Assembly: GCA_030637655.1 (NCBI GenBank)
Contig: DAOWGI010000011.1
Location: 1 to 64,000 of the forward strand
DNA length: 64,000 nucleotides
From: a candidate division FCPU426 bacterium
Lineage (GTDB): Bacteria; Oederibacteriota; JAAXVQ01; JAUVAV01
Direction: 5' to 3'
The notes beneath the pieces are model-generated. The model saw only the letters and a program-made list of their open reading frames with translations, ran no database searches and was not told the origin of the DNA. Each line of letters starts with the position of its first letter. Positions within the stretch are counted from its first letter, which is position 1. This document shows positions 1 through 64,000 of this stretch, in pieces. Position numbers and translations under genes: made by a program.

Positions 1-233
1 AAGTATGTTTGAAACTGGGTGTGCCTAAAGAGAAAATCAGAGAGAAAGGGCGGCGAAATATGATATCATATGCCAAAGGATTATTGGCGTACTGGGGACA
101 AGAGGAAATAGGTATGAAAGGAAGCGATATAGCCAGGTATTTGCGGATGTCTAAAACATCAGTAACAAAAGCGTATCGACGAGGAGAGAAATACGCAGCT
201 GTAAATAAACTTAAGTTGACAAGTTTACTCTGA
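1..233 (+). mobile_element. 3' end of REP-associated Y1 transposase (C-terminal DnaA_C-like HTH domain), truncated by window edge
   Basis: Peptide ..ISYAKGLLAYWGQEEIGMKGSDIARYLRMSKTSVTKAYRRGE resembles the HTH tail of RAYT-type transposases. The stop lies within CTCTGACCCC, a motif typical of the repeats flanking these genes. Confidence 0.55.
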
Positions 234-338
234 CCCCATTCCACAAGTAGGACATCCTAAAAAACATTGTTTTTTTACTTGATTTATGGGGAAAAAGTTA
301 TATATTAATAAATCTTGTTTGGCGATATACCACTTTGA

Positions 339-413
339 TCCTCGGTAGCTCAACGGTGGAGCGAGCGGCTGTTAACCGCTAGGTTGTTGGTTCGAATCCA
401 ACCCGGGGAGCCA
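339..413 (+). tRNA. tRNA-Asn (GTT)
   Basis: TCCTCGG acceptor stem pairs with CCGGGGA; anticodon arm AGCGG-CT GTT AA-CCGCT; T-loop GGTTCGAATCC; encoded 3' CCA. Confidence 0.97.
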
Positions 414-538
414 GTGAACCACGTAGGGTTCACTGCTGCGCAGCATTAAGGACGGGGTTCACTGTCATGTACTCAACGTAGTGTATGGCTGCCCGGCGCC
501 TTACATGGTGCGGGGCAATAAATCCTACTTAAAATACC

Positions 539-570
539 AACCCTAAATCCAAGGCGGTTTAGGGTTTTTT
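539..570 (+). terminator. Rho-independent terminator downstream of tRNA
   Basis: AACCCTAAA...TTTAGGGTT stem followed by a T tract. Confidence 0.6.
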
Positions 571-619
571 ATTGCGATTTTTCCGCCCTTTTTCTGTCTA
601 ATAAAAACAGGAGGGCAAA

Positions 620-697
620 ATGTATTATTGCTATGTTCTTTTTAGTTTCAAAGATAAAAAATTATACATAGGATTCTCAACTGATTTAAAGAGGCGA
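620..697 (+). pseudogene. GIY-YIG nuclease N-terminal remnant
   Basis: GGAGG RBS, then MYYCYVLFSFKDKKLYIGFSTDLKRR (YxYxL...LYIGxSxDLxRR, the small GIY-YIG family start). Similarity is lost after ~26 aa and the frame runs into AT-rich, promoter-like DNA. Confidence 0.7.
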
Positions 698-807
698 TGT
701 ATCTTCCTGTTCCCATTTTTTTTATTAAGCGTTTTCATTGAAAAATTCAAAAAAAAGTGTTATTTTCATTGTTATATAATGCTATTAATAACCTATTTAG
801 GTGACCA

Positions 808-2631
808 GTGCAACTCGGAGCGAAACATATTTCAAATACTACCTATGAATTCACGGTCTGGGCACCGCATGCCTCACAGGTGAAACTACAGTTGGTTTCA
901 CCCCAACGCAAGACTATCCCTATGGATCAATTGGAAAACGGTTATTGGCAGAAAACCCTGAAGATATCAGCTAAAACCCGTTATTATTACCTTTTGGACG
1001 GAAAAACCAGGCGTGCGGATCCGGCTTCGCATTTTCAGCCCAAAGGTATTCATGGTCCTTCGCAAGTGGTGAATCACAAGTCTTTTTCCTGGCAGGATCA
1101 GGCCTGGCAGGGTATTCCGGTTCATGACATGATTATCTATGAGCTGCATGTCGGGACCTTTACCCACGAGGGGACATTGACGGCTATTATCCCTCGTTTG
1201 CCTGAATTGAAGGATTTGGGCATAACGGCCATTGAACTTATGCCTGTGGCTGCGTTTCCAGGTAAACGTAACTGGGGATATGACGGTGTTTTTCCGTATG
1301 CTGTGCAAAATAATTACGGCGGCCCGGAAGAATTCAAGAAACTCGTGAATGCCTGCCATCAACAAGGCCTGGCTGTGATTTTGGATGTGGTTTTTAACCA
1401 TCTGGGTCCGGAAGAGAATTATCTGCACGAATTCGGGCCGTACTTTTCAACCAAGTACAAGACGCCCTGGGGCAAGGCCATGAATTTTGATGATCAGCAA
1501 AGCGATGAAGTCCGCAACTACTTTATTCAAAATGCCCTGCACTGGTTTGAACATTATCATGTGGATGCTTTGCGTCTGGATGCCATTCAAGCCATTTATG
1601 ATCAGAGCGCCTATCCTTTTCTGGCGGAGTTGTCGGATCAAGTGAAAATTTATTCTCAGCAAAAAGGACGCCATTTTACCCTGATCGCGGAGAGTGATCT
1701 CAATGACGCGCGGGTAAATAAATCTGTGAATGAAGGCGGTTATGGTATGGATGCTTCCTGGTGTGATGATCTGCACCATAGTCTGCATGCCATATGTACC
1801 GGAGAACGTAATGGGTATTACGCGGATTATAAATCCCCGGATATGCTGTACCAGGCCTTGCGTGACGGGTACGCGTGCAAGGGCCGGTATTCCAAATTCC
1901 GGCAGCGGCATTATGGCAGTTCGCGCCAGGATTTACCGGGTCATAATCTGGTGGTGTTTACGCAAAATCATGATCAAGTAGGTAATCGTCTGAAAGGTGA
2001 ACGCCTGGCAAGTCTGGTGGATTTTCCTGCTTTGCAATGGGCAGCCGCTCTGGCGCTCCTCTCACCTTATTTGCCGCTTTTGTTTATGGGTGAAGAGTAT
2101 GCTGAGCAAGCGCCCTTTAGGTATTTCACAGATCACTCGGATACCAAGCTCAATGCAACTGTTGCTCGCGGACGTTGGCGGGAAATGAGAGCTTTTCAAT
2201 GGAAAGGAAAGATGCCGGACCCCAAAGCAATCTCTACTTTTACGAACTCACGGTTAAATTTTAAAAAGCAGATGAGCCGGGAACAAGAATCGCTATTGAA
2301 TTTTTATAAAAAGCTGATAGCCTTGAGAAAGGCCATAAAAGGGGCTTATGGTTGGCAGCAAATTTCAGTTGAGGTAAATTTTTTTACTAAAGAAGCAGTG
2401 CTCTTGCTGCACTGGAAAACATTGGGACCGGAGCATCTCTGCCTCTTTCATTGTCAAAATCAGGTACAGTCCTGGACTGGCAGATTGCCTGTTGGGGTCT
2501 GGTCACAATGTCTGGATTCTGCGCTGGAAACCTGTGATCAAAAGAAAAGTACTTTGCCGTCAACACTGAATAAATCAGCGGAATTATCTTTCCGACCGTA
2601 TCAGGTAGCGGTGTATAAAAAGGAGCAGTAA
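808..2631 (+). CDS. treZ: Malto-oligosyltrehalose trehalohydrolase (GH13)
   Basis: FTVWAP, YELHVGTFT, NWGYDGV, DVVFNHLGPE, LRLDAI, IAESDLND and QNHDQVGNR motifs. Confidence 0.92.
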   Translation: MQLGAKHISNTTYEFTVWAPHASQVKLQLVSPQRKTIPMDQLENGYWQKTLKISAKTRYYYLLDGKTRRADPASHFQPKGIHGPSQVVNHKSFSWQDQAWQGIPVHDMIIYELHVGTFTHEGTLTAIIPRLPELKDLGITAIELMPVAAFPGKRNWGYDGVFPYAVQNNYGGPEEFKKLVNACHQQGLAVILDVVFNHLGPEENYLHEFGPYFSTKYKTPWGKAMNFDDQQSDEVRNYFIQNALHWFEHYHVDALRLDAIQAIYDQSAYPFLAELSDQVKIYSQQKGRHFTLIAESDLNDARVNKSVNEGGYGMDASWCDDLHHSLHAICTGERNGYYADYKSPDMLYQALRDGYACKGRYSKFRQRHYGSSRQDLPGHNLVVFTQNHDQVGNRLKGERLASLVDFPALQWAAALALLSPYLPLLFMGEEYAEQAPFRYFTDHSDTKLNATVARGRWREMRAFQWKGKMPDPKAISTFTNSRLNFKKQMSREQESLLNFYKKLIALRKAIKGAYGWQQISVEVNFFTKEAVLLLHWKTLGPEHLCLFHCQNQVQSWTGRLPVGVWSQCLDSALETCDQKKSTLPSTLNKSAELSFRPYQVAVYKKEQ

Positions 2632-2634
2632 GCT

Positions 2635-5082
2635 ATGGAAAAGTATATATGCATTCACGGCCATTTTTATCAACCACCGCGTGAAAATCCCTGGCTGGAA
2701 GCCATTGAGATACAGGAGTCAGCCTATCCCTACCATGACTGGAATGAGCGGATTACTTCGGAATGCTACGCACCCAATACGGCAGCGCGGATTTTAGGGG
2801 CCAAGGGCCGGATTACGGAAATTGTTAACAATTATTCTAAAATGAGTTTTAATTTCGGGCCTACCTTGCTCTCCTGGCTGGAAAAAGAAGCGCCGGAAGT
2901 GTATGCTGCTGTGCTGGAAGCTGACCGTTTGAGCCTGGAACGTTTCTCCGGCCATGGCGCAGCGATTGCTCAAGTGTACAATCATATAATTATGCCTTTG
3001 GCCAACCGCCAAGACAAGGAAACGCAGGTTATTTGGGGAATCCGTGATTTTGAACATCGCTTCCAAAGAAAACCCGAAGGCATGTGGTTGTCAGAGACTG
3101 CGGTGGATATTGAGACTCTGGAAGTACTGGCGGAAAATGGGATTTCTTTTACTATTTTAGCAGCGCATCAGGCCAAGCAGGTCCGCAAAATCGGAGATGA
3201 TGAGTGGCATGACGTGAGCGGCAGTAAGGTGGATTCGCGCTTGCCGTATCGCTGCGCGTTGCCTTCCGGTAAAGAAATCGTTCTCTTTTTTTACGATAAT
3301 CCGGTAGCGCACGATGTGGCGTTTGGCACGCTTTTGAAAAACGGCGAACATTTTGCCCGGCGCTTGCTCGGTCTTTTTGAGGATATTGCGGAGCAGGAAT
3401 CGCAACTGGTGCATATTGCCACAGACGGTGAAACCTATGGACATCATCATCGCTATGGGGACATGGCTCTGGCCTATTGCTTGAATAGTATCGAAGATCA
3501 GAAGTTGGCAAAGATCACTATATACGGCGAATATCTGGAAAAATATTTACCTGCTCAGGAAGCGCAAATTTTTGAGAATACATCATGGAGCTGTTTTCAT
3601 GGCATTGAGCGCTGGCAAAGTGATTGCGGTTGTAATTCCGGCTTAATGCCGGGCGCCAATCAGGCCTGGCGTGGACCCTTGCGCAAAGCCCTGGATACTT
3701 TACGGGATGATTTACAGCTGATCTTTGAGAAACGAATGAAAGCCAAAATTAAAGATGCCCGGCGGGCACGCAATGAATACATCTCGGTCATTCTGGATCG
3801 TTCGGAAGCAAATGTGAAAGGGTATTTGGATGAACACTGCACGCATGTACTGGCACATCCGGAGCAAGTCCGGGTATTGAAGCTCTTGGAAATGCAGCGT
3901 AATGCCATGTTGATGTATACCAGTTGCGGTTGGTTTTTTGATGAAATATCCGGGATTGAGACGCTCCAGGTCATGCAATACGCGGCGCGTGCCATGCAAC
4001 TGGCCCAGGAGGTCGTAGAAGTGGATCTACATAAGAATTTTGTGGATCAGTTGCAGGAGGCCAAGAGTAATGAGGAAGAATACGAGGATGGAAAGCAGAT
4101 ATGGGCGGAGTGTATTGAGCCTGCCATAACCGATCTTTTTAAGGTCAGCGCCCATTATGCGGTGGACTCTGTTTTTACTGAACCCAACGGCACTAATCAG
4201 AATATCTATGGCTGTTTTGCCGGCTGGAAAATCTTTGATGATAAAGTACAGGGGAGTCAACGCTTAGTGATTGGTAAAATGCGTGTGCGTTCTGAAATTA
4301 CCTGGGAAAAGACCCGGGTGCTTTTCTGTGTTTTGCATTTTGGCGAACACAACTTGGCAATTGGAATACGGGAAGATACCGGGGATGATATTTTTAATGA
4401 GAAACGTCAGGCCTTGTTAAATGCGTTTAATAAAAGCGAGATGCCGCAAACCATCCGACTGATGGATGATTATTTTATGCCCAATATTTATACTCTGGGT
4501 CATCTTTTTAAGGATAAGCAGAGAAAAATATTGCATATGATTATACAGACTGCGATGGAGGAGGCGGAAGTATATTATCGCCATATTTATGAGAATCACT
4601 ATCCGGTTATTCAGATTATGCGCAAGAAACATCTTGTTTTGCCCAAAATTTTGTCCACTACCGTAGAGCTTGTTTTGAATACCGAATTGGCCAAAATACT
4701 AAAGGGTGATGTCATTGATATTGACCAATTAAGTTCCTTGGTGAATGAGATGAAACGCTGGAATTTCAAACGGGACAAAACCACCTTGCAGTACAATGCC
4801 TCGCAAGCCATTACCCGAATGATGCAAAAATTCGCGCAGGATCCGCTGAACTTAGAAACCCTGGATACGGTGGTCTGTGCGCTTTTGACCCTCCGTTCTT
4901 TGCAATTGAATATGAATATCTGGAAAGCGCAAAATCTTTACTATGAAGTAGACAAAGCGCATTACACCGCGATGCAGGAAAAAGCCGAGACCAATGATTT
5001 GATCGCCAAGAAATGGACCACCTTGTTAGAACGCTTAGGCACGGCGCTACGCGTGGACCATTCGGTAGAGGAAGACAAATAA
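2635..5082 (+). CDS. GH57-family glycoside hydrolase with DUF3536
   Basis: IHGHFYQPPRENPW, SFNFGPTLLSW, GMWLSETA, ATDGETYGHH, WSCFHGIERW and MYTSCGWFFDEISG motifs; 3 bp after treZ. Confidence 0.88.
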   Translation: MEKYICIHGHFYQPPRENPWLEAIEIQESAYPYHDWNERITSECYAPNTAARILGAKGRITEIVNNYSKMSFNFGPTLLSWLEKEAPEVYAAVLEADRLSLERFSGHGAAIAQVYNHIIMPLANRQDKETQVIWGIRDFEHRFQRKPEGMWLSETAVDIETLEVLAENGISFTILAAHQAKQVRKIGDDEWHDVSGSKVDSRLPYRCALPSGKEIVLFFYDNPVAHDVAFGTLLKNGEHFARRLLGLFEDIAEQESQLVHIATDGETYGHHHRYGDMALAYCLNSIEDQKLAKITIYGEYLEKYLPAQEAQIFENTSWSCFHGIERWQSDCGCNSGLMPGANQAWRGPLRKALDTLRDDLQLIFEKRMKAKIKDARRARNEYISVILDRSEANVKGYLDEHCTHVLAHPEQVRVLKLLEMQRNAMLMYTSCGWFFDEISGIETLQVMQYAARAMQLAQEVVEVDLHKNFVDQLQEAKSNEEEYEDGKQIWAECIEPAITDLFKVSAHYAVDSVFTEPNGTNQNIYGCFAGWKIFDDKVQGSQRLVIGKMRVRSEITWEKTRVLFCVLHFGEHNLAIGIREDTGDDIFNEKRQALLNAFNKSEMPQTIRLMDDYFMPNIYTLGHLFKDKQRKILHMIIQTAMEEAEVYYRHIYENHYPVIQIMRKKHLVLPKILSTTVELVLNTELAKILKGDVIDIDQLSSLVNEMKRWNFKRDKTTLQYNASQAITRMMQKFAQDPLNLETLDTVVCALLTLRSLQLNMNIWKAQNLYYEVDKAHYTAMQEKAETNDLIAKKWTTLLERLGTALRVDHSVEEDK

Positions 5083-5153
5083 TTACAGAGGTTAAATAAT
5101 AATCCTCACCTTCTCTGAAGGGGGAATATTGTATTAGAAAGGATAAAGTATAC

Positions 5154-6416
5154 ATGGGATTTTATTTAGTGCTTATTTTGCTGGCCTATATTGTAATCTC
5201 AGCTATTGAATACTGGCTGGATGACCTGAATATTAAACACTTGAAAAAGCATGGAAATACCGTTCCGCCGGAGTTTGGGGGGGTTATTGACCAGGCACTT
5301 TTAACCAAAACCAGTAATTATGTGATAGCTAAAAATAGATTTAGCACCATTACTTCGTTGGTTAGTCATGCAGTATTGCTGCTTTTTCTTTTTGCCGGGG
5401 GGTTAAATTGGTATGCGCAATGGATTGCCGGACTCGGGCTATCCTTTATCCTGTCCGGAATCTTGTTCTTCTTGGTGTTGACCTATGCGCAGACCATAAT
5501 TAATCTTCCCTTTTCCTGGTATGCGAATTTCAAGCTGGAAGCCAAATACAGATTTAATACTATGACTAAAAAAGTCTGGGTAGGGGATATTATCAAGTCG
5601 CTGCTCATTTTCACAATCCTTTTGACCATTCTTATAGCTGGGGGTTTACTCTTAGTCGAAAAATTTCCCTTTACCTGGTGGATCTGGGTATGGGGATTTT
5701 TTCTGATTTTTTCAGTATTTATTATGTACCTCTCGCCCTATGTGTTGGAACCTTTGTTTAATAAATTCACCCCTATAGAGAAGGAGGAACTCGCTGAGCA
5801 AATTAAGCAATTACTGGCCAAAGTCAATTTGCGTGTGAATCGAGTCTTTCAGATGGACGCCTCCCGCCGGAGTAAGCATACCAATGCCTATTTTACCGGA
5901 ATTGGCAAGGTCAAGCGGATCGTGCTTTTTGATACCTTGCTGGAGAAAATGAATGATCTGGAAATTTTGGCTGTATTGGCGCATGAGGCGGGTCATTGGA
6001 AGAAAAAGCATGTGTTGAAGCGTCTAATATTTTCGGAAGTCCTGGGAATACTCTTGATTTATTTGGCGTTTCTGGTGCTGCAATCCAATTTACTGCTGGA
6101 TTTATTCCGGATCTCTGCGGACAGTTTTTACGCCAAGAGTATGATTCTCGGTTTTCTCTTTTCGCTCCTGGCTTTTCCTTTTGGCCCCTTAATGAATGCC
6201 TGGTCAAGAAAGCATGAGAGGGATGCGGATTCCTTTGCCTGCCAATTAACCGGGGAAGTGGATGGTTTAAGTCAGGCTTTGATCAAATTATCGAGTGATA
6301 ATCTCTCCAATTTACATCCGCATCCCTGGTACGCAGCTTTTCATTATTCACATCCTCCGGTGGTGGAACGTATTCGGCGCATTCGAGACGTATCGCAGAG
6401 TAGGCAAGCAGAATAA
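5154..6416 (+). CDS. M48 (Ste24-like) membrane zinc metallopeptidase
   Basis: Multiple TM helices, NAYFTG, AHEAGH (HExxH), ERDAD, YSHPP. Confidence 0.92.
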   Translation: MGFYLVLILLAYIVISAIEYWLDDLNIKHLKKHGNTVPPEFGGVIDQALLTKTSNYVIAKNRFSTITSLVSHAVLLLFLFAGGLNWYAQWIAGLGLSFILSGILFFLVLTYAQTIINLPFSWYANFKLEAKYRFNTMTKKVWVGDIIKSLLIFTILLTILIAGGLLLVEKFPFTWWIWVWGFFLIFSVFIMYLSPYVLEPLFNKFTPIEKEELAEQIKQLLAKVNLRVNRVFQMDASRRSKHTNAYFTGIGKVKRIVLFDTLLEKMNDLEILAVLAHEAGHWKKKHVLKRLIFSEVLGILLIYLAFLVLQSNLLLDLFRISADSFYAKSMILGFLFSLLAFPFGPLMNAWSRKHERDADSFACQLTGEVDGLSQALIKLSSDNLSNLHPHPWYAAFHYSHPPVVERIRRIRDVSQSRQAE

Positions 6417-6596
6417 CAGATGGAAACTGCCCATAAAACTATGCACGAATTTTCAGTAATTATAAAAATATAAACAATTTAAAACGACTTTAGGTTATTG
6501 AAAAGATAGAAAAAAAAAGTTACAATGTCAAAAACACAGATAAATGAAATTTTTTTTTGGTTTTTACCTGATAGGGAGTAATGGAGGTTTGACTGT

Positions 6597-9011
6597 TTGA
6601 ATCCGTGGCGCATTACGATAGAAAAAATAGATCTTGATCGGGAAAGTTTGTATGAGGCTTTATTTACATTAGGAAATGGTTATATCGGCATGCGGGGTGC
6701 CATGCCGGAGTATAATGGCTCCAGGGCTTATTATCCCGGCTTGTACATTGCCGGTGTATACAATAAGTTGGAAACTCCGATTGCCGGACGCCGTGTAGTC
6801 AATGAGGATTTTGTGAATTGTCCCAATTGGCTCTTTTTAAACTACCGTTTGGATGGTGGCCGCTGGTTTGATTTACATAGAGTAAAAATACTGGCCGCAC
6901 GCCGTGAGCTCAATATGCGTAAGGGAGTAATGAGCACACTGGTACGGTGGCAGGATGACCAGGGCCGTATTACTGAAATGACCAGCCAGCGCATTATGAG
7001 CATGGCAGATCCGCATTATGGCGCGCAGCGCTTTGTGATCAAACCCAAAAATTACAGCGCCCAAATTACGGTTCGTAGTGGTATTGACGGTTCTTTAATC
7101 AATTCCGGGGTAGAACGCTATCGCCAATTGAATTCCAAACATCTGGAACCCTTGTCGCATGGCAGCTTTGAAAAAGACAGCATTTATCTCCAAATGCAAA
7201 CTAATCAATCCAAAATTGAGATTGCGGAAGCTCTCCGAACACGCATATTTCACGGGAACGAAGAAATGGCTCTGATACGGCGCACCATCATTCAAGGCCG
7301 GGAACGGGTGTTTCAGGAATTTTCCTTCATGATCAACCAAGGCGGAGAGTATACTATTGAAAAAATTGTGGGAATCTATACCTCGCGCGACCAGGGCATC
7401 ACTGACACGGTCTTGGCAGCCCAGGAAGCAGTCCACAAGGTGGAACGCTACGCGGAATTGTATGTTCCGCACATCGCCAAATGGCGGGCTTTATGGAAAC
7501 GGTATGATATCGAGGTGGATGGTGATCCCTTTATGCAGAGGTTGCTCCGCTTTCATATTTTTCATCTGCTGCAAACCGCTTCATCATACAACGATGACGT
7601 GGATGCCGGCTTGCCGGCGCGCGGCTTGCACGGTGAAGCATACCGTGGTCATATTTTCTGGGATGAGATATTCGCCTTGCCATTTTACTCTTTGCACGCC
7701 AAGGAGATCAGCCGGGCTTTATTGATGTATCGTTACCGTCGCTTAAACCCGGCACGGGAGTATGCGCGTGAACACAAGTACGAAGGAGCCATGTTTCCCT
7801 GGCAGAGTGGCAGCAGTGGATATGAAGAAACCCAGACCCTCCATCTGAATCCTTTATCCAAGGAATGGGGAGATGATTACAGCTGCTTGCAGCGGCATGT
7901 CTCTATAGCCATCGCGTACAATGTATTGAATTACTATAAGATTACCTTGGATGATGATTTTATGGATCACTACGGAGCGGAGATCGTACTGGAGATAGCG
8001 CATTTTTGGTCCAGCATTGCGCATTACAATGCAGAGCGTGACCGTTTTGAGATTCATGGGGTCATGGGTCCGGATGAATTTCATGAAAAATTGCCAGGTT
8101 CGGAAAAAGGCGGTTTGCCGAACAATGCCTACACCAATGTCATGGCCACTTGGGTATTGAGTAAGGCTTTGGAACTTCTCAATAACATGGATGATGAAGA
8201 GAATACGGCACTGCGCGCCAAATTGAGTCTTTCCAGCGAAGAATTGAGCCGTTGGGAGACCATTACCAAGAAGATGTACATTCCCATGGAACCGGATGGG
8301 TTGATCCATCAATTTGAAGGATATCCGGATCTTAAGGAATTGGATTGGGAAGAATATCGGTACAAGTATGATGATATCCATCGCCTGGACCGGATTTTAA
8401 AAGCAGAGGGGTATTCGCCGGATGAGTACCAGGTTTCCAAACAGGCGGACGTACTTATGATCTTCTACATGCTTAACGAAAAAGAGCTTACAAAATTATT
8501 TCAGGATTTGGGTTACACTTTCAAGCGTGAATACATTAAAAAGAATTTTTATTATTATATACAGCGTACCTCCCATGGTTCTACTTTGAGTTATGTGGTG
8601 CATAGCTATGTGGCGCATTTGATAGGTGATGACGAAAAATCCATGGAATTTTTTATGAATACACTGCGTTCTGATTTTTACGATATTCAGGGAGGAACCA
8701 CTGCCGAAGGTATTCATGTGGGAGCTATGGGTGGTTCGGTCCAATTGTTTTACCGGGTTCTGGCCGGCATGGAAATACTGGAAGACCGTATCTGTTTCTG
8801 TCCAAAATTGCCTGCGCATATAAATAAAATTAAGTTTAAGATTATGTATAATTTTAGTTGGTTGAGTGTGGAAATCACTAAAAAAGAGATGAAAATTTTA
8901 GTTGAAAAACGCAAGGCCAAAACCTTGAAACCACCTTCGGTTGTGCCGGTAGTGATCAACAAGCAGGTGCATATGTTTACAGCCGGTAAAAGTCAGACTA
9001 TACGTTTGTAA
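6597..9011 (+). CDS. GH65 glycoside phosphorylase (trehalose/trehalose-6-P/kojibiose phosphorylase family)
   Basis: LGNGYIGMRG, ARGLHGEAYRGHIFWDE, GPDEFHE (catalytic Glu), KQADV, HGSTLS. Confidence 0.9.
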   Translation: MNPWRITIEKIDLDRESLYEALFTLGNGYIGMRGAMPEYNGSRAYYPGLYIAGVYNKLETPIAGRRVVNEDFVNCPNWLFLNYRLDGGRWFDLHRVKILAARRELNMRKGVMSTLVRWQDDQGRITEMTSQRIMSMADPHYGAQRFVIKPKNYSAQITVRSGIDGSLINSGVERYRQLNSKHLEPLSHGSFEKDSIYLQMQTNQSKIEIAEALRTRIFHGNEEMALIRRTIIQGRERVFQEFSFMINQGGEYTIEKIVGIYTSRDQGITDTVLAAQEAVHKVERYAELYVPHIAKWRALWKRYDIEVDGDPFMQRLLRFHIFHLLQTASSYNDDVDAGLPARGLHGEAYRGHIFWDEIFALPFYSLHAKEISRALLMYRYRRLNPAREYAREHKYEGAMFPWQSGSSGYEETQTLHLNPLSKEWGDDYSCLQRHVSIAIAYNVLNYYKITLDDDFMDHYGAEIVLEIAHFWSSIAHYNAERDRFEIHGVMGPDEFHEKLPGSEKGGLPNNAYTNVMATWVLSKALELLNNMDDEENTALRAKLSLSSEELSRWETITKKMYIPMEPDGLIHQFEGYPDLKELDWEEYRYKYDDIHRLDRILKAEGYSPDEYQVSKQADVLMIFYMLNEKELTKLFQDLGYTFKREYIKKNFYYYIQRTSHGSTLSYVVHSYVAHLIGDDEKSMEFFMNTLRSDFYDIQGGTTAEGIHVGAMGGSVQLFYRVLAGMEILEDRICFCPKLPAHINKIKFKIMYNFSWLSVEITKKEMKILVEKRKAKTLKPPSVVPVVINKQVHMFTAGKSQTIRL

Positions 9012-9053
9012 TCGTCTTAATCCAAGGGGAAATACGTCGAAAATGAGTATGGA

Positions 9054-9124
9054 GTAGGGGCGCAGTCAGCCTGGAAGGCATCCTAACTTTTCAATAATCC
9101 TTCCAGTCAGGGAGTGCGCCCGTG
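9054..9124 (+). repeat. Composite GTAG-REP with inserted internal hairpin
   Basis: GTAGGGGCGCA...GTGCGCCCG enclosing CTGGAAGG...CCTTCCAG; near-identical inverted copy at 63659-63729. Confidence 0.85.
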
Positions 9125-9152
9125 TATAAAAAGTGGTTATTCCATATATTGA

Positions 9153-9674
9153 GTGAAATACTTTGAGGGGGCAGGAGCAGTGGCTGAACAGACTTCGCTT
9201 ATTCTAGATCCATTACGAGTCAATACCTTGTCAGAGTTTACCCGGTTGATGAAGAGGTTTTTCGAGGAGCTCAATATAGTGCCTGAATTCCACCGGTATG
9301 ACCAAGATATAGCTGCACCCATGGTCACGTACGCGCCACCCCGGGCCGGCCTCTGGTTTGCGCGCGTACAGAAGGGTCAACCGGCCGTGGGTTTGGCTGG
9401 CGTCCGCTCTTTGGCCAATAGGACCTGTGAGTTGAAGCGGTTTTATGTGGTTCCTGAAGAGCGTCATAAAGGGTATGGTCAGTTTCTTTTAAATCAGGCC
9501 ATGGGTTTTGCCCGTCAGAACGAGTACTTTGAAATACTGCTCTCTGTTCGTCCGGAACTCAAAGATGCGCTCTCTTTGTATCAACGCAATGGATTCACAC
9601 CCTGCGCGTGCTACAATGAGGATCGCCGGGCTGGGATCTTTTTTTCCTACAAATTCTCCAATGAAGTGAAATAA
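9153..9674 (+). CDS. GNAT-family N-acetyltransferase
   Basis: CELKRFYVVPEERHKGYGQFLL (acetyl-CoA motif A) and ALSLYQRNGF. The start may be the downstream GTG at ~9180. Confidence 0.85.
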   Translation: MKYFEGAGAVAEQTSLILDPLRVNTLSEFTRLMKRFFEELNIVPEFHRYDQDIAAPMVTYAPPRAGLWFARVQKGQPAVGLAGVRSLANRTCELKRFYVVPEERHKGYGQFLLNQAMGFARQNEYFEILLSVRPELKDALSLYQRNGFTPCACYNEDRRAGIFFSYKFSNEVK

Positions 9675-9771
9675 GTAGGGGCACGGCATCCGACTTCGCT
9701 AAACGAAGTCGGATGCCGTGCCCCTACGGTTGATCGTTGCTCTGGCGTGCGGGTCTGGGACCCGCCCCTAC
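9675..9771. repeat. GTAG-REP hairpins between convergent genes
   Basis: Perfect hairpin GTAGGGGCACGGCATCCGACTTCG-ctaaa-CGAAGTCGGATGCCGTGCCCCTAC (9675-9727) plus GCGGGTC..GACCCGCCCCTAC. Confidence 0.85.
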
Positions 9772-9774
9772 AGG

Positions 9775-10116
9775 TTAACCGATTGCGTCTGTTCCGCTTT
9801 CTCCGGTGCGGACCCGGATGCATTGTGGCAAATCCAGTACGAAGATTTTCCCGTCCCCGATAGTTCCGGTCCGGGCGCCTCGTACAATGGCATCTACAGT
9901 GGGTTGCACGAACTCTTCATTCACCGCGATCTCGATTTTTGTTTTCGGCAGTAGATTGACTTCTACCACTTGACCGCGGAAGCTCTCGGTATACCCCTTT
10001 TGCTGACCGCAGCCTTTGACCTGCGAGACACTCATCTTATGCACACCAGCTTTAAAAAGCTCTTTTTTAACTGTCTCAAATTGTTCAGGCTGAATAAAAG
10101 CCTCGATTTTTTTCAT
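9775..10116 (-). CDS. glnK: PII nitrogen regulatory protein
   Basis: MKKIEAFI, GxGQQKG T-loop, LLPKTKIEI, TGTIGDGKIFV, RVRTGE; lies directly downstream of amtB. Confidence 0.93.
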   Translation of the reverse strand: MKKIEAFIQPEQFETVKKELFKAGVHKMSVSQVKGCGQQKGYTESFRGQVVEVNLLPKTKIEIAVNEEFVQPTVDAIVRGARTGTIGDGKIFVLDLPQCIRVRTGESGTDAIG

Positions 10117-10137
10117 GGGGATTCCTCCTTCGTTGAT

Positions 10138-10165
10138 GTAGGGGCGACCGGCTGGTCGCCCCTAC
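10138..10165. repeat. GTAG-REP
   Basis: GTAGGGGCGACC-ggct-GGTCGCCCCTAC palindrome between amtB and glnK. Confidence 0.85.
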
Positions 10166-10172
10166 GATTGTT

Positions 10173-11495
10173 TTACATATTGTGGTAACCTGCTTCACCA
10201 TGCTGGGTAAGATCCAGTCCAACCACTTCTTCGTGTTCCGGTATCCGGAGTCCCATGGTTTTATCCAGTATTTTGATAATAATAAAGGTCACCAGCATGC
10301 TATAAGCTGCTGTGGCAATGACTGCAATAAACTGGATCCACAGCTGGCCTGGATTGCCGTAAAAAAGACCATTGGCACCGCCGGCATTAATGGCTGTGCT
10401 GGCAAACAATCCGGTAGCGAGAGCGCCCCAGGTTCCGCCGACGCCATGAACACCAAACGCATCAAGCGAATCGTCATATCCAAGTTTGTTTTTCAATTGA
10501 ATAGCAGCAAAACAAATGGGGGATACCAGCGCACCAATAATAATCGCAGCCATAGGACCAACAAAACCAGCAGCAGGTGTAATGGCGACCAAGCCGGCCA
10601 CAGCACCGGAAGCAGCACCTAAGGCAGTTGGTTTGCCACGTAGTTTCCATTCCAGCAACATCCAGGAAACCAAACCTGCGGCAGCTGAAATATTCGTAAC
10701 CACAAAAGCAGATACAGCCAAACCGTTGGCAGCCAAAGCTGAACCGGCATTGAAACCAAACCAGCCAAACCAAAGAAGTGCAGTACCCATAAGAACCATG
10801 GTTAGATTATGCGGTAAAAGTGAAGCTGAACCAAATCCACGCCGCTTCCCTAAAACCAAGGTGACAACGAGAGCTGAAGTGCCTGAAGCAATATGGACAA
10901 CAGTTCCACCGGCAAAATCGAGAGCACCCAAATCTCCGAGCCATCCACCACCCCAAACCCAATGGGCTATTGGATCATAAACAAAGGTTGCCCATAACAC
11001 GACAAATACCGTAAAAGTAGAGAATTTGATTCTTTCTGCCAGGGAACCTGCAATCAAAGCAGGTGTGATAATAGCAAACATAGCTTGGAAGATCATAAAG
11101 GCAAGGTGCGGAATAGTGGGTGCGACTTCGGCAGGAGCTTGCCCAACGCCATTAAGCCCTAAATAGTTTAAGCCTCCAATAAAGTTTCCAATATCTGTGC
11201 CAAAGGCTAAACTGTATCCCCATAATGTCCATTGCAAACTAATAATAGCGAGTACTGCAAAAGATTGCATTATCGTACCAAGCACATTCTTCGTACGGAC
11301 CATACCACCGTAGAAAAGGCCTAAGCCCGGAGTCATCAGCATGACAAAGGCAGCTGAGACCATAATAAAAGTGGTATCACCAGCGCATAACTGCAATCCT
11401 TCGGCAGCTTTGGCAATCGAAGGAATACCGAGTATTAATAAGGCACAAATTTTGAGTCCCCATTTTCTGAACCAATAACCCAATTTTGATTTCAT
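10173..11495 (-). CDS. amtB: Ammonium transporter
   Basis: LMTPGLGLFYGGMVR, DFAGGTVVH, LWFGWFGFNAGS, DDSLDAFGVHG, GLDLTQHGE; N-terminal signal peptide. Confidence 0.96.
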   Translation of the reverse strand: MKSKLGYWFRKWGLKICALLILGIPSIAKAAEGLQLCAGDTTFIMVSAAFVMLMTPGLGLFYGGMVRTKNVLGTIMQSFAVLAIISLQWTLWGYSLAFGTDIGNFIGGLNYLGLNGVGQAPAEVAPTIPHLAFMIFQAMFAIITPALIAGSLAERIKFSTFTVFVVLWATFVYDPIAHWVWGGGWLGDLGALDFAGGTVVHIASGTSALVVTLVLGKRRGFGSASLLPHNLTMVLMGTALLWFGWFGFNAGSALAANGLAVSAFVVTNISAAAGLVSWMLLEWKLRGKPTALGAASGAVAGLVAITPAAGFVGPMAAIIIGALVSPICFAAIQLKNKLGYDDSLDAFGVHGVGGTWGALATGLFASTAINAGGANGLFYGNPGQLWIQFIAVIATAAYSMLVTFIIIKILDKTMGLRIPEHEEVVGLDLTQHGEAGYHNM

Positions 11496-11580
11496 TGAAA
11501 ATTTTCCTTTCGAAAATTACTTAGCGGGAAAGTATATCAAGGCTGGCAATGTCTTGGTGATGTCCCCTATAAATATATAA

Positions 11581-11596
11581 AGCAATAAAGATGCCA
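11581..11596 (-). promoter_or_regulatory. sigma54 (-24/-12) promoter of amtB-glnK
   Basis: Minus strand TGGCAT-CTTTA-TTGCT matches TGGCAC-N5-TTGC, ~85 bp upstream of the amtB start. Confidence 0.85.
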
Positions 11597-11693
11597 AAAA
11601 TGAAAATGAAACATTTTATATGTTTAGTCATGCAAGAGATGATATTGAAGATACTAGTATAGGTAATAAAATTAGTCTGATATTTAATTTTCA

Positions 11694-11721
11694 GTAGAGA
11701 CGCGCGATCGTGCGTCTCTAC
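11694..11721. repeat. GTAG-REP (GTAGAGAC subtype)
   Basis: GTAGAGACGCGCGATCGTGCGTCTCTAC; related copy at 22500-22526. Confidence 0.8.
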
Positions 11722-11763
11722 CCGGAAGGGAGACTGCAGGATGGAAGCAGGTGAAAATAATTT

Positions 11764-11815
11764 AACAAAAACGTAATATTTGTTTACACAAATACAAAAA
11801 TGTTGTATATACACA
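11764..11815. promoter_or_regulatory. Candidate enhancer (UAS) for the NifA-like activator
   Basis: TGT-N10-ACA at 11781-11796 and TACAAAAATGT at 11793-11803. The identical 11-mer occurs at 13539-13549 upstream of glnA. Confidence 0.55.
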
Positions 11816-11956
11816 TCCGACATAAAATACCTCTCATTCAATAGACGCAAGGAATCCCCGGACTTTAGTCCGGGGTTACCGCATTCCCTCTACCCTTTAG
11901 GGAGAGGGATAAAGGGTGAGGGTTCGGGGATGATTTATTTCCGGATTACATAAAAG

Positions 11957-13504
11957 GTGAGTACCATGGCAAAAACCATACATGAAGAACAAATTGAAAT
12001 TCTCCAATCCACATCCAAGATTATGGTGGAAACCTCGGATTTAGCCGGCATGCTACGTGCGATTCTGAAAATGCTCTCCGAAAAACTCAAATTGGATCGG
12101 GGAACCATTACTTTATTGGATGAGCGTACCGGCTTATTGTCTATTTCCGTGGCTCATGGATTAAGCAAAAAAGCGCAGGAGATGGGACAGTACCGGGTTG
12201 GTGAGGGAATTACCGGTAAGGTGGTGCAATCCGGACGTTCGGTGGTGATTCCGGATATTCGCAAGGACTCGCGTTTCTTGGACAAAACCGGCGCCCGTTC
12301 TTCTTTAGGGGATCGTCACATTGCATTTATTTGTGTTCCTATTAAAATTGAAGGCAAAAGCATTGGTGCGCTCAGTGTAGATAAAGATATAGCTGCGGGA
12401 CATCAATTGGAAGAAGATTTGGCCTTCTTAAAAATAATGGTACCTATGATCGCGCAAGCGGTAAAATTGAGCCGGCGTTTGGAAAAAGACCGCCAGTCTT
12501 TACAGGCTGAAAATACTCGTCTCAAGCAGGATTTGAAAGAAAAATTTGAGATCACTAATATGGTAGGCAAGTCCAATGCCATGCAGGAAGTCTATGCCAT
12601 GATAGAGCAAGTGGCGGAAAGTAATGCAACAGTGCTGATTCGTGGTGAGAGCGGAACCGGCAAAGAATTGGTAGCGCATGCTATTCATTACAACAGTTCT
12701 CGGGCACATAAACCTTTTGTTAAAGTAAACTGCAATGCTTTCCCGGAAACGCTGCTGGAGAGCGAACTGTTCGGGTATGAAAAAGGCGCTTTTACCGGTG
12801 CGGTGGAACGAAAAGTAGGACGCTTTGAATGGGCCCAGGGAGGAACATTATTTTTGGATGAGATTGGTGATTTTCCCATGAGTCTGCAGGTGAAATTGCT
12901 GCGCGTGCTGCAGACCCGGGAGTTTGAGCGTCTGGGTGGGCGTGAGACCATTAAAGCCAATGTTCGAATGATTGTAGCAACCAATAAAAATCTGGAAGTG
13001 GCTATAGAGAAACAGACGTTTCGGGAGGATCTGTATTACCGGATTAATGTATTTCCCATATTTATGCCGCTCTTACGCGAACGTAAAGACGATATTATGT
13101 TGTTGGCGGATTATTTTCTGGAGAAGTTCTCCCAAGAGAACAAGAAAGCCATTCAGCGTATTTCTACACCAGCCATTGAGATGCTGACCAGTTATCACTG
13201 GCCTGGCAATATTCGCGAGTTGGAGAATTGTATAGAACGCGGCGTGCTGCTCTGCAATGAGGGGGTTATTCGTTCTGAGCACTTGCCGCCTTCTTTGCAG
13301 ATGGTGGATACAGATATCACACCCCAGACCGGAATCTTTCTGGAGATTATGGAGAGCAAGGAAAAGGAGCTCTTGGTGGATGCGCTGAAAAAAAGCCGCG
13401 GCCGCCAGAAAAAAGCCGCGGAGTTTCTGGGTCTCTCAGAGCGGATTTTCAATTATAAGATTAAAAAGCATGGGATTTATCCCAGAGAGCATAAAAGTAA
13501 ATAG
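11957..13504 (+). CDS. NifA-like sigma54-dependent activator (GAF-AAA+-HTH)
   Basis: N-terminal GAF ([25 protein letters not shown]), [42 protein letters not shown]-terminal Fis-type HTH. Confidence 0.9.
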
Positions 13505-13649
13505 TATTACAAAAAAGCAATTAGTACCTATTAAAGTATACAAAAATGTAACAAAACGACATTAACTATTTTTACACTTTTTTACGGTGCTATTAATAAA
13601 ATACTTATTTTACAAGTAGATAATTGAGACTAGACGGTTTCTGAAAAAA

Positions 13650-13665
13650 TGGCATGGATGTTGCA
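13650..13665 (+). promoter_or_regulatory. sigma54 (-24/-12) promoter of glnA
   Basis: TGGCAT-GGATG-TTGCA, ~90 bp upstream of the glnA ATG. Confidence 0.87.
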
Positions 13666-13756
13666 GTATATCGGGATAACACCAAAAGCTCTTACCAAAG
13701 CATTGGAAAAAATGTGAAAGTAATGGTACTACGAAATTAACCTTAGGGGGTTTGTT

Positions 13757-15181
13757 ATGAGTGAGATCAAAACAGCCAAAGATGTACTGGAATTAATTAA
13801 GCAAGAAAAGGTGGAGTTTGTTGATTTACGTTTTATGGATTTTCCAGGACTATGGCAACACTGCACATATCCGGCATCTGAAGTGGATGAGGATGTTTTT
13901 GAAAAGGGAAAAGGCTTTGATGGTTCCAGTATTCGCGGCTGGCAGGTTATTAATGAGTCGGATATGCTGATTAAGCCTGTTCCTGAATCAGCCTTCATTG
14001 ATCCTTTTATGAAACATAAAACATTGATTATGATCTGTAATATCTGTGATCCCATTACGGGTGAAGATTATACCCGTGATCCGCGGCACGTAGCGCAAAA
14101 GGCGGTGAACTATATTAAGTCATTGGGAATCGCGGATCAGATTTTCTTCGGACCGGAACCTGAGTTTTTTGTTTTTGATGACATTCGTTTTGATCAGAAT
14201 GCGCATGAAGGGTACTACCATATTGATTCAGTGGAAGGCAAATGGAATACCGGTCGCGTAGAAGATCCGAATTTGGGTTATAAAATTCGTCATAAAGAAG
14301 GGTATTTCCCGGTGCCTCCGATGGATACGCTTATGGATTTGCGCAGCGAAATGGCAATCAATCTCGGGAAAGTCGGTATTGATGTGGAACTGCATCACCA
14401 CGAAGTGGCTTCAGGCGGACAATGTGAAATCGGCACCAAATTCAGCCCGTTGGTTCAAATGGCGGATAATCTGTTAAAGTTTAAATACATTGTTAAAAAT
14501 ACTGCCCGTCAGAGTAACAAGACAGTAACCTTTATGCCAAAACCGCTTTTTAGTGATAACGGCAGCGGCATGCACTGCCATTTCTCATTGTGGAAAGACG
14601 GCAAAAACCTGTTTGCGGGTGATGGGTATGCCGGGTTGTCAGAAGAAGCACTGTACGCTATTGGGGGTATTCTCAAACATGCGCCTGCGGTTTTGGGATT
14701 CACCAACCCGACTACCAATTCCTATAAACGTCTGGTGCCTGGTTTTGAAGCTCCTGTGAATTTGGCGTATTCCAGCCGGAATCGCAGCGCGGCCGTGCGT
14801 ATCCCAATGTACAGCACTTCGCCCAAAGCCAAGCGTATTGAGTTTCGTTGCCCGGATCCGAGCTGCAATCCGTATCTGGCCTTTGCTGCCATTGCCATGG
14901 CTGCAGTGGATGGTATTCAGAACAAGATTCATCCTGGTGATCCGCTGGACAAGAACATCTATGATTTGCCGGCAGAGGAAGCTGCCCAAGTATCCAAAAC
15001 ACCGGGTTCTTTGCGCGCTGCTTTGAACGCGTTGGCATCAGACCATGCTTTCTTGACCAAGGGCGATGTTTTTACGCAGGATGTGGTGGATACCTGGATC
15101 GATTATAAGATGGAGAACGAGGTGCAGGCTTTGGATCTGCGTCCGCATCCATGGGAATTCGCACTGTATTATGATATTTGA
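13757..15181 (+). CDS. glnA: Glutamine synthetase type I-beta
   Basis: [56 protein letters not shown]; adenylylation-site loop DKNIYDLP. Confidence 0.97.
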
Positions 15182-15188
15182 TTTGCAT

Positions 15189-15245
15189 GTAGGGAACGGT
15201 CCCCCATCGGAATGCATGTAGGGAACGGTCGCGACCGTTCCCTAC
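15189..15245. repeat. GTAG-REP with partial tandem duplication
   Basis: TGCATGTAGGGAACGGTC occurs twice. The full palindrome GTAGGGAACGGTCGCGACCGTTCCCTAC is identical to 36304-36331. Confidence 0.85.
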
Positions 15246-15249
15246 GAAT

Positions 15250-15287
15250 AAAAAAGCCCCGCACCTTCTTGGTGCAGGGCTTTTTTT
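15250..15287 (+). terminator. Rho-independent (possibly bidirectional) terminator after glnA
   Basis: A-tract, GCCCCGCACC-ttctt-GGTGCAGGGC stem-loop, T7 tract. Confidence 0.8.
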
Positions 15288-15361
15288 GTATAATTATGCC
15301 TTGGCATGAAAAGAATGCTTGAATATTGGGTGAATAAGCCCGACAATGGCAGCGAAATGGT

Positions 15362-16003
15362 ATGGATTACTTTGATTTGGCGGTGTACGCAATGCGGCTA
15401 CTTATGCGTCTGTTTCTCTTTTCGCTTATGTTTTGGAGTGCCGGTTGCTCTGCACCCAAATCCATCCTGGAAATAAAGGATTTACCCTCTTTTCTCGATG
15501 TATCTTTGCACGGTATTGTGCTGCAGGATCCGGCAAGTGCGGAAAGCAAACTCACTGCGGATATTAAGATTATTGAGGAATACGGGCGCCGGCACGCCCA
15601 TTTTTATAATAAAGATCGGTATCAAATTATGACCTTGACCTATCATCCGGGAGATCCGGAAAACAGTTTTAGTGAATTTGCCGTGACCCGGGTAGATAAA
15701 CCCGGCATTGTGCTTATGAAGCAATTACCGGAGGTGGAACAATTTGTAACCGGCAAGGGAATTGCCGTTGGCATGAGCATTCACGCGGTAGTGGGAATTC
15801 TGGGGAAAACTGAAGATATGAAAGTGGAAGAGTATGCTGTTGATACACGTATAACCACATTAAATTACGCGTACGCGCAAGGATCATTTTTTAAAAGAAA
15901 TCAGTTGGAATATTATAGTGAGTATTCTTTTTTAAATGACCGCTTGAAATATTTTATGTTTGGGTTAAGGAAAAAGGATAAAGGACAAGAAAAATTACGT
16001 TGA
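15362..16003 (+). CDS. Putative lipoprotein, unknown function
   Basis: Hydrophobic N-terminus ending WSAGC (lipobox-like); the start may be a downstream Met. Confidence 0.6.
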   Translation: MDYFDLAVYAMRLLMRLFLFSLMFWSAGCSAPKSILEIKDLPSFLDVSLHGIVLQDPASAESKLTADIKIIEEYGRRHAHFYNKDRYQIMTLTYHPGDPENSFSEFAVTRVDKPGIVLMKQLPEVEQFVTGKGIAVGMSIHAVVGILGKTEDMKVEEYAVDTRITTLNYAYAQGSFFKRNQLEYYSEYSFLNDRLKYFMFGLRKKDKGQEKLR

Positions 16004-16137
16004 GAAAGCGAAAACACTGATTATCAACTGTATGAGCGGTTCCGCGCCTGAAAAGAATGAACACGATCAATGATAAAAAAAGTTTGCTCGCCAAACAAGC
16101 GAAGGAAAAATAATTTCCAGAGGTGTAGTGAAGTCGT

Positions 16138-18384
16138 ATGAAGCAAGTGATGAATGAAAAATTCGTGATGACCATTGCGGAAGAATTGAATTTGAATGTC
16201 AGGCAAGTGTTGGCCACACTCCTGCTCTTGCAAGATGATGCCACGGTTCCGTTCATTGCCCGTTATCGTAAGGAAATGACCGGCAGTTTAGACGAGGTTC
16301 AGGTAAGTGCGATCCGGGACCGGGCGGAAGCGCTGTTGGAATTGGAAAAACGTCAGACTGCTGTTTTGAAATCCCTGCATAACCAAGGGGAACTCACTCC
16401 GGAATTGGAAAAAGCTGTTAGGCAAGCCAAAACTATGGCTACGCTTGAAGACATTTACTTGCCGTACAAACCTAAACGCAAAACCCGCGCCAGTGTAGCT
16501 AGAGAAAAAGGGTTGGAACCTTTGGCGAAAATACTTTTGCAACAGGAGGACTTAAGTCCTGAAATCGCGGCTGAACCTTATGTGAATCCGGAAAAAGGAG
16601 TGGCGGCTATAGAGGAAGCGTTGCAGGGAGCGCGTGATATTATTGCCGAACGAGTTAGTGAAGATGCTGTGATTCGCGGTCAATTACGTGAGATATACCT
16701 AACGCAAGGTAAAATACATGCGCAAGTAATTAAAGGGAAAGAAACCGAGGGTCGGAAATTCAAAGATTATTTTGATTGGGAAGAACCCTTGCGGAGTATT
16801 CCTTCGCACCGTATGCTGGCCATTCGGCGGGGAAGGGAAGAGGGGTTTCTAACAGCCAAAATTACCAATGTAGAAGCCGCCGGTTTGCAGATTATAAAAA
16901 CCGCCTATGTGAAAAAACAAAACGTCTGCGCACAACAGGTGGAGAGAGCCGCGGAAGACAGTTATCAACGACTCTTGAGCTCTTCGTTACAGGCGGATGT
17001 GATGGTGGAAATGAAGAAACGAGCGGATGCTCAGGCCATCCGTGTGTTCGTGGAAAATATGCGGGAACTGTTAATGGCAGCACCCTTGGGACAGAAACGG
17101 GTCATGGGTATAGATCCTGGTTTTAGGACCGGATGTAAAGTGGTTTGCTTGGATGCGCAAGGCAAACTTTTATTTAATATCACAGTCTATCCCACCACAG
17201 GAGAACCTGGCCGTATTGACGCGGAGCGCATTATTCCCGCTTTGGGCAAGAAGTTTGAGATTGAGGCCATTGCTATTGGTAATGGAACAGCCGGCCGGGA
17301 AACCGAGGCTTTTGTACGTAATTTGAATTTATCCGTTCCGGTGGTTATGGTCAGTGAGAGCGGAGCATCCATCTATTCCGCCTCCGCAGTTGCCAGAGAA
17401 GAATTTCCGGATCACGATGTGACTGTCCGGGGCGCTGTTTCGATTGGTCGACGTCTGATCGATCCTTTGGCGGAATTGGTGAAAATTGATCCCAAGTCCA
17501 TTGGGGTTGGACAGTATCAGCATGATGTGAACCAACGGGCACTGAAAAAGAGTCTGGATGATGTGGTCATGAGTTGTGTCAATGCAGTTGGCGTAGATGT
17601 AAATACCGCCAGTAAGCAAATTTTAAATTATGTTTCCGGACTGGGCGCTCGCTTGGCCCAAAATATTATACAGTACCGGGACGAGTATGGCGCTTTTGGA
17701 AGCCGTGAGGATCTGAAAAAGGTTCCTCTGTTGGGGTCCCAGGCTTACGAACAAGCTGCCGGATTTTTACGCGTGCCAACTTCTGATAATGGGTTGGATG
17801 CCGGCGCGGTGCATCCGGAACGCTATCCCTTGGTTGAAAAAATGGCCCGGGATATTGGCTGTACGGTAATTGAGTTGCTGAAGAATAAAAATATGCGGGA
17901 TCAAATTGAGGTTAAAAAATATGTATCGGAAGAGACGGGGCTTCCAACCTTGCAAGATATTCTGCAGGAATTGGATAAACCCGGCCGGGACCCGAGGCGG
18001 CAATTTGAGATTTTTACTTTTTCAGAAGATGCCCATGAAATCACTGACCTGCGGGAAGGTATGGTGCTGCCGGGGATAGTCACCAATGTGGCGGATTTTG
18101 GCGCTTTTGTGGATGTGGGTGTGCATCAGGACGGCCTGGTGCATGTGAGTGAATTGGCGAATCATTTTGTCCGCGATCCTCGGGAGGTGGTCAAAGTGCA
18201 GCAAACGGTTAACGTGACCGTTCTGTCAGTAGATCTGGAGCGGCGTAGAATTGCTCTGTCTCTGCGTTCGGAACCAGGGTCCGGAAGCCGCGGCAACCGG
18301 GAACAACGTAAAACCGGGGATTCCCCTGCGGTCCGGGGCGACTGGGCGGATAAACTCCACGCGCTGAAAAATAAATGGCGATGA
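16138..18384 (+). CDS. tex: Tex-family RNA-binding transcription accessory protein
   Basis: ATVPFIARYRKE, LEDIYLPYKPKR, GIDPGFRTGCK, SESGASIYSAS, IDPKSIGVGQYQHDV, C-terminal S1 domain (FGAFVDVGVHQDGLVH). Confidence 0.95.
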   Translation: MKQVMNEKFVMTIAEELNLNVRQVLATLLLLQDDATVPFIARYRKEMTGSLDEVQVSAIRDRAEALLELEKRQTAVLKSLHNQGELTPELEKAVRQAKTMATLEDIYLPYKPKRKTRASVAREKGLEPLAKILLQQEDLSPEIAAEPYVNPEKGVAAIEEALQGARDIIAERVSEDAVIRGQLREIYLTQGKIHAQVIKGKETEGRKFKDYFDWEEPLRSIPSHRMLAIRRGREEGFLTAKITNVEAAGLQIIKTAYVKKQNVCAQQVERAAEDSYQRLLSSSLQADVMVEMKKRADAQAIRVFVENMRELLMAAPLGQKRVMGIDPGFRTGCKVVCLDAQGKLLFNITVYPTTGEPGRIDAERIIPALGKKFEIEAIAIGNGTAGRETEAFVRNLNLSVPVVMVSESGASIYSASAVAREEFPDHDVTVRGAVSIGRRLIDPLAELVKIDPKSIGVGQYQHDVNQRALKKSLDDVVMSCVNAVGVDVNTASKQILNYVSGLGARLAQNIIQYRDEYGAFGSREDLKKVPLLGSQAYEQAAGFLRVPTSDNGLDAGAVHPERYPLVEKMARDIGCTVIELLKNKNMRDQIEVKKYVSEETGLPTLQDILQELDKPGRDPRRQFEIFTFSEDAHEITDLREGMVLPGIVTNVADFGAFVDVGVHQDGLVHVSELANHFVRDPREVVKVQQTVNVTVLSVDLERRRIALSLRSEPGSGSRGNREQRKTGDSPAVRGDWADKLHALKNKWR

Positions 18385-18392
18385 TTGCATTA

Positions 18393-18659
18393 CTATGTCT
18401 ATAATTTAATTGTGGGGCACGGCCCTACGCCTAGAATCTTAGGGCGCCCCATTCGCCTTGGCAGGGCGCGATAAATCGCGCCCCTACAGATGATCTCCTA
18501 TCACCATTCTTATTTAGGTTCGACGAATTGTCTTCAATCTTTTTCCTGATTATCGTAATATGACCTATGTCTATAATTTAATTGTAGGGGCGCCCCTGCG
18601 CCTAGAATCTTAGGGCGCACCATCCGCCTTGGCAAAACGCGATAAATCGCGCCCCTACA
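18393..18659. repeat. Two ~95-bp direct repeats, each a REP doublet (REPIN/BIME-like)
   Basis: CTATGTCTATAATTTAATTGT...CGCGATAAATCGCGCCCCTACA at 18393-18488 and 18565-18659. Confidence 0.85.
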
Positions 18660-18672
18660 TAAGGATTCGCTA

Positions 18673-21600
18673 TTGAAACCATTATTCGCTGATTTGAAAA
18701 AACTGTGCCCACAGGTTGACGAAGAGTTGATACAACATCATTTAAATCGTCTGGATGATCGTTATTTCAATCGTTTTGATCAGGATACGATTGTTCGTCA
18801 TCTGAAAGGGTTGGTGAAAATTTCCTCAGACAATCCGGTTGAGATTCTGTTGGATATTCACCATAACAACCGGGTTGAGTTCACAGCCCTGGCCTTTGAT
18901 TATGCTTCGGAATTTGCATTGATTACGGGCATGATGACCGGCTTAGGGCTAAACATTCATTCCGGCGGGATTCATACCTATGCCGCTGTTGCGGCGACAG
19001 AGACCTTGCGTTCGCAAAGGCGTTCGCCTTATTCTGCGCTCAAATCCAAAGTCGACCCTTTAAACCGGCGCCGGATTATTGATCATTTTGCGGGAACTTT
19101 GGACACAAAACTTGAGTTGGAAATCTGGCAAGCTGAGTTTGTCAAACAGATGAAGGGCATTATTCTCTTGCTGGAAAAAGGAACTGCAGAATTTTTAGCT
19201 GAGGCCAAGCATCAGGTGAATGAGAAAGTGGCCAGGCGTCTGGAAAATCTACAACAGGCTGAACAGCCAATACTCTATCCGGTGGAAATTGAGATTGGAA
19301 ATGAGCAAGATTCGTTTACGCGTTTGAAAGTGGTTTCGCAGGACACGCCCGGATTTTTATATGCCTTGAGTAATGCCTTATCTGTTAAAGGGATCTCGAT
19401 TGAGCATGTGCGTATCAATACTGTGGATAACCGGATTGAGGATCTGATTGATTTTGTTGATCAAAAAGGGAATAAGTTGACTGATCAAGCGGAATTGGAC
19501 CAGGTGCGGCTCTCGGTTTTGATAACTAAACAGTTCACTCGTTTTTTAGGCAATGCGCCGGATCCCTATGCCGCGCTTTCGCGTTTTGAAAAGCTGGTGG
19601 AAGATGTGTTGCGGCTGCCGGAACAGGGAGAATGGGTGGAGTTGTTATCCAGTCCCAAAGTCCTGCAAGAATTGGCGCAGCTCTTGGGCACCAGTGATTT
19701 TCTCTGGGAAGACATGATCCGCTTGCAGTATGAAACACTGCTGCCCATGATGGCGCCGCATGTTGAGGATCGGCGCTTTGCGGATTCCATGGAGACCTTG
19801 CCGGACCGCTTGGAACAAGCGCTGGAAAAAGCCGACACCTTGGAAGCGCAATGCCGGCAATTGAATGAATTCAAGGACCAGGAAATATTCTTGATTGATC
19901 TGGATCATATCCTGACCCCGAGCGCTGATTTCAAGACTTTATCGGATTACCTCACCTATTTGGCAACAGTGATTATCCGTAAAGCTGCCCGGTTGAATTA
20001 TGAGGCACTCGTGGACCGGTTTGGCAAGCCACGGACTGTGGCCGGATTGGAGACTCAATACGCAATTCTTGGTTTGGGAAAATTCGGTGGCGCTGCTTTG
20101 GGATATGCTTCAGATATAGAATTGCTGTTTGTGTACAGCGACAACGGCCAAACCGATGGGGACACCTCCCTTGCCAATTCCGAATTTTTTGAGCACCTGG
20201 TCAGAAACACGGCCAAGTTTATCCGGGCCAAACGCGAAGGGATCTTTAATATTGATCTGCGTTTGCGACCGCATGGTGAAGACGGATCCTTGGCCTGCAG
20301 TCTGGAAAATTATTGTAATTATTATGATCCGCAGGGACCGGCGCACGCGGTCGAACGTTTGGCCCTGGTGCGTTTGCGCGCCGTGGGCGGGGACGCGGAA
20401 TTAGGTGCTAAAATTGAGCGCTTGCGGGACGAGTATATCTATGCGGGTAAAAGTATCCGATTTAATGATTTGCGTGAATTTCGTGTCCGGCAGTTCAAAG
20501 AAAAAACCCAAGGCGGTAAATTAAATGCCAAATTCAGTCCGGGCGCGCTGGTGGATTTGGAATATGATGTGCAGATATTACAGGTTATGTACGGACAGGA
20601 TAAAATTGCGCTGCGTACACCGCGCATTCATCAAGCCTTGCTGGGGCTAAAAGAGGCCGGGGTTTTGCAGGAAGTGGAATTCCAAGCCCTTGCTGCCGCG
20701 TATAATTTCCTGCGTCAATTGATCAATGGGTTGCGCATGCTGCGCGGCTCGGCCCAGGATCTCTTTCTGCCGCCCAAAGGAACGGACGAGTATTCGCATC
20801 TGGCCAGACGCATGGGCTATACCGTTTTGGCAGGTGAGGGCTTGGATCCGGGGCAGCAGCTATATCTGGAATTTGAGACGCGAACCGCGGCAGTGCGTGC
20901 TTTTGTAGATCGCCATTTTGGACGTGACTCCCTGCCTGCTGCTGATGTTGGAAATGTGGCGGATTTAATTTTATCCGACAACATTGCCCGGGAATTGCGA
21001 AACAAGATACTGGCTGTTTCAGGTTTTCAGAACACAGAACGCGCGTTTACTAATTTGCGCCGCCTGGCAGGAGATGCCGGACAGCGTGATCAATTTGCCC
21101 GTTTGGCTATTTTGGCTTGTGATAGTCTGCACTTTACACCGGATCCGGACATGGCCCTAAACAATTGGGAACATTTTGTACACGCCTTGCCTGATCCGCA
21201 AGCGCATTTTGAGACCTTGCGTTCCCAGCCCATGCGCTTGGAAATACTGCTAAAGATTTTTTCCAGCAGTCAGTTTTTATCCAATACCTTGGCCAGGAAT
21301 CCGGACTTTTTTAAGTGGGTAACTGATCCTAAAAAACTGCGCCATATTCGGGACTGCCGGGACCATACCTTGGATTTGCTGCAGGTGAGAGAAAAATATC
21401 CGAATGAGCAAGATTGGTTGAATGCGTTGCGCCGTTACCGGCGGCGGGAATTTCTGCGCATTGGTACCCGGGATATTGCGCTGCATGCCTCGCTCCCAGA
21501 GATAACGCGTGAGCTTTCCAATTTAGCGGAGACCTTAATTCAAACTGTGTTGGAGCGAAGTTGGGAAGGATTGCGCGAGGCCGGCAAAGTAACACCGGCC

Positions 21601-22503
21601 CCATGGCAAGCTTGGGAAAAACATTTTTGCATTTTGGCATTTGGTAAATTGGGCGGCCGGGAATTGAATTACAGTTCTGACATTGATTTGGTGGGATTGT
21701 GCGATGATTCGATTACTGTTCTTCGCAATCAGACGGCTCAGGAGATTGGTGAAGATCCGTATGTGCCGGCCATGGAAAGCGTTCGGGGATATTTGTCCCA
21801 ATACACAGAAGAAGGATACATCTACCGGGTGGATTTGCGTTTGCGTCCCTATGGAATCAAAGGGCCGCTCATTCCTTCCTTAAGTAATTTGCTGCACTAT
21901 TATAAAACCTCTGCAGCGCTTAGTGAGATTCAAGCCTTATTGAAAATGCGTCCGGTAGCCGGCAACCTGCAATTGGGATATCAATTTTTGGAACAAGTAC
22001 GCCCTTTGTTGACCGCGCAGCATGATGCCAAGGCTATTGTGGAGTCAGTGGAAAAAATACGTTCCATAGCTTTAAAGCAAAAAAATCATTTTCAACCGGT
22101 CATGGATGTGAAAAGCGGATTAGGTGGTCTGCGGGATATTGAGTTTATGGTCCAGGGATTGCAATTGATACATGCCAAAGAAAATCCGGATATTTTGCAT
22201 GGGAACACCCTGAAAGCGTTGGGCAATTTGGAAGAAGCCGGGATACTGGATAGTCAATTGGCAGAACAATTAAAAGAAGATTATAGCTATATTCGAAGGG
22301 TTGAGCATTATTTGCAAATATTGGAAGATCAGCAAATCCATTCTTTGCCTCAGGACCAGGCAGAACTATTGGCCTTATCCAAACGGATGTCGGGTCAGCA
22401 GAGCAGCGCGGAGCAGTTCCTGGAAGATATAAAAATGCGATTACAGCGTGTAAGAAATTCATATATAAATAATTTTGTTGAAAAATACGCGAATAATAAG
22501 TAG
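18673..22503 (+). CDS. glnE: Glutamine synthetase adenylyltransferase/removase with N-terminal GlnD-like ACT module
   Basis: Two NTase modules (LGKFGGAALGYASDIE..DLRLRPHG; FGKLGGRELNYSSDID..VDLRLRPYG; DVKSGLGGLRDIEF) preceded by ~300 aa containing ACT-like segments (VVSQDTPGFLYALSNAL..ISIEHVRINT). Confidence 0.88.
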   Translation: MKPLFADLKKLCPQVDEELIQHHLNRLDDRYFNRFDQDTIVRHLKGLVKISSDNPVEILLDIHHNNRVEFTALAFDYASEFALITGMMTGLGLNIHSGGIHTYAAVAATETLRSQRRSPYSALKSKVDPLNRRRIIDHFAGTLDTKLELEIWQAEFVKQMKGIILLLEKGTAEFLAEAKHQVNEKVARRLENLQQAEQPILYPVEIEIGNEQDSFTRLKVVSQDTPGFLYALSNALSVKGISIEHVRINTVDNRIEDLIDFVDQKGNKLTDQAELDQVRLSVLITKQFTRFLGNAPDPYAALSRFEKLVEDVLRLPEQGEWVELLSSPKVLQELAQLLGTSDFLWEDMIRLQYETLLPMMAPHVEDRRFADSMETLPDRLEQALEKADTLEAQCRQLNEFKDQEIFLIDLDHILTPSADFKTLSDYLTYLATVIIRKAARLNYEALVDRFGKPRTVAGLETQYAILGLGKFGGAALGYASDIELLFVYSDNGQTDGDTSLANSEFFEHLVRNTAKFIRAKREGIFNIDLRLRPHGEDGSLACSLENYCNYYDPQGPAHAVERLALVRLRAVGGDAELGAKIERLRDEYIYAGKSIRFNDLREFRVRQFKEKTQGGKLNAKFSPGALVDLEYDVQILQVMYGQDKIALRTPRIHQALLGLKEAGVLQEVEFQALAAAYNFLRQLINGLRMLRGSAQDLFLPPKGTDEYSHLARRMGYTVLAGEGLDPGQQLYLEFETRTAAVRAFVDRHFGRDSLPAADVGNVADLILSDNIARELRNKILAVSGFQNTERAFTNLRRLAGDAGQRDQFARLAILACDSLHFTPDPDMALNNWEHFVHALPDPQAHFETLRSQPMRLEILLKIFSSSQFLSNTLARNPDFFKWVTDPKKLRHIRDCRDHTLDLLQVREKYPNEQDWLNALRRYRRREFLRIGTRDIALHASLPEITRELSNLAETLIQTVLERSWEGLREAGKVTPAPWQAWEKHFCILAFGKLGGRELNYSSDIDLVGLCDDSITVLRNQTAQEIGEDPYVPAMESVRGYLSQYTEEGYIYRVDLRLRPYGIKGPLIPSLSNLLHYYKTSAALSEIQALLKMRPVAGNLQLGYQFLEQVRPLLTAQHDAKAIVESVEKIRSIALKQKNHFQPVMDVKSGLGGLRDIEFMVQGLQLIHAKENPDILHGNTLKALGNLEEAGILDSQLAEQLKEDYSYIRRVEHYLQILEDQQIHSLPQDQAELLALSKRMSGQQSSAEQFLEDIKMRLQRVRNSYINNFVEKYANNK

Positions 22504-22526
22504 AGACGTACGATCGTACGTCTCTA
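22500..22526. repeat. GTAG-REP overlapping glnE stop codon
   Basis: GTAGAGACGTACGATCGTACGTCTCTA; its TAG is the glnE stop. Confidence 0.8.
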
Positions 22527-22643
22527 AAACAAAAACACACCTAGTGTTTCAAAACGAAACCCAACCTGTTTTAATATTTAAAAATAAACATATAATTAAA
22601 CCGTTTTATTGAACTGGTATAGTTATTATGATATATTTATTAA

Positions 22644-25600
22644 ATGTCACATATATCTATTAAACAATGGCATCACCCCAGCCGTTGTATCTGGGTGAAA
22701 ACCATATCTTTGTTAGTCATTCTAACCTTTATCTTTCCCTATTTGACCTGGGCTTTGGAAGTGCAAAATTATTCCGGGATGCATACCATTCTATTCAACC
22801 AACGTTTGCTGGAGATTCCGAAAAAATTTGGGACCACGAAACATGCTTGGCAGCATGGTGAGAAAATGGTGGTGCATATACAGGATTTGCATTGCAATTA
22901 TGAGGTGCAAAAAAATATTGCGGGTATTATCCACGAGTTGGCCCGGAAACATAATTTGCGCTTGCTGGCGGTGGAAGGTGCCTCCTTGCCGATCAATACT
23001 ACTAAGCTGCGTTCTTTTCCCATTAAAAAAGTGCGGGATGATGTGAGTGATTATTTTGTCCGGCAGGGCAAGTTATCAGGAGCGGAATACTATGCCATTA
23101 CCAGTGAGTTTCCTATGGCTTTGGAAGGCATTGAGACCGCGGAACTGTATGCGCTAAACAAACGCTCCGTGGAATTTATTCTCACTGATGAAGGCCAGGG
23201 TTATTGTCTGGATTTGCGGGATAATTTAAATATTTTTAAGCCGCAAATATATTCTTCCACCTTACTGGCCTTTGATAAAAAACGAGTGGCTTACCGGGAG
23301 GGGCGCGTTAGCGCGCTTAAATATTGTCGTGGGCTGCGTAAGTATGCCAAAAAACTAAAACTGGATCTGAATCCGTTCCCGAATTTTATAGCGTACAGCC
23401 AGAGTCATGATGCCGTATTTCCGTTGCAGATTGAGGCGGATGATTTGTTCCAGGAGATTGATCGTCTGGATCAAATCATCCGCGAGTATTTTTACACCAA
23501 TAAGATTCAGCGGGATTTGGATGCGCAGCTTAAGCGGCTGGATATTATTGAAAAGCTGCTCAGTATTTCCGTCAGTCCGGAGGAATTGGCAGTTTTTCGC
23601 CAAGAACGCCAGGCGTTCCAAGTACAAACCTTTGTGGATTTTATTTGGCAGCAGAACACAGAAGATGATGTTGAAATTGATCCGGAAGTGTTTGTGTTGG
23701 ACGGGTATCTCGACGCGGCTGTGGATTTTTACCGGGTGGCAGACCAACGTTCCGAGCAGTTGGCGAAAAACACGCTGGCCCGCCTGCAAAAGCACAATAC
23801 CAAAATAGCGGTTTTAGTAACCGGCGGATATCATACTGAACATGTGTTGGCTGCTTTAGAAGCGCAGGGTGTGTCGTATATTTCCATTAAACCAAAAATA
23901 ACAGAACAGGATGTGGTAAATCCCTATTTCAGTTTGCTGCGAAACCGGCAAACTCCTTTGGAAAAGCTGCTCTCCCAAAACCAAAAGGTTTTCACCTTAG
24001 AACCCTTGCTGCCTAAAATGGCGGATCCCAATAAGATTCCTGATGAAGCCACAGACTTAGATGAACGCGAACGCACATTCTCGCGCCTGGCGGATTTGAT
24101 CTTAACTGCCATGACCGCAATGTATCACTTTTTAAGAAATAAACTAGGAGCTGGACTGGCGAGGCGTGTGCAGGAAGCCATGGCAGATTACCCGGACCTA
24201 TTGGTGACCGGTAAAATAAAAATTCATCCCAATCAAACCATAAGTTTTTGGGTGCAAGCTCCAGGTGGGCAGGAAATGCTGGTAGTGTGCACACCGGGCA
24301 ACCGGTCTTTGCCAATCATTGAGGCAGAAGCCCTGCAAGTGGCGGAATTTAAGCAGGAAAAGCTGGTTTTTGTAGGGCAGGGCAAAGCAGCAGCAGTGCG
24401 GGCCAAATTGGATGCAGTGCCGGCCGGGTTATGGGCGGAAATGAATCTGCGCGAGATTGACGCGCTATATCCGGCGCGGAGCATTTTATTTGTGCTGGTC
24501 ACGTGGTTGGATCGCTGTAAGCAGCTTATAGCTGAATGGCAGACACGGATTCATGCCATAGGTGCTGAGTTAAAGGACTGGCCAGGAAAATATTTGCCGC
24601 AAATGGGTGTGGTCCAAATAGAGGGAACAGATATATTTCTGCCGGATGTTCAATGGCCGCCCTGGCTTGCCAGTATGATGGAAAAAGCGGATACCTATAT
24701 GCGTAATGCAGAGATGAAACCGGAAGGTTTGGCGGGGAAGTATTCAGATAAATCACTCCCACTCAAGCGAGACGCGGAAATCAATCATCTGACTGGAAAA
24801 ACAGGCAGGGAGAAATTGCAGGAATTATTGCTGGCGAAGAATAAGCAAAAATTGTATGCAAAGGTTTCCGGCAACCCGGATAAGCACTTATTTAGATCAA
24901 CTGAATCAACAGTTGGACAATATATTGGTGATACAGATGTGAATGGTGCTGTGACAATTCGCGCGGGAAAGAAATTCCCGGCTTTGGGCAGCAAAGGGGC
25001 GGGCTGGAAAGTATACCTAAAAAAAATACGGATACTGAATGATCAAGTCATGGAGTTCGACATTCGCTTGGAAAAAAATGGAGCGACAAAGATACGCCGC
25101 TTTCAAATCGATATGCTGCTGGTGAATGAAAAAACAGGTTTTTTTGAGATTCATGACCGCTTGGCCTTGCACTGTGTGATTGAAATGATTCAGCAGGCAG
25201 AAGATGTCGATTGGCCGGCATTTATGGAGAAGAAGCCTGATTTAAGGGGTTTGACTTTTGGCGAGTTAAAAAAAGGAAAAGTGAATGTCCGGGCCAATGG
25301 TAAAGATTTTGCATTGCATTTGTCAGGGGAGAATGAAGATGGCTGGGAGAATCACATTGTTGATTATGGTTATGAACAAGATACGCCGTTTATTGAGGTG
25401 AAATTAACCAGAGGCCCCAGAGTCAAATTCAGACGTTTTGCGATTCGCGGCCGGCGTCAGCGTGAACAGGTTTTTGATATTCAATTAGTGGCAGAGCGGC
25501 AGTACTTGCATGGCATTTATTTGGATAAAAATGTGTGCCGTCAGCTTTTTAGTAAAAATAGAAATTTGGAAGCGGAAGTTCAAGCCTGCAGTGAATACAT

Positions 25601-28600
25601 CCGGGAAATTGGATTGAAAGCTGTTCCAGACAAGCGGGATAGGCTTTTTTATGCGCAGTTCGAAAAATATGGATTTGATCCCCTGGTCGTGGAGGTGGCG
25701 CTGGAGGCATATCTCTTCGGCCGGACAGAAAACGGCCGGCTGGAAAGTGAGTTGAAAAAGGAAATATTGGAAAAACCGGATGAACATAAGCATTTTAAGC
25801 TCAGCAAGACGATTGCCGCCGAATTGTCTTATGTGCAGGCGGCGGATTCGCCGCGAAAACAATTAGCATCCATAGCTGAACCCAGAGGGATTAAAGTCAT
25901 GAGTGAATTACTTGATCCCCAGGCAGCGGCATTGCCGGCAAATGGGGCTACTGGGCGTTTATGGGAAAAAGATTATGGAGATGATCTGTATATCGGGCAG
26001 ACAAATAAAACAGGCGGTATACACTTGTTTGGCAAGGTGGCCATTTCACCTGTCAGAAAACATGAACCTGGCTGGGATGTCTTTCTGCGCAAAGCCAAAT
26101 GTATTAATGATCATGTTATTGAAGTGAGTTTTTTGGCAAAAAAGGATGAAGAAGAAATCACCCATAGCTTTCAGATAGATACCAAGCGCGTTAATAAAAG
26201 CACCGGGGCTTTGGAAATGGAATACCGGTTGGGATTGCAGTATGTGGCGGATCTTTTAACGGGGCCGGGAAATGCCGGTTGGGAAACCTATTTGGAGTCT
26301 CTGCCGGATTTGAAGGGTGTCTCTTTGGGAATCCTTAATATTCGCAAGTTAAGCGTGAATGTGCGGGGGGAAATCTTTCATTGGCATCTTATTGGTGAGA
26401 GGGAATCAGGCTGGGAGGCCCGCCTGCAAGGCTGCAAATATGTGCGCGGAGCACCGCGCTTGACAGTGCTTTTTAAAAAAGGGGATCGGATAAAAATCAG
26501 GCATTTTAGAATCGATGGATGGCGTGAAAAGGAAAAATGTTTTGATATTAAAGTCGCGGTTGAACAGCAATATTATTACGGTGTTTTATTAAACCAGCGG
26601 GTCGCAGACTATCTTTTTTCAGATGAGCGGGATGTACATTCGGAAATGAGCAAGAGCATATCAGCCTTGCAGGAACAGCGGGCGGCGATTCTGGCAGGGG
26701 AAATTGATCCGCGTAAGCTATTAATCAGCCAGGGTTGTGATCTGTTAGTGGCAGAGTTGGCATTACAGGCCTGGAAAAAAAACCGGGTCCAGCGTAATCG
26801 AATTCCCATTTATAGAATTTTTGCCAACCAGGTTAAAGGAACTGCTAAAAAAGTCCTAAAACTTACTTATAAAAAGATGGCGGAAGTTTATTACAAAAAA
26901 ACCAACCAGTCTGATACCGCCGAGCTTGTTGCCATCTCTCTGCCTGAAGGTGTTGATAAGCTGCTTGAATTGCTTAAGCCGAAAGAGGCAAAAAAAAGGA
27001 TTAGGCAGAGTTTGCGATCCGGTGGAACCCGGAAACTCGATGATTATAAAAATATTTATTTGGGTCAAACAGGTCCGGAAGGAGAAATTTTTCTTAAAAA
27101 GGGCCATACCTTTTCCGCTTTAGGTAAAGGGGACGCAGGTTGGGATACTTACATCACAGAGGCCCGCGTGCAAAATAATCACGTAATTACTTTAGAAGTG
27201 CGCCTGGAGAAGCAGGGGCAAATACGCCGGCATACCTTTCAAATTGACACCCAGCGGTTTAATAAGCGGATCCAGGCCTTGGAAATACTCCCGCAACTGG
27301 GTTTGGACTATATCATGGACATGTTGTCACAAACAAGTTGTGCCGTTTTGAATAAATATTTGCGCGGCATGCCTGAACTTGAAGGTTTGCTTATTGGTGA
27401 CTCGATCACCCAGAGAGTTGAACGAGCTTACGGCGATACAAAATTTAGATGGTCACTGATTGGGGAGAAGAGTCCGGATTGGAAAGTAACATTGAATTCC
27501 GTGCTGCCGGGAAGCAGACCGCGTTTGCAGATCAAGTGTGAAAAAGCAGGGCGAACCAAGATTCGGACCTTTGAAATCACAGATAAATATCCAGGTAGCG
27601 AACTGCTTAATATTAGCTTGGTGGAGGAAAAGCAATATTATTATGGAGTGTATCTGAGCAAGAGCATAGTTGAGTATCTATTGAATAAAAATAGCGCGAT
27701 TTTATCGCAAGTGGATGCGTGCTTGCGCGCTATTGAGGATAATCCGGTAAAATCAGAGCTTGCGTCTTTCCTCGCAGATCGGGGTTTTGATGAGGTGGCT
27801 ATACACTTGGCCGGACACCGGGCTCAGATGGGAGAAACCGGCGCTGTGATGTTGGAGGAGCCTGTTGAGTTGGAGGAAGCGCTGATAACCGCGCAAAAGC
27901 AGAACCTAAAATTGGCAAAATACAGAGACGCAACAGCTTATTATCAAAGACAGACCCTTCCGGGTGCCGGACGAAGTAAAAGACTGCTTGCCATAACAAG
28001 CTTGTCCAGCAAGCTCTGGGATCTGCTTGACTTAAGAACAGCTCAAGCTGCAATTGACAAGCATCTTACTGACAGTGAGCCCCGCTTAATCCCGGAATAT
28101 GAAAACACTTACATTGGCCGTACAGATGAGAATGGGAAAAATTGGTTTGATTCAGATACTCATTTATCATTGCTGGGGATTAGGGAAGAGAGATGGAAAG
28201 GCTATCTTGAAAACGCCCGGGTATGTAATGATCATGTCATTGAACTCAAGCTGAGATTTGAAAAACACGGGCAAACAGAGTATCGTGTTTTTCAAATAGA
28301 TACCCTGAAAATAAATAAACAAAATAAAAGGCTTGCTATTCACTATCGCTTAGGTTGGGACTATATTGCCGATATGCTGGCGGAATCCGCAGATGTTGAC
28401 TGGAGCGATTACTTTCAGAAACTTCGGCAGCTTGAGGATGTCAGTTTAGGCAGATTGCAGAGTCTAACCTTGGCGAAAAAGATTCACGGTGAAAATTATA
28501 TCTGGGCTCTGCTTGGCGGAACAGAAATTGGGTGGGATGCTCGGATTGTGCGCTGTGAGTTGGACGACAATGTGCCAAGTATATGGCTTGAGTTCAAAAA

Positions 28601-31600
28601 AGGGAATCGGGTAAAATACAGGAATTTTAAAATAATCCGGAAAAATGAGGACGAGGCAACACATGCCATCCAGCTGGCCGGCGAAAAATATTTTTACCGG
28701 GGTATTGAGATATATAAACGTTTGATTCCCGAGGTTTATTTGGCCCATGACACCTTTGCTGAAAATGTAGAAAAAGCCATGGCCCAACTTGGAGAACTTT
28801 CTTCGGAACTTTTGACAATGACTCGGATTACGCAACTTCGAACTCAATTGGTTAAGCTGGGATATTCACCGCTGGTTGCTGCTGTTGCGGCGCAGGCTGC
28901 GCATTCTGTTATTGGTAAAGTCCATGAAAAAAAGACTTTTTCCGATTTTATCAGAAAGCCGGAAATAACCAAGAGACAAATTGTTGAGTATAACGGCTCA
29001 AAAATGGCGGAGCTTCAATATTCAATAACACGCGCGCCTGGCGGGGCGGAGCATTGTACTCTGGCTGCCATTTCCAGTTTATCCGGAGTGGATAAAATGC
29101 TTGAAATATTAGATCCCGAACATATGAGACAACTGCTCGCCAGTGGACGAAAAAACTTTTTGGAATATGCCAATACCTATATTGGCAAAAGCGATTCAAG
29201 CGGGCAGGTTTATCTGAAACATGGAGTAAACGCCCCCGGGCTTAGGACAATGGAAACGGATTGGGATGTATATGTGAATCGAGTCACAGCCCTAAATGAT
29301 CATATTTTCGAAGTGCAGATGCGGTTGGAAAAAGACGGCAAAAAAATCTATCGGCCTTATCAATTTGATGTGCTTCGAATTAATAAAAGTACAGGTACTT
29401 TAAGAAGATATACACGTTTAGGTTGGGAATATATAACCGATATGCTGTCTCAACCGGAAAATATTGATTGGCAAAGCTATTTGCAAGCACGAACGGATAT
29501 TATAGGCCTTAGGTTGAGTAATTTGAATTGCAATATTTTACTTAAGTTGATTCGTGGTGTCCTATACTCTTGGCAGGTGTTGCCGGAATCTTATGAGACC
29601 GGGTGGGAAGGAAAAATTATTGCTTGTGAGCTTGGTCCCCATGGTCCAAGGCTGGGGATAGAATTAACCAAAGGCGCCAGACGCATAGTGCGCAGGTTTG
29701 AAGTTACTCCGCGCCATATCGAAGGCGGCTTCTTTGGATTGCGTTTTATGGATGAAAAGCAGTATTACCATAATGTATATCTGAATTCACATGTTGCTGA
29801 TACTATTTTTTCCTCAACCCGGGATATACGTAAACAGTTGGAATCCTGCTTAACGGCTATGAATACCGCAATGCAGAAAACAGCCGGTCCAGTACTTGAA
29901 CGGAGCGATATTTGGAGGAAGTTGATTAAAAAAGGATTTGCGGAATATGTAATTGCCTTTGCCTGGCATGTTCGCCGGTTGCGTAAAAATCCAGGGTTGG
30001 AAATAAGTGCTAATAAAGTCGTGCGAAAAGTCCCGGTATCCCTCCCCGGCCGCTGTATGGCTGAATTGCGTTATTCCCTAAGATCGAAGGAGACCCCGCT
30101 TGCGCAAGGCGGCCTGATCTCCCTGACCACAGCCACGGGCTTGGATAAATTGGGCAATCTGATTAATTACAAGAAGGCCAAAAAACTCATAGCCCGAAAC
30201 ACACCCAATGGCCGGCCGGTTGTTTTGCCAGGCTACGAGAATCATTATCTGGGTAAAACGGAAGAAGACGGTGCTATTTACCATGGATCGCAGTATCAGG
30301 CTTCACTGCTCGGGAGCGTGGAAGCCGGCTGGGATGTTTATCTTGATGGTGCGCAGGTGGTAAATAATCATGTGATTGAGATAAAAATCCGATCGGAAAA
30401 GGATGGCGGGATAAGATATCGTACGTATCAGATTGACTTGTATAAGAGAAATAAAATGACAGGTAATTTGGAGATTCATTACCGGCTGGGCTGGGAGTAT
30501 ATTGCTGATATGCTGATACAATCACAGCATGTGGATTGGGAAGATTATTTTGAAACTGCGCCCGAACTTCACCGGTTATCCTTCGGTATATACGCAGGCA
30601 ATGCTATCATTCGTCAAGTCAACGGCAAGATTTTTCAATGGACGCATAGCGGTCAACAAGGTCAGGGCATGGAAGGTAAAATCCTGGTTTGTGAAACAAG
30701 GAACAATGAACCCCATTTTTGGGTTGAATTCAAGGATGATAAACGCAGCATGATTCGGGAGTTTAGGATAGCCGATTATGACACGAAAAACAATAGATTC
30801 AATATTTTGCTGGTTAATCAAGAGCATCGCTATTTTGGGCAGCCCGTATCCGTCGCAGTTGATGCTTGTCTGGCGGCGATTAATAAAATAAGAGCCAATG
30901 CGCGGAAGACTGCCAGGCGGCTTTCCTCTGCGCGGTTATGGGAAATGCTACTGGGTCGAAATTTTAAACCGGAAGTGGTGGAACAAGCAGTGCGGTTGCA
31001 TAGGGTGGCCAGAAAAAGCCCGGTTGATTCAGCTGCCAGGGCCGCCGGGCTTGGCTTTTCCGCCCGCAGGGTTTTGATGGAGCTGCCGGAGCCGCAACAG
31101 AAACTGGTGTTGGAGCTCATGCGTTCGCAGTGGATTGACATAAAAGCTTTTTGTGGGACCCTGGATGCCATTCCCTTAATAAAGCGCACACCTGAAGCAT
31201 TTGTCCGAATTCTCGCAAAGCATATCAGTAAGGAGGAGGGAGTTGAATTTTTTACGCCTTATGAGCAAAAACAAATGCAAAATATAAGTGTTTCGCGTTT
31301 ATGCGAAAATGCTTGGGTTTGGGAGTATGTGAACAGCTTAGCGGCAAGCGGATATAAAATCACAGGTTCGACACTGAGAATAATAATTAATAATAGAAAA
31401 ACATCCCGAAAATATTTAAAAAAATATGTAAAACTAATGAGAAAATATAATATCAGCCAAACTGATTTTGCAAAATGTTATAGTTCGGCGCGTCCCTGGG
31501 AAGAGATAAAAGAAATACTGCCTCTTTTAAGCGCAACGGAATTAATTTCCACAAATATTGCGATTATCTTAAGCAGCGCTTTAACAAAAAAAGAGATCAG

Positions 31601-34600
31601 GACCCACCTGGATTTGTTTGTTGATATTGATAAAAAAACACTCCGCGCAAATATCCAGCAGATTATCCATGATCGCAGAAAAACACAATTGCATCAAATT
31701 ATTAGTGATTTTACTAAAGCCGGAATGTTATCTGGACAACAAAGCAATGATATACAAACAGCTATTGAGAGAAAGTCACACTTGTTATCAACGGATTTTG
31801 CCCGGGATATTTTTGCCGCGCTTCAGTACCAGGGGGAACCTTGGTTTGAGACTCAGAAAATAGAAGACTCGCAGAAGTTGCTTGGCATTGATAAACTTTG
31901 GCAAAAACGTGCCTGGCTGATCAAGGTTCACGCGCTTGCTGAAGAAAAGCGGCAAGACGGCATATCACTGGATATTATTTTAAAAGTACTTTATTCACCA
32001 CTAAGCATGAAAGCCATTGAAAAAATATTGGCTCAGCACGGACCGGAATCTATTGAAAGACTCCTGGACAAATATTTGTATGCTGATCATAGCAGCGGGG
32101 TTGAAAAACAAGAGCTTATAAGATTGCTGGAAAAAAACAGTATTCGGGATACTGTTCAAGTAATGGCGATTAATTCATACCGAAACACAAGCCGTATCAT
32201 TCGCATTCTGGGGTATCTTGAAAATATTCCTGCCAATATATTGGATAAAAGTATCTCTGCCAGTAGGTTAGATGATATAAAAACAGCTATTTTTACTAAG
32301 TGCCTGCGTCGAACCGCGGAATTGTCTGATCTGGTGGACTATCTACCCAAACACAATGGTTCTGATAGTGATGAGCAGTATCATGGGCGTTTACTTGGTG
32401 TTATCCAAGATACCTTTTCCAAGAACAAACTGAGCGAAATGAGAAGAGTATTACAATTATTAGTGCGTTTTCGCGGAAAATTACCAGTTTTGACGGAGAA
32501 TGCCGCCCAAAAAGCACGAGAATACATTAAATTACGCCGAATTTTACGCCAGCTTGATCCGGACCAATTGTTTGGATTGCTGGATATTATAATGGGGGAT
32601 AAGCTTTCGGCCGGTGAGATTGCCCAACTAAAACGGAATATTATTAGTATGATGCAAAAGGATAGAGAGCAATGGGAAACCATCAAACCTGAGTTTCAAA
32701 AAATTCTAATCGATAGGAATCGAGAAGGGTCAAAAGACATTCAGCTGTTGGCAGGTCAATTGCTGCTTTCCTTTGATTCAGAGGTTCGCCGGGATATTGA
32801 AGATACCGTAATCAATGTCTTCGTACCTAGGATATTTATTAAGTATAAGCAGCCGGAATATGTTGAGACTGCTGTTAATACATTAGCTAGGACGTTGAGA
32901 AGGTATGATGTGTATAAAGGTTTGTTGGAGGGGGCGGAAACTGCTCGGTTGACAAGTTTTATATATCGGAATCAGATGTTCGTGGGAAAGGAAGCCAGTC
33001 GTGTGCGATATGCTGATGTATTTAGGGCACAGGCTGAAATAATCGCAAAGGCCGAAGAGAAAGATGTGTATCTTTCAGAAACAGAAATATTTGAATTTTT
33101 AGCAATACAATTTAGTTCACCTAGACTGCAAAGTTTTAAAGAATATTTAATTGAACTTAAAAGTGAAAAAACAGAACCATTGACCAAAGTCAATGCGGAT
33201 GGCTATGAATATGAGTGTGGGGGTATCCTTGATAAGGGTACCCTGGATATGGCATCAGATTATATGCGTAGTATTTATAACTTTACACATCCGTTGACAG
33301 ATACGGATGTGGATGATCCGGATGCCATCGGAGGATACATGCCCTGGCTCAAAGCATTATTAGTTGAGCGCTGGGGCCGGCTGAGCGCGGATACATATAA
33401 TCGCTGGGCCTGGGCCATTGAAGCTGTGCCCATGGGTCTGGGCGGACTGCCGGCTGTGAGTATCGCGATTTGGACCGGCTATCATGACCCGCTCTCCCTC
33501 GCGCTCCTATTCATTCAAGCCGGCTGGGGCGCATTTTTTCTGGAACACCTTTTCCCCAAAACCGCGGCAGGTTGGAAAGCCTTGATATCTGGAAATGTTA
33601 AAAAAGCCTACCAAGATTTCAGCCGGGAAGATTGGATCAAGGTGGGCATTGCCTTTGGCTTGGCTGCGTTCAATCTCTTGCTCACTTTGGCCGCACCGGG
33701 TTTGTGGGCCGGAATCGTAGTGCTGGTAATTATCGGTTTGGGATCGCATGCCTTGACCAACCGGATATTGAAAACAAAACAAACGCCGGAGCCTATTGAA
33801 GTTGTACAGGAAGTAACAACCGAAATTCCTGATCGTCAGATCAATCGTTCGCTTTTGGAAACCAGACCTGTGATGTTTAAATTAATTCAATTTTTAATGA
33901 CACCGCGTTTGCAACTCAGACCCTGGTTGAGACCCTTGCGCCTGTTTGGCGGTGTTGTCTTAGGGTTGGTAAAAGTCGCGGGATACCTGTATCTTTCAAT
34001 ACGCAACCTGAGAGCAAAATCAGGCGCAGATACTGCAACCATTTCGCAAGTTCGGAAATACCAACTGGTGCTGCCGGACGCAATTTCTGCCCGACAGCTC
34101 AATCCTGAACATATTCGCATTCAAACGCGGGGAAGTGCGTTTGGATCTTATAGATATGAAAACGGAAAGCTCGACATCTTTGTTCCGCAAGTGTTGGTTA
34201 ATCAACAAAACGCCGGAAAACTGGACCGCTTTCTCTTTGATATCGCGGTTTGGACCCAGGCTATGCGTTGCCATAATGAGATTTGGCAAGAAATAGATCC
34301 GGCCTTGCCCACGCTGCAAACCACAGTACGTTATCAGCAGCTGCCGCAAAGAATTTTAAAGAACATACTCAGATTCTCAAGGGCGCTGCCTGTGGGCCTG
34401 ACCCGGGGCTGGCATGGCTTCTGGTTAAAACGCCATCCAGTGCAATATCTGCAAGCACAATTAATGCAAGCGACTGTTCAGTCGGATATGGCCGAACAAC
34501 TTGTTACCTCCGGCAGCACCTTGCGGCAAGACTATATCCGTTTCAGCCAACAACCGGATAAAACCAATGCCGGGTATTTTATGGAAAGCGTAATTGATCG

Positions 34601-34934
34601 TCTTCAATTGCAACGAGAATACATACAAAGCTTGCTCATGGAAAATAAATTATCCGAAGCCGAATATCAAAAAGAACAGCTCGTGCAATCCGTCAATACA
34701 ATCAATTCACTCATGCGAACCATGCAAATCCTGCAAGGCCGTCCCATTGGGAAGAAGCTTGACAATATTCAAGCTACTCCCTTTGGCGAGCAGCGTTTGT
34801 GGATATCGCCGCTCTTGCGCAGTTCGCAACTGGGCGCCTATCTGGATGTGCTGGATTTCCTGGGTCTTAAAGTGGATCGGAAAGACCTCTGGCAATGGCG
34901 TAAACCCGCACGCACCAATGCCAATGCAGCATAA
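22644..34934 (+). CDS. Giant (4096 aa) multidomain protein: N-terminal signal/TM and conserved N-domain, six ~356-aa tandem repeats, helical region, TM segment
   Basis: Uninterrupted 12.3-kb ORF; N-terminal hydrophobic segment; IQDLHCNYEVQKNIA..LLAVEGA..VTGGYH N-domain; repeats visible in the translation; hydrophobic helices at ~33400-33760. Confidence 0.9.
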   Translation: MSHISIKQWHHPSRCIWVKTISLLVILTFIFPYLTWALEVQNYSGMHTILFNQRLLEIPKKFGTTKHAWQHGEKMVVHIQDLHCNYEVQKNIAGIIHELARKHNLRLLAVEGASLPINTTKLRSFPIKKVRDDVSDYFVRQGKLSGAEYYAITSEFPMALEGIETAELYALNKRSVEFILTDEGQGYCLDLRDNLNIFKPQIYSSTLLAFDKKRVAYREGRVSALKYCRGLRKYAKKLKLDLNPFPNFIAYSQSHDAVFPLQIEADDLFQEIDRLDQIIREYFYTNKIQRDLDAQLKRLDIIEKLLSISVSPEELAVFRQERQAFQVQTFVDFIWQQNTEDDVEIDPEVFVLDGYLDAAVDFYRVADQRSEQLAKNTLARLQKHNTKIAVLVTGGYHTEHVLAALEAQGVSYISIKPKITEQDVVNPYFSLLRNRQTPLEKLLSQNQKVFTLEPLLPKMADPNKIPDEATDLDERERTFSRLADLILTAMTAMYHFLRNKLGAGLARRVQEAMADYPDLLVTGKIKIHPNQTISFWVQAPGGQEMLVVCTPGNRSLPIIEAEALQVAEFKQEKLVFVGQGKAAAVRAKLDAVPAGLWAEMNLREIDALYPARSILFVLVTWLDRCKQLIAEWQTRIHAIGAELKDWPGKYLPQMGVVQIEGTDIFLPDVQWPPWLASMMEKADTYMRNAEMKPEGLAGKYSDKSLPLKRDAEINHLTGKTGREKLQELLLAKNKQKLYAKVSGNPDKHLFRSTESTVGQYIGDTDVNGAVTIRAGKKFPALGSKGAGWKVYLKKIRILNDQVMEFDIRLEKNGATKIRRFQIDMLLVNEKTGFFEIHDRLALHCVIEMIQQAEDVDWPAFMEKKPDLRGLTFGELKKGKVNVRANGKDFALHLSGENEDGWENHIVDYGYEQDTPFIEVKLTRGPRVKFRRFAIRGRRQREQVFDIQLVAERQYLHGIYLDKNVCRQLFSKNRNLEAEVQACSEYIREIGLKAVPDKRDRLFYAQFEKYGFDPLVVEVALEAYLFGRTENGRLESELKKEILEKPDEHKHFKLSKTIAAELSYVQAADSPRKQLASIAEPRGIKVMSELLDPQAAALPANGATGRLWEKDYGDDLYIGQTNKTGGIHLFGKVAISPVRKHEPGWDVFLRKAKCINDHVIEVSFLAKKDEEEITHSFQIDTKRVNKSTGALEMEYRLGLQYVADLLTGPGNAGWETYLESLPDLKGVSLGILNIRKLSVNVRGEIFHWHLIGERESGWEARLQGCKYVRGAPRLTVLFKKGDRIKIRHFRIDGWREKEKCFDIKVAVEQQYYYGVLLNQRVADYLFSDERDVHSEMSKSISALQEQRAAILAGEIDPRKLLISQGCDLLVAELALQAWKKNRVQRNRIPIYRIFANQVKGTAKKVLKLTYKKMAEVYYKKTNQSDTAELVAISLPEGVDKLLELLKPKEAKKRIRQSLRSGGTRKLDDYKNIYLGQTGPEGEIFLKKGHTFSALGKGDAGWDTYITEARVQNNHVITLEVRLEKQGQIRRHTFQIDTQRFNKRIQALEILPQLGLDYIMDMLSQTSCAVLNKYLRGMPELEGLLIGDSITQRVERAYGDTKFRWSLIGEKSPDWKVTLNSVLPGSRPRLQIKCEKAGRTKIRTFEITDKYPGSELLNISLVEEKQYYYGVYLSKSIVEYLLNKNSAILSQVDACLRAIEDNPVKSELASFLADRGFDEVAIHLAGHRAQMGETGAVMLEEPVELEEALITAQKQNLKLAKYRDATAYYQRQTLPGAGRSKRLLAITSLSSKLWDLLDLRTAQAAIDKHLTDSEPRLIPEYENTYIGRTDENGKNWFDSDTHLSLLGIREERWKGYLENARVCNDHVIELKLRFEKHGQTEYRVFQIDTLKINKQNKRLAIHYRLGWDYIADMLAESADVDWSDYFQKLRQLEDVSLGRLQSLTLAKKIHGENYIWALLGGTEIGWDARIVRCELDDNVPSIWLEFKKGNRVKYRNFKIIRKNEDEATHAIQLAGEKYFYRGIEIYKRLIPEVYLAHDTFAENVEKAMAQLGELSSELLTMTRITQLRTQLVKLGYSPLVAAVAAQAAHSVIGKVHEKKTFSDFIRKPEITKRQIVEYNGSKMAELQYSITRAPGGAEHCTLAAISSLSGVDKMLEILDPEHMRQLLASGRKNFLEYANTYIGKSDSSGQVYLKHGVNAPGLRTMETDWDVYVNRVTALNDHIFEVQMRLEKDGKKIYRPYQFDVLRINKSTGTLRRYTRLGWEYITDMLSQPENIDWQSYLQARTDIIGLRLSNLNCNILLKLIRGVLYSWQVLPESYETGWEGKIIACELGPHGPRLGIELTKGARRIVRRFEVTPRHIEGGFFGLRFMDEKQYYHNVYLNSHVADTIFSSTRDIRKQLESCLTAMNTAMQKTAGPVLERSDIWRKLIKKGFAEYVIAFAWHVRRLRKNPGLEISANKVVRKVPVSLPGRCMAELRYSLRSKETPLAQGGLISLTTATGLDKLGNLINYKKAKKLIARNTPNGRPVVLPGYENHYLGKTEEDGAIYHGSQYQASLLGSVEAGWDVYLDGAQVVNNHVIEIKIRSEKDGGIRYRTYQIDLYKRNKMTGNLEIHYRLGWEYIADMLIQSQHVDWEDYFETAPELHRLSFGIYAGNAIIRQVNGKIFQWTHSGQQGQGMEGKILVCETRNNEPHFWVEFKDDKRSMIREFRIADYDTKNNRFNILLVNQEHRYFGQPVSVAVDACLAAINKIRANARKTARRLSSARLWEMLLGRNFKPEVVEQAVRLHRVARKSPVDSAARAAGLGFSARRVLMELPEPQQKLVLELMRSQWIDIKAFCGTLDAIPLIKRTPEAFVRILAKHISKEEGVEFFTPYEQKQMQNISVSRLCENAWVWEYVNSLAASGYKITGSTLRIIINNRKTSRKYLKKYVKLMRKYNISQTDFAKCYSSARPWEEIKEILPLLSATELISTNIAIILSSALTKKEIRTHLDLFVDIDKKTLRANIQQIIHDRRKTQLHQIISDFTKAGMLSGQQSNDIQTAIERKSHLLSTDFARDIFAALQYQGEPWFETQKIEDSQKLLGIDKLWQKRAWLIKVHALAEEKRQDGISLDIILKVLYSPLSMKAIEKILAQHGPESIERLLDKYLYADHSSGVEKQELIRLLEKNSIRDTVQVMAINSYRNTSRIIRILGYLENIPANILDKSISASRLDDIKTAIFTKCLRRTAELSDLVDYLPKHNGSDSDEQYHGRLLGVIQDTFSKNKLSEMRRVLQLLVRFRGKLPVLTENAAQKAREYIKLRRILRQLDPDQLFGLLDIIMGDKLSAGEIAQLKRNIISMMQKDREQWETIKPEFQKILIDRNREGSKDIQLLAGQLLLSFDSEVRRDIEDTVINVFVPRIFIKYKQPEYVETAVNTLARTLRRYDVYKGLLEGAETARLTSFIYRNQMFVGKEASRVRYADVFRAQAEIIAKAEEKDVYLSETEIFEFLAIQFSSPRLQSFKEYLIELKSEKTEPLTKVNADGYEYECGGILDKGTLDMASDYMRSIYNFTHPLTDTDVDDPDAIGGYMPWLKALLVERWGRLSADTYNRWAWAIEAVPMGLGGLPAVSIAIWTGYHDPLSLALLFIQAGWGAFFLEHLFPKTAAGWKALISGNVKKAYQDFSREDWIKVGIAFGLAAFNLLLTLAAPGLWAGIVVLVIIGLGSHALTNRILKTKQTPEPIEVVQEVTTEIPDRQINRSLLETRPVMFKLIQFLMTPRLQLRPWLRPLRLFGGVVLGLVKVAGYLYLSIRNLRAKSGADTATISQVRKYQLVLPDAISARQLNPEHIRIQTRGSAFGSYRYENGKLDIFVPQVLVNQQNAGKLDRFLFDIAVWTQAMRCHNEIWQEIDPALPTLQTTVRYQQLPQRILKNILRFSRALPVGLTRGWHGFWLKRHPVQYLQAQLMQATVQSDMAEQLVTSGSTLRQDYIRFSQQPDKTNAGYFMESVIDRLQLQREYIQSLLMENKLSEAEYQKEQLVQSVNTINSLMRTMQILQGRPIGKKLDNIQATPFGEQRLWISPLLRSSQLGAYLDVLDFLGLKVDRKDLWQWRKPARTNANAA

Positions 34935-34940
34935 AAATAC

Positions 34941-35034
34941 AGAATTCAGGAGTAGGGAGCCGGAAGGGAAAAGCGATAATATTTTGGTACTATGCAAGTG
35001 CAGGCTTTGTTCTGATTTCTGACTCCTGTATTCT
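34941..35034. repeat. Imperfect inverted repeat of short AGAATTCAGGAGT-type units
   Basis: AGAATTCAGGAGT... pairs with ...GACTCCTGTATTCT just after the giant gene. Confidence 0.55.
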
Positions 35035-35146
35035 CTTCTAATACATAATTATCGACCGATATTTCCTTATTTTCAACCCCAAAAATAGGTATTGAAATTA
35101 GGTCGAATTGTGTTATATTATCAAGAATTTTGTGGAAAATTATACT

Positions 35147-35206
35147 GTAGGGATGGGTTTCCCTGATTTGAGATGATGTTGTGATGAGTCGCGAACCCGT
35201 CCCTAC
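35147..35206. repeat. Degenerate GTAG-REP pair upstream of carA
   Basis: GTAGGGATGGGTT...AACCCGTCCCTAC. Confidence 0.7.
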
Positions 35207-35221
35207 GACAATCATTAAAAG

Positions 35222-36307
35222 GTGAATAAATTGGACGCATTATTGGTTTTGGAAGACGGCCGGTATTTTAAAGGGAAATCTTTTGGCGCCCAGGGCGAAA
35301 TCATAGCAGAAGTGGTATTCAATACCGGAATGGCCGGGTACCAAGAAGTATTAACGGATCCTTCTTATTGCGGCCAGATTGTGAATATGACCTATCCTCT
35401 GATTGGTAATTATGGTGTGAATGAAGCGGATATGGAATCCAAAAAAATTCAGGTGACCGGTTTTATTGTGCGTGAACTCTGCACCTGGCCTTCCAATTTT
35501 CGTTCCCAAGGTACTTTAGGGGATTGGCTTGAGAAAAACAATATTAGCGGTATTCAGGGAATTGATACCAGAGCCTTGACCCGCCATATTCGTGAGGCAG
35601 GCAGTATGAACGGAGTGCTCACTACCAATGATGAATCCATGGCAGCCTTGCAGGAAAAAGCCAAAGCAGCGCCCCACATGGCCGGCCAGGACTTGGTGGG
35701 AAAAGTGACGTGCGAGCAACCGTGTGATTATGCCGCGCCTAAAGAAAAAAAATATACTGTGACACTTATTGATTATGGTGTGAAATATAATATCATGCAG
35801 GAACTCGCCAACCGGGGCTGTCAGGTCCGGGTAGTGCCGGCCTCTATGTCAGCCAAAGATATTTTAGCGGACAATCCGGACGGGATCATGGTTTCCAATG
35901 GACCTGGTGATCCGGCAGCAGTGACGTATGCGATCGAAACCGTACGCGAATTGATTGGCAAAGTCCCGATGTTTGGTATTTGTCTGGGTCATCAGATTAT
36001 GGGATTGGCGTATGGCGGAAAAACCGTAAAACTCAAATTCGGACACCGGGGTGTTAATCATCCGGTCAAGGAGCTGGCCACCGGTAAGATCAGCATTACC
36101 TCGCAAAATCATGGTTTTTGTGTGGAAGAAAAGAGCCTGCCCCAGGATGTGGAAGTAACACATGTTAATATGAATGATATGACCCTGGAAGGGATGCGGC
36201 ATAAAAAACATCCGGTTTTTTCAGTGCAGTATCATCCGGAAGCCTCGCCCGGACCGCATGATGCAGCGCCGCTGTTTGATCGGTTTATTAATATGATGGA
36301 AAAGTAG
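35222..36307 (+). CDS. carA: Carbamoyl-phosphate synthase small subunit
   Basis: EVVFNTGMAGYQEVLTDPSY, SNGPGDP, GICLGHQ, TSQNHGF, SVQYHPEASPGPHD. Confidence 0.97.
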   Translation: MNKLDALLVLEDGRYFKGKSFGAQGEIIAEVVFNTGMAGYQEVLTDPSYCGQIVNMTYPLIGNYGVNEADMESKKIQVTGFIVRELCTWPSNFRSQGTLGDWLEKNNISGIQGIDTRALTRHIREAGSMNGVLTTNDESMAALQEKAKAAPHMAGQDLVGKVTCEQPCDYAAPKEKKYTVTLIDYGVKYNIMQELANRGCQVRVVPASMSAKDILADNPDGIMVSNGPGDPAAVTYAIETVRELIGKVPMFGICLGHQIMGLAYGGKTVKLKFGHRGVNHPVKELATGKISITSQNHGFCVEEKSLPQDVEVTHVNMNDMTLEGMRHKKHPVFSVQYHPEASPGPHDAAPLFDRFINMMEK

Positions 36308-36331
36308 GGAACGGTCGCGACCGTTCCCTAC
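36304..36331. repeat. GTAG-REP overlapping carA stop codon
   Basis: GTAGGGAACGGTCGCGACCGTTCCCTAC; its TAG is the carA stop. Confidence 0.85.
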
Positions 36332-36349
36332 AGTAAAGGATTTGATAAC

Positions 36350-39300
36350 ATGCCCAAACGCACGGATATTAAGAAAATATTGATTATCGGTTCCGGTCCG
36401 ATTGTGATTGGACAAGCGTGTGAGTTTGATTATTCAGGTACCCAAGCTTGTAAAGCACTTAAAGCTGAAGGCTATGAAATAGTGCTGATCAATTCTAATC
36501 CGGCCACTATTATGACAGATCCGGAAATGGCGGATCATACCTATATTGAACCGATTACACCGGAAATTTTAGAAAAAATCATTGAGAAGGAAAGACCGGA
36601 TGCCGTATTGCCGACCTTGGGCGGGCAGACCGGATTAAATACTGCGGTGGAGACCCACAATCGGGGGACTTTCGAAAAATACAACGTGGAAATGATTGGT
36701 CTGAATATTGAGGCCATTCATCGCGGTGAAGACCGCGAGAAATTCAAACAAGTGATTTTAAGCTTGGGCCTGGATCTGCCCCAAAGCGGCTTGGCTCGGG
36801 AACTGGAAGAGGCGGTTCAAGTAGCCCGAAAGATCGGTTACCCGGTCATTATCCGTCCGTCCTTTACATTGGGCGGCACCGGCGGCGGCGTGGCGGACAA
36901 TGAAGAAGAATTTCGTAAAATTGCCGCCCTGGGTTTGGAAAACAGCTTGATCCATGAAATTCTAATTGAAGAATCCGTGACCGGTTGGAAAGAATTTGAG
37001 CTGGAAGTCATGCGTGACCGGAAAGACAATGTGGTGATCATCTGTTCCATTGAAAATTTTGATGCCATGGGTGTGCATACCGGTGACAGCATTACAGTGG
37101 CGCCGGCTCAGACCTTAACCGACAAAGAATATCAGAATATGCGCAATGCCGGCATTGCCATCATCCGGGCCATTGGTGTTGAGACCGGCGGTTCCAACAT
37201 TCAATTTGCCATTAATCCCGAAGACGGACGCCTGGTGGTTATTGAAATGAATCCGCGGGTCTCCCGCTCTTCAGCCTTGGCCAGTAAAGCCACTGGTTTT
37301 CCGATTGCTAAAATTGCCGCTTTGTTGGCAGTGGGATATACTCTGGATGAAATTCCCAATGATATTACTAAAAAGACCATGGCCTGCTTTGAGCCGGCCA
37401 TTGATTATTGTGTGGTGAAAATACCGCGCTTTGCTTTTGAGAAATTTCCGGGCGCGGATCCCAAATTGGGCGTGCAGATGAAGTCCGTGGGTGAGACCAT
37501 GGCCATTGGCCGGACTTTCCGGGAAGCCCTGCAAAAGGGTTTGCGCGGACTGGAAATATCCCGGGCCGGCTACGAACATTATCCTAAAATACCCACAGAT
37601 TTATCTTTAGCAGAGCTGGAAGAACGATTGCGTAATCCGCACGCGGAACGTCTTTTTACTATACGCCAGGCCTTGCAACAGGGAATGACTATTGGGAAAT
37701 TATATGAAGTTACCGGCATTGATCCTTGGTTTTTAACCCAGTTGAAGATGATTTTAGATCGGGATCAATTGGAATGTCAAGCTGCGCATACGTTGGATGC
37801 AATCACAACAGAATGGTTGCAGGATATAAAACGCGAAGGATTTAGTGATAAACAGATTGCGGATTGGATTGGATGTGATGAATTGGCTTTGCGTGAAAAA
37901 CGCAAAGCTTTGGGTGTGTTGCCGACCTATAAATTAGTGGATACCTGCGGTGCGGAATTTGAATCGCATACACCCTATTGTTATTCCACCTATGAAGAAG
38001 AAAATGAGATGGATCTGCCAACGGACAAAGAGAAGATTGTGATTTTAGGCAGCGGACCGAACCGCATTGGTCAGGGAATAGAATTTGATTATTGTTGTGT
38101 GCATGCTTCCTTGGCCCTGCAGGAGCTGGGATACGAGACCATTATGGTTAATTCCAATCCGGAGACAGTATCAACCGATTATGATACTTCGGACAAACTC
38201 TATTTCGAGCCGCTGACTTTTGAAGATATTATGAACATTATTGATCAGGAAAAACCCAAGGGTGTGATTGTGCAGTTCGGAGGTCAGACCCCATTGAATT
38301 TAGCCCGCCGCTTAAAAGATGCGGGCGCGCCTATTTTGGGAACTCCGGTCGAAGCCATTGAACGCGCGGAAGATCGTGATTTGTTTGCCAAGCTCATGGT
38401 TGATCTGGATATGGCACAACCGGAAAACGGTATTGCCCGGTCGATTGATGAAGTGCTGGAAAAAGCCAATACCATCGGATTTCCGGTGCTGGTGCGGCCT
38501 TCCTTTGTGCTGGGCGGCCGTGCCATGCGCATTGTGTATGATCCGAAGTCCTTAATGGATTTTGTGCAGGAAGCATTTGAAGCCGCGGAAGGTCAGCCGG
38601 TTCTGATTGATAAATTTTTGGAAGATGCCATTGAAGTGGATGTGGATGCTGTCTGTGACGGTGAACGTACCTTGGTGGCCGGTATTATGGAGCATATTGA
38701 AGAAGCAGGGATTCATTCCGGAGATTCCGCTTGTGTTTTGCCTCCGCATACCTTATCCGAAGAAGTGATTGAACGTATTAAAAAATATACTGAGCGCATT
38801 GCCATGGCGCTGGGTGTACGCGGATTATTGAATATCCAATATGCGATCCGGCGTGGAAATATTTTTGTGCTGGAAGTCAATCCGAGAGCTTCACGAACAG
38901 TGCCCTTTGTCAGCAAAGCCACGGGTCAGCCCTGGGCCAAAATTGCTTCTAAAGTAATGGTTCACAAGACCTTGGATGCAGTACATGCCAGAGAACCGGA
39001 GCTGGGACATAATTTCAACATCAAAGAATCGGTCTTGCCGTTTTCCCGTTTTGCCGGTGTGGATATACATCTTGGACCGGAAATGAAATCAACCGGCGAA
39101 GTAATGGGCATTGATGTCTCCTTTGGTATGGCATTTGTGAAATCACAGGCAGCAGCCGGACAAACCCTGCCGCTTTTTGGCCGGGTTTTTGTGAGTGTGA
39201 AGGATGATGATAAACGGGCTGTGGTGTTTATTGCTAAAAAGCTATTAGATATGGGTTTTGAATTGGTTTCCACTCCCGGCACGCACAAGGTATTAAAAAG

Positions 39301-39577
39301 TAATAACATTAAAGCGGATCTGGTCAATAAAATCGGCCGGCCCGGGGAGTGCATTCTGGATCAGATCAAAAAGGGCCGGGTCCAGTTGATTATCAACACG
39401 CCCTTTGGACCAATAGGGCGTGAACACGTCAAGCCGATTGGAACGGCTTCAGTGGCACATGGTATTCCGTGTATCACCACGTTGCAAGGAGCGCAAGCGG
39501 CTGTGAACGGTATTGAAGCCCGGCGGGAAATGGATCTGACAGTCTCGTCCCTGCAGGAATGGTACGAGATGAAATAA
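36350..39577 (+). CDS. carB: Carbamoyl-phosphate synthase large subunit
   Basis: [30 protein letters not shown], two ATP-grasp halves, C-terminal MGS domain. Confidence 0.98.
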
Positions 39578-39582
39578 ATGCC

Positions 39583-39687
39583 GTAGGGGCGAATCTTGTA
39601 TTCGCCCGTTTCAGACAATCACAAGGAACGGGTGAATATAAGGATGTGCGAATATCGGCAACGGGCGAATACAAGATTCGCCCCTAC
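39583..39687. repeat. REPIN-like inverted REP pair
   Basis: GTAGGGGCGAATCTTGTATTCGCCCG ... CGGGCGAATACAAGATTCGCCCCTAC, with a degenerate middle unit. Confidence 0.85.
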
Positions 39688-39704
39688 AGGATATAGAGGT
39701 AAAA

Positions 39705-42700
39705 ATGGCGAATAATAATTTTTTTAAATTGACAAATTTCAGTAACCTGAATGCTGCCGGTTTTCCCGCAGCTCAAGGGTTGTATGATCCGCAGTATGAA
39801 CATGATAATTGTGGCATTGGTTTTATTGCGCATCTGGATGGCAAAGAGAGGCATGCGATTGTACAGGACGCGGTGAAGATTCTGATTAATCTGGAACATC
39901 GCGGCGCGGTGGGCGGCGATAATGCTACTGGAGACGGAGCCGGTTTTTTAATGGGAATGCCGGATACATTTTTGCGCCAGGTGTGTGCTCTGCAAAATAT
40001 TTCGCTGCCGGCTTTGGGAGAATACGCTGTGGGCATGTTTTTCCTGCCGCAAGAGGACTCTTGGCGGGAAAAATGCGTACAGACTTTCAATCGAATTGTG
40101 GCGCAAGAAGGCTGTGAAATATTAGGCTGGCGCCAGGTTCCGGTAGATACCCAAGGATTGGGAGAGCTTTCTTTGTCCACCATGCCGGTTATCTGCCAGT
40201 GCTTTCTGGCGCCCGGTGAGGTGGAATTGTCCCGCTTTGAACTCAAGCTCTTCTTGTTGCGGCGTTTGATCGAAAAAGAGGTGGCTGGATTTATTGACGG
40301 GGATTATAGCCAATTTTACGTATGCAGTCTTTCCAGCCGGACTTTGAATTATAAAGGAATGCTGACCGGCACGCAGTTGGCAACCTTTTATCCGGATATT
40401 AATGATGAAGCCTTTGCTTCAGTCTTCGCGCTGGTGCATCAGCGTTTTAGTACCAACACCTTGCCGCAATGGCGTTTGGCACAACCCTTCCGGTATTTGG
40501 CGCACAATGGCGAGATCAATACCCTGCGCGGCAATATCAACCGGATGCGGGCCAGAGAAGCGATTATGGAATCGGATGTTTTGGGTCCGGATTTGGAAAA
40601 ATTCAAACCCTTTATTATCGAAGGCCAGAGTGACTCGGCAATCCTGGACAATGCCTTGGAAATGCTGGTAGCGTCCGGACGCTCTTTGCCGCATGCCATT
40701 ATGATGATGATTCCGGAAGCCTTTGGCGTGAAGTATCACATGAGTCAGGACAAAAGAGCTTTTTATCAGTATCACGCTTCCATCATGGAACCCTGGGACG
40801 GTCCGGCTGGATTAGTATTTGCCGATGGCCGCTATATTGGCGGCACCTTGGATCGTAATGGCTTGCGGCCCAATCGTTTTACCGTAACCACAGACGGGTT
40901 GGTTGTGGCCGGATCGGAAACCGGTGTATTGGAATTTCCGGCTGATAAAATTCTGATGAACGGCCGCTTGCAACCCGGCAAAATATTTTTGGTGGATTTA
41001 AAAGAAAAACGAATCGTGCCGGATAAAGAAATCAAAGCCAGGATTTCCAGGCAGCAGCCCTACCGCAAATGGGTGAAAGACAATCAGATTGAATTACGCG
41101 GTTTGTTTGCTCCTTCCAAAGTTCCGGCTGTGGACAAAGAAACACTACGACGTCAACAACATGCGTTTGGGTACACAGAAGAGGATCTGAAAATGATACT
41201 TTCACCTATGGCAGGCAATGGTCAGGAACCCACCGGATCCATGGGAACGGATTCGCCTTTGGCGGTTTTGTCCAATAAACCGCAACTACTCTATAATTAT
41301 TTCCATCAATTGTTTGCCCAAGTCACCAATCCGCCCATTGACCCCTTGCGTGAAGAATTGGTGATGTCTCTGATGAGCATGATCGGTCGTGAACGGAATG
41401 TGCTGACTGAATCCCCGGAGCATTGCAAAATGCTCAAACTGCAGCACCCCATCCTGACCTCGGCTGATATGTCACGTCTTCGGCACGCCGAGCATCCGGA
41501 TATCCAAGTTACTTACATTGAAATGCTTTTTCCTGCCAATGGCAATGGCAAAAGTTTGGAGAAAGCATTAAATACTATTTTCAAAACAGCTGAAAAGGCG
41601 ATTAAAGCGGGAAGTACTATCCTGGTATTAACCGATAAGAACATGAGTGCGCAAAAAGCGCCGATTCCGGCCTTGCTGGCAGCTTCCGGACTTCACCATT
41701 ATTTGATTCGCAAAGGCTTGCGCACCCAAGCAGGTATGGTGGTGGAAACCGGCGAAGCCAGAGAAGTGATTCATTTTGCCCAATTGATCGGCTTTGGCGC
41801 CAATGCCATCTGTCCTTATGTCGCGTTTTCCACAGTTCGGGAATTGGCTAAAAATGATTATCTGGATAAAAAGAAGAGTCCGGAAGAGGCGATGGATGCC
41901 TATGTCACGGCAATTAAAAAGGGTCTGCTCAAAACCTTTAGCCGCATGGGTATTTCTACGATTCGCAGTTTCTTTGGCGCACAGATTTTTGAAGCTGTGG
42001 GATTGAGCCGGCAATTGATTGACCGTTATTTCACGTACACCGCTTCGCGTATTTCCGGTATTGGTCTGAATGAACTGGCTGAAGAAACGCTGCGTCGTTA
42101 TCGTCGTGGCTTCCCGGAAAATGATCAGGTGCCGTCGGTTTTGGATCCTGGTGGGGAATATCATTTACGCGCCAGTGGTGAACGGCATTTATGGACGCCG
42201 GAGACAATCAGTAAACTGCAGCAAGCCACCCGGGAAAATGATTTCGCGCGGTACAAAGAATATACCCGAATCATTGATGATCAATCCCGGCAGCGTGTAA
42301 CACTGCGCAGCTTCTTTAAATTTAAAAAGGGCAAGTCTATTCCGCTAGAGGAAGTGGAACCAATTGAGGCCATAACTACGCGTTTTGTGACAGCGGCCAT
42401 GTCCTACGGCTCCATTAGTAAAGAAGCGCATGAGGACATTGCCATTGCTTTGAACCGGATTGGCGGACGCAGCAACTCAGGTGAGGGTGGTGAGGATCCC
42501 AAACGTTTCAAACCTCTGCCCAACGGTGACAGCAAATGCTCCCGCATCAAGCAGGTGGCTTCCGGACGCTTTGGCGTGACCGCGGAGTATTTGAGCAACG
42601 CGGATGAATTGCAGATTAAAATGGCCCAGGGCGCCAAGCCGGGTGAGGGTGGTCAATTGCCCGGTCATAAAGTGAGCAAGGAAATTGCGCGTGTCCGGCA

Positions 42701-44303
42701 CACCACGCCGGGTGTTACCTTGATTTCACCGCCGCCGCACCATGATATTTATTCGATTGAGGATTTGGCACAATTGATTTTTGATTTGAAAAACTCCAAT
42801 CCAGCTGCCAAAGTTTCAGTGAAACTGGTTTCTGAGGCCGGGGTGGGAACTATTGCTTCGGGTGTGGCCAAAGCCAAAGCAGACACTGTGTTGATTTCCG
42901 GTTTTGACGGAGGCACCGGCGCTTCGCCCCTGACTTCCATTAAGCACGCGGGATTGCCATGGGAATTGGGTTTGGCGGAAACGCAGCAAGCACTCATCAG
43001 CAATCGCTTACGTGATCGTATTCGCGTACAAACCGATGGACAGATCAAGACCGGTCGTGATCTGGCTATTGCGATTTTGCTGGGTGCGGATGAGTATGGT
43101 TTTGGGACCACGGTGCTGGTGACACTGGGATGTGTTATGATGCGCAAGTGTCATTTGAACAATTGTCCGGTAGGGGTGGCTACCCAAAAAGAAGAATTAC
43201 GGGCGCGCTATACCGGTAAACCGGACTATCCGGAGCGTTTTTTGAAATTTATGGCCCGGGAATTGCGTGAGTATATGGCGGAAATGGGATTTTCTACAGT
43301 GGCTGAAATGATTGGCAGAGCTGAGATGCTGGAATTTGTGCCGGATAAAAAGCATTGGAAAGCGCACGGCTTGGATTTTTCGAAAATACTGCAAACCATT
43401 CCTGCGGATGTGCGGCATTGTGTGGGACAACAGGATCATCAGCTGGAAAAATGTTTGGATAATAGTTTGATCGAGAAGGCCGGATTGGCGTTGGAAAACC
43501 GTGAAGCGGTTAAATTGGAAATGCCGATTAAAAATATACATCGTACCGTGGGAACGACTTTGAGCCACGAGGTCGTAAAACGCTATGGTGAAAAAGGGCT
43601 GCCGGAAGATACGATTGATATTCATTTTACCGGTTCAGCCGGACAGAGCCTGGGGGCGTTTTTAGCGCCTGGTGTGACCATTCGGGTCTCCGGTGATGCC
43701 AATGATTATTTGGGCAAGGGACTGTCCGGTGGGAAAATTATTGTCGCGCCTCCCAAGAGGTCGAAAATAGTCCCGCACGAAAATATGATTGTTGGCAACG
43801 TGCTGTTGTACGGCGCTACAGCCGGTGAAATTTATATCAATGGCATTGCCAGTGAACGCTTCTGCGTGCGTAACAGCGGCGCCCGGGCCGTGGTGGAAGG
43901 TGTGGGTGATCATGGTTGTGAATACATGACCGGCGGTGTGGCGGTTATTTTGGGGAACACAGGAGTGAATTTTGCGGCCGGTATGAGCGGCGGTGTGGCC
44001 TATGTGTATGATGAAAATGAATTGTTTGATACCAAATGCAACTTGGATATGGTGGATTTGGAGAGTGTGACCAAACGGGAAGATGTGGAAGAACTACGCC
44101 GGCTAATCGCGAAGCACTATTATTATACCAATAGTCTGCGCGCGAAATTTATCCTGGATCACTGGCAGACCCAGTTGCCTTTGTTCGTGAAGATCATGCC
44201 CATTGATTACAAACGTGTACTGGAGCGGATGGCCCAAGAAGAAATGGTGGACACGGATTCTGTGTCAGCCACCGAAGAAGTGTACGACGCCGGGCGGATA
44301 TAG
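39705..44303 (+). CDS. gltB: Glutamate synthase large subunit
   Basis: EHDNCGIGF (N-terminal Cys), HQRFSTNT, AHNGEINT, QIKMAQGAKPGEGGQLPG, CVMMRKCHLNNCP, GXGXG domain. Confidence 0.98.
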   Translation: MANNNFFKLTNFSNLNAAGFPAAQGLYDPQYEHDNCGIGFIAHLDGKERHAIVQDAVKILINLEHRGAVGGDNATGDGAGFLMGMPDTFLRQVCALQNISLPALGEYAVGMFFLPQEDSWREKCVQTFNRIVAQEGCEILGWRQVPVDTQGLGELSLSTMPVICQCFLAPGEVELSRFELKLFLLRRLIEKEVAGFIDGDYSQFYVCSLSSRTLNYKGMLTGTQLATFYPDINDEAFASVFALVHQRFSTNTLPQWRLAQPFRYLAHNGEINTLRGNINRMRAREAIMESDVLGPDLEKFKPFIIEGQSDSAILDNALEMLVASGRSLPHAIMMMIPEAFGVKYHMSQDKRAFYQYHASIMEPWDGPAGLVFADGRYIGGTLDRNGLRPNRFTVTTDGLVVAGSETGVLEFPADKILMNGRLQPGKIFLVDLKEKRIVPDKEIKARISRQQPYRKWVKDNQIELRGLFAPSKVPAVDKETLRRQQHAFGYTEEDLKMILSPMAGNGQEPTGSMGTDSPLAVLSNKPQLLYNYFHQLFAQVTNPPIDPLREELVMSLMSMIGRERNVLTESPEHCKMLKLQHPILTSADMSRLRHAEHPDIQVTYIEMLFPANGNGKSLEKALNTIFKTAEKAIKAGSTILVLTDKNMSAQKAPIPALLAASGLHHYLIRKGLRTQAGMVVETGEAREVIHFAQLIGFGANAICPYVAFSTVRELAKNDYLDKKKSPEEAMDAYVTAIKKGLLKTFSRMGISTIRSFFGAQIFEAVGLSRQLIDRYFTYTASRISGIGLNELAEETLRRYRRGFPENDQVPSVLDPGGEYHLRASGERHLWTPETISKLQQATRENDFARYKEYTRIIDDQSRQRVTLRSFFKFKKGKSIPLEEVEPIEAITTRFVTAAMSYGSISKEAHEDIAIALNRIGGRSNSGEGGEDPKRFKPLPNGDSKCSRIKQVASGRFGVTAEYLSNADELQIKMAQGAKPGEGGQLPGHKVSKEIARVRHTTPGVTLISPPPHHDIYSIEDLAQLIFDLKNSNPAAKVSVKLVSEAGVGTIASGVAKAKADTVLISGFDGGTGASPLTSIKHAGLPWELGLAETQQALISNRLRDRIRVQTDGQIKTGRDLAIAILLGADEYGFGTTVLVTLGCVMMRKCHLNNCPVGVATQKEELRARYTGKPDYPERFLKFMARELREYMAEMGFSTVAEMIGRAEMLEFVPDKKHWKAHGLDFSKILQTIPADVRHCVGQQDHQLEKCLDNSLIEKAGLALENREAVKLEMPIKNIHRTVGTTLSHEVVKRYGEKGLPEDTIDIHFTGSAGQSLGAFLAPGVTIRVSGDANDYLGKGLSGGKIIVAPPKRSKIVPHENMIVGNVLLYGATAGEIYINGIASERFCVRNSGARAVVEGVGDHGCEYMTGGVAVILGNTGVNFAAGMSGGVAYVYDENELFDTKCNLDMVDLESVTKREDVEELRRLIAKHYYYTNSLRAKFILDHWQTQLPLFVKIMPIDYKRVLERMAQEEMVDTDSVSATEEVYDAGRI

Positions 44304-44325
44304 GAAAAATTGATTAAATAAAATC

Positions 44326-44470
44326 TCACCGCAGAGACGCAGAGGACACAGAGGAAAGATAGGATAAAATCATTAAACCAAGATCGAAGATTACGGCTTT
44401 CATTTTATTATGTGAATTTAATCCTGAATTTTCTTTTTTATTCTCTGTGTACTCCGTGTCTCTGTGGTGA
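44326..44470. repeat. Inverted pair of (A/G)CAGAG-unit repeats
   Basis: TCACCGCAGAGACGCAGAGGACACAGAG ... CTCTGTGTACTCCGTGTCTCTGTGGTGA. Confidence 0.75.
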
Positions 44471-44504
44471 AAGAATTTGTTTTTGATTTTGGAGGAAATG
44501 GATT

Positions 44505-45962
44505 ATGGCCAAACCAACCGGATTTTTAGAATACGCACGTAAAGATCCGCCCAGGCGCAAGGTGAAGGATCGGATAAAGGATTTTGCTGAAATTGAACAA
44601 TTGCTTTCTCCGGAGCAACTGGAAATCCAGGCAGCACGCTGCATGGACTGTGGGATTCCTTTCTGTCATGCGTATGGTTGTCCGGTGTGCAATCTGATAC
44701 CGGATTGGAATGATATGCTCTATAAGCAACAGTGGCGCAAAGCCCTGGATCTGCTCCACAGCACGAATAATTTTCCGGAATTTACCGGCCGGATTTGTCC
44801 GGCGCCCTGTGAACCGGCTTGCACCTTGGCCATTAATCAGCAGCCGGTAACGATTCGTCAGATTGAACTGCAGATTGTGGAAAGAGGCTGGCAAGAAGGC
44901 TGGATTCAACCGCAACCTGCTAAAGAGAAAACAGGAAACAAAGTGGCGGTGATCGGTTCCGGACCCGCGGGATTAGCTGCTGCCCAGCAGTTGGCGCGTT
45001 GTGGTCATGCGGTTACAGTGTTTGAAAAAGCAGACCGGATTGGCGGGTATTTACGCTACGGTATCCCGGATTATAAATTGGAAAAAAGTGTTATTGACCG
45101 CCGGCTGAAACAGATGAAAGCAGAAGGCGTAATTTTCAAGACCAAAGTTAATGTGGGTAAAACATTAAAAGTCAATAAGTTGTTAAAAGAGTATGCTGCT
45201 GTAGTTATCACAGTGGGAGCCGGTGAACCACGTGATTTGCAGGTGCCAGGCCGGAATCTCAAGGGTGTGCATTATGCTTTGGAGTTCTTGACTCAGCAAA
45301 ATAAAATCAATGTCAATGATAAAATACCGCAAAAAGACCGGATCAATGCCAAAGGCAAAGATGTGGTAGTAGTCGGCGGCGGAGATACCGGATCTGACTG
45401 TATTGGGACCAGTGTGCGTCAGGGTGCGAAAAAAATTACCCAGATTGAACTCTTGTCCAAACCACCGGAAACCGGTAATCAGGCCACACCCTGGCCAAGC
45501 TGGCCTATAATTTTACGGACCTCCAGTTCGCAGGAAGAAGGTTGTGTGCGTATGTGGGACATCGGCACACAAAGACTGGTTGGCGCCCAGGGCCGGGTCA
45601 AGGCGTTGCAGGCGGTTCGTCTAAAATGGTCTTTTCCCAAAGGCGGACGACCGACTTTTGAAACTATTGCCGGATCGGAATTTGAATTAAAGGCGGATTT
45701 AATATTTCTGGCCATGGGATTTGCGCATGCCCAACATGGTCCGTTGGTAAAAGAATTAAAATTGAAATTGGATCTCAGAGGGAATATTGTGGTGTCTGAT
45801 CATTTTATGACTTCGCACAAAGGTGTTTTCGCGGCTGGAGACGCGGAGTATGGCGCTTCACTGGTGGTGCGAGCTATTCGGCGCGGGCGTCTGGCTGCTG
45901 AAGGTGTGGATGCATATTTAAAGAGAGCTAAACCGCGGCGGCCGGCGGTTAAGAAAAAATAA
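44505..45962 (+). CDS. gltD: Glutamate synthase small subunit
   Basis: RCMDCGIPFC, FTGRICPAPCE, GSGPAGLAAA, GGGDTGSDC, FAAGD. Confidence 0.97.
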   Translation: MAKPTGFLEYARKDPPRRKVKDRIKDFAEIEQLLSPEQLEIQAARCMDCGIPFCHAYGCPVCNLIPDWNDMLYKQQWRKALDLLHSTNNFPEFTGRICPAPCEPACTLAINQQPVTIRQIELQIVERGWQEGWIQPQPAKEKTGNKVAVIGSGPAGLAAAQQLARCGHAVTVFEKADRIGGYLRYGIPDYKLEKSVIDRRLKQMKAEGVIFKTKVNVGKTLKVNKLLKEYAAVVITVGAGEPRDLQVPGRNLKGVHYALEFLTQQNKINVNDKIPQKDRINAKGKDVVVVGGGDTGSDCIGTSVRQGAKKITQIELLSKPPETGNQATPWPSWPIILRTSSSQEEGCVRMWDIGTQRLVGAQGRVKALQAVRLKWSFPKGGRPTFETIAGSEFELKADLIFLAMGFAHAQHGPLVKELKLKLDLRGNIVVSDHFMTSHKGVFAAGDAEYGASLVVRAIRRGRLAAEGVDAYLKRAKPRRPAVKKK

Positions 45963-46074
45963 TAGGCTTACTGCTTACCGGATAGCCGCAATCCGGAACT
46001 TCGAATTTGGTAGTATTCGGATCAAAAAAGATTATAATAAAAGCTATAATTTTCTATTTTTGGGAGAAGTAAAG

Positions 46075-46503
46075 ATGATAAAAAACCCGCGTATTTTTTG
46101 TGTGGACAAAAATCCGAAATCATTAAGGTCTTTGGTATATTTATTAAGAACCGAGAAATATTACGTATTGGCGGCATCTACGGTGGTCAAAGCCTTTGAG
46201 ATTATTCAAAAAGAGCAACAACTGGACATGGTGATAGTCAACTCGACCAATATTCATCAGGCCGATACGCCGGCCAGCTCAGAAGAAAAACATGAGAAAG
46301 AATTTCAGATTGCCGCGACAGTACGGGAAAAGTTCGGGAATATTCCTATATTATTTGTTGTCCCTTTATTGCGACGAAAAGAGATTGAAAAATTTGCCTC
46401 GCTTAAAAATTCGGAACTTCTGTTTCCGCCCTATGAACCCAGTTATTTTTTATATGTGGTAAAAAATGGTTTGGCCGGCGGATATTTGTTGGACAATTTA
46501 TAG
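46075..46503 (+). CDS. Atypical (pseudo) receiver-domain protein
   Basis: Receiver-like pattern IFCVD..LDMVIVN..IPILFV..LFPPY, with the phospho-acceptor Asp and the conserved Lys apparently replaced. Confidence 0.6.
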   Translation: MIKNPRIFCVDKNPKSLRSLVYLLRTEKYYVLAASTVVKAFEIIQKEQQLDMVIVNSTNIHQADTPASSEEKHEKEFQIAATVREKFGNIPILFVVPLLRRKEIEKFASLKNSELLFPPYEPSYFLYVVKNGLAGGYLLDNL

Positions 46504-46522
46504 CCATCTTAGGATAAGTGAT

Positions 46523-46963
46523 ATGAGTAAGTTACATAGTTATATGTGGTTTGCCATTGTGGTGATTTATTTGCTCATGCCCTGGGATCTGCATCCTTCT
46601 TTGTTGGATGATATCCTGGTTTTTGGGGTGTACTTAATATATGTAGTACGTCATATGAACAAGCTCAAAGCTGCCCAGCACGCGTATCGTCACGCAAAAA
46701 AGCAGGATCGGACACAGACCCGAAGTTCGGAATCCTTTGTGGATACAGATGAACCGATAACCTTGCAAAATGCCTATCGCATCTTGGAAGTAACCCCCGC
46801 GGCTTCCAGGGAAGAAATTCGAAATTCCTTTCGTAAACGAGTGGCTGAAAACCATCCGGATAAAGTGAGTCACCTCAGTCAAGCGCTGCGGGAAAGAGCG
46901 AACGAACTTACCTCGCGGATTAATCGTGCCTACAACATAGTGAAAAAGCATAAAAATATGTGA
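46523..46963 (+). CDS. Membrane-anchored J-domain protein (DUF1232-like N-terminus)
   Basis: IYLLMPWDLHPSLLDD membrane motif; C-terminal J domain AYRILEV..NHPDKV..INRAY. Confidence 0.85.
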   Translation: MSKLHSYMWFAIVVIYLLMPWDLHPSLLDDILVFGVYLIYVVRHMNKLKAAQHAYRHAKKQDRTQTRSSESFVDTDEPITLQNAYRILEVTPAASREEIRNSFRKRVAENHPDKVSHLSQALRERANELTSRINRAYNIVKKHKNM

Positions 46964-47116
46964 GGTTAGTCAGGTTGAGGCGAAAAAAAAGATTTACCTC
47001 TGGAATGATTTGGGCGCTACTCCTCAGGCCGGTCCGGGGAGTTGGATCGTGCTCGCAAGGCTGGATATACAGTGTGTGAATTTTGTCTGCCCAAACAGAA
47101 ACCTGGTGATTCCAAA

Positions 47117-47284
47117 TCAAGCGGAAAAGAAGGAAAAAAACAGGCCGATTAAACCTCCGATAATAATAACGCTGAATATTGTTGTGTCGGACACTTCGGA
47201 TTTTCCGGCTGGTTTTTCATCGATTCCCATTTCGATTTGAGATTTCACTTGGGTATCGTTTTTTGGGGTTTTAGTGAGACCCAT
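47117..47284 (-). CDS. Small protein with C-terminal transmembrane helix
   Basis: GGGAGG RBS 8 nt before ATG; 55 aa ending IFSVIIIGGLIGLFFSFFSA. Confidence 0.5.
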   Translation of the reverse strand: MGLTKTPKNDTQVKSQIEMGIDEKPAGKSEVSDTTIFSVIIIGGLIGLFFSFFSA

Positions 47285-47433
47285 GATGTTTGCCTCCCAA
47301 TACTGCGTGTTTGTTTGTATTTTACTTTTTAGACCGCGGGGGTTTGATTTAGTTCCCCGGCAGGGCACTTTTTTGTATTTTCAAGCGATATCACTCGAAA
47401 ATACGCTAGCGTCGATTTTTGGACAGACGTTAA

Positions 47434-47538
47434 GGGGGACGTTGTTCGGTAATACGGTTATCTTTATTTGATGATTCTTTGGATTTTTTCATAAATATTA
47501 GTGGTTTTGGATAACCGTATTACCGAACAACGTCCCCC
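47434..47538. mobile_element. Tn3-like miniature inverted-repeat element (TIME/MITE), 105 bp
   Basis: Perfect 29-bp terminal IR GGGGGACGTTGTTCGGTAATACGGTTATC, flanked by the 5-bp direct repeat GTTAA. Confidence 0.85.
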
Positions 47539-47568
47539 GTTAATATAAAAAAAACGAGAGATAAATCC

Positions 47569-49152
47569 ATGGTTGATCAAATACATATTTATTATGAAGT
47601 GACCTGCGCGCGTGGCAGCCATATCGAGCAAATCAGTCATGCCATTGCTCTGGAACAGACAGTGGAAGTGCCGGATGATTGTATACATTCTGATTTTGTT
47701 CGCGAGCATATTGTCGGCCAGGTGTTGGAAATCTCACCGCTGGAAAAAAAAGACAATACCTATCTGGTGGTGATTGGGTATGCGCCGGATATTACTGCCT
47801 ATCAGATTCCGCAGTTCCTCAATCTTTTTTTCGGGAATATTTCTCTAAAAAATTATATCCGTATCGTGAATGTTACTTTGCCGGAGTGTTTTCTGGAACA
47901 GTTCAGCGGTCCGAATTACGGTATTTCCGGGATTCGCAAAATACTTGGGGTCTATGACCGTCCTTTGGCGGCCACAGCCTTAAAACCCATGGGCAGCACG
48001 CCTGAAACATTGGCGAACATGGCTGAAGCTTTTGCCTTGGGTGGCGGTGATATCATTAAAGATGATCACGGACTGACGGATCATTCATTTTGTCCGTTTG
48101 AAAAGCGTGTCCGCTTGTGTCAGGAAGCAATACAACGTGTGAACCTGAAGACCGGGCGCCAGACGCTATATTTTCCAAATGTGCTGGGAAGCGCTGAACA
48201 ACTGGGAAAACAGGTTGAGTTTGCCGTCAAACAGGGCGTGCGCGGGGTGTTGATCTCTCCCTTTTTGGTTGGTCCGGATATACTCCGGCATTTGTCAGCG
48301 CAGCACAAAATACTGTTCATGGCACATCCGGCTTTTACCGGCACTCACTTCCATGATCCTCAGCATGGTATTATTCCGGCAGTTTTGTTGGGAACCTTGT
48401 TTCGTTTGTTAGGAGCGGATATTTCGGTTTATCCCAACAGCGGAGGACGATTTGGATTTAGTGTGGATGAGTGTTTGGGAATCAGTGAGGCTTTGCAAAA
48501 ACCATTGGGAAAGATGAAACCTGCTTTTCCCGGTCCGGCCGGCGGCATGCAGTTGAATTCCATAGAAATCATGGCAAAGCAGTATGGCGTAGAAGCGATT
48601 TACATTATTGGCGGTGCTTTGTTGCAACATTCGCGTGATTTGCAGCAGAGCACGCGTATTTTTATGCAAAAGATACGATCTTTGTTTAAGGAACGATTGA
48701 CTACCCCTGTTTATGAAATGATTTCAGCAGGTGACTGGGGAGGTGGATCTGCCGGGCAAGATCGTCGATCCCACTTGGCCTGGCAATCCGATTTTACCTG
48801 GACCGGTCGTGCCGCAGAAGCGTACAAAGCAGAGAGTGGGTTGGCCTTTGCTAAGATCCGACGGCAGGAATTGATAGGCAAGCATGGGGAGAAAACCGGT
48901 TTTGATCTGCGCTATTTCCAAATTGAGCCACAGGGATTTTCCAGTCTGGAAAAGCACAGGCACGAACATGTGATTATTGCTGTGCGCGGGCAGGGTGTGC
49001 TGCAGTTGGGCAAGCGGCAAATTTTACTCAAACCTCACGATATTGCGTATGTGGAACCAGACCTAGTTCATCAGATCCGGAATGAGTCCGCAGAACCGTT
49101 TGGTTTCTTCTGTATAGTTGATCATGAACGGGACAAGCCAATAGCGCCCTAG
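47569..49152 (+). CDS. RuBisCO-like protein (form IV, KDDH type) fused to a C-terminal cupin
   Basis: IALEQTVE, FGNISL, ALKPMG, GGGDIIKDDHGL, MAHPAF, PAGGM, then cupin RYFQIEPQGFSSLEKHRHEHVI..HQIRN..EPFGFFCIVDHERD. Confidence 0.9.
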   Translation: MVDQIHIYYEVTCARGSHIEQISHAIALEQTVEVPDDCIHSDFVREHIVGQVLEISPLEKKDNTYLVVIGYAPDITAYQIPQFLNLFFGNISLKNYIRIVNVTLPECFLEQFSGPNYGISGIRKILGVYDRPLAATALKPMGSTPETLANMAEAFALGGGDIIKDDHGLTDHSFCPFEKRVRLCQEAIQRVNLKTGRQTLYFPNVLGSAEQLGKQVEFAVKQGVRGVLISPFLVGPDILRHLSAQHKILFMAHPAFTGTHFHDPQHGIIPAVLLGTLFRLLGADISVYPNSGGRFGFSVDECLGISEALQKPLGKMKPAFPGPAGGMQLNSIEIMAKQYGVEAIYIIGGALLQHSRDLQQSTRIFMQKIRSLFKERLTTPVYEMISAGDWGGGSAGQDRRSHLAWQSDFTWTGRAAEAYKAESGLAFAKIRRQELIGKHGEKTGFDLRYFQIEPQGFSSLEKHRHEHVIIAVRGQGVLQLGKRQILLKPHDIAYVEPDLVHQIRNESAEPFGFFCIVDHERDKPIAP

Positions 49153-49176
49153 TAGGGGCAACCTTCACGGTTGCCC
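49152..49176. repeat. GTAG-REP abutting RLP-cupin stop
   Basis: GTAGGGGCAACC-ttcac-GGTTGCCC. Confidence 0.75.
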
Positions 49177-49270
49177 AGTATATTGGTTGGTTTTTTTTAC
49201 ATTACTCATGCCGGGCACCCAGATGATCTCCTGCCTGCTGTGTGCTGGTCTCAACTCTTCCTGCATAACC

Positions 49271-49336
49271 TTTGACAGGATCAACAGAATCCACAGGATT
49301 TATAAAAAATCATCTCAATCCTGTTATTCTGTCAAA
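49271..49336. repeat. Inverted pair of ACAGGAT/ACAGAAT-unit repeats
   Basis: TTTGACAGGATCAACAGAATCCACAGGATT ... AATCCTGTTATTCTGTCAAA. Confidence 0.7.
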
Positions 49337-49365
49337 AAAAAATTCTCTGCGCCTTTTGCCGTGAA

Positions 49366-49592
49366 GTAACATATCAGTGGAGCGAGAAAGACATATGGTC
49401 TGCTAATTTATTTTTTTCCAGGGACGCGACTTGCCTCCGTATGTGCAAATTCAAAATTGCCGATCAGCTAAGTTATTTAGAATTTCGTATCCGGCTTGGT
49501 AAGAGCGCGCTTTCCCCTTGGGAAAAAATAAATTAGCAGACCATATGTTTCCGGGTTATTTGACAAAACACAGCACTTCACTGACCTGTTAC
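49366..49592. mobile_element. Nested MITE: outer element with 8-bp TSD containing an inner IR element (49391-49548)
   Basis: GCCGTGAA direct repeats at 49358-49365 and 49593-49600; outer imperfect IR GTAACAnnTCAGTG; inner 26-bp perfect IR ACATATGGTCTGCTAATTTATTTTTT. Confidence 0.8.
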
Positions 49593-49758
49593 GCCGTGAA
49601 TGCGCTTCGTATTGCTTTTTTTCTCTTTCGTGTGATATGCTTCATTTGCGGCTTTTCTATACCGTGGATTATGCCACGGGGGAGCCACTCTTTTTAATTT
49701 TAGCTAAAAATAGTATATCAGCGATAATAAATATGACATAAAATTTCAGGAGGGCTAA

Positions 49759-52284
49759 ATGGGGTGCTATAAAAAAACAAGTAACATTTTCCGGTTTAGT
49801 ATCTTTACAGTTTTATTGGCGGTTTTAGGGAGCGGGTTAATTGTTTCCAGTTATGCAGAAACCCCGCTGGCGGATAATTCGTCCAGCCAGGTGAGGATTG
49901 CCTGGGATGAATTCAAAAAAATGCTAAAAATCGAGACTGATGAAATTAAATTAAGCTGGGATGAATTTAAAAAACTTTTAGCCCAAACCGGAAGTGAAGT
50001 CAAGGTGGAGTACAATATCCAGGATGGAATGGTGGTACTTGCGCGGGCACAGTTCAAACAATTACTGGATAAAATGAAACCGCTTGCAGTAACAGCAATT
50101 CAGCCTCCCAGAGATTATCTTATCACCAAAGCCGGCTATACAGGCAAGATGAGTAAGGAAAGCACAACTTTTACGGCCCGCTTGTATTTAGAAATATTTA
50201 AGCAAGAACGAAAGAACTATTCTAAGATCCCTCTCCTGCCCCAAGATATAGCCTTGCGCAAGATCAAATTGGATAATGCCTCAGCCTTGGTCATGAATGA
50301 AAGCGGTTGGTATGTGCTCACAACCGATAAAATCGGGCAACATGTCGTCGATTTGGAATTCTCGGTTAAATCAAATATCGCTAAAGGCCCGGAAGTACTT
50401 AATTTTAAAATCCCGCAAACTGCGATTACATTATTGAGGCTGGATATACCCCTGAAGCGGGTAAAAGTAGAGATTCCGCAAGCCAAGCATATGGTCATAT
50501 CCAGGAGCGCCAACCGCACCCAAATAGAGTCAGTGCTTTCAACGACCAACCATATTGAGGTTAAATTGCATCGTGCCTTGGTAGTAAAGAAAAAACGCGG
50601 ACCGGCTAAAATCTATGCCGAAACCATGAACCTGCTCTCGATTGAAGATGATGCCTTGCGCGTGAGCACAAAGTTGAAACTGAATATTCTGCAAAATGCT
50701 GTTTCTCAGATAGAGTTGTTTGTGCCGGCAGGCTACAGTGTGCTCTATGTAAAAGACCAAAATTGGCAAGAGATCAGGGATTGGAGTACCCGGAAGGTAA
50801 AGCAACGCGAGGTGCTAACTCTGCCATTTGCAGGCGAAAAGGAAGGAACAGTTATCGTTACCATTGTATCTGAAAAGATATTTTCCGATACAACCAGTGA
50901 GCTGGAATTCGATGGATTTCAGGTTTTAAAAGCGATCAGGGAAACCGGTTATATAGGGGCTGAAAAAAAGAGTACGGCTGAAGCGGAGATTATTAAAGTG
51001 GATAATACTGATAGAGTGGATATCCAGGAATTGCCTTACGATCTGGTCGATATGTCCGCCAAGCCGCTTATTTTTGGATTGCGTTATTTGCGGCATCCTT
51101 TCCACTTGAAGTTGAAGATCACCAAACACGAGGAACTGCCTACTGTCAACACGGTGATAGATAATGCCAGCGTGATGTCGGTCTTGTTGGAAGAGGGTAA
51201 GGTGATAACCCGGGTTATCTATACTATACGAAATACCTGGAAGCAGTTTCTGGAGCTTAAACTGCCTGAAGACGCTGAGATATGGAGCCTTTATGTGAAT
51301 GGGAAACGGGAACTTCCGGCCAGGAATAAGGAAGGAAAATTCATGTTACCCCTGGTGCGCTCGAAAATCGAGGGAGAAAAGATTGTGCCTTTTGACATAG
51401 AGCTTCTCTATTATGCCAAGAACAGTAAATTTGCCAGGTTAGGCTCAAAACGATTGCCGTTTCCAACTGCGGATATAGTGGTAAGTAAAATGCTATGGTC
51501 TTGTTATTTTCCGGTTGATTATCAATTTATTTATTTTGGCGGCGCGATGGAAAAAGAAAAGATTGCTACTGGTATTCGTCCGCTGTTGGGCCGGAAACGG
51601 GTATTCACTTATAAAGATGTTAATGGATATAACCAGGTATTGGAAAGCTGGAACAGGCCAACGAAAAGCAGCAGAGTGAGTGGGAAAATGAAAAGGCTGC
51701 AAAACGCGTTGCAAAGTGAGTTTAGATCAAATGTGCAAAGAGATGAGGCGGTGTATTTAAATCAACTTAAACAAGAGATTGATTTTGCGCGGAATATCAG
51801 GGCAGAACAAGAGCAAGGTGCCATTGCCAAAGGCGGGGGCGGAGTGGCGCTGCTTAAGATTGAAGTGCCGGCTTCGGGTCAGCTTTACCGGTTTGCCAAG
51901 ACCCTGATTGAAGGGGAAGATTTATATTTGGATTTTCAATATGTCAAGGGATGGATCAGCACCATGGTTGTGATTTTTCTTCTTCTCCTGGCCGCCTATA
52001 TTATTTACCGGCTGAGAACAGTGATCAAAAGTGGATATCTGCGAATAAAAGCGTGGCTCGCAGCGCACCGGGAGTTTTGGGATAAATTTAAATCGCCCGA
52101 AGCTTCGCGGCTGCTGCTGGTTTTCGGCGCTTTTGTTTTTTGGTTTATCTCCCGGTTTGTTTTTGTGGTCCTGGTTCTGCTTTTTCTCATTGCCTGGCTT
52201 AAACCCGAGTGGCTTTTTCGGTCCCGGGCGAAGACGCCGGAACCGGCCAGGCTTTCTAAAAAAACATCGGCTTCACGAAAATAA
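49759..52284 (+). CDS. Large exported protein with C-terminal membrane anchor, unknown function (paralog A)
   Basis: Signal peptide, beta-rich body, C-terminal TM helices; colinear similarity to the next ORF. Confidence 0.8.
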   Translation: MGCYKKTSNIFRFSIFTVLLAVLGSGLIVSSYAETPLADNSSSQVRIAWDEFKKMLKIETDEIKLSWDEFKKLLAQTGSEVKVEYNIQDGMVVLARAQFKQLLDKMKPLAVTAIQPPRDYLITKAGYTGKMSKESTTFTARLYLEIFKQERKNYSKIPLLPQDIALRKIKLDNASALVMNESGWYVLTTDKIGQHVVDLEFSVKSNIAKGPEVLNFKIPQTAITLLRLDIPLKRVKVEIPQAKHMVISRSANRTQIESVLSTTNHIEVKLHRALVVKKKRGPAKIYAETMNLLSIEDDALRVSTKLKLNILQNAVSQIELFVPAGYSVLYVKDQNWQEIRDWSTRKVKQREVLTLPFAGEKEGTVIVTIVSEKIFSDTTSELEFDGFQVLKAIRETGYIGAEKKSTAEAEIIKVDNTDRVDIQELPYDLVDMSAKPLIFGLRYLRHPFHLKLKITKHEELPTVNTVIDNASVMSVLLEEGKVITRVIYTIRNTWKQFLELKLPEDAEIWSLYVNGKRELPARNKEGKFMLPLVRSKIEGEKIVPFDIELLYYAKNSKFARLGSKRLPFPTADIVVSKMLWSCYFPVDYQFIYFGGAMEKEKIATGIRPLLGRKRVFTYKDVNGYNQVLESWNRPTKSSRVSGKMKRLQNALQSEFRSNVQRDEAVYLNQLKQEIDFARNIRAEQEQGAIAKGGGGVALLKIEVPASGQLYRFAKTLIEGEDLYLDFQYVKGWISTMVVIFLLLLAAYIIYRLRTVIKSGYLRIKAWLAAHREFWDKFKSPEASRLLLVFGAFVFWFISRFVFVVLVLLFLIAWLKPEWLFRSRAKTPEPARLSKKTSASRK

Positions 52285-52307
52285 AATTCTTTTCTTACGA
52301 GGCTAAA

Positions 52308-55040
52308 ATGATGAAACCGCATAAGATAAAAAAATATATTCAGACCGGCTTAAGCTGTTTTGTCTTGTTAAGCATTTTTTGCAGCTCTCCTGTGCAGGCC
52401 GGCAATGATGTGGAAAAAAAGCGAGTAAGCAGCATAACTCTGGATTGGGAAGAATTCCGTTCGCTGCTGAGGCTGGATGCTGATGAGGTCAAACTTTCCT
52501 GGGATGAATTTAACCGGCTGATGTCGCAGACAGGTTGGCAGGTCAAACCTGAATATGAAGTTGAGGGTGGAGATGTCATTTTAACCCGCAAGCAATTCCA
52601 GAAGATACTGGATCAAATGCAACCACCCCGGAAAGCTGAGCTTGCCCCGCCGTGTGAGTATTTACTAATCCGGGGAAGTTATACGGGAAGAATGGGTAAA
52701 GAAAGCACCCAATTTGATGCTTTCCTGGACCTGGAAATTTTTAGAAAAGAAAAAAGAGCTTATTCCAAGATACCGCTGTTTCGCGAAGAATTGGCAATTG
52801 AAGATATCCGTTTTGATGAAAAGCCGGCCGCAATCATTACCGAAGGTGGATGGCATTATCTGAACACCGATAAAACGGGAAGATATTCTGTGCGGGTGAA
52901 ATTCTCAGTGAAATCAACCCTGGATAAAGGAACGCCCGGATTAAGTTTCAATATTCCGCAAACTCCCATAACTCACATTACTTTAGATATTCCTAAAGTC
53001 GGTATAGATGTAACCATTTCCTCGGCCCCGGCCGTGGAGATAACTGAAAAAAAAGGCCATACCATTGTCACAGGGGATTGCGTGCCGACAGCACAAATGT
53101 CTGTGGCCTGGAGAAAAAAACATGTGGAGCGGGCACGAGGCCCGGCTAAAATTTATGCCGAACTCTTCCACTTGCTTTCGATTGAGGCGGATGCGATCCG
53201 GGTGACTACCAAGCTGAATTTAAATATAGTCCAAAATAAGATCAACGCCATAACTTTAGCCATACCTGCCGGTTATCAGGTTTTGGAGGTCACGGGTCAG
53301 GGAAAAAGCATATGGAGCGTGCAGGAGGAAAAGGGCAAGGAATTTCTGAATATTCCTTTTGAATATCCCAGGGAAGGATATCACAATCTGACCATCAAGT
53401 CGGAAAAATTACTGCCCAAAGAGACCATGGTCGCGGATTTCACGGGTTTTGAAGTTCTGGAAGCCCAAAGGGAATCCGGGTTTGTGGCCGGTGAGGTTAA
53501 GAGCGATGCCGAGGCGCATGTGCAGGAGTTTAGGGGCGCTGATCGGGTTGATTTTCAGAAAATCCCGGTTTCATTGACAGAACTTTCATCCCGGCCTATC
53601 CTTTTCGCTTTCAAATATATCCGTCATCCGTATCAGGTAGTAGTAGATATTACCAAACATGAGAAAGAGGAGGTATTGAGCGCAATTATTGATCAGGCCC
53701 GCGGTACGACTCTTTTTCAGGCCGAAGGCAAATTGATCCATCAATTTACTTTTTCTATGCGAAATTTATGGAATCAATTTTTAAAGCTGGAATTACCCCA
53801 GGATTCCAGCATCTGGAGTGTCTATGTAGATGGGAAACGGGAGAAAGCCTCGCAAGATAAAGAGGGCAAAATATTGATTCCCCTGGCGCGTTCGCAAAGG
53901 GAAGGCCAAGAGAATCGTTTGCGGCCTTTTGAGGTGGAACTTATCTATACCCAACCCGCTGAAAAGTTCGCGATCCTGGGGAAGAAGCAACAGCACTTTC
54001 CTATGCCGAATGTTTTGATAAACACCCTGGAGTGGAATCTTTATGTGCCGGCGAATTATAAATATCTTCATTGGGGAGGGAATTTAAAGCGGGAAAAGAT
54101 ACCAACATTCCGCAAGCCTATCATACGGCAACTAAAGGATATGCTGCCAAGTTTAAGTATGTCGGGAAGGGCGCCAAAGGCAATTAGATATGACGAAATG
54201 GATGTTTATTGTGATGGGGATGACGGTGAAGAGGAAATGCCGGAAGAGGGAGAAATTTATGATGAAGAAATAGAAGTTGCGCGAAAGCAAGCCGCTATAG
54301 AACCACAGGCTGTTTATCCTGTCCAGGCGGCTCCAGATGATCCCGTGGGTCAAGCTGAGCAGCAAGCTGTTTCCCAGGGACTGGCGGGTTTACTATCAGT
54401 GCGCGTCAATATTCCTGTTTCCGGTAAAAACTACCGCTTCTCCAAAAAGATAGTGGAGAAGAACGAGCCTTTGCATTTGAGTTTTACCTATTTGGATGAA
54501 AGGATCATCCAGGCAGTTTTAATTCTCCTGGTTTTAGCGGTTCTCTATATTCTGTTTAAGCTAAGAAGAATTTTTGTCCCAGCGCTGAAGGTTTTAGGAG
54601 GGGTTATATCAAAACTATACTTTGGGATGAATAAATGTTTGCAACCCCGGTGGTCGCCCGTTGTTTTATTCATCCTTCTGAGTATCGCGGCTATACTCGG
54701 GGTATATATATATTATCCTCTGTTTTTCATAGGATTGCTGCTTCTCTTTTTCATATCCTTGGCCAGGCTCTTTGAGAGACAGTGTATACAGGTTATGAAA
54801 TTCTTCTGGCGGCCAATAATTTTGTTGTCCCTGCTTTTTATAATCCTGGCCGTTTTTGTTATTGACAAAATATTTTTTGAATTTCTATATTATTTTCCCT
54901 ATCGCCGATGGTTTGTTATTCTGCTTTTTGCAGTATTTGTTCTGTCATTTATAAGGTTGGTGATTAGCTTTTTTCGGGCCAAAAAAGAGAAAAAAGCGGC
55001 AAAAAAAGACGAAGCAGCAAAACCGGAAGTTAAGAAATAA
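52308..55040 (+). CDS. Large exported protein with multiple C-terminal TM helices, unknown function (paralog B)
   Basis: Signal peptide (..SPVQA); shares LSWDEF, RGPAKIYAE, HLLSIEADA, YIRHP, RNLWNQFLKL, IWSVYVDG and PVSGKNYRFSK motifs with paralog A. Confidence 0.8.
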   Translation: MMKPHKIKKYIQTGLSCFVLLSIFCSSPVQAGNDVEKKRVSSITLDWEEFRSLLRLDADEVKLSWDEFNRLMSQTGWQVKPEYEVEGGDVILTRKQFQKILDQMQPPRKAELAPPCEYLLIRGSYTGRMGKESTQFDAFLDLEIFRKEKRAYSKIPLFREELAIEDIRFDEKPAAIITEGGWHYLNTDKTGRYSVRVKFSVKSTLDKGTPGLSFNIPQTPITHITLDIPKVGIDVTISSAPAVEITEKKGHTIVTGDCVPTAQMSVAWRKKHVERARGPAKIYAELFHLLSIEADAIRVTTKLNLNIVQNKINAITLAIPAGYQVLEVTGQGKSIWSVQEEKGKEFLNIPFEYPREGYHNLTIKSEKLLPKETMVADFTGFEVLEAQRESGFVAGEVKSDAEAHVQEFRGADRVDFQKIPVSLTELSSRPILFAFKYIRHPYQVVVDITKHEKEEVLSAIIDQARGTTLFQAEGKLIHQFTFSMRNLWNQFLKLELPQDSSIWSVYVDGKREKASQDKEGKILIPLARSQREGQENRLRPFEVELIYTQPAEKFAILGKKQQHFPMPNVLINTLEWNLYVPANYKYLHWGGNLKREKIPTFRKPIIRQLKDMLPSLSMSGRAPKAIRYDEMDVYCDGDDGEEEMPEEGEIYDEEIEVARKQAAIEPQAVYPVQAAPDDPVGQAEQQAVSQGLAGLLSVRVNIPVSGKNYRFSKKIVEKNEPLHLSFTYLDERIIQAVLILLVLAVLYILFKLRRIFVPALKVLGGVISKLYFGMNKCLQPRWSPVVLFILLSIAAILGVYIYYPLFFIGLLLLFFISLARLFERQCIQVMKFFWRPIILLSLLFIILAVFVIDKIFFEFLYYFPYRRWFVILLFAVFVLSFIRLVISFFRAKKEKKAAKKDEAAKPEVKK

Positions 55041-55159
55041 TTTTTTTAGCATTACTGTTTTTTCCATATAAATTTCTTTGAAATCAATGCCTCTGTATTC
55101 TCGACTGCTTTACAGAGCCGGCAATTCAGAAATTGGCCGTTTCCACTCGAAAAAACCGG

Positions 55160-56902
55160 TTAAGCTGTGGTGGAAAAAATTTTCAAGTTCAATTCCAGGG
55201 AATGCATCCATTCGGTTCCGGTCGGTTGATCGGTTTCGATTTGGATAAAGAATTTTTCCTCTGTTGTGTGTGGGAATATCCCGGGAACAATATCCAGCTC
55301 AATGGTTTCCAGGGCATCCAAAGCTTGTTTGCGGAAATGGGCGATCTCCAGACTGGGCGCGAAATCCGTGCTTGTACCTTGTGAAATTCGCAGGAAATTG
55401 CTCTTGGTATCCAAATAGGTGAGCTTGAGTTTTCCTGAACTAATGCGGGTAGCGGGTTCCAAGGTATGCGGTGGTGTCAGCTGCAAGATGAATTTTCGTA
55501 TAAAAGGAGTAAGGGATTGGGCAACATAGGGGGGCGGATTTTCAGTTGTGTTGTTTTTCGTGACGACTAAAAAATCCGATGGTTCTTTTTGGCTTTGCCA
55601 CCTGTAGCGCCGGGTCTGCATACGGATGCGCGGCTGATAATAATGTTCTAATTGAGAATGGATTTGATCCAAATAGGCAGCGGCTTTTTGCCAATGACCT
55701 TGTGCCAGCAGCAACGCGATCTTATCGGCCTGTGCTTGGTAATGTTCGAATTTGGCTTTGTTGAAACCCAGGCAACTCAGTTCGCGGTTTTTTCTGCGCA
55801 AACGCAGTAATTGCTCAGGCAAGCGAAGGCTTTCGGATGCCAGAGCAATGTTTTTCCAGAGGCTGATCTGTTTTTGAGTGGTTTCCAACTCCTGATAACC
55901 GAATTCGAGGCTGGGTTCAATAATAGTGGATTCCACCCAATTATTCCAAGTGATGTGTAAAATGGTATCCGCTTTGGAAGCCAAGGCCATCTCCCAGGTG
56001 AGATCCAAGGTTTTGCCGTTTTCACGAGGGACATAACGGGCCAAATCTTCTCCCCCAGCCCGGCCGCGGTGATCATCAAATCCCGGCCATACACCTGCTA
56101 AGAAATGAGTGATTTTATTCTCTTGCAGCGCGGTTTCAACATGTGAATAGAAATGATGCAAATGTTTGTGCTGCGCGTACAGATTGCCGATTTTATCGTA
56201 TAGACTCCCGGCGGGAACCTCTGAACCATAGGGCAGTACCCAGGGGAAGAAACCATCCACGCTTTCAAATAATTCCGGTTGAAAGTGGGGAGTGAGAAAA
56301 ATCGGGTTATACGTTTGAATGGAGGCCCGCAAGGCTTGGAGCTCGTCGGCTGAAAAAATAGTGTCCTTCACAATGGTGGGGAGATAATCGGCAGCCCGGA
56401 TACCGTAGAAAAGCAGCAGAGGACGGTTGTCAATACCAGCGCCTGCGATGTCGTAAATGTTTCGCATTATATTGTGCAGACAGTCCTTGGCAGCATTCAG
56501 CATTTCAACCCGGTCGTTCAGCTTGGGCATGTGATTTGTGAAATTGAGTGTGACCCAATTCACCCCAACCTGGAATTTATATTTTTTTGCCAAACGCGCC
56601 ATGATCACAGGAACCTGACTGTTATGTCCATAAGCGATATCGTATTCGCAGAGAAAACCGTCAATGCCGGCTAACTTGGCAAGCAGGATGTGGTATTCCA
56701 GCACATCCGGATCCAGGGTATCGTAGGGCCCGATCAGGGGATTGTATACAGAAGCGATCTGTTTGTGATGGGCGCTCGGTTGAGTGTACAGATCGCCGCT
56801 CCATTGCGCATTTTCTCCGCAATAATAACGCCAGCTTTCAGAACGGCCGGTGGTTTCCCGGGTTTGAAAATTGGTAAAGTAATCGGCAAAGACTTGTCGC
56901 AT
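55160..56902 (-). CDS. GH99/GH71-like glycoside hydrolase
   Basis: YNPLIGPYDTLDPDVLEYHILLAKLAGIDGF, WPGFDD, ITWNNWVESTIIEPS. Confidence 0.7.
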   Translation of the reverse strand: MRQVFADYFTNFQTRETTGRSESWRYYCGENAQWSGDLYTQPSAHHKQIASVYNPLIGPYDTLDPDVLEYHILLAKLAGIDGFLCEYDIAYGHNSQVPVIMARLAKKYKFQVGVNWVTLNFTNHMPKLNDRVEMLNAAKDCLHNIMRNIYDIAGAGIDNRPLLLFYGIRAADYLPTIVKDTIFSADELQALRASIQTYNPIFLTPHFQPELFESVDGFFPWVLPYGSEVPAGSLYDKIGNLYAQHKHLHHFYSHVETALQENKITHFLAGVWPGFDDHRGRAGGEDLARYVPRENGKTLDLTWEMALASKADTILHITWNNWVESTIIEPSLEFGYQELETTQKQISLWKNIALASESLRLPEQLLRLRRKNRELSCLGFNKAKFEHYQAQADKIALLLAQGHWQKAAAYLDQIHSQLEHYYQPRIRMQTRRYRWQSQKEPSDFLVVTKNNTTENPPPYVAQSLTPFIRKFILQLTPPHTLEPATRISSGKLKLTYLDTKSNFLRISQGTSTDFAPSLEIAHFRKQALDALETIELDIVPGIFPHTTEEKFFIQIETDQPTGTEWMHSLELNLKIFSTTA

Positions 56903-56918
56903 GGGCAGGGGACCATCC

Positions 56919-57677
56919 TTAAAAATAAAACCGGAACGTGTAATGTATAAACAATCCGCTATAATCCAGAGTCAAATTAGATCCGTCGCTATTTTTTAAA
57001 GTCTCATGCTGCCCGTTGATTTCGGCTGTTACTTTATCAAATTTTGCCAGGCGATAGCCGCCTTCCAACCCGAGGGAGAGCCAATCCCAGATAAAATAAT
57101 CGAATCCAGCCATGACTTTGATGCTGGTGGAATAAGCGGTATAGGGAATTGTGGTGGACGAGTACACCAGTCCAGTGGTAGTGCCGCGGGATTCCAAACG
57201 TTCTCCCGCGCCGAACAAAGCCAGATAAGCATACCCGAAACCCAGGGTAAAAAGAAAATCATTTACCGGAATAACACCCTTTATAAAAGCGCCGGTCTCC
57301 ATGGCAGGCAGACTGATAATATAATACTCATCCTGCTCCTGCGGTGGCGAGAGTGTGTTGCCGGCTACTTTGGCCGTGGAATCCGTTACCAGATAAGCCA
57401 GATCCACACCCGCGATTAAATAATCAAAGAGCGCGTACTGAAAACCGGTACCCAGATCCAGACCCATTCCCAGGCCATCCAATCGTTCGGAAGTGGAGAC
57501 CTCCATGAATCCGCTCTGAGTATCCGCGATGAGTCTGTTCATGTCACTCATCGCATAAAAACTAATACCGGGATTGATGGAAAAAATAAATTTGCCGCCA
57601 ATGGATTTGGCGTAAAGCGTGAAAGGGGATAGGAAACAGGAGATTAATATAATAGCCGGCAAAATGATTTTTTTCAT
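56919..57677 (-). CDS. Outer-membrane beta-barrel protein
   Basis: Signal peptide, alternating beta-strand pattern, C-terminal ..YTFRFYF Bam-type signal. Confidence 0.7.
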   Translation of the reverse strand: MKKIILPAIILISCFLSPFTLYAKSIGGKFIFSINPGISFYAMSDMNRLIADTQSGFMEVSTSERLDGLGMGLDLGTGFQYALFDYLIAGVDLAYLVTDSTAKVAGNTLSPPQEQDEYYIISLPAMETGAFIKGVIPVNDFLFTLGFGYAYLALFGAGERLESRGTTTGLVYSSTTIPYTAYSTSIKVMAGFDYFIWDWLSLGLEGGYRLAKFDKVTAEINGQHETLKNSDGSNLTLDYSGLFIHYTFRFYF

Positions 57678-57969
57678 TCACGTCCCCCCGTGAGGAATAT
57701 ACAATCTAGTAGTAATATATAGAAGGGAAGATGTCAATGGAATTATGGCGTTCGCGCTACCATAAATCCGTCAATCTGATTGTTATCAACAATGGACATA
57801 AGGATTTTGTTTTCGCGGGAAAAAACAAGGCGTGCAAGATTCGCTATATCTGCAGGTTGTATATTAAAGAACTGGTACTTGAAAACTTTCCCGGCTTGTC
57901 CGTCGAACAACTACTGGAAAGAATGGTCGAACTCACGCTGTATACAGAAGAAAATCTTTAATACCATTC

Positions 57970-58162
57970 CATGGAATCATATTGATTAAAAATGAATCAA
58001 CCACCCGTAGGGGCGCACCTGCTTGTCACGCCGAAGTTGATAACGAAGGCGGAAGTGCGCCCATGACTGAATCGATGAGTGCGCCGAGTGCATAAATGAA
58101 TTGCATCTTTTGCCACATAATACCGTTTTTGCTTTTAAATGCGCAAGAAGGATATTATAATA
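57970..58162 (+). repeat. REP-containing direct repeat, copy 1 (leader of TA cassette)
   Basis: Shares AATCATATTGATTAAAAAyGAATCAACCACCCGTAGGGGCGCACC and TTTTGCCACAyAATACCGTTTTTGCTTTTAAATGCGCAAGAAGGATATTATAATA with 59400-59536. Confidence 0.85.
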
Positions 58163-58189
58163 TGGTAATTCTTAAAGAGGTTTGCCAAG

Positions 58190-58384
58190 ATGGAAATGAA
58201 TCGCCATTATGTATGTTTGAAAAAAGACATGAAAACGGATGACAGTTTGGTCAGGGCGTCTCCGGCTGAATGCCTCTCCTTTATGTGGGAATTAACCGCG
58301 GAAATTTGGTCATTGAAAGGCGGCCAGGATGTTGAACGAAGACTACAAAGAAATATTGGAAAGCTTATTAAAAAACGAAGTTAG
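58190..58384 (+). CDS. Small hypothetical protein, typical upstream partner of a nucleotidyltransferase
   Basis: 64 aa ending ..VERRLQRNI; GAGG RBS; overlaps the start of the NTase ORF. Confidence 0.55.
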   Translation: MEMNRHYVCLKKDMKTDDSLVRASPAECLSFMWELTAEIWSLKGGQDVERRLQRNIGKLIKKRS

Positions 58385-58529
58385 GTTTCTGGTGGTGGGA
58401 GCGTATGCCATGGGAGTCTACGGCTATCCGCGGGCTACCGGTGATTTTGATATCTGGGTTGATACTACGGTGGATAATTCAGCCGGGATATATCAGACTT
58501 TAGCTGAATTCGGCGCGCAAGCAGATTAA
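58329..58529 (+). pseudogene. Truncated nucleotidyltransferase (DUF6036-like)
   Basis: FLVVGAYAMGVYGYPRATGDFDIWV (GG/GA..RxTxDxD) but ends at 66 aa against the convergent HEPN gene. Confidence 0.7.
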
Positions 58530-58540
58530 ATTAAAAACCA

Positions 58541-58969
58541 TTAAGTGTTTTGGGGGGATTGAAATCCATCCTCAGCTAATGCGTGCTGAACGGTCTGTTT
58601 GACTTGAGATGCGATATCAATGGCATTTATCGCTTCATCTTTGGTGATTTCGGCTATGCCAGGGTATCGTGTTGTGACTGCATAGGCTGTTAGTATCTTG
58701 GCAGTATCCAAGGATATCGGCCATTCGGCGTTTTCAGAACATAATTCCAGCAGGTTTTGAATATCATGAGTGTGAGGGAAGTCTGTCAAGTGATAGACCA
58801 GATAAGCTTTCAAATATTTTTCAGCGCACTGTTGGGCATGGTAGGCGATTAAACGGTAAGGACAGCTGCTGGATAAAGTCAGAGCATGTTGAGCCAGTAG
58901 TAAATTTTCATCTGCATATTCCTGCCATTGTCTTACTTTTTTATACAATTCCAACTTGTCAATGCTCAT
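58541..58969 (-). CDS. HEPN domain protein (HEPN/MNT module)
   Basis: YHAQQCAEKYLKAYL, FPHTHDI, YAVTTRYP. Confidence 0.9.
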   Translation of the reverse strand: MSIDKLELYKKVRQWQEYADENLLLAQHALTLSSSCPYRLIAYHAQQCAEKYLKAYLVYHLTDFPHTHDIQNLLELCSENAEWPISLDTAKILTAYAVTTRYPGIAEITKDEAINAIDIASQVKQTVQHALAEDGFQSPQNT

Positions 58970-59273
58970 AAATCACCTTGCCTTCCTTCCATGCGGGCCG
59001 GGCTATAGTGCCTGGGATGTAGCGATCAATTTCATATTCTTCCGGTGAAAGAACAACAATATCGCAGGCGAAATGCAAGCCGCTCAAGGCTTGATTCATT
59101 GCCGTCATTACTAAGGTGCGTTTTTCTTTATACGAACCAATAATCAGGAGATCTACGTCACTATGCTTGTCAGCAGTACCGCGTGCTTGGGACCCAAATA
59201 AGATAATTCGTTGTGGATGAAATTTTTCCACTAAACGGTTTTTAGCTTCATTTAACACTTCATTATTAATCAT
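58959..59273 (-). CDS. Minimal nucleotidyltransferase (MNT) antitoxin-like protein
   Basis: ILFGSQARG..SDVDLLI..CDIVV..EGKVIYE; overlaps the HEPN start. Confidence 0.9.
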   Translation of the reverse strand: MINNEVLNEAKNRLVEKFHPQRIILFGSQARGTADKHSDVDLLIIGSYKEKRTLVMTAMNQALSGLHFACDIVVLSPEEYEIDRYIPGTIARPAWKEGKVIYEH

Positions 59274-59399
59274 GTCGTTTATATTCCTTTGAAGTTTTTA
59301 CACTATTGCTTAAAATTATAGCAACAAACCGGAAAAAACAGAAGAAAAAGATATTCGGACAAGAATGTTAATGAATACGTAATTATGCCGAAGCATTTG

Positions 59400-59536
59400 C
59401 ATGAAATCATATTGATTAAAAACGAATCAACCACCCGTAGGGGCGCACCGAGTGCGCCCGTTATGGTTGGATGTTGCGTTGTTTTGCCACACAATACCGT
59501 TTTTGCTTTTAAATGCGCAAGAAGGATATTATAATA
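59400..59536 (+). repeat. REP-containing direct repeat, copy 2
   Basis: See copy 1; contains the empty REP GTAGGGGCGCACCGAGTGCGCCCG at 59437-59460. Confidence 0.85.
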
Positions 59537-59560
59537 ACAGCAAAAATTGTGGGGTTTGAT

Positions 59561-59854
59561 ATGTGTAAATTAGAGAATGTTATTGCGGAGATAAAAATAT
59601 ATAAAAACGAATTAAAAGAAAAATATTTTTTAAAAGAAATATGCGTTTTTGGTTCATAGGCACGCGGGGAACAGAACGAATCAAGTGACATCGATATTTT
59701 AGTGGATTTTAACAAGCCCATTGGATTCTTTAAATTTTTGGAATTAGAAGAAGATTTAAGCGAAATTTTGCACACCAAAGTCGACCTGGTAAGCCGGGGA
59801 GCCTTGAAACCCAATATTAGCAGCCATATCCTGAATGAGGTTTATCCAAGATAA
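59561..59854 (+). pseudogene. MNT nucleotidyltransferase with in-frame TAG; no partner gene follows
   Basis: Manual translation MCKLENVIAEIK..ICVFGS*ARGEQNESSDIDILVDF..KVDLVSRGALKP..; TAG at 59657-59659 where Tyr is usual (GSYARG). Missed by the ORF track. Confidence 0.85.
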
Positions 59855-59937
59855 GATGAAATTAATACAGGGCGAAAAAGCTTTATATAAAAGACGAAGT
59901 AATTTAGAATATGGATAGAAAAAATAAGGAATGAAAA

Positions 59938-60273
59938 ATGAGAGAAACATTTGTCGGACGCTACAGTGATCAAGTGTTAAACATGTTAATCAACCGAATT
60001 GTGGAGGAAGTTAAGCCTTTACAAATCGTTCTTTTTGGTTCTGCAGCCAGGGGTGAGATGCACGCAGACAGTAATTTAGACCTAATGGTGGTAATGCCAA
60101 ACGGCACTCATCGGCGATATACATCACAGAGATTATATCAAGCCATTTCCGGTATACAAATGCCGTATGAGATCATTGTTGCCACGTCCGAGGATTTGCA
60201 AAAACATAAAAACAATCAAGGGCTGATATATCAAACCATACTGCGTGAAGGCAAGGTTCTCTATGACGCCTAA
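59938..60273 (+). CDS. Minimal nucleotidyltransferase (MNT)
   Basis: IVLFGSAARGEMHADSNLDLMVV..ILREGKVLYDA; the first Asp of DxD reads Asn. Confidence 0.85.
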   Translation: MRETFVGRYSDQVLNMLINRIVEEVKPLQIVLFGSAARGEMHADSNLDLMVVMPNGTHRRYTSQRLYQAISGIQMPYEIIVATSEDLQKHKNNQGLIYQTILREGKVLYDA

Positions 60274-60485
60274 AGATCACGGTAATGGGTCACGGGCGCA
60301 CTCGGTGCGCCCCTACATTTGAAATATCCTTTATGTTTGATATCTATGAAACTGCCGGCCTGACGGAATACGCCATTACTTCCCGGTATCCCGGAGATTG
60401 GGAACCTGTAACAGAGGAAGAATATCGTAAAGCCGTTGAACAGGCCAAAATGGTGTATACCTGGGTGGAAAAGATAATAGGCTAG
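60263..60485 (+). pseudogene. HEPN gene remnant, centre replaced by a REP
   Basis: ATG overlapping the MNT end (MTPKDHG), then a REP at 60291-60316, then an out-of-frame HEPN C-terminus AGLTEYAITSRYPGDWEPVTEEEYRKAV. Confidence 0.75.
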
Positions 60486-60703
60486 TCTAAGAAGAATTAC
60501 CACTTTTGCGGAGTGAGTTTGAAAAAATAGTGAAAGAATTTTAAGGTTACTGCAATCCAATATTCCTGCCTATCTGTGATAACTAAACCAGTGCAATCCG
60601 GCTGATTTAATATTTGAAAATAATGAAAAAAATATGCAAGGAAATCGGTGAAAACCGGTCAGAATAAATTAGGTGAAAAATAATCTGATCCAGGGAGATT
60701 CAT

Positions 60704-63550
60704 ATGAAAAAAATATTTTTACTAATTTTAATAATAAGTATATTTTTTCCAATTTTGGTTTTTGCATATATTACGAATCAACACGCGGAAACAGTAATAG
60801 GGCAAACTGATATGACAACTAATACATTGTATGATCCGCCAACCGCTAGCTCGTTGAGGTCTCAGGGAGGTGTTTGGTTTGATGGGAGCAAACTATTTAT
60901 AGCTGATTCAGCGAATCATCGGGTCTTAATATATAACTCGTTTCCTGAGTCGAATAATGTTGCTGCTGATGTTGTAATAGGGCAGCCGAACATGACAAGC
61001 AGGGAGATAAACCAAGGCGGAAGTGTTGGCGCGAATACGCTTTATTTACCGCGGGGTGTTTATTCTGATGGAACTAAGTTGATTATAGCTGATAGTTTAA
61101 ATCATAGGGTGCTTATATATAACAACATACCAACAAATTATAATGCGAGTGCTGATGTAGTTGTGGGTCAGCAGAACTTTACTAGCAATGCAAGCAACCA
61201 AGGTGGGACGACGGCTTCGAATACCCTTGCTCATCCACATACTATTTTTATTAGTGGGGCTAAATTAATAATTTCTGATTGCAATAATCATCGAGTTTTG
61301 ATTTATAACACAACACCTAGTAGTAATAATGCGGATGCTAATATTGTAATTGGCCAATTGAATATGACAAGTTATTTTCCCAATCCTTCAGGTGTGCAGG
61401 CGAATTCATTATTTTCTCCGACGGGAATTGCTAGCGACGGAAATCGGTTTTTTGTAGCAGATACACTTAATCATCGGGCGCTGATATTCAATTCTATACC
61501 AACCAGCAACGGTGTGTCAGCGAATATAGTGATTGGACAACCTAATATGACTAGCCGCGCAGCTAATCAAGGAGGTGATCCGGCTGCGAACGTTTTAAAC
61601 ACTCCAGTTGGGATATCCTATGCAGATTTAAGATTATTTATTTCAGAACAGCAAAATCATAGGATTCTTATTTATAATAGTGTTCCAATTAATCACAATG
61701 AAAATGCTGACGTTGTTATTGGGCAACCTGATTTTACAAGCAGAGTGCATTATAATGGTGGGATACAAGCCTATACTTTAGGTAACCCAAACGGGATTTA
61801 TTGTGATGATAAACGGTTGGTAATTGCTGATTATTTCTATCGTGTTTTAATTCACTATCCTTTTCCTGAAATAAACGCGATAGAACCTAAACATAGTATA
61901 GGTGGCCGGCAAATTACAATGGATATTATTGGCACGAGTTTTACTGATGTGGTATTGAATCAAGGCATGACAATTAAATTGAAAAGAAACAGCAGTGAAA
62001 TTACAGCTTCGAATTTGAACAATCAGCGCAGGCAGTTGCTTGCTTGCGTATTCGATATTACCGGTTTTTTGCCAGGGGTATATGATTTGCAACTGGAAGT
62101 ATACGGGAAAATATCACGTTTGTTAAAAAGATTTTTTATTCTGGACCAGGTGGCAACACCCTCAAAATGGGATATAATTGATATGGGACAAATGCAAGCG
62201 CCGGCGCTGGCGGGGATTTTTTATGATATAAGCATTGGTGACGCGGATAATGACGGCTTTCAGGAAGTTATGGTTGCAAATCGCAACTCTAAGCTATTTT
62301 CATTTAATAAGTTTATATCATCCTGGTCAATTACAGAATTACCTGAAGGTGCTTCTGGTGAATATTATAGCGGTGTTGTTATATATGATGGTGATCATGA
62401 TGAAGAAATAGAGGTATATGGAAGTACATTAGATAATTACGTTTATCAATACACCGGCCCTGGCTGGAACAAGGAGCTTGTTGGCGCGAATGAAGATAAA
62501 ATATACGATTTGGCATTTGGTGACGGTAATAATGACGGCGAAATTGAGATTTATGCGGCTTGTGCAAATGGACACGTATTTCAGTTTAAAAAGAATACCA
62601 CCTGGCAAAGAACGGATATTGGTGATATGGGTGCTCAAGTATACTCTGTTACAGTAGGCGATGGTAACAGCGATGGGGAATTTGAAGTCTATGCTGCCTG
62701 TTCTGATAATAAAATTTATCAATGTAAATATAATGGGGCCGGCTGGGACATATCAATAATTGGTTCCGGTTCCGGTGAAATGTATGCTGTTGTTGTCGGT
62801 GATGGTAACCTGGATTCTCAACAAGAAGTATATGGCGCAAATCAGGATGGAAAAATTTATCAATTCAAATGGCAAGTCTCTTCCTGGGCCAATACTGAAG
62901 TTGGTTTTGGTACGGATGAAATGCATGGGATGGATTTGAGTGACGGGGATAATAATGGCCGGGATTCGTTGTATGCCGCCTGTTTGGATGGGCATGTGTA
63001 CCAATTCAGAAGTGAGGACGGGCAGTGGCTGAAAAAAGATTTAGGCTCTGCTGAAACACCTTTGTACAGCCTTGCTGTGGGTGACGGAGATAATGATAAT
63101 CAATTTGAAGTTTATGCGGTTGGTGAAAATAATCGTGTATATCAATTCAAAGCCAAGATATTAATACCAACGCCTACTATAACAGCTACCGTTACAGCAA
63201 CACCAATTGCCAGCATGACATTCTCTCCTACTGTAACGATCACGCCATTATCGAATTTTGCCGGCAGAATTATATCAAAAAATCATATCTATGCTGCGCC
63301 GAATCCGGTGCGTGGACACATCGCAAATATCGTTATATTCACCAATCAACCGGCAGAAGTGAGCGGCAAGTTATTTGCGACCAGTAATCAGGAAGTGCTT
63401 TCTTTTAGAAGATATTATGGAAAAGGGAAGAACATAGAAAGGATTAATATTAGCAATTTGGCAAACGGGGTTTATTTGTTGCTGATAAAAGCCAAGGGCA
63501 GTGATGGCACAGAAGAACGCGTGATCAAAAAGATAGCGATAGTGAAATAG
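60704..63550 (+). CDS. Secreted NHL-repeat / FG-GAP-repeat protein with Pro/Thr linker and T9SS/FlgD-like C-terminal domain
   Basis: Signal peptide; repeated ADxxNHRVLIYN..ADVVIGQ; ~7 GDGDNDGxxEVY repeats; PTPTITATVTATP linker; YAAPNPV..LANGVYLLLIKA..KKIAIVK. Confidence 0.85.
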   Translation: MKKIFLLILIISIFFPILVFAYITNQHAETVIGQTDMTTNTLYDPPTASSLRSQGGVWFDGSKLFIADSANHRVLIYNSFPESNNVAADVVIGQPNMTSREINQGGSVGANTLYLPRGVYSDGTKLIIADSLNHRVLIYNNIPTNYNASADVVVGQQNFTSNASNQGGTTASNTLAHPHTIFISGAKLIISDCNNHRVLIYNTTPSSNNADANIVIGQLNMTSYFPNPSGVQANSLFSPTGIASDGNRFFVADTLNHRALIFNSIPTSNGVSANIVIGQPNMTSRAANQGGDPAANVLNTPVGISYADLRLFISEQQNHRILIYNSVPINHNENADVVIGQPDFTSRVHYNGGIQAYTLGNPNGIYCDDKRLVIADYFYRVLIHYPFPEINAIEPKHSIGGRQITMDIIGTSFTDVVLNQGMTIKLKRNSSEITASNLNNQRRQLLACVFDITGFLPGVYDLQLEVYGKISRLLKRFFILDQVATPSKWDIIDMGQMQAPALAGIFYDISIGDADNDGFQEVMVANRNSKLFSFNKFISSWSITELPEGASGEYYSGVVIYDGDHDEEIEVYGSTLDNYVYQYTGPGWNKELVGANEDKIYDLAFGDGNNDGEIEIYAACANGHVFQFKKNTTWQRTDIGDMGAQVYSVTVGDGNSDGEFEVYAACSDNKIYQCKYNGAGWDISIIGSGSGEMYAVVVGDGNLDSQQEVYGANQDGKIYQFKWQVSSWANTEVGFGTDEMHGMDLSDGDNNGRDSLYAACLDGHVYQFRSEDGQWLKKDLGSAETPLYSLAVGDGDNDNQFEVYAVGENNRVYQFKAKILIPTPTITATVTATPIASMTFSPTVTITPLSNFAGRIISKNHIYAAPNPVRGHIANIVIFTNQPAEVSGKLFATSNQEVLSFRRYYGKGKNIERINISNLANGVYLLLIKAKGSDGTEERVIKKIAIVK

Positions 63551-63658
63551 GATTATACGGATTATAAAAAGGATTGCGCGGATTTTATGGGTGTTAGAAT
63601 GACCGCGTGATATGAATATCAACGAATGACGGGTGTTGGTAATAACATTGCAATGGGT

Positions 63659-63729
63659 CACGGGCGCACTCCCCGACTGGAAGGATTATTTAAAAGTTGG
63701 GATGCCTTCCAGGCTCAGTGCGCCCCTAC
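63659..63729 (-). repeat. Composite GTAG-REP upstream of RAYT
   Basis: Reverse complement nearly identical to 9054-9124. Confidence 0.85.
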
Positions 63730-63752
63730 AAGTATGGATGGGAATATAAAAT

Positions 63753-64000
63753 ATGATGTCACCATATCCGCAAAGATGTTCAATTCGTTTAAAAGAATAT
63801 GATTACAGGCAAATTGGCGCTTATTTTGTGACTATTGGCACAAATAATAAAGAGCATTTATTCGGGGAAATTGAAGATGGGAAAATGATTCTGAATAGAT
63901 TAGGCGAAATCGTTCAAAAGGAATGGCTGCGCACGCCAATTATACGGACAAACATTCAAATTGATGAATATATCATTATGCCGAACCATTTACATGGAAT
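63753..64000 (+). mobile_element. REP-associated tyrosine transposase (RAYT), 5' part, runs off window
   Basis: Manual translation MMSPYPQRCSIRLKEYDYRQIGAYFVTIGT..IDEYIIMPNHLHG (RL.xYDY..GAYFVT and HUH motif MPNHLH). Not in the ORF track. Confidence 0.92.

Follow-up and report, generated by a model that had tools for sequence, protein, structure and literature searches.

In purple bacteria, methylthioadenosine (MTA) is recycled to an isoprenoid precursor with two enzymes that are separate proteins. The RuBisCO-like protein (RLP) of R. rubrum and RLP1 of R. palustris are demonstrated, dimeric MTRu-1P 1,3-isomerases with a kcat of ~1.2–1.3 per second (PMC5893883), and the R. rubrum cupin uses glutathione as the acceptor of the methylthio group (PMC4334135, PMC5893883). 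Descriptions of the chemistry and of the two enzyme families thus exist, and the RLP–cupin fusion that we report here is a widespread variant of this known pathway. We found no published description of such a fusion in the literature, an earlier mention in the primary shunt papers or their supplements being possible; the fusions named in a survey of RuBisCO are of form III-c only (PMC6389311).

The window, that is, the whole stretch of 64,000 nucleotides from a candidate division FCPU426 bacterium that we analysed, carries homologs of both enzymes in one gene (47569..49152, + strand, as are all its features given below), which encodes a single chain of 527 aa with no internal stop. Residues 1–375 (47569..48693) make up a form IV RuBisCO-like domain of the KDDH/DeepYkr type, predicted to be a 5-methylthioribulose-1-P 1,3-isomerase, residues 376–400 (48694..48768) a flexible interdomain linker with an AlphaFold pLDDT below 50 at 384–396, and residues 401–527 (48769..49152) a cupin domain predicted to be a 1-methylthioxylulose-5-P methylsulfurylase. 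The first-pass annotation had already read this single ORF as an RLP–cupin fusion, and both Pfam domains indeed score above their cut-offs (RuBisCO_large at residues 118–284, 84.8 versus 30.1 bits; Cupin_2 at residues 449–516, 41.9 versus 27.2 bits), while the motifs that it named, KPMG, KDDH, WGGGSAG, WTGR..AYK, RYFQIEPQGFSSLEKHRHEH, and EPFGFFCIVDHERD, are all found in the translation.

The fused gene is single-copy in the source assembly and stands isolated, with a DnaJ-domain gene on one side, two large unannotated genes on the other, and a short dispersed inverted-repeat element on either flank. These two MITE-like elements (window 47434–47538 and 49391–49548; inverted arms of 29 nt and 33 nt) have 6 and 27 near-full-length BLAST matches in the genome, the 27 including self-inverted matches. 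A promoter scan, with 4 sites against 5.6 expected, was uninformative. Window positions 49759–55040 hold a tandem pair of paralogous genes encoding 841 and 910 aa with a signal peptide and C-terminal membrane segments, for which no Pfam match was found. Three very large ORFs (window 22644–34931, 4096 aa; G000:C95:3–9248, 3082 aa; G000:C52:7941–16190, 2750 aa) have N-termini that look alike and are signal-peptide-like.

The fusion is genuine and frequent among uncultured bacteria. Single contigs cross the RLP–cupin junction without a gap in four of four runs from three studies of cold-seep metagenomes; runs X1 and X2, which come from one study that is possibly the source of the assembly, are identical to the window, and the remaining two runs differ from it at 12 and 46 places. 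A homolog search, which bears on the RuBisCO_large plus cupin architecture asked for in the first-pass annotation, found both Pfam domains in 120/120 matches listed (48–80% identity, 95–100% cover), these being part of 1439 hits among 8000 candidates scored, and the hosts named among the matches listed are FCPU426, Nitrospirota, Scalindua, Planctomycetota, Fibrobacterota, and Chloroflexota. In the genome collection the two domains are fused in 29 of 32 loci. Within the phylum (99 genomes), the full-length fusion is restricted to the source genome and five of the ten others of its family; the records of its relatives bear the names FCPU426, Firestonebacteria, and Goldiibacteriota. No gene neighbourhood is shared across phyla among 62 RLP loci (the first 30 with 1.5-kb flanks only), and sharing is confined to the level of lineage synteny.

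The best PDB match of the RLP domain is the R. palustris RLP 3QFW (251.5 bits), followed by an MtnW (161.5 bits), and in Foldseek the domain aligns with 3QFW at a TM of 0.93 and an rmsd of 1.9 Å; the AlphaFold model of the fused protein has a mean pLDDT of 93 and a pTM of 0.77. We read 3QFW as RLP1 because RLP2 has an entry of its own, 2QYG. Instead of the KPKLG loop and KDDE of carboxylating RuBisCO, the domain contains KPMG (residues 139–142; 47983..47994), with K139 invariant in 120/120 matches listed, and KDDH (residues 164–167; 48058..48069), with K164, D165, D166, and H167 equally invariant in 120/120 and KDDH also present in 3QFW. In its closest solved structure and KDDH it thus has the two marks of a DeepYkr isomerase. 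Scores against the models for carboxylating RuBisCO (forms I–III; 142 and 134 bits versus cut-offs of 438 and 497), for MtnW (NCBIfam; 218 versus 409 bits), and for the other MtnW/OiaX-class NCBIfam equivalogs (173 versus 514 and 80 versus 700 bits) all lie below the cut-offs. The nearest homolog (P0002, 80% identity) bears the automatic JGI label "S-methyl-5-thioribulose 1-phosphate isomerase". The use of KDDH as a marker of function, as made in the first-pass annotation, does not hold, since RLPs linked to transketolase genes carry KDDH too, so that this motif is necessary but not sufficient for a DeepYkr isomerase; at ~40% identity, these RLPs match the query as strongly as 3QFW does.

Phylogeny was addressed with two trees, both hand-picked subsets of 88 locus domains and 240 database proteins, in which L100 (324 bits to 3QFW) serves as a proxy for the RLPs from R. 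rubrum and from R. palustris, themselves absent from the trees. In a quick tree of 77 rows, the fused RLPs and three unfused RLPs from a sister family form one clade (SH-aLRT 99), which is sister to stand-alone alphaproteobacterial RLPs of the RLP-plus-cupin group (SH-aLRT 93). In a careful tree of 33 rows, three RLP groups stay apart, the single long outgroup falls inside the fused group, and the sister placement is not recovered. A sub-clade of the fusions (L050, L066–L068, L074–L098) has KDDQ or KDDN instead of KDDH. Further RLP-type matches lie in frames of 886 and 975 aa (G003:C219:1545–2732 and G039:C51:6276–7235) and are possibly different RLP fusions.

The cupin domain finds its best structures in 3IBM (107 bits), 3JZV (Rru_A2000 of R. 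rubrum; 82.3 bits), and 3KGZ (59.2 bits), with other cupins at or below 33 bits. Its motif E461-x-H463-x-H465-x-H467 (48949..48969) aligns with 3JZV, Cys515 (49111..49113) aligns with the GFLC cysteine of Rru_A2000, and these five residues together with H501 are invariant in 120/120 matches listed. The domain therefore combines Rru_A2000 homology, a His/Glu site, and a cysteine, as a methylsulfurylase should. E461, H463, H465, H467, and H501 form the probable metal site, such His and Glu residues presumably being metal ligands throughout the family, and Cys515 is the probable methylthio acceptor, a role that Warlick et al. are said to have shown in 2012 for the GFLC cysteine, reportedly catalytic in Rru_A2000. 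The cupin domain is probably a dimer: a two-copy model of residues 372–527 of P0002 scored 0.79 against 0.01 for the best control, with a score mark attained by 21/30 solved homodimers but by 0/23 monomers, and the contacts of its runs coincide to at least 96%, at a pLDDT of at least 79; we take this model as likeness only, because it resembles solved cupins.

Fused cupins group together in a quick tree of 47 rows (SH-aLRT 96). Related stand-alone cupins lie directly upstream of a metY-like gene (O-acetylhomoserine sulfhydrylase) in three of three loci fetched, where an R. rubrum-like cupin is followed by the metY-like gene in sulfur-assimilation clusters (L121:1103–2902, L122:4353–6303, L123:3473–5306). 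In genome G049, which has such a cupin–metY locus, the RLP that matches best falls into the transketolase-linked group; this hints that transketolase-linked RLPs may also feed the cupin. A Terrarubrum plasmid carries a stand-alone RLP beside a cupin of the Rru_A2000 group. For the sister family with unfused RLPs, we rejected the idea that its split RLP and cupin are the two halves of the fusion, as this cupin groups with the R. rubrum-like ones that lie beside metY; the split RLP nests among the fused RLPs in the quick tree.

The Gly-rich linker remarked on early in the analysis, WGGGSAG, is present but peculiar to the window's copy, and the family has an S-x-C-[ED] motif in its place. The site reads S-A-G-D here (48724..48735), with Gly388 encoded by GGT, a codon that shows no differences in X1 and X2 and is not among the differences listed for the other two runs. 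Of the 120 matches listed, 109 have Cys in this column and 99 have [ST]-x-C-[ED]; of 41 representatives with less than 60% identity, 35 keep the Cys, and the top-residue fractions of the other columns from 381 to 402 are 0.12–0.47. P0002 reads SACD. Because the same motif occurs at the N-terminus of two stand-alone cupins (12 hits, 9 read), and is missing from the end of the sister family's unfused RLPs, it looks like an arm of the cupin; the two stand-alone cupins are sister to the fused-cupin clade with weak support. The motif is missing from Magnetobacterium, Vicinamibacteria, several relatives, and the window's copy, most of which also lack GshB.

GshB had no match in the source genome or five relatives and exceeded its cut-off in 2 of 34 fusion carriers, both Gammaproteobacteria, the thiol-pathway searches having covered GshB. 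With GshB in so few carriers, the thiol acceptor is probably not the glutathione of R. rubrum, and the methylthio release that the first-pass annotation had modelled on R. rubrum needs qualifying, the release step probably differing in a lineage without GshB. No correlation between the linker Cys and GshB could be demonstrated, with counter-examples in both directions; Cys388 is absent from the confident contacts of the P0002 dimer model, and none of the models places the linker Cys near an active site. Nor is there support for the substrate channelling originally envisaged, because the linker between the two well-folded domains is predicted to be disordered. It is plausible that a tethered linker Cys acts as a relay or resolving thiol. 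A bolder and rather doubtful proposal is that the fused family represents a glutathione-independent MTA–isoprenoid shunt in which the S-x-C-[ED] Cys, on its flexible arm, is a built-in swinging thiol. This Cys would take the methylthio group from Cys515, or resolve it to methanethiol and a disulfide for thioredoxin, and the window's protein, having no such Cys, would represent a natural variant that relies on a free thiol. If true, anaerobes that lack glutathione (Nitrospirota, Planctomycetota, anammox bacteria, FCPU426, and KSB1) would make methanethiol and DXP in this way.

The source genome, which is 91.55% complete, contains speD-speE, Dxr, IspG, and an OAH/OAS sulfhydrylase (637 bits versus a cut-off of 495), and hence genes of the downstream MEP pathway as well as the O-acetylhomoserine sulfhydrylase that goes with the shunt. 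A class II aldolase had no match in the genome at this completeness, so that no MtnB or Ald2 would compete for the substrate. The observation that mtnP and mtnA are absent from the window was borne out by family searches of the source genome. The wider search for mtnP, mtnA, and MEP genes, likewise suggested at the outset, was successful for Dxr and IspG; for the upstream steps it yielded an MTAP-family phosphorylase (MtnP) match of 81 bits, below the cut-off of 275, and a degenerate mtnA only. Of 34 carriers, 12 have MTAP above the cut-off; of six genomes in the family of the source genome, none does. The sole nucleoside phosphorylase in the assembly is of the trimeric PNP-I type (G000:C52:5383–6204; L006:1432–2253), in a family without MTAP, and has Asp and Ile at the positions of bovine Asn243 and His257, as does the PNP of a relative. 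Since Asp and Ile at these sites presumably suit 6-amino, 5'-modified (5'-deoxy) nucleosides, this enzyme is a candidate for the MTA step, that is, a candidate MTA or 5'-deoxyadenosine phosphorylase.

The only MtnA match in the assembly (G000:C52:6222–7262; L007:1498–2538) is a degenerate paralog without the RGAP, CN, and RPT motifs, which we take to be catalytic, and may act as an eIF-2B-type sensor without catalysing a reaction. Two mtnA-like genes, the second lower-scoring, are present in ten of ten family relatives, and this second gene follows proC and a PNP gene in the source genome and in G026. As to mtnA above the cut-off, 32 of 34 fusion carriers have it; it discriminates little, because the phylum has it in 92 of 99 genomes, irrespective of the fusion. 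At L066, mtnA is found 2.2 kb upstream of the fused ORF.

We conclude that the fused protein is probably a bifunctional single-chain core of the MTA–isoprenoid shunt. From sequence we infer its substrates and activities, the phosphorylase used, and the thiol acceptor, and the strongest functional argument for the shunt is that both halves appear, independently of each other, to match two consecutive enzymes of one pathway. MTA from spermidine synthesis would be phosphorolysed and then converted by MtnA to 5-methylthioribulose-1-P, which the RLP domain, as a dimer like those of R. rubrum and R. palustris, would isomerise to 1-methylthioxylulose-5-P. The tethered metal-cupin would then remove the methylthio group via Cys515 to give DXP for the MEP pathway, with a thiol other than glutathione accepting the group, and MetY may bring methanethiol back to methionine. 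The fusion would ensure co-expression and proximity of two otherwise independent domains, any sign of a tunnel being absent. Of the shunt candidate as first annotated, the homology of both halves stands, whereas KDDH as a diagnostic, channelling, and R. rubrum-type release are not supported.

Several observations speak against the shunt. KDDH-bearing RLPs beside transketolases score as well against the query as 3QFW, the sister relation to the alphaproteobacterial RLP-plus-cupin group appears only in the quick tree, MTAP is patchy among carriers (12/34, and 0/6 in the family), the assembly holds only a degenerate MtnA, and the gene neighbourhood is not shared beyond lineage synteny. One might instead suppose that in vivo the chief substrate is 5'-deoxyadenosine produced by radical-SAM enzymes. 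The RLP, for which the use of a 5-deoxy substrate has reportedly been observed, would then yield DXP directly from 5-deoxyribulose-1-P, leaving the cupin with a secondary role or with occasional use of MTA. The PNP-I-type enzyme, with its Asp and Ile, presumably fits 6-amino, 5'-deoxy substrates, GshB is mostly missing in carriers, and the MTA phosphorylase of R. rubrum takes 5'-deoxyadenosine as well as MTA (PMC4958253). We nevertheless regard this route as unlikely: it has no need of the His, Glu, and Cys residues of the cupin that are invariant in 120/120 matches listed, and speD-speE provide a source of MTA. Still less probable, in our estimation, is a shift of the fused pair to another sugar-phosphate or thioether substrate, as KDDH RLPs with split transketolases may have undergone. 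The identity to the characterised group is only ~35–42%, fused RLPs and fused cupins each form a group of their own, a KDDQ/KDDN sub-clade exists, and linked pathway genes are absent, all of which would suit such a shift; both domains, however, independently indicate the same two consecutive enzymes, and on a plasmid of Brucella anthropi, mtnK and mtnA accompany the transketolase-linked RLP. Because these two genes are in its cluster, transketolase-linked RLPs, too, seem to be fed by MtnA products.

Apart from the existence of split forms in the sister family, nothing suggests that the fusion is an assembly or read-through artefact, a worry already voiced in the first-pass annotation; given the contigs that cross the junction in every run and the fused forms in all matches listed and nearly all genome loci, we consider this hardly credible. 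It would also be very surprising if the fusion were the only DXP source here, in place of Dxs. No dxs above the cut-off was found in the source assembly, even though Dxr and IspG are present. However, all ten other genomes of the family, including five with the fusion, have dxs above the cut-off. In five relatives, dxs and the better-scoring mtnA are 20–31 kb apart, and in two they are part of a ~38-kb syntenic block of dxs, ispH, cmk, aroA, trpS, scpAB, ruvABC, and canonical mtnA (names assigned by sequence and gene order), for which no orthologs were found in the source assembly. Because the whole block is absent, the missing dxs and canonical mtnA are best explained by an assembly gap. Among 29 fusion carriers elsewhere, dxs exceeds the cut-off in 25, is split over two contigs in one, and is missing from three. 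We therefore rejected the replacement of Dxs by the fusion in the source genome, and among carriers at large the fusion does not as a rule stand in for Dxs.

A different situation exists in one order of Vicinamibacteria (G127, G128, and G131–G183), where all 55 genomes lack dxs (at E 1e-80) and 54 have Dxr. A fusion of the KDDQ/KDDN type occurs in 25 of the 55, two of which are single-chromosome records that also have IspG. Even here the notion that loss of Dxs tracks the fusion was rejected, the fusion being found in only 25 genomes and dxs in none, although the fusion may be a real DXP source in part of the order. Because the other 30 genomes are without both Dxs and the fusion, another Dxs bypass is likely. 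The KDDQ/KDDN fusions of Vicinamibacteria often have tsaD and a gene for an OPT-like transporter as neighbours (both named by sequence). A previous study lists Luteitalea pratensis as without Dxs and shunt enzymes and reports five Dxs-less genomes with both shunt enzymes (PMC10663253), and this order adds to the "missing Dxs" problem (PMC10663253).

The fusion also offers a probable function for the unexplained "form IV RuBisCO" of magnetotactic Nitrospirota and Scalindua, which the respective papers note as being of unknown or sulfur-related function, with no mention of a cupin in the passages concerned (PMC10278575, PMC3655542). More broadly, it would extend oxygen-independent methionine salvage and methanethiol production from a handful of purple bacteria into several sediment-dwelling phyla. 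As most carriers lack GshB, the thiol acceptor becomes a testable question, for which the family supplies natural variants with and without the conserved linker cysteine. A one-gene MTA-to-DXP module could serve isoprenoid engineering.

Compared with Rru_A1998 of R. rubrum and RLP1 of R. palustris, the fused RLP is alike in fold (TM 0.93), in KP-x-G and KDDH, and in the AHPA, GGRF, and PAGG segments; it differs in being only ~35% identical, in forming its own group in the trees, in its C-terminal cupin, and in that the fused gene is not in an operon with mtnP or mtnA. The cupin has the W-x-G...YK, RYF, LE-x-H-x-H-x-H, HQ-x-R, and GF-x-C-x-V...RD-x-P motifs in common with Rru_A2000 (3JZV) and its homologs 3IBM and 3KGZ, and a dimer is predicted by likeness; the window's cupin is fused and does not have the C-terminal extension seen in the R. 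rubrum-like group, and the fused family has the N-terminal S-x-C-[ED] arm. R. rubrum uses glutathione (PMC4334135), whereas hosts of the fusion are mostly without GshB. Transketolase-linked RLPs share KDDH and 36–40% identity with the fused RLP but are stand-alone proteins of a separate clade (98/98), encoded beside a split transketolase instead of a cupin. Such loci (L017–L037, and L099, where mtnK-mtnA are also found) include the mtnK-mtnA-tktA-tktB-RLP arrangement on B. anthropi pOANT04, with similar RLPs in many genomes of the phylum, and the split-transketolase route is likely a second fate of the isomerised sugar phosphate. MtnW, the DK-MTP-1P enolase of the YkrW clade, resembles the fused RLP in fold and in a methionine-salvage role; it needs MtnB, for which the source genome has no match, and the query reaches only 218 of the 409 bits of the MtnW cut-off. 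Finally, the MtnBD and MtnAK proteins of Tetrahymena likewise fuse consecutive enzymes of methionine salvage (PMC6302742); they unite other enzymes in an oxygen-dependent pathway and are a precedent only. The RLP–cupin protein joins, on one chain, homologs of two enzymes that are separate proteins in purple bacteria.
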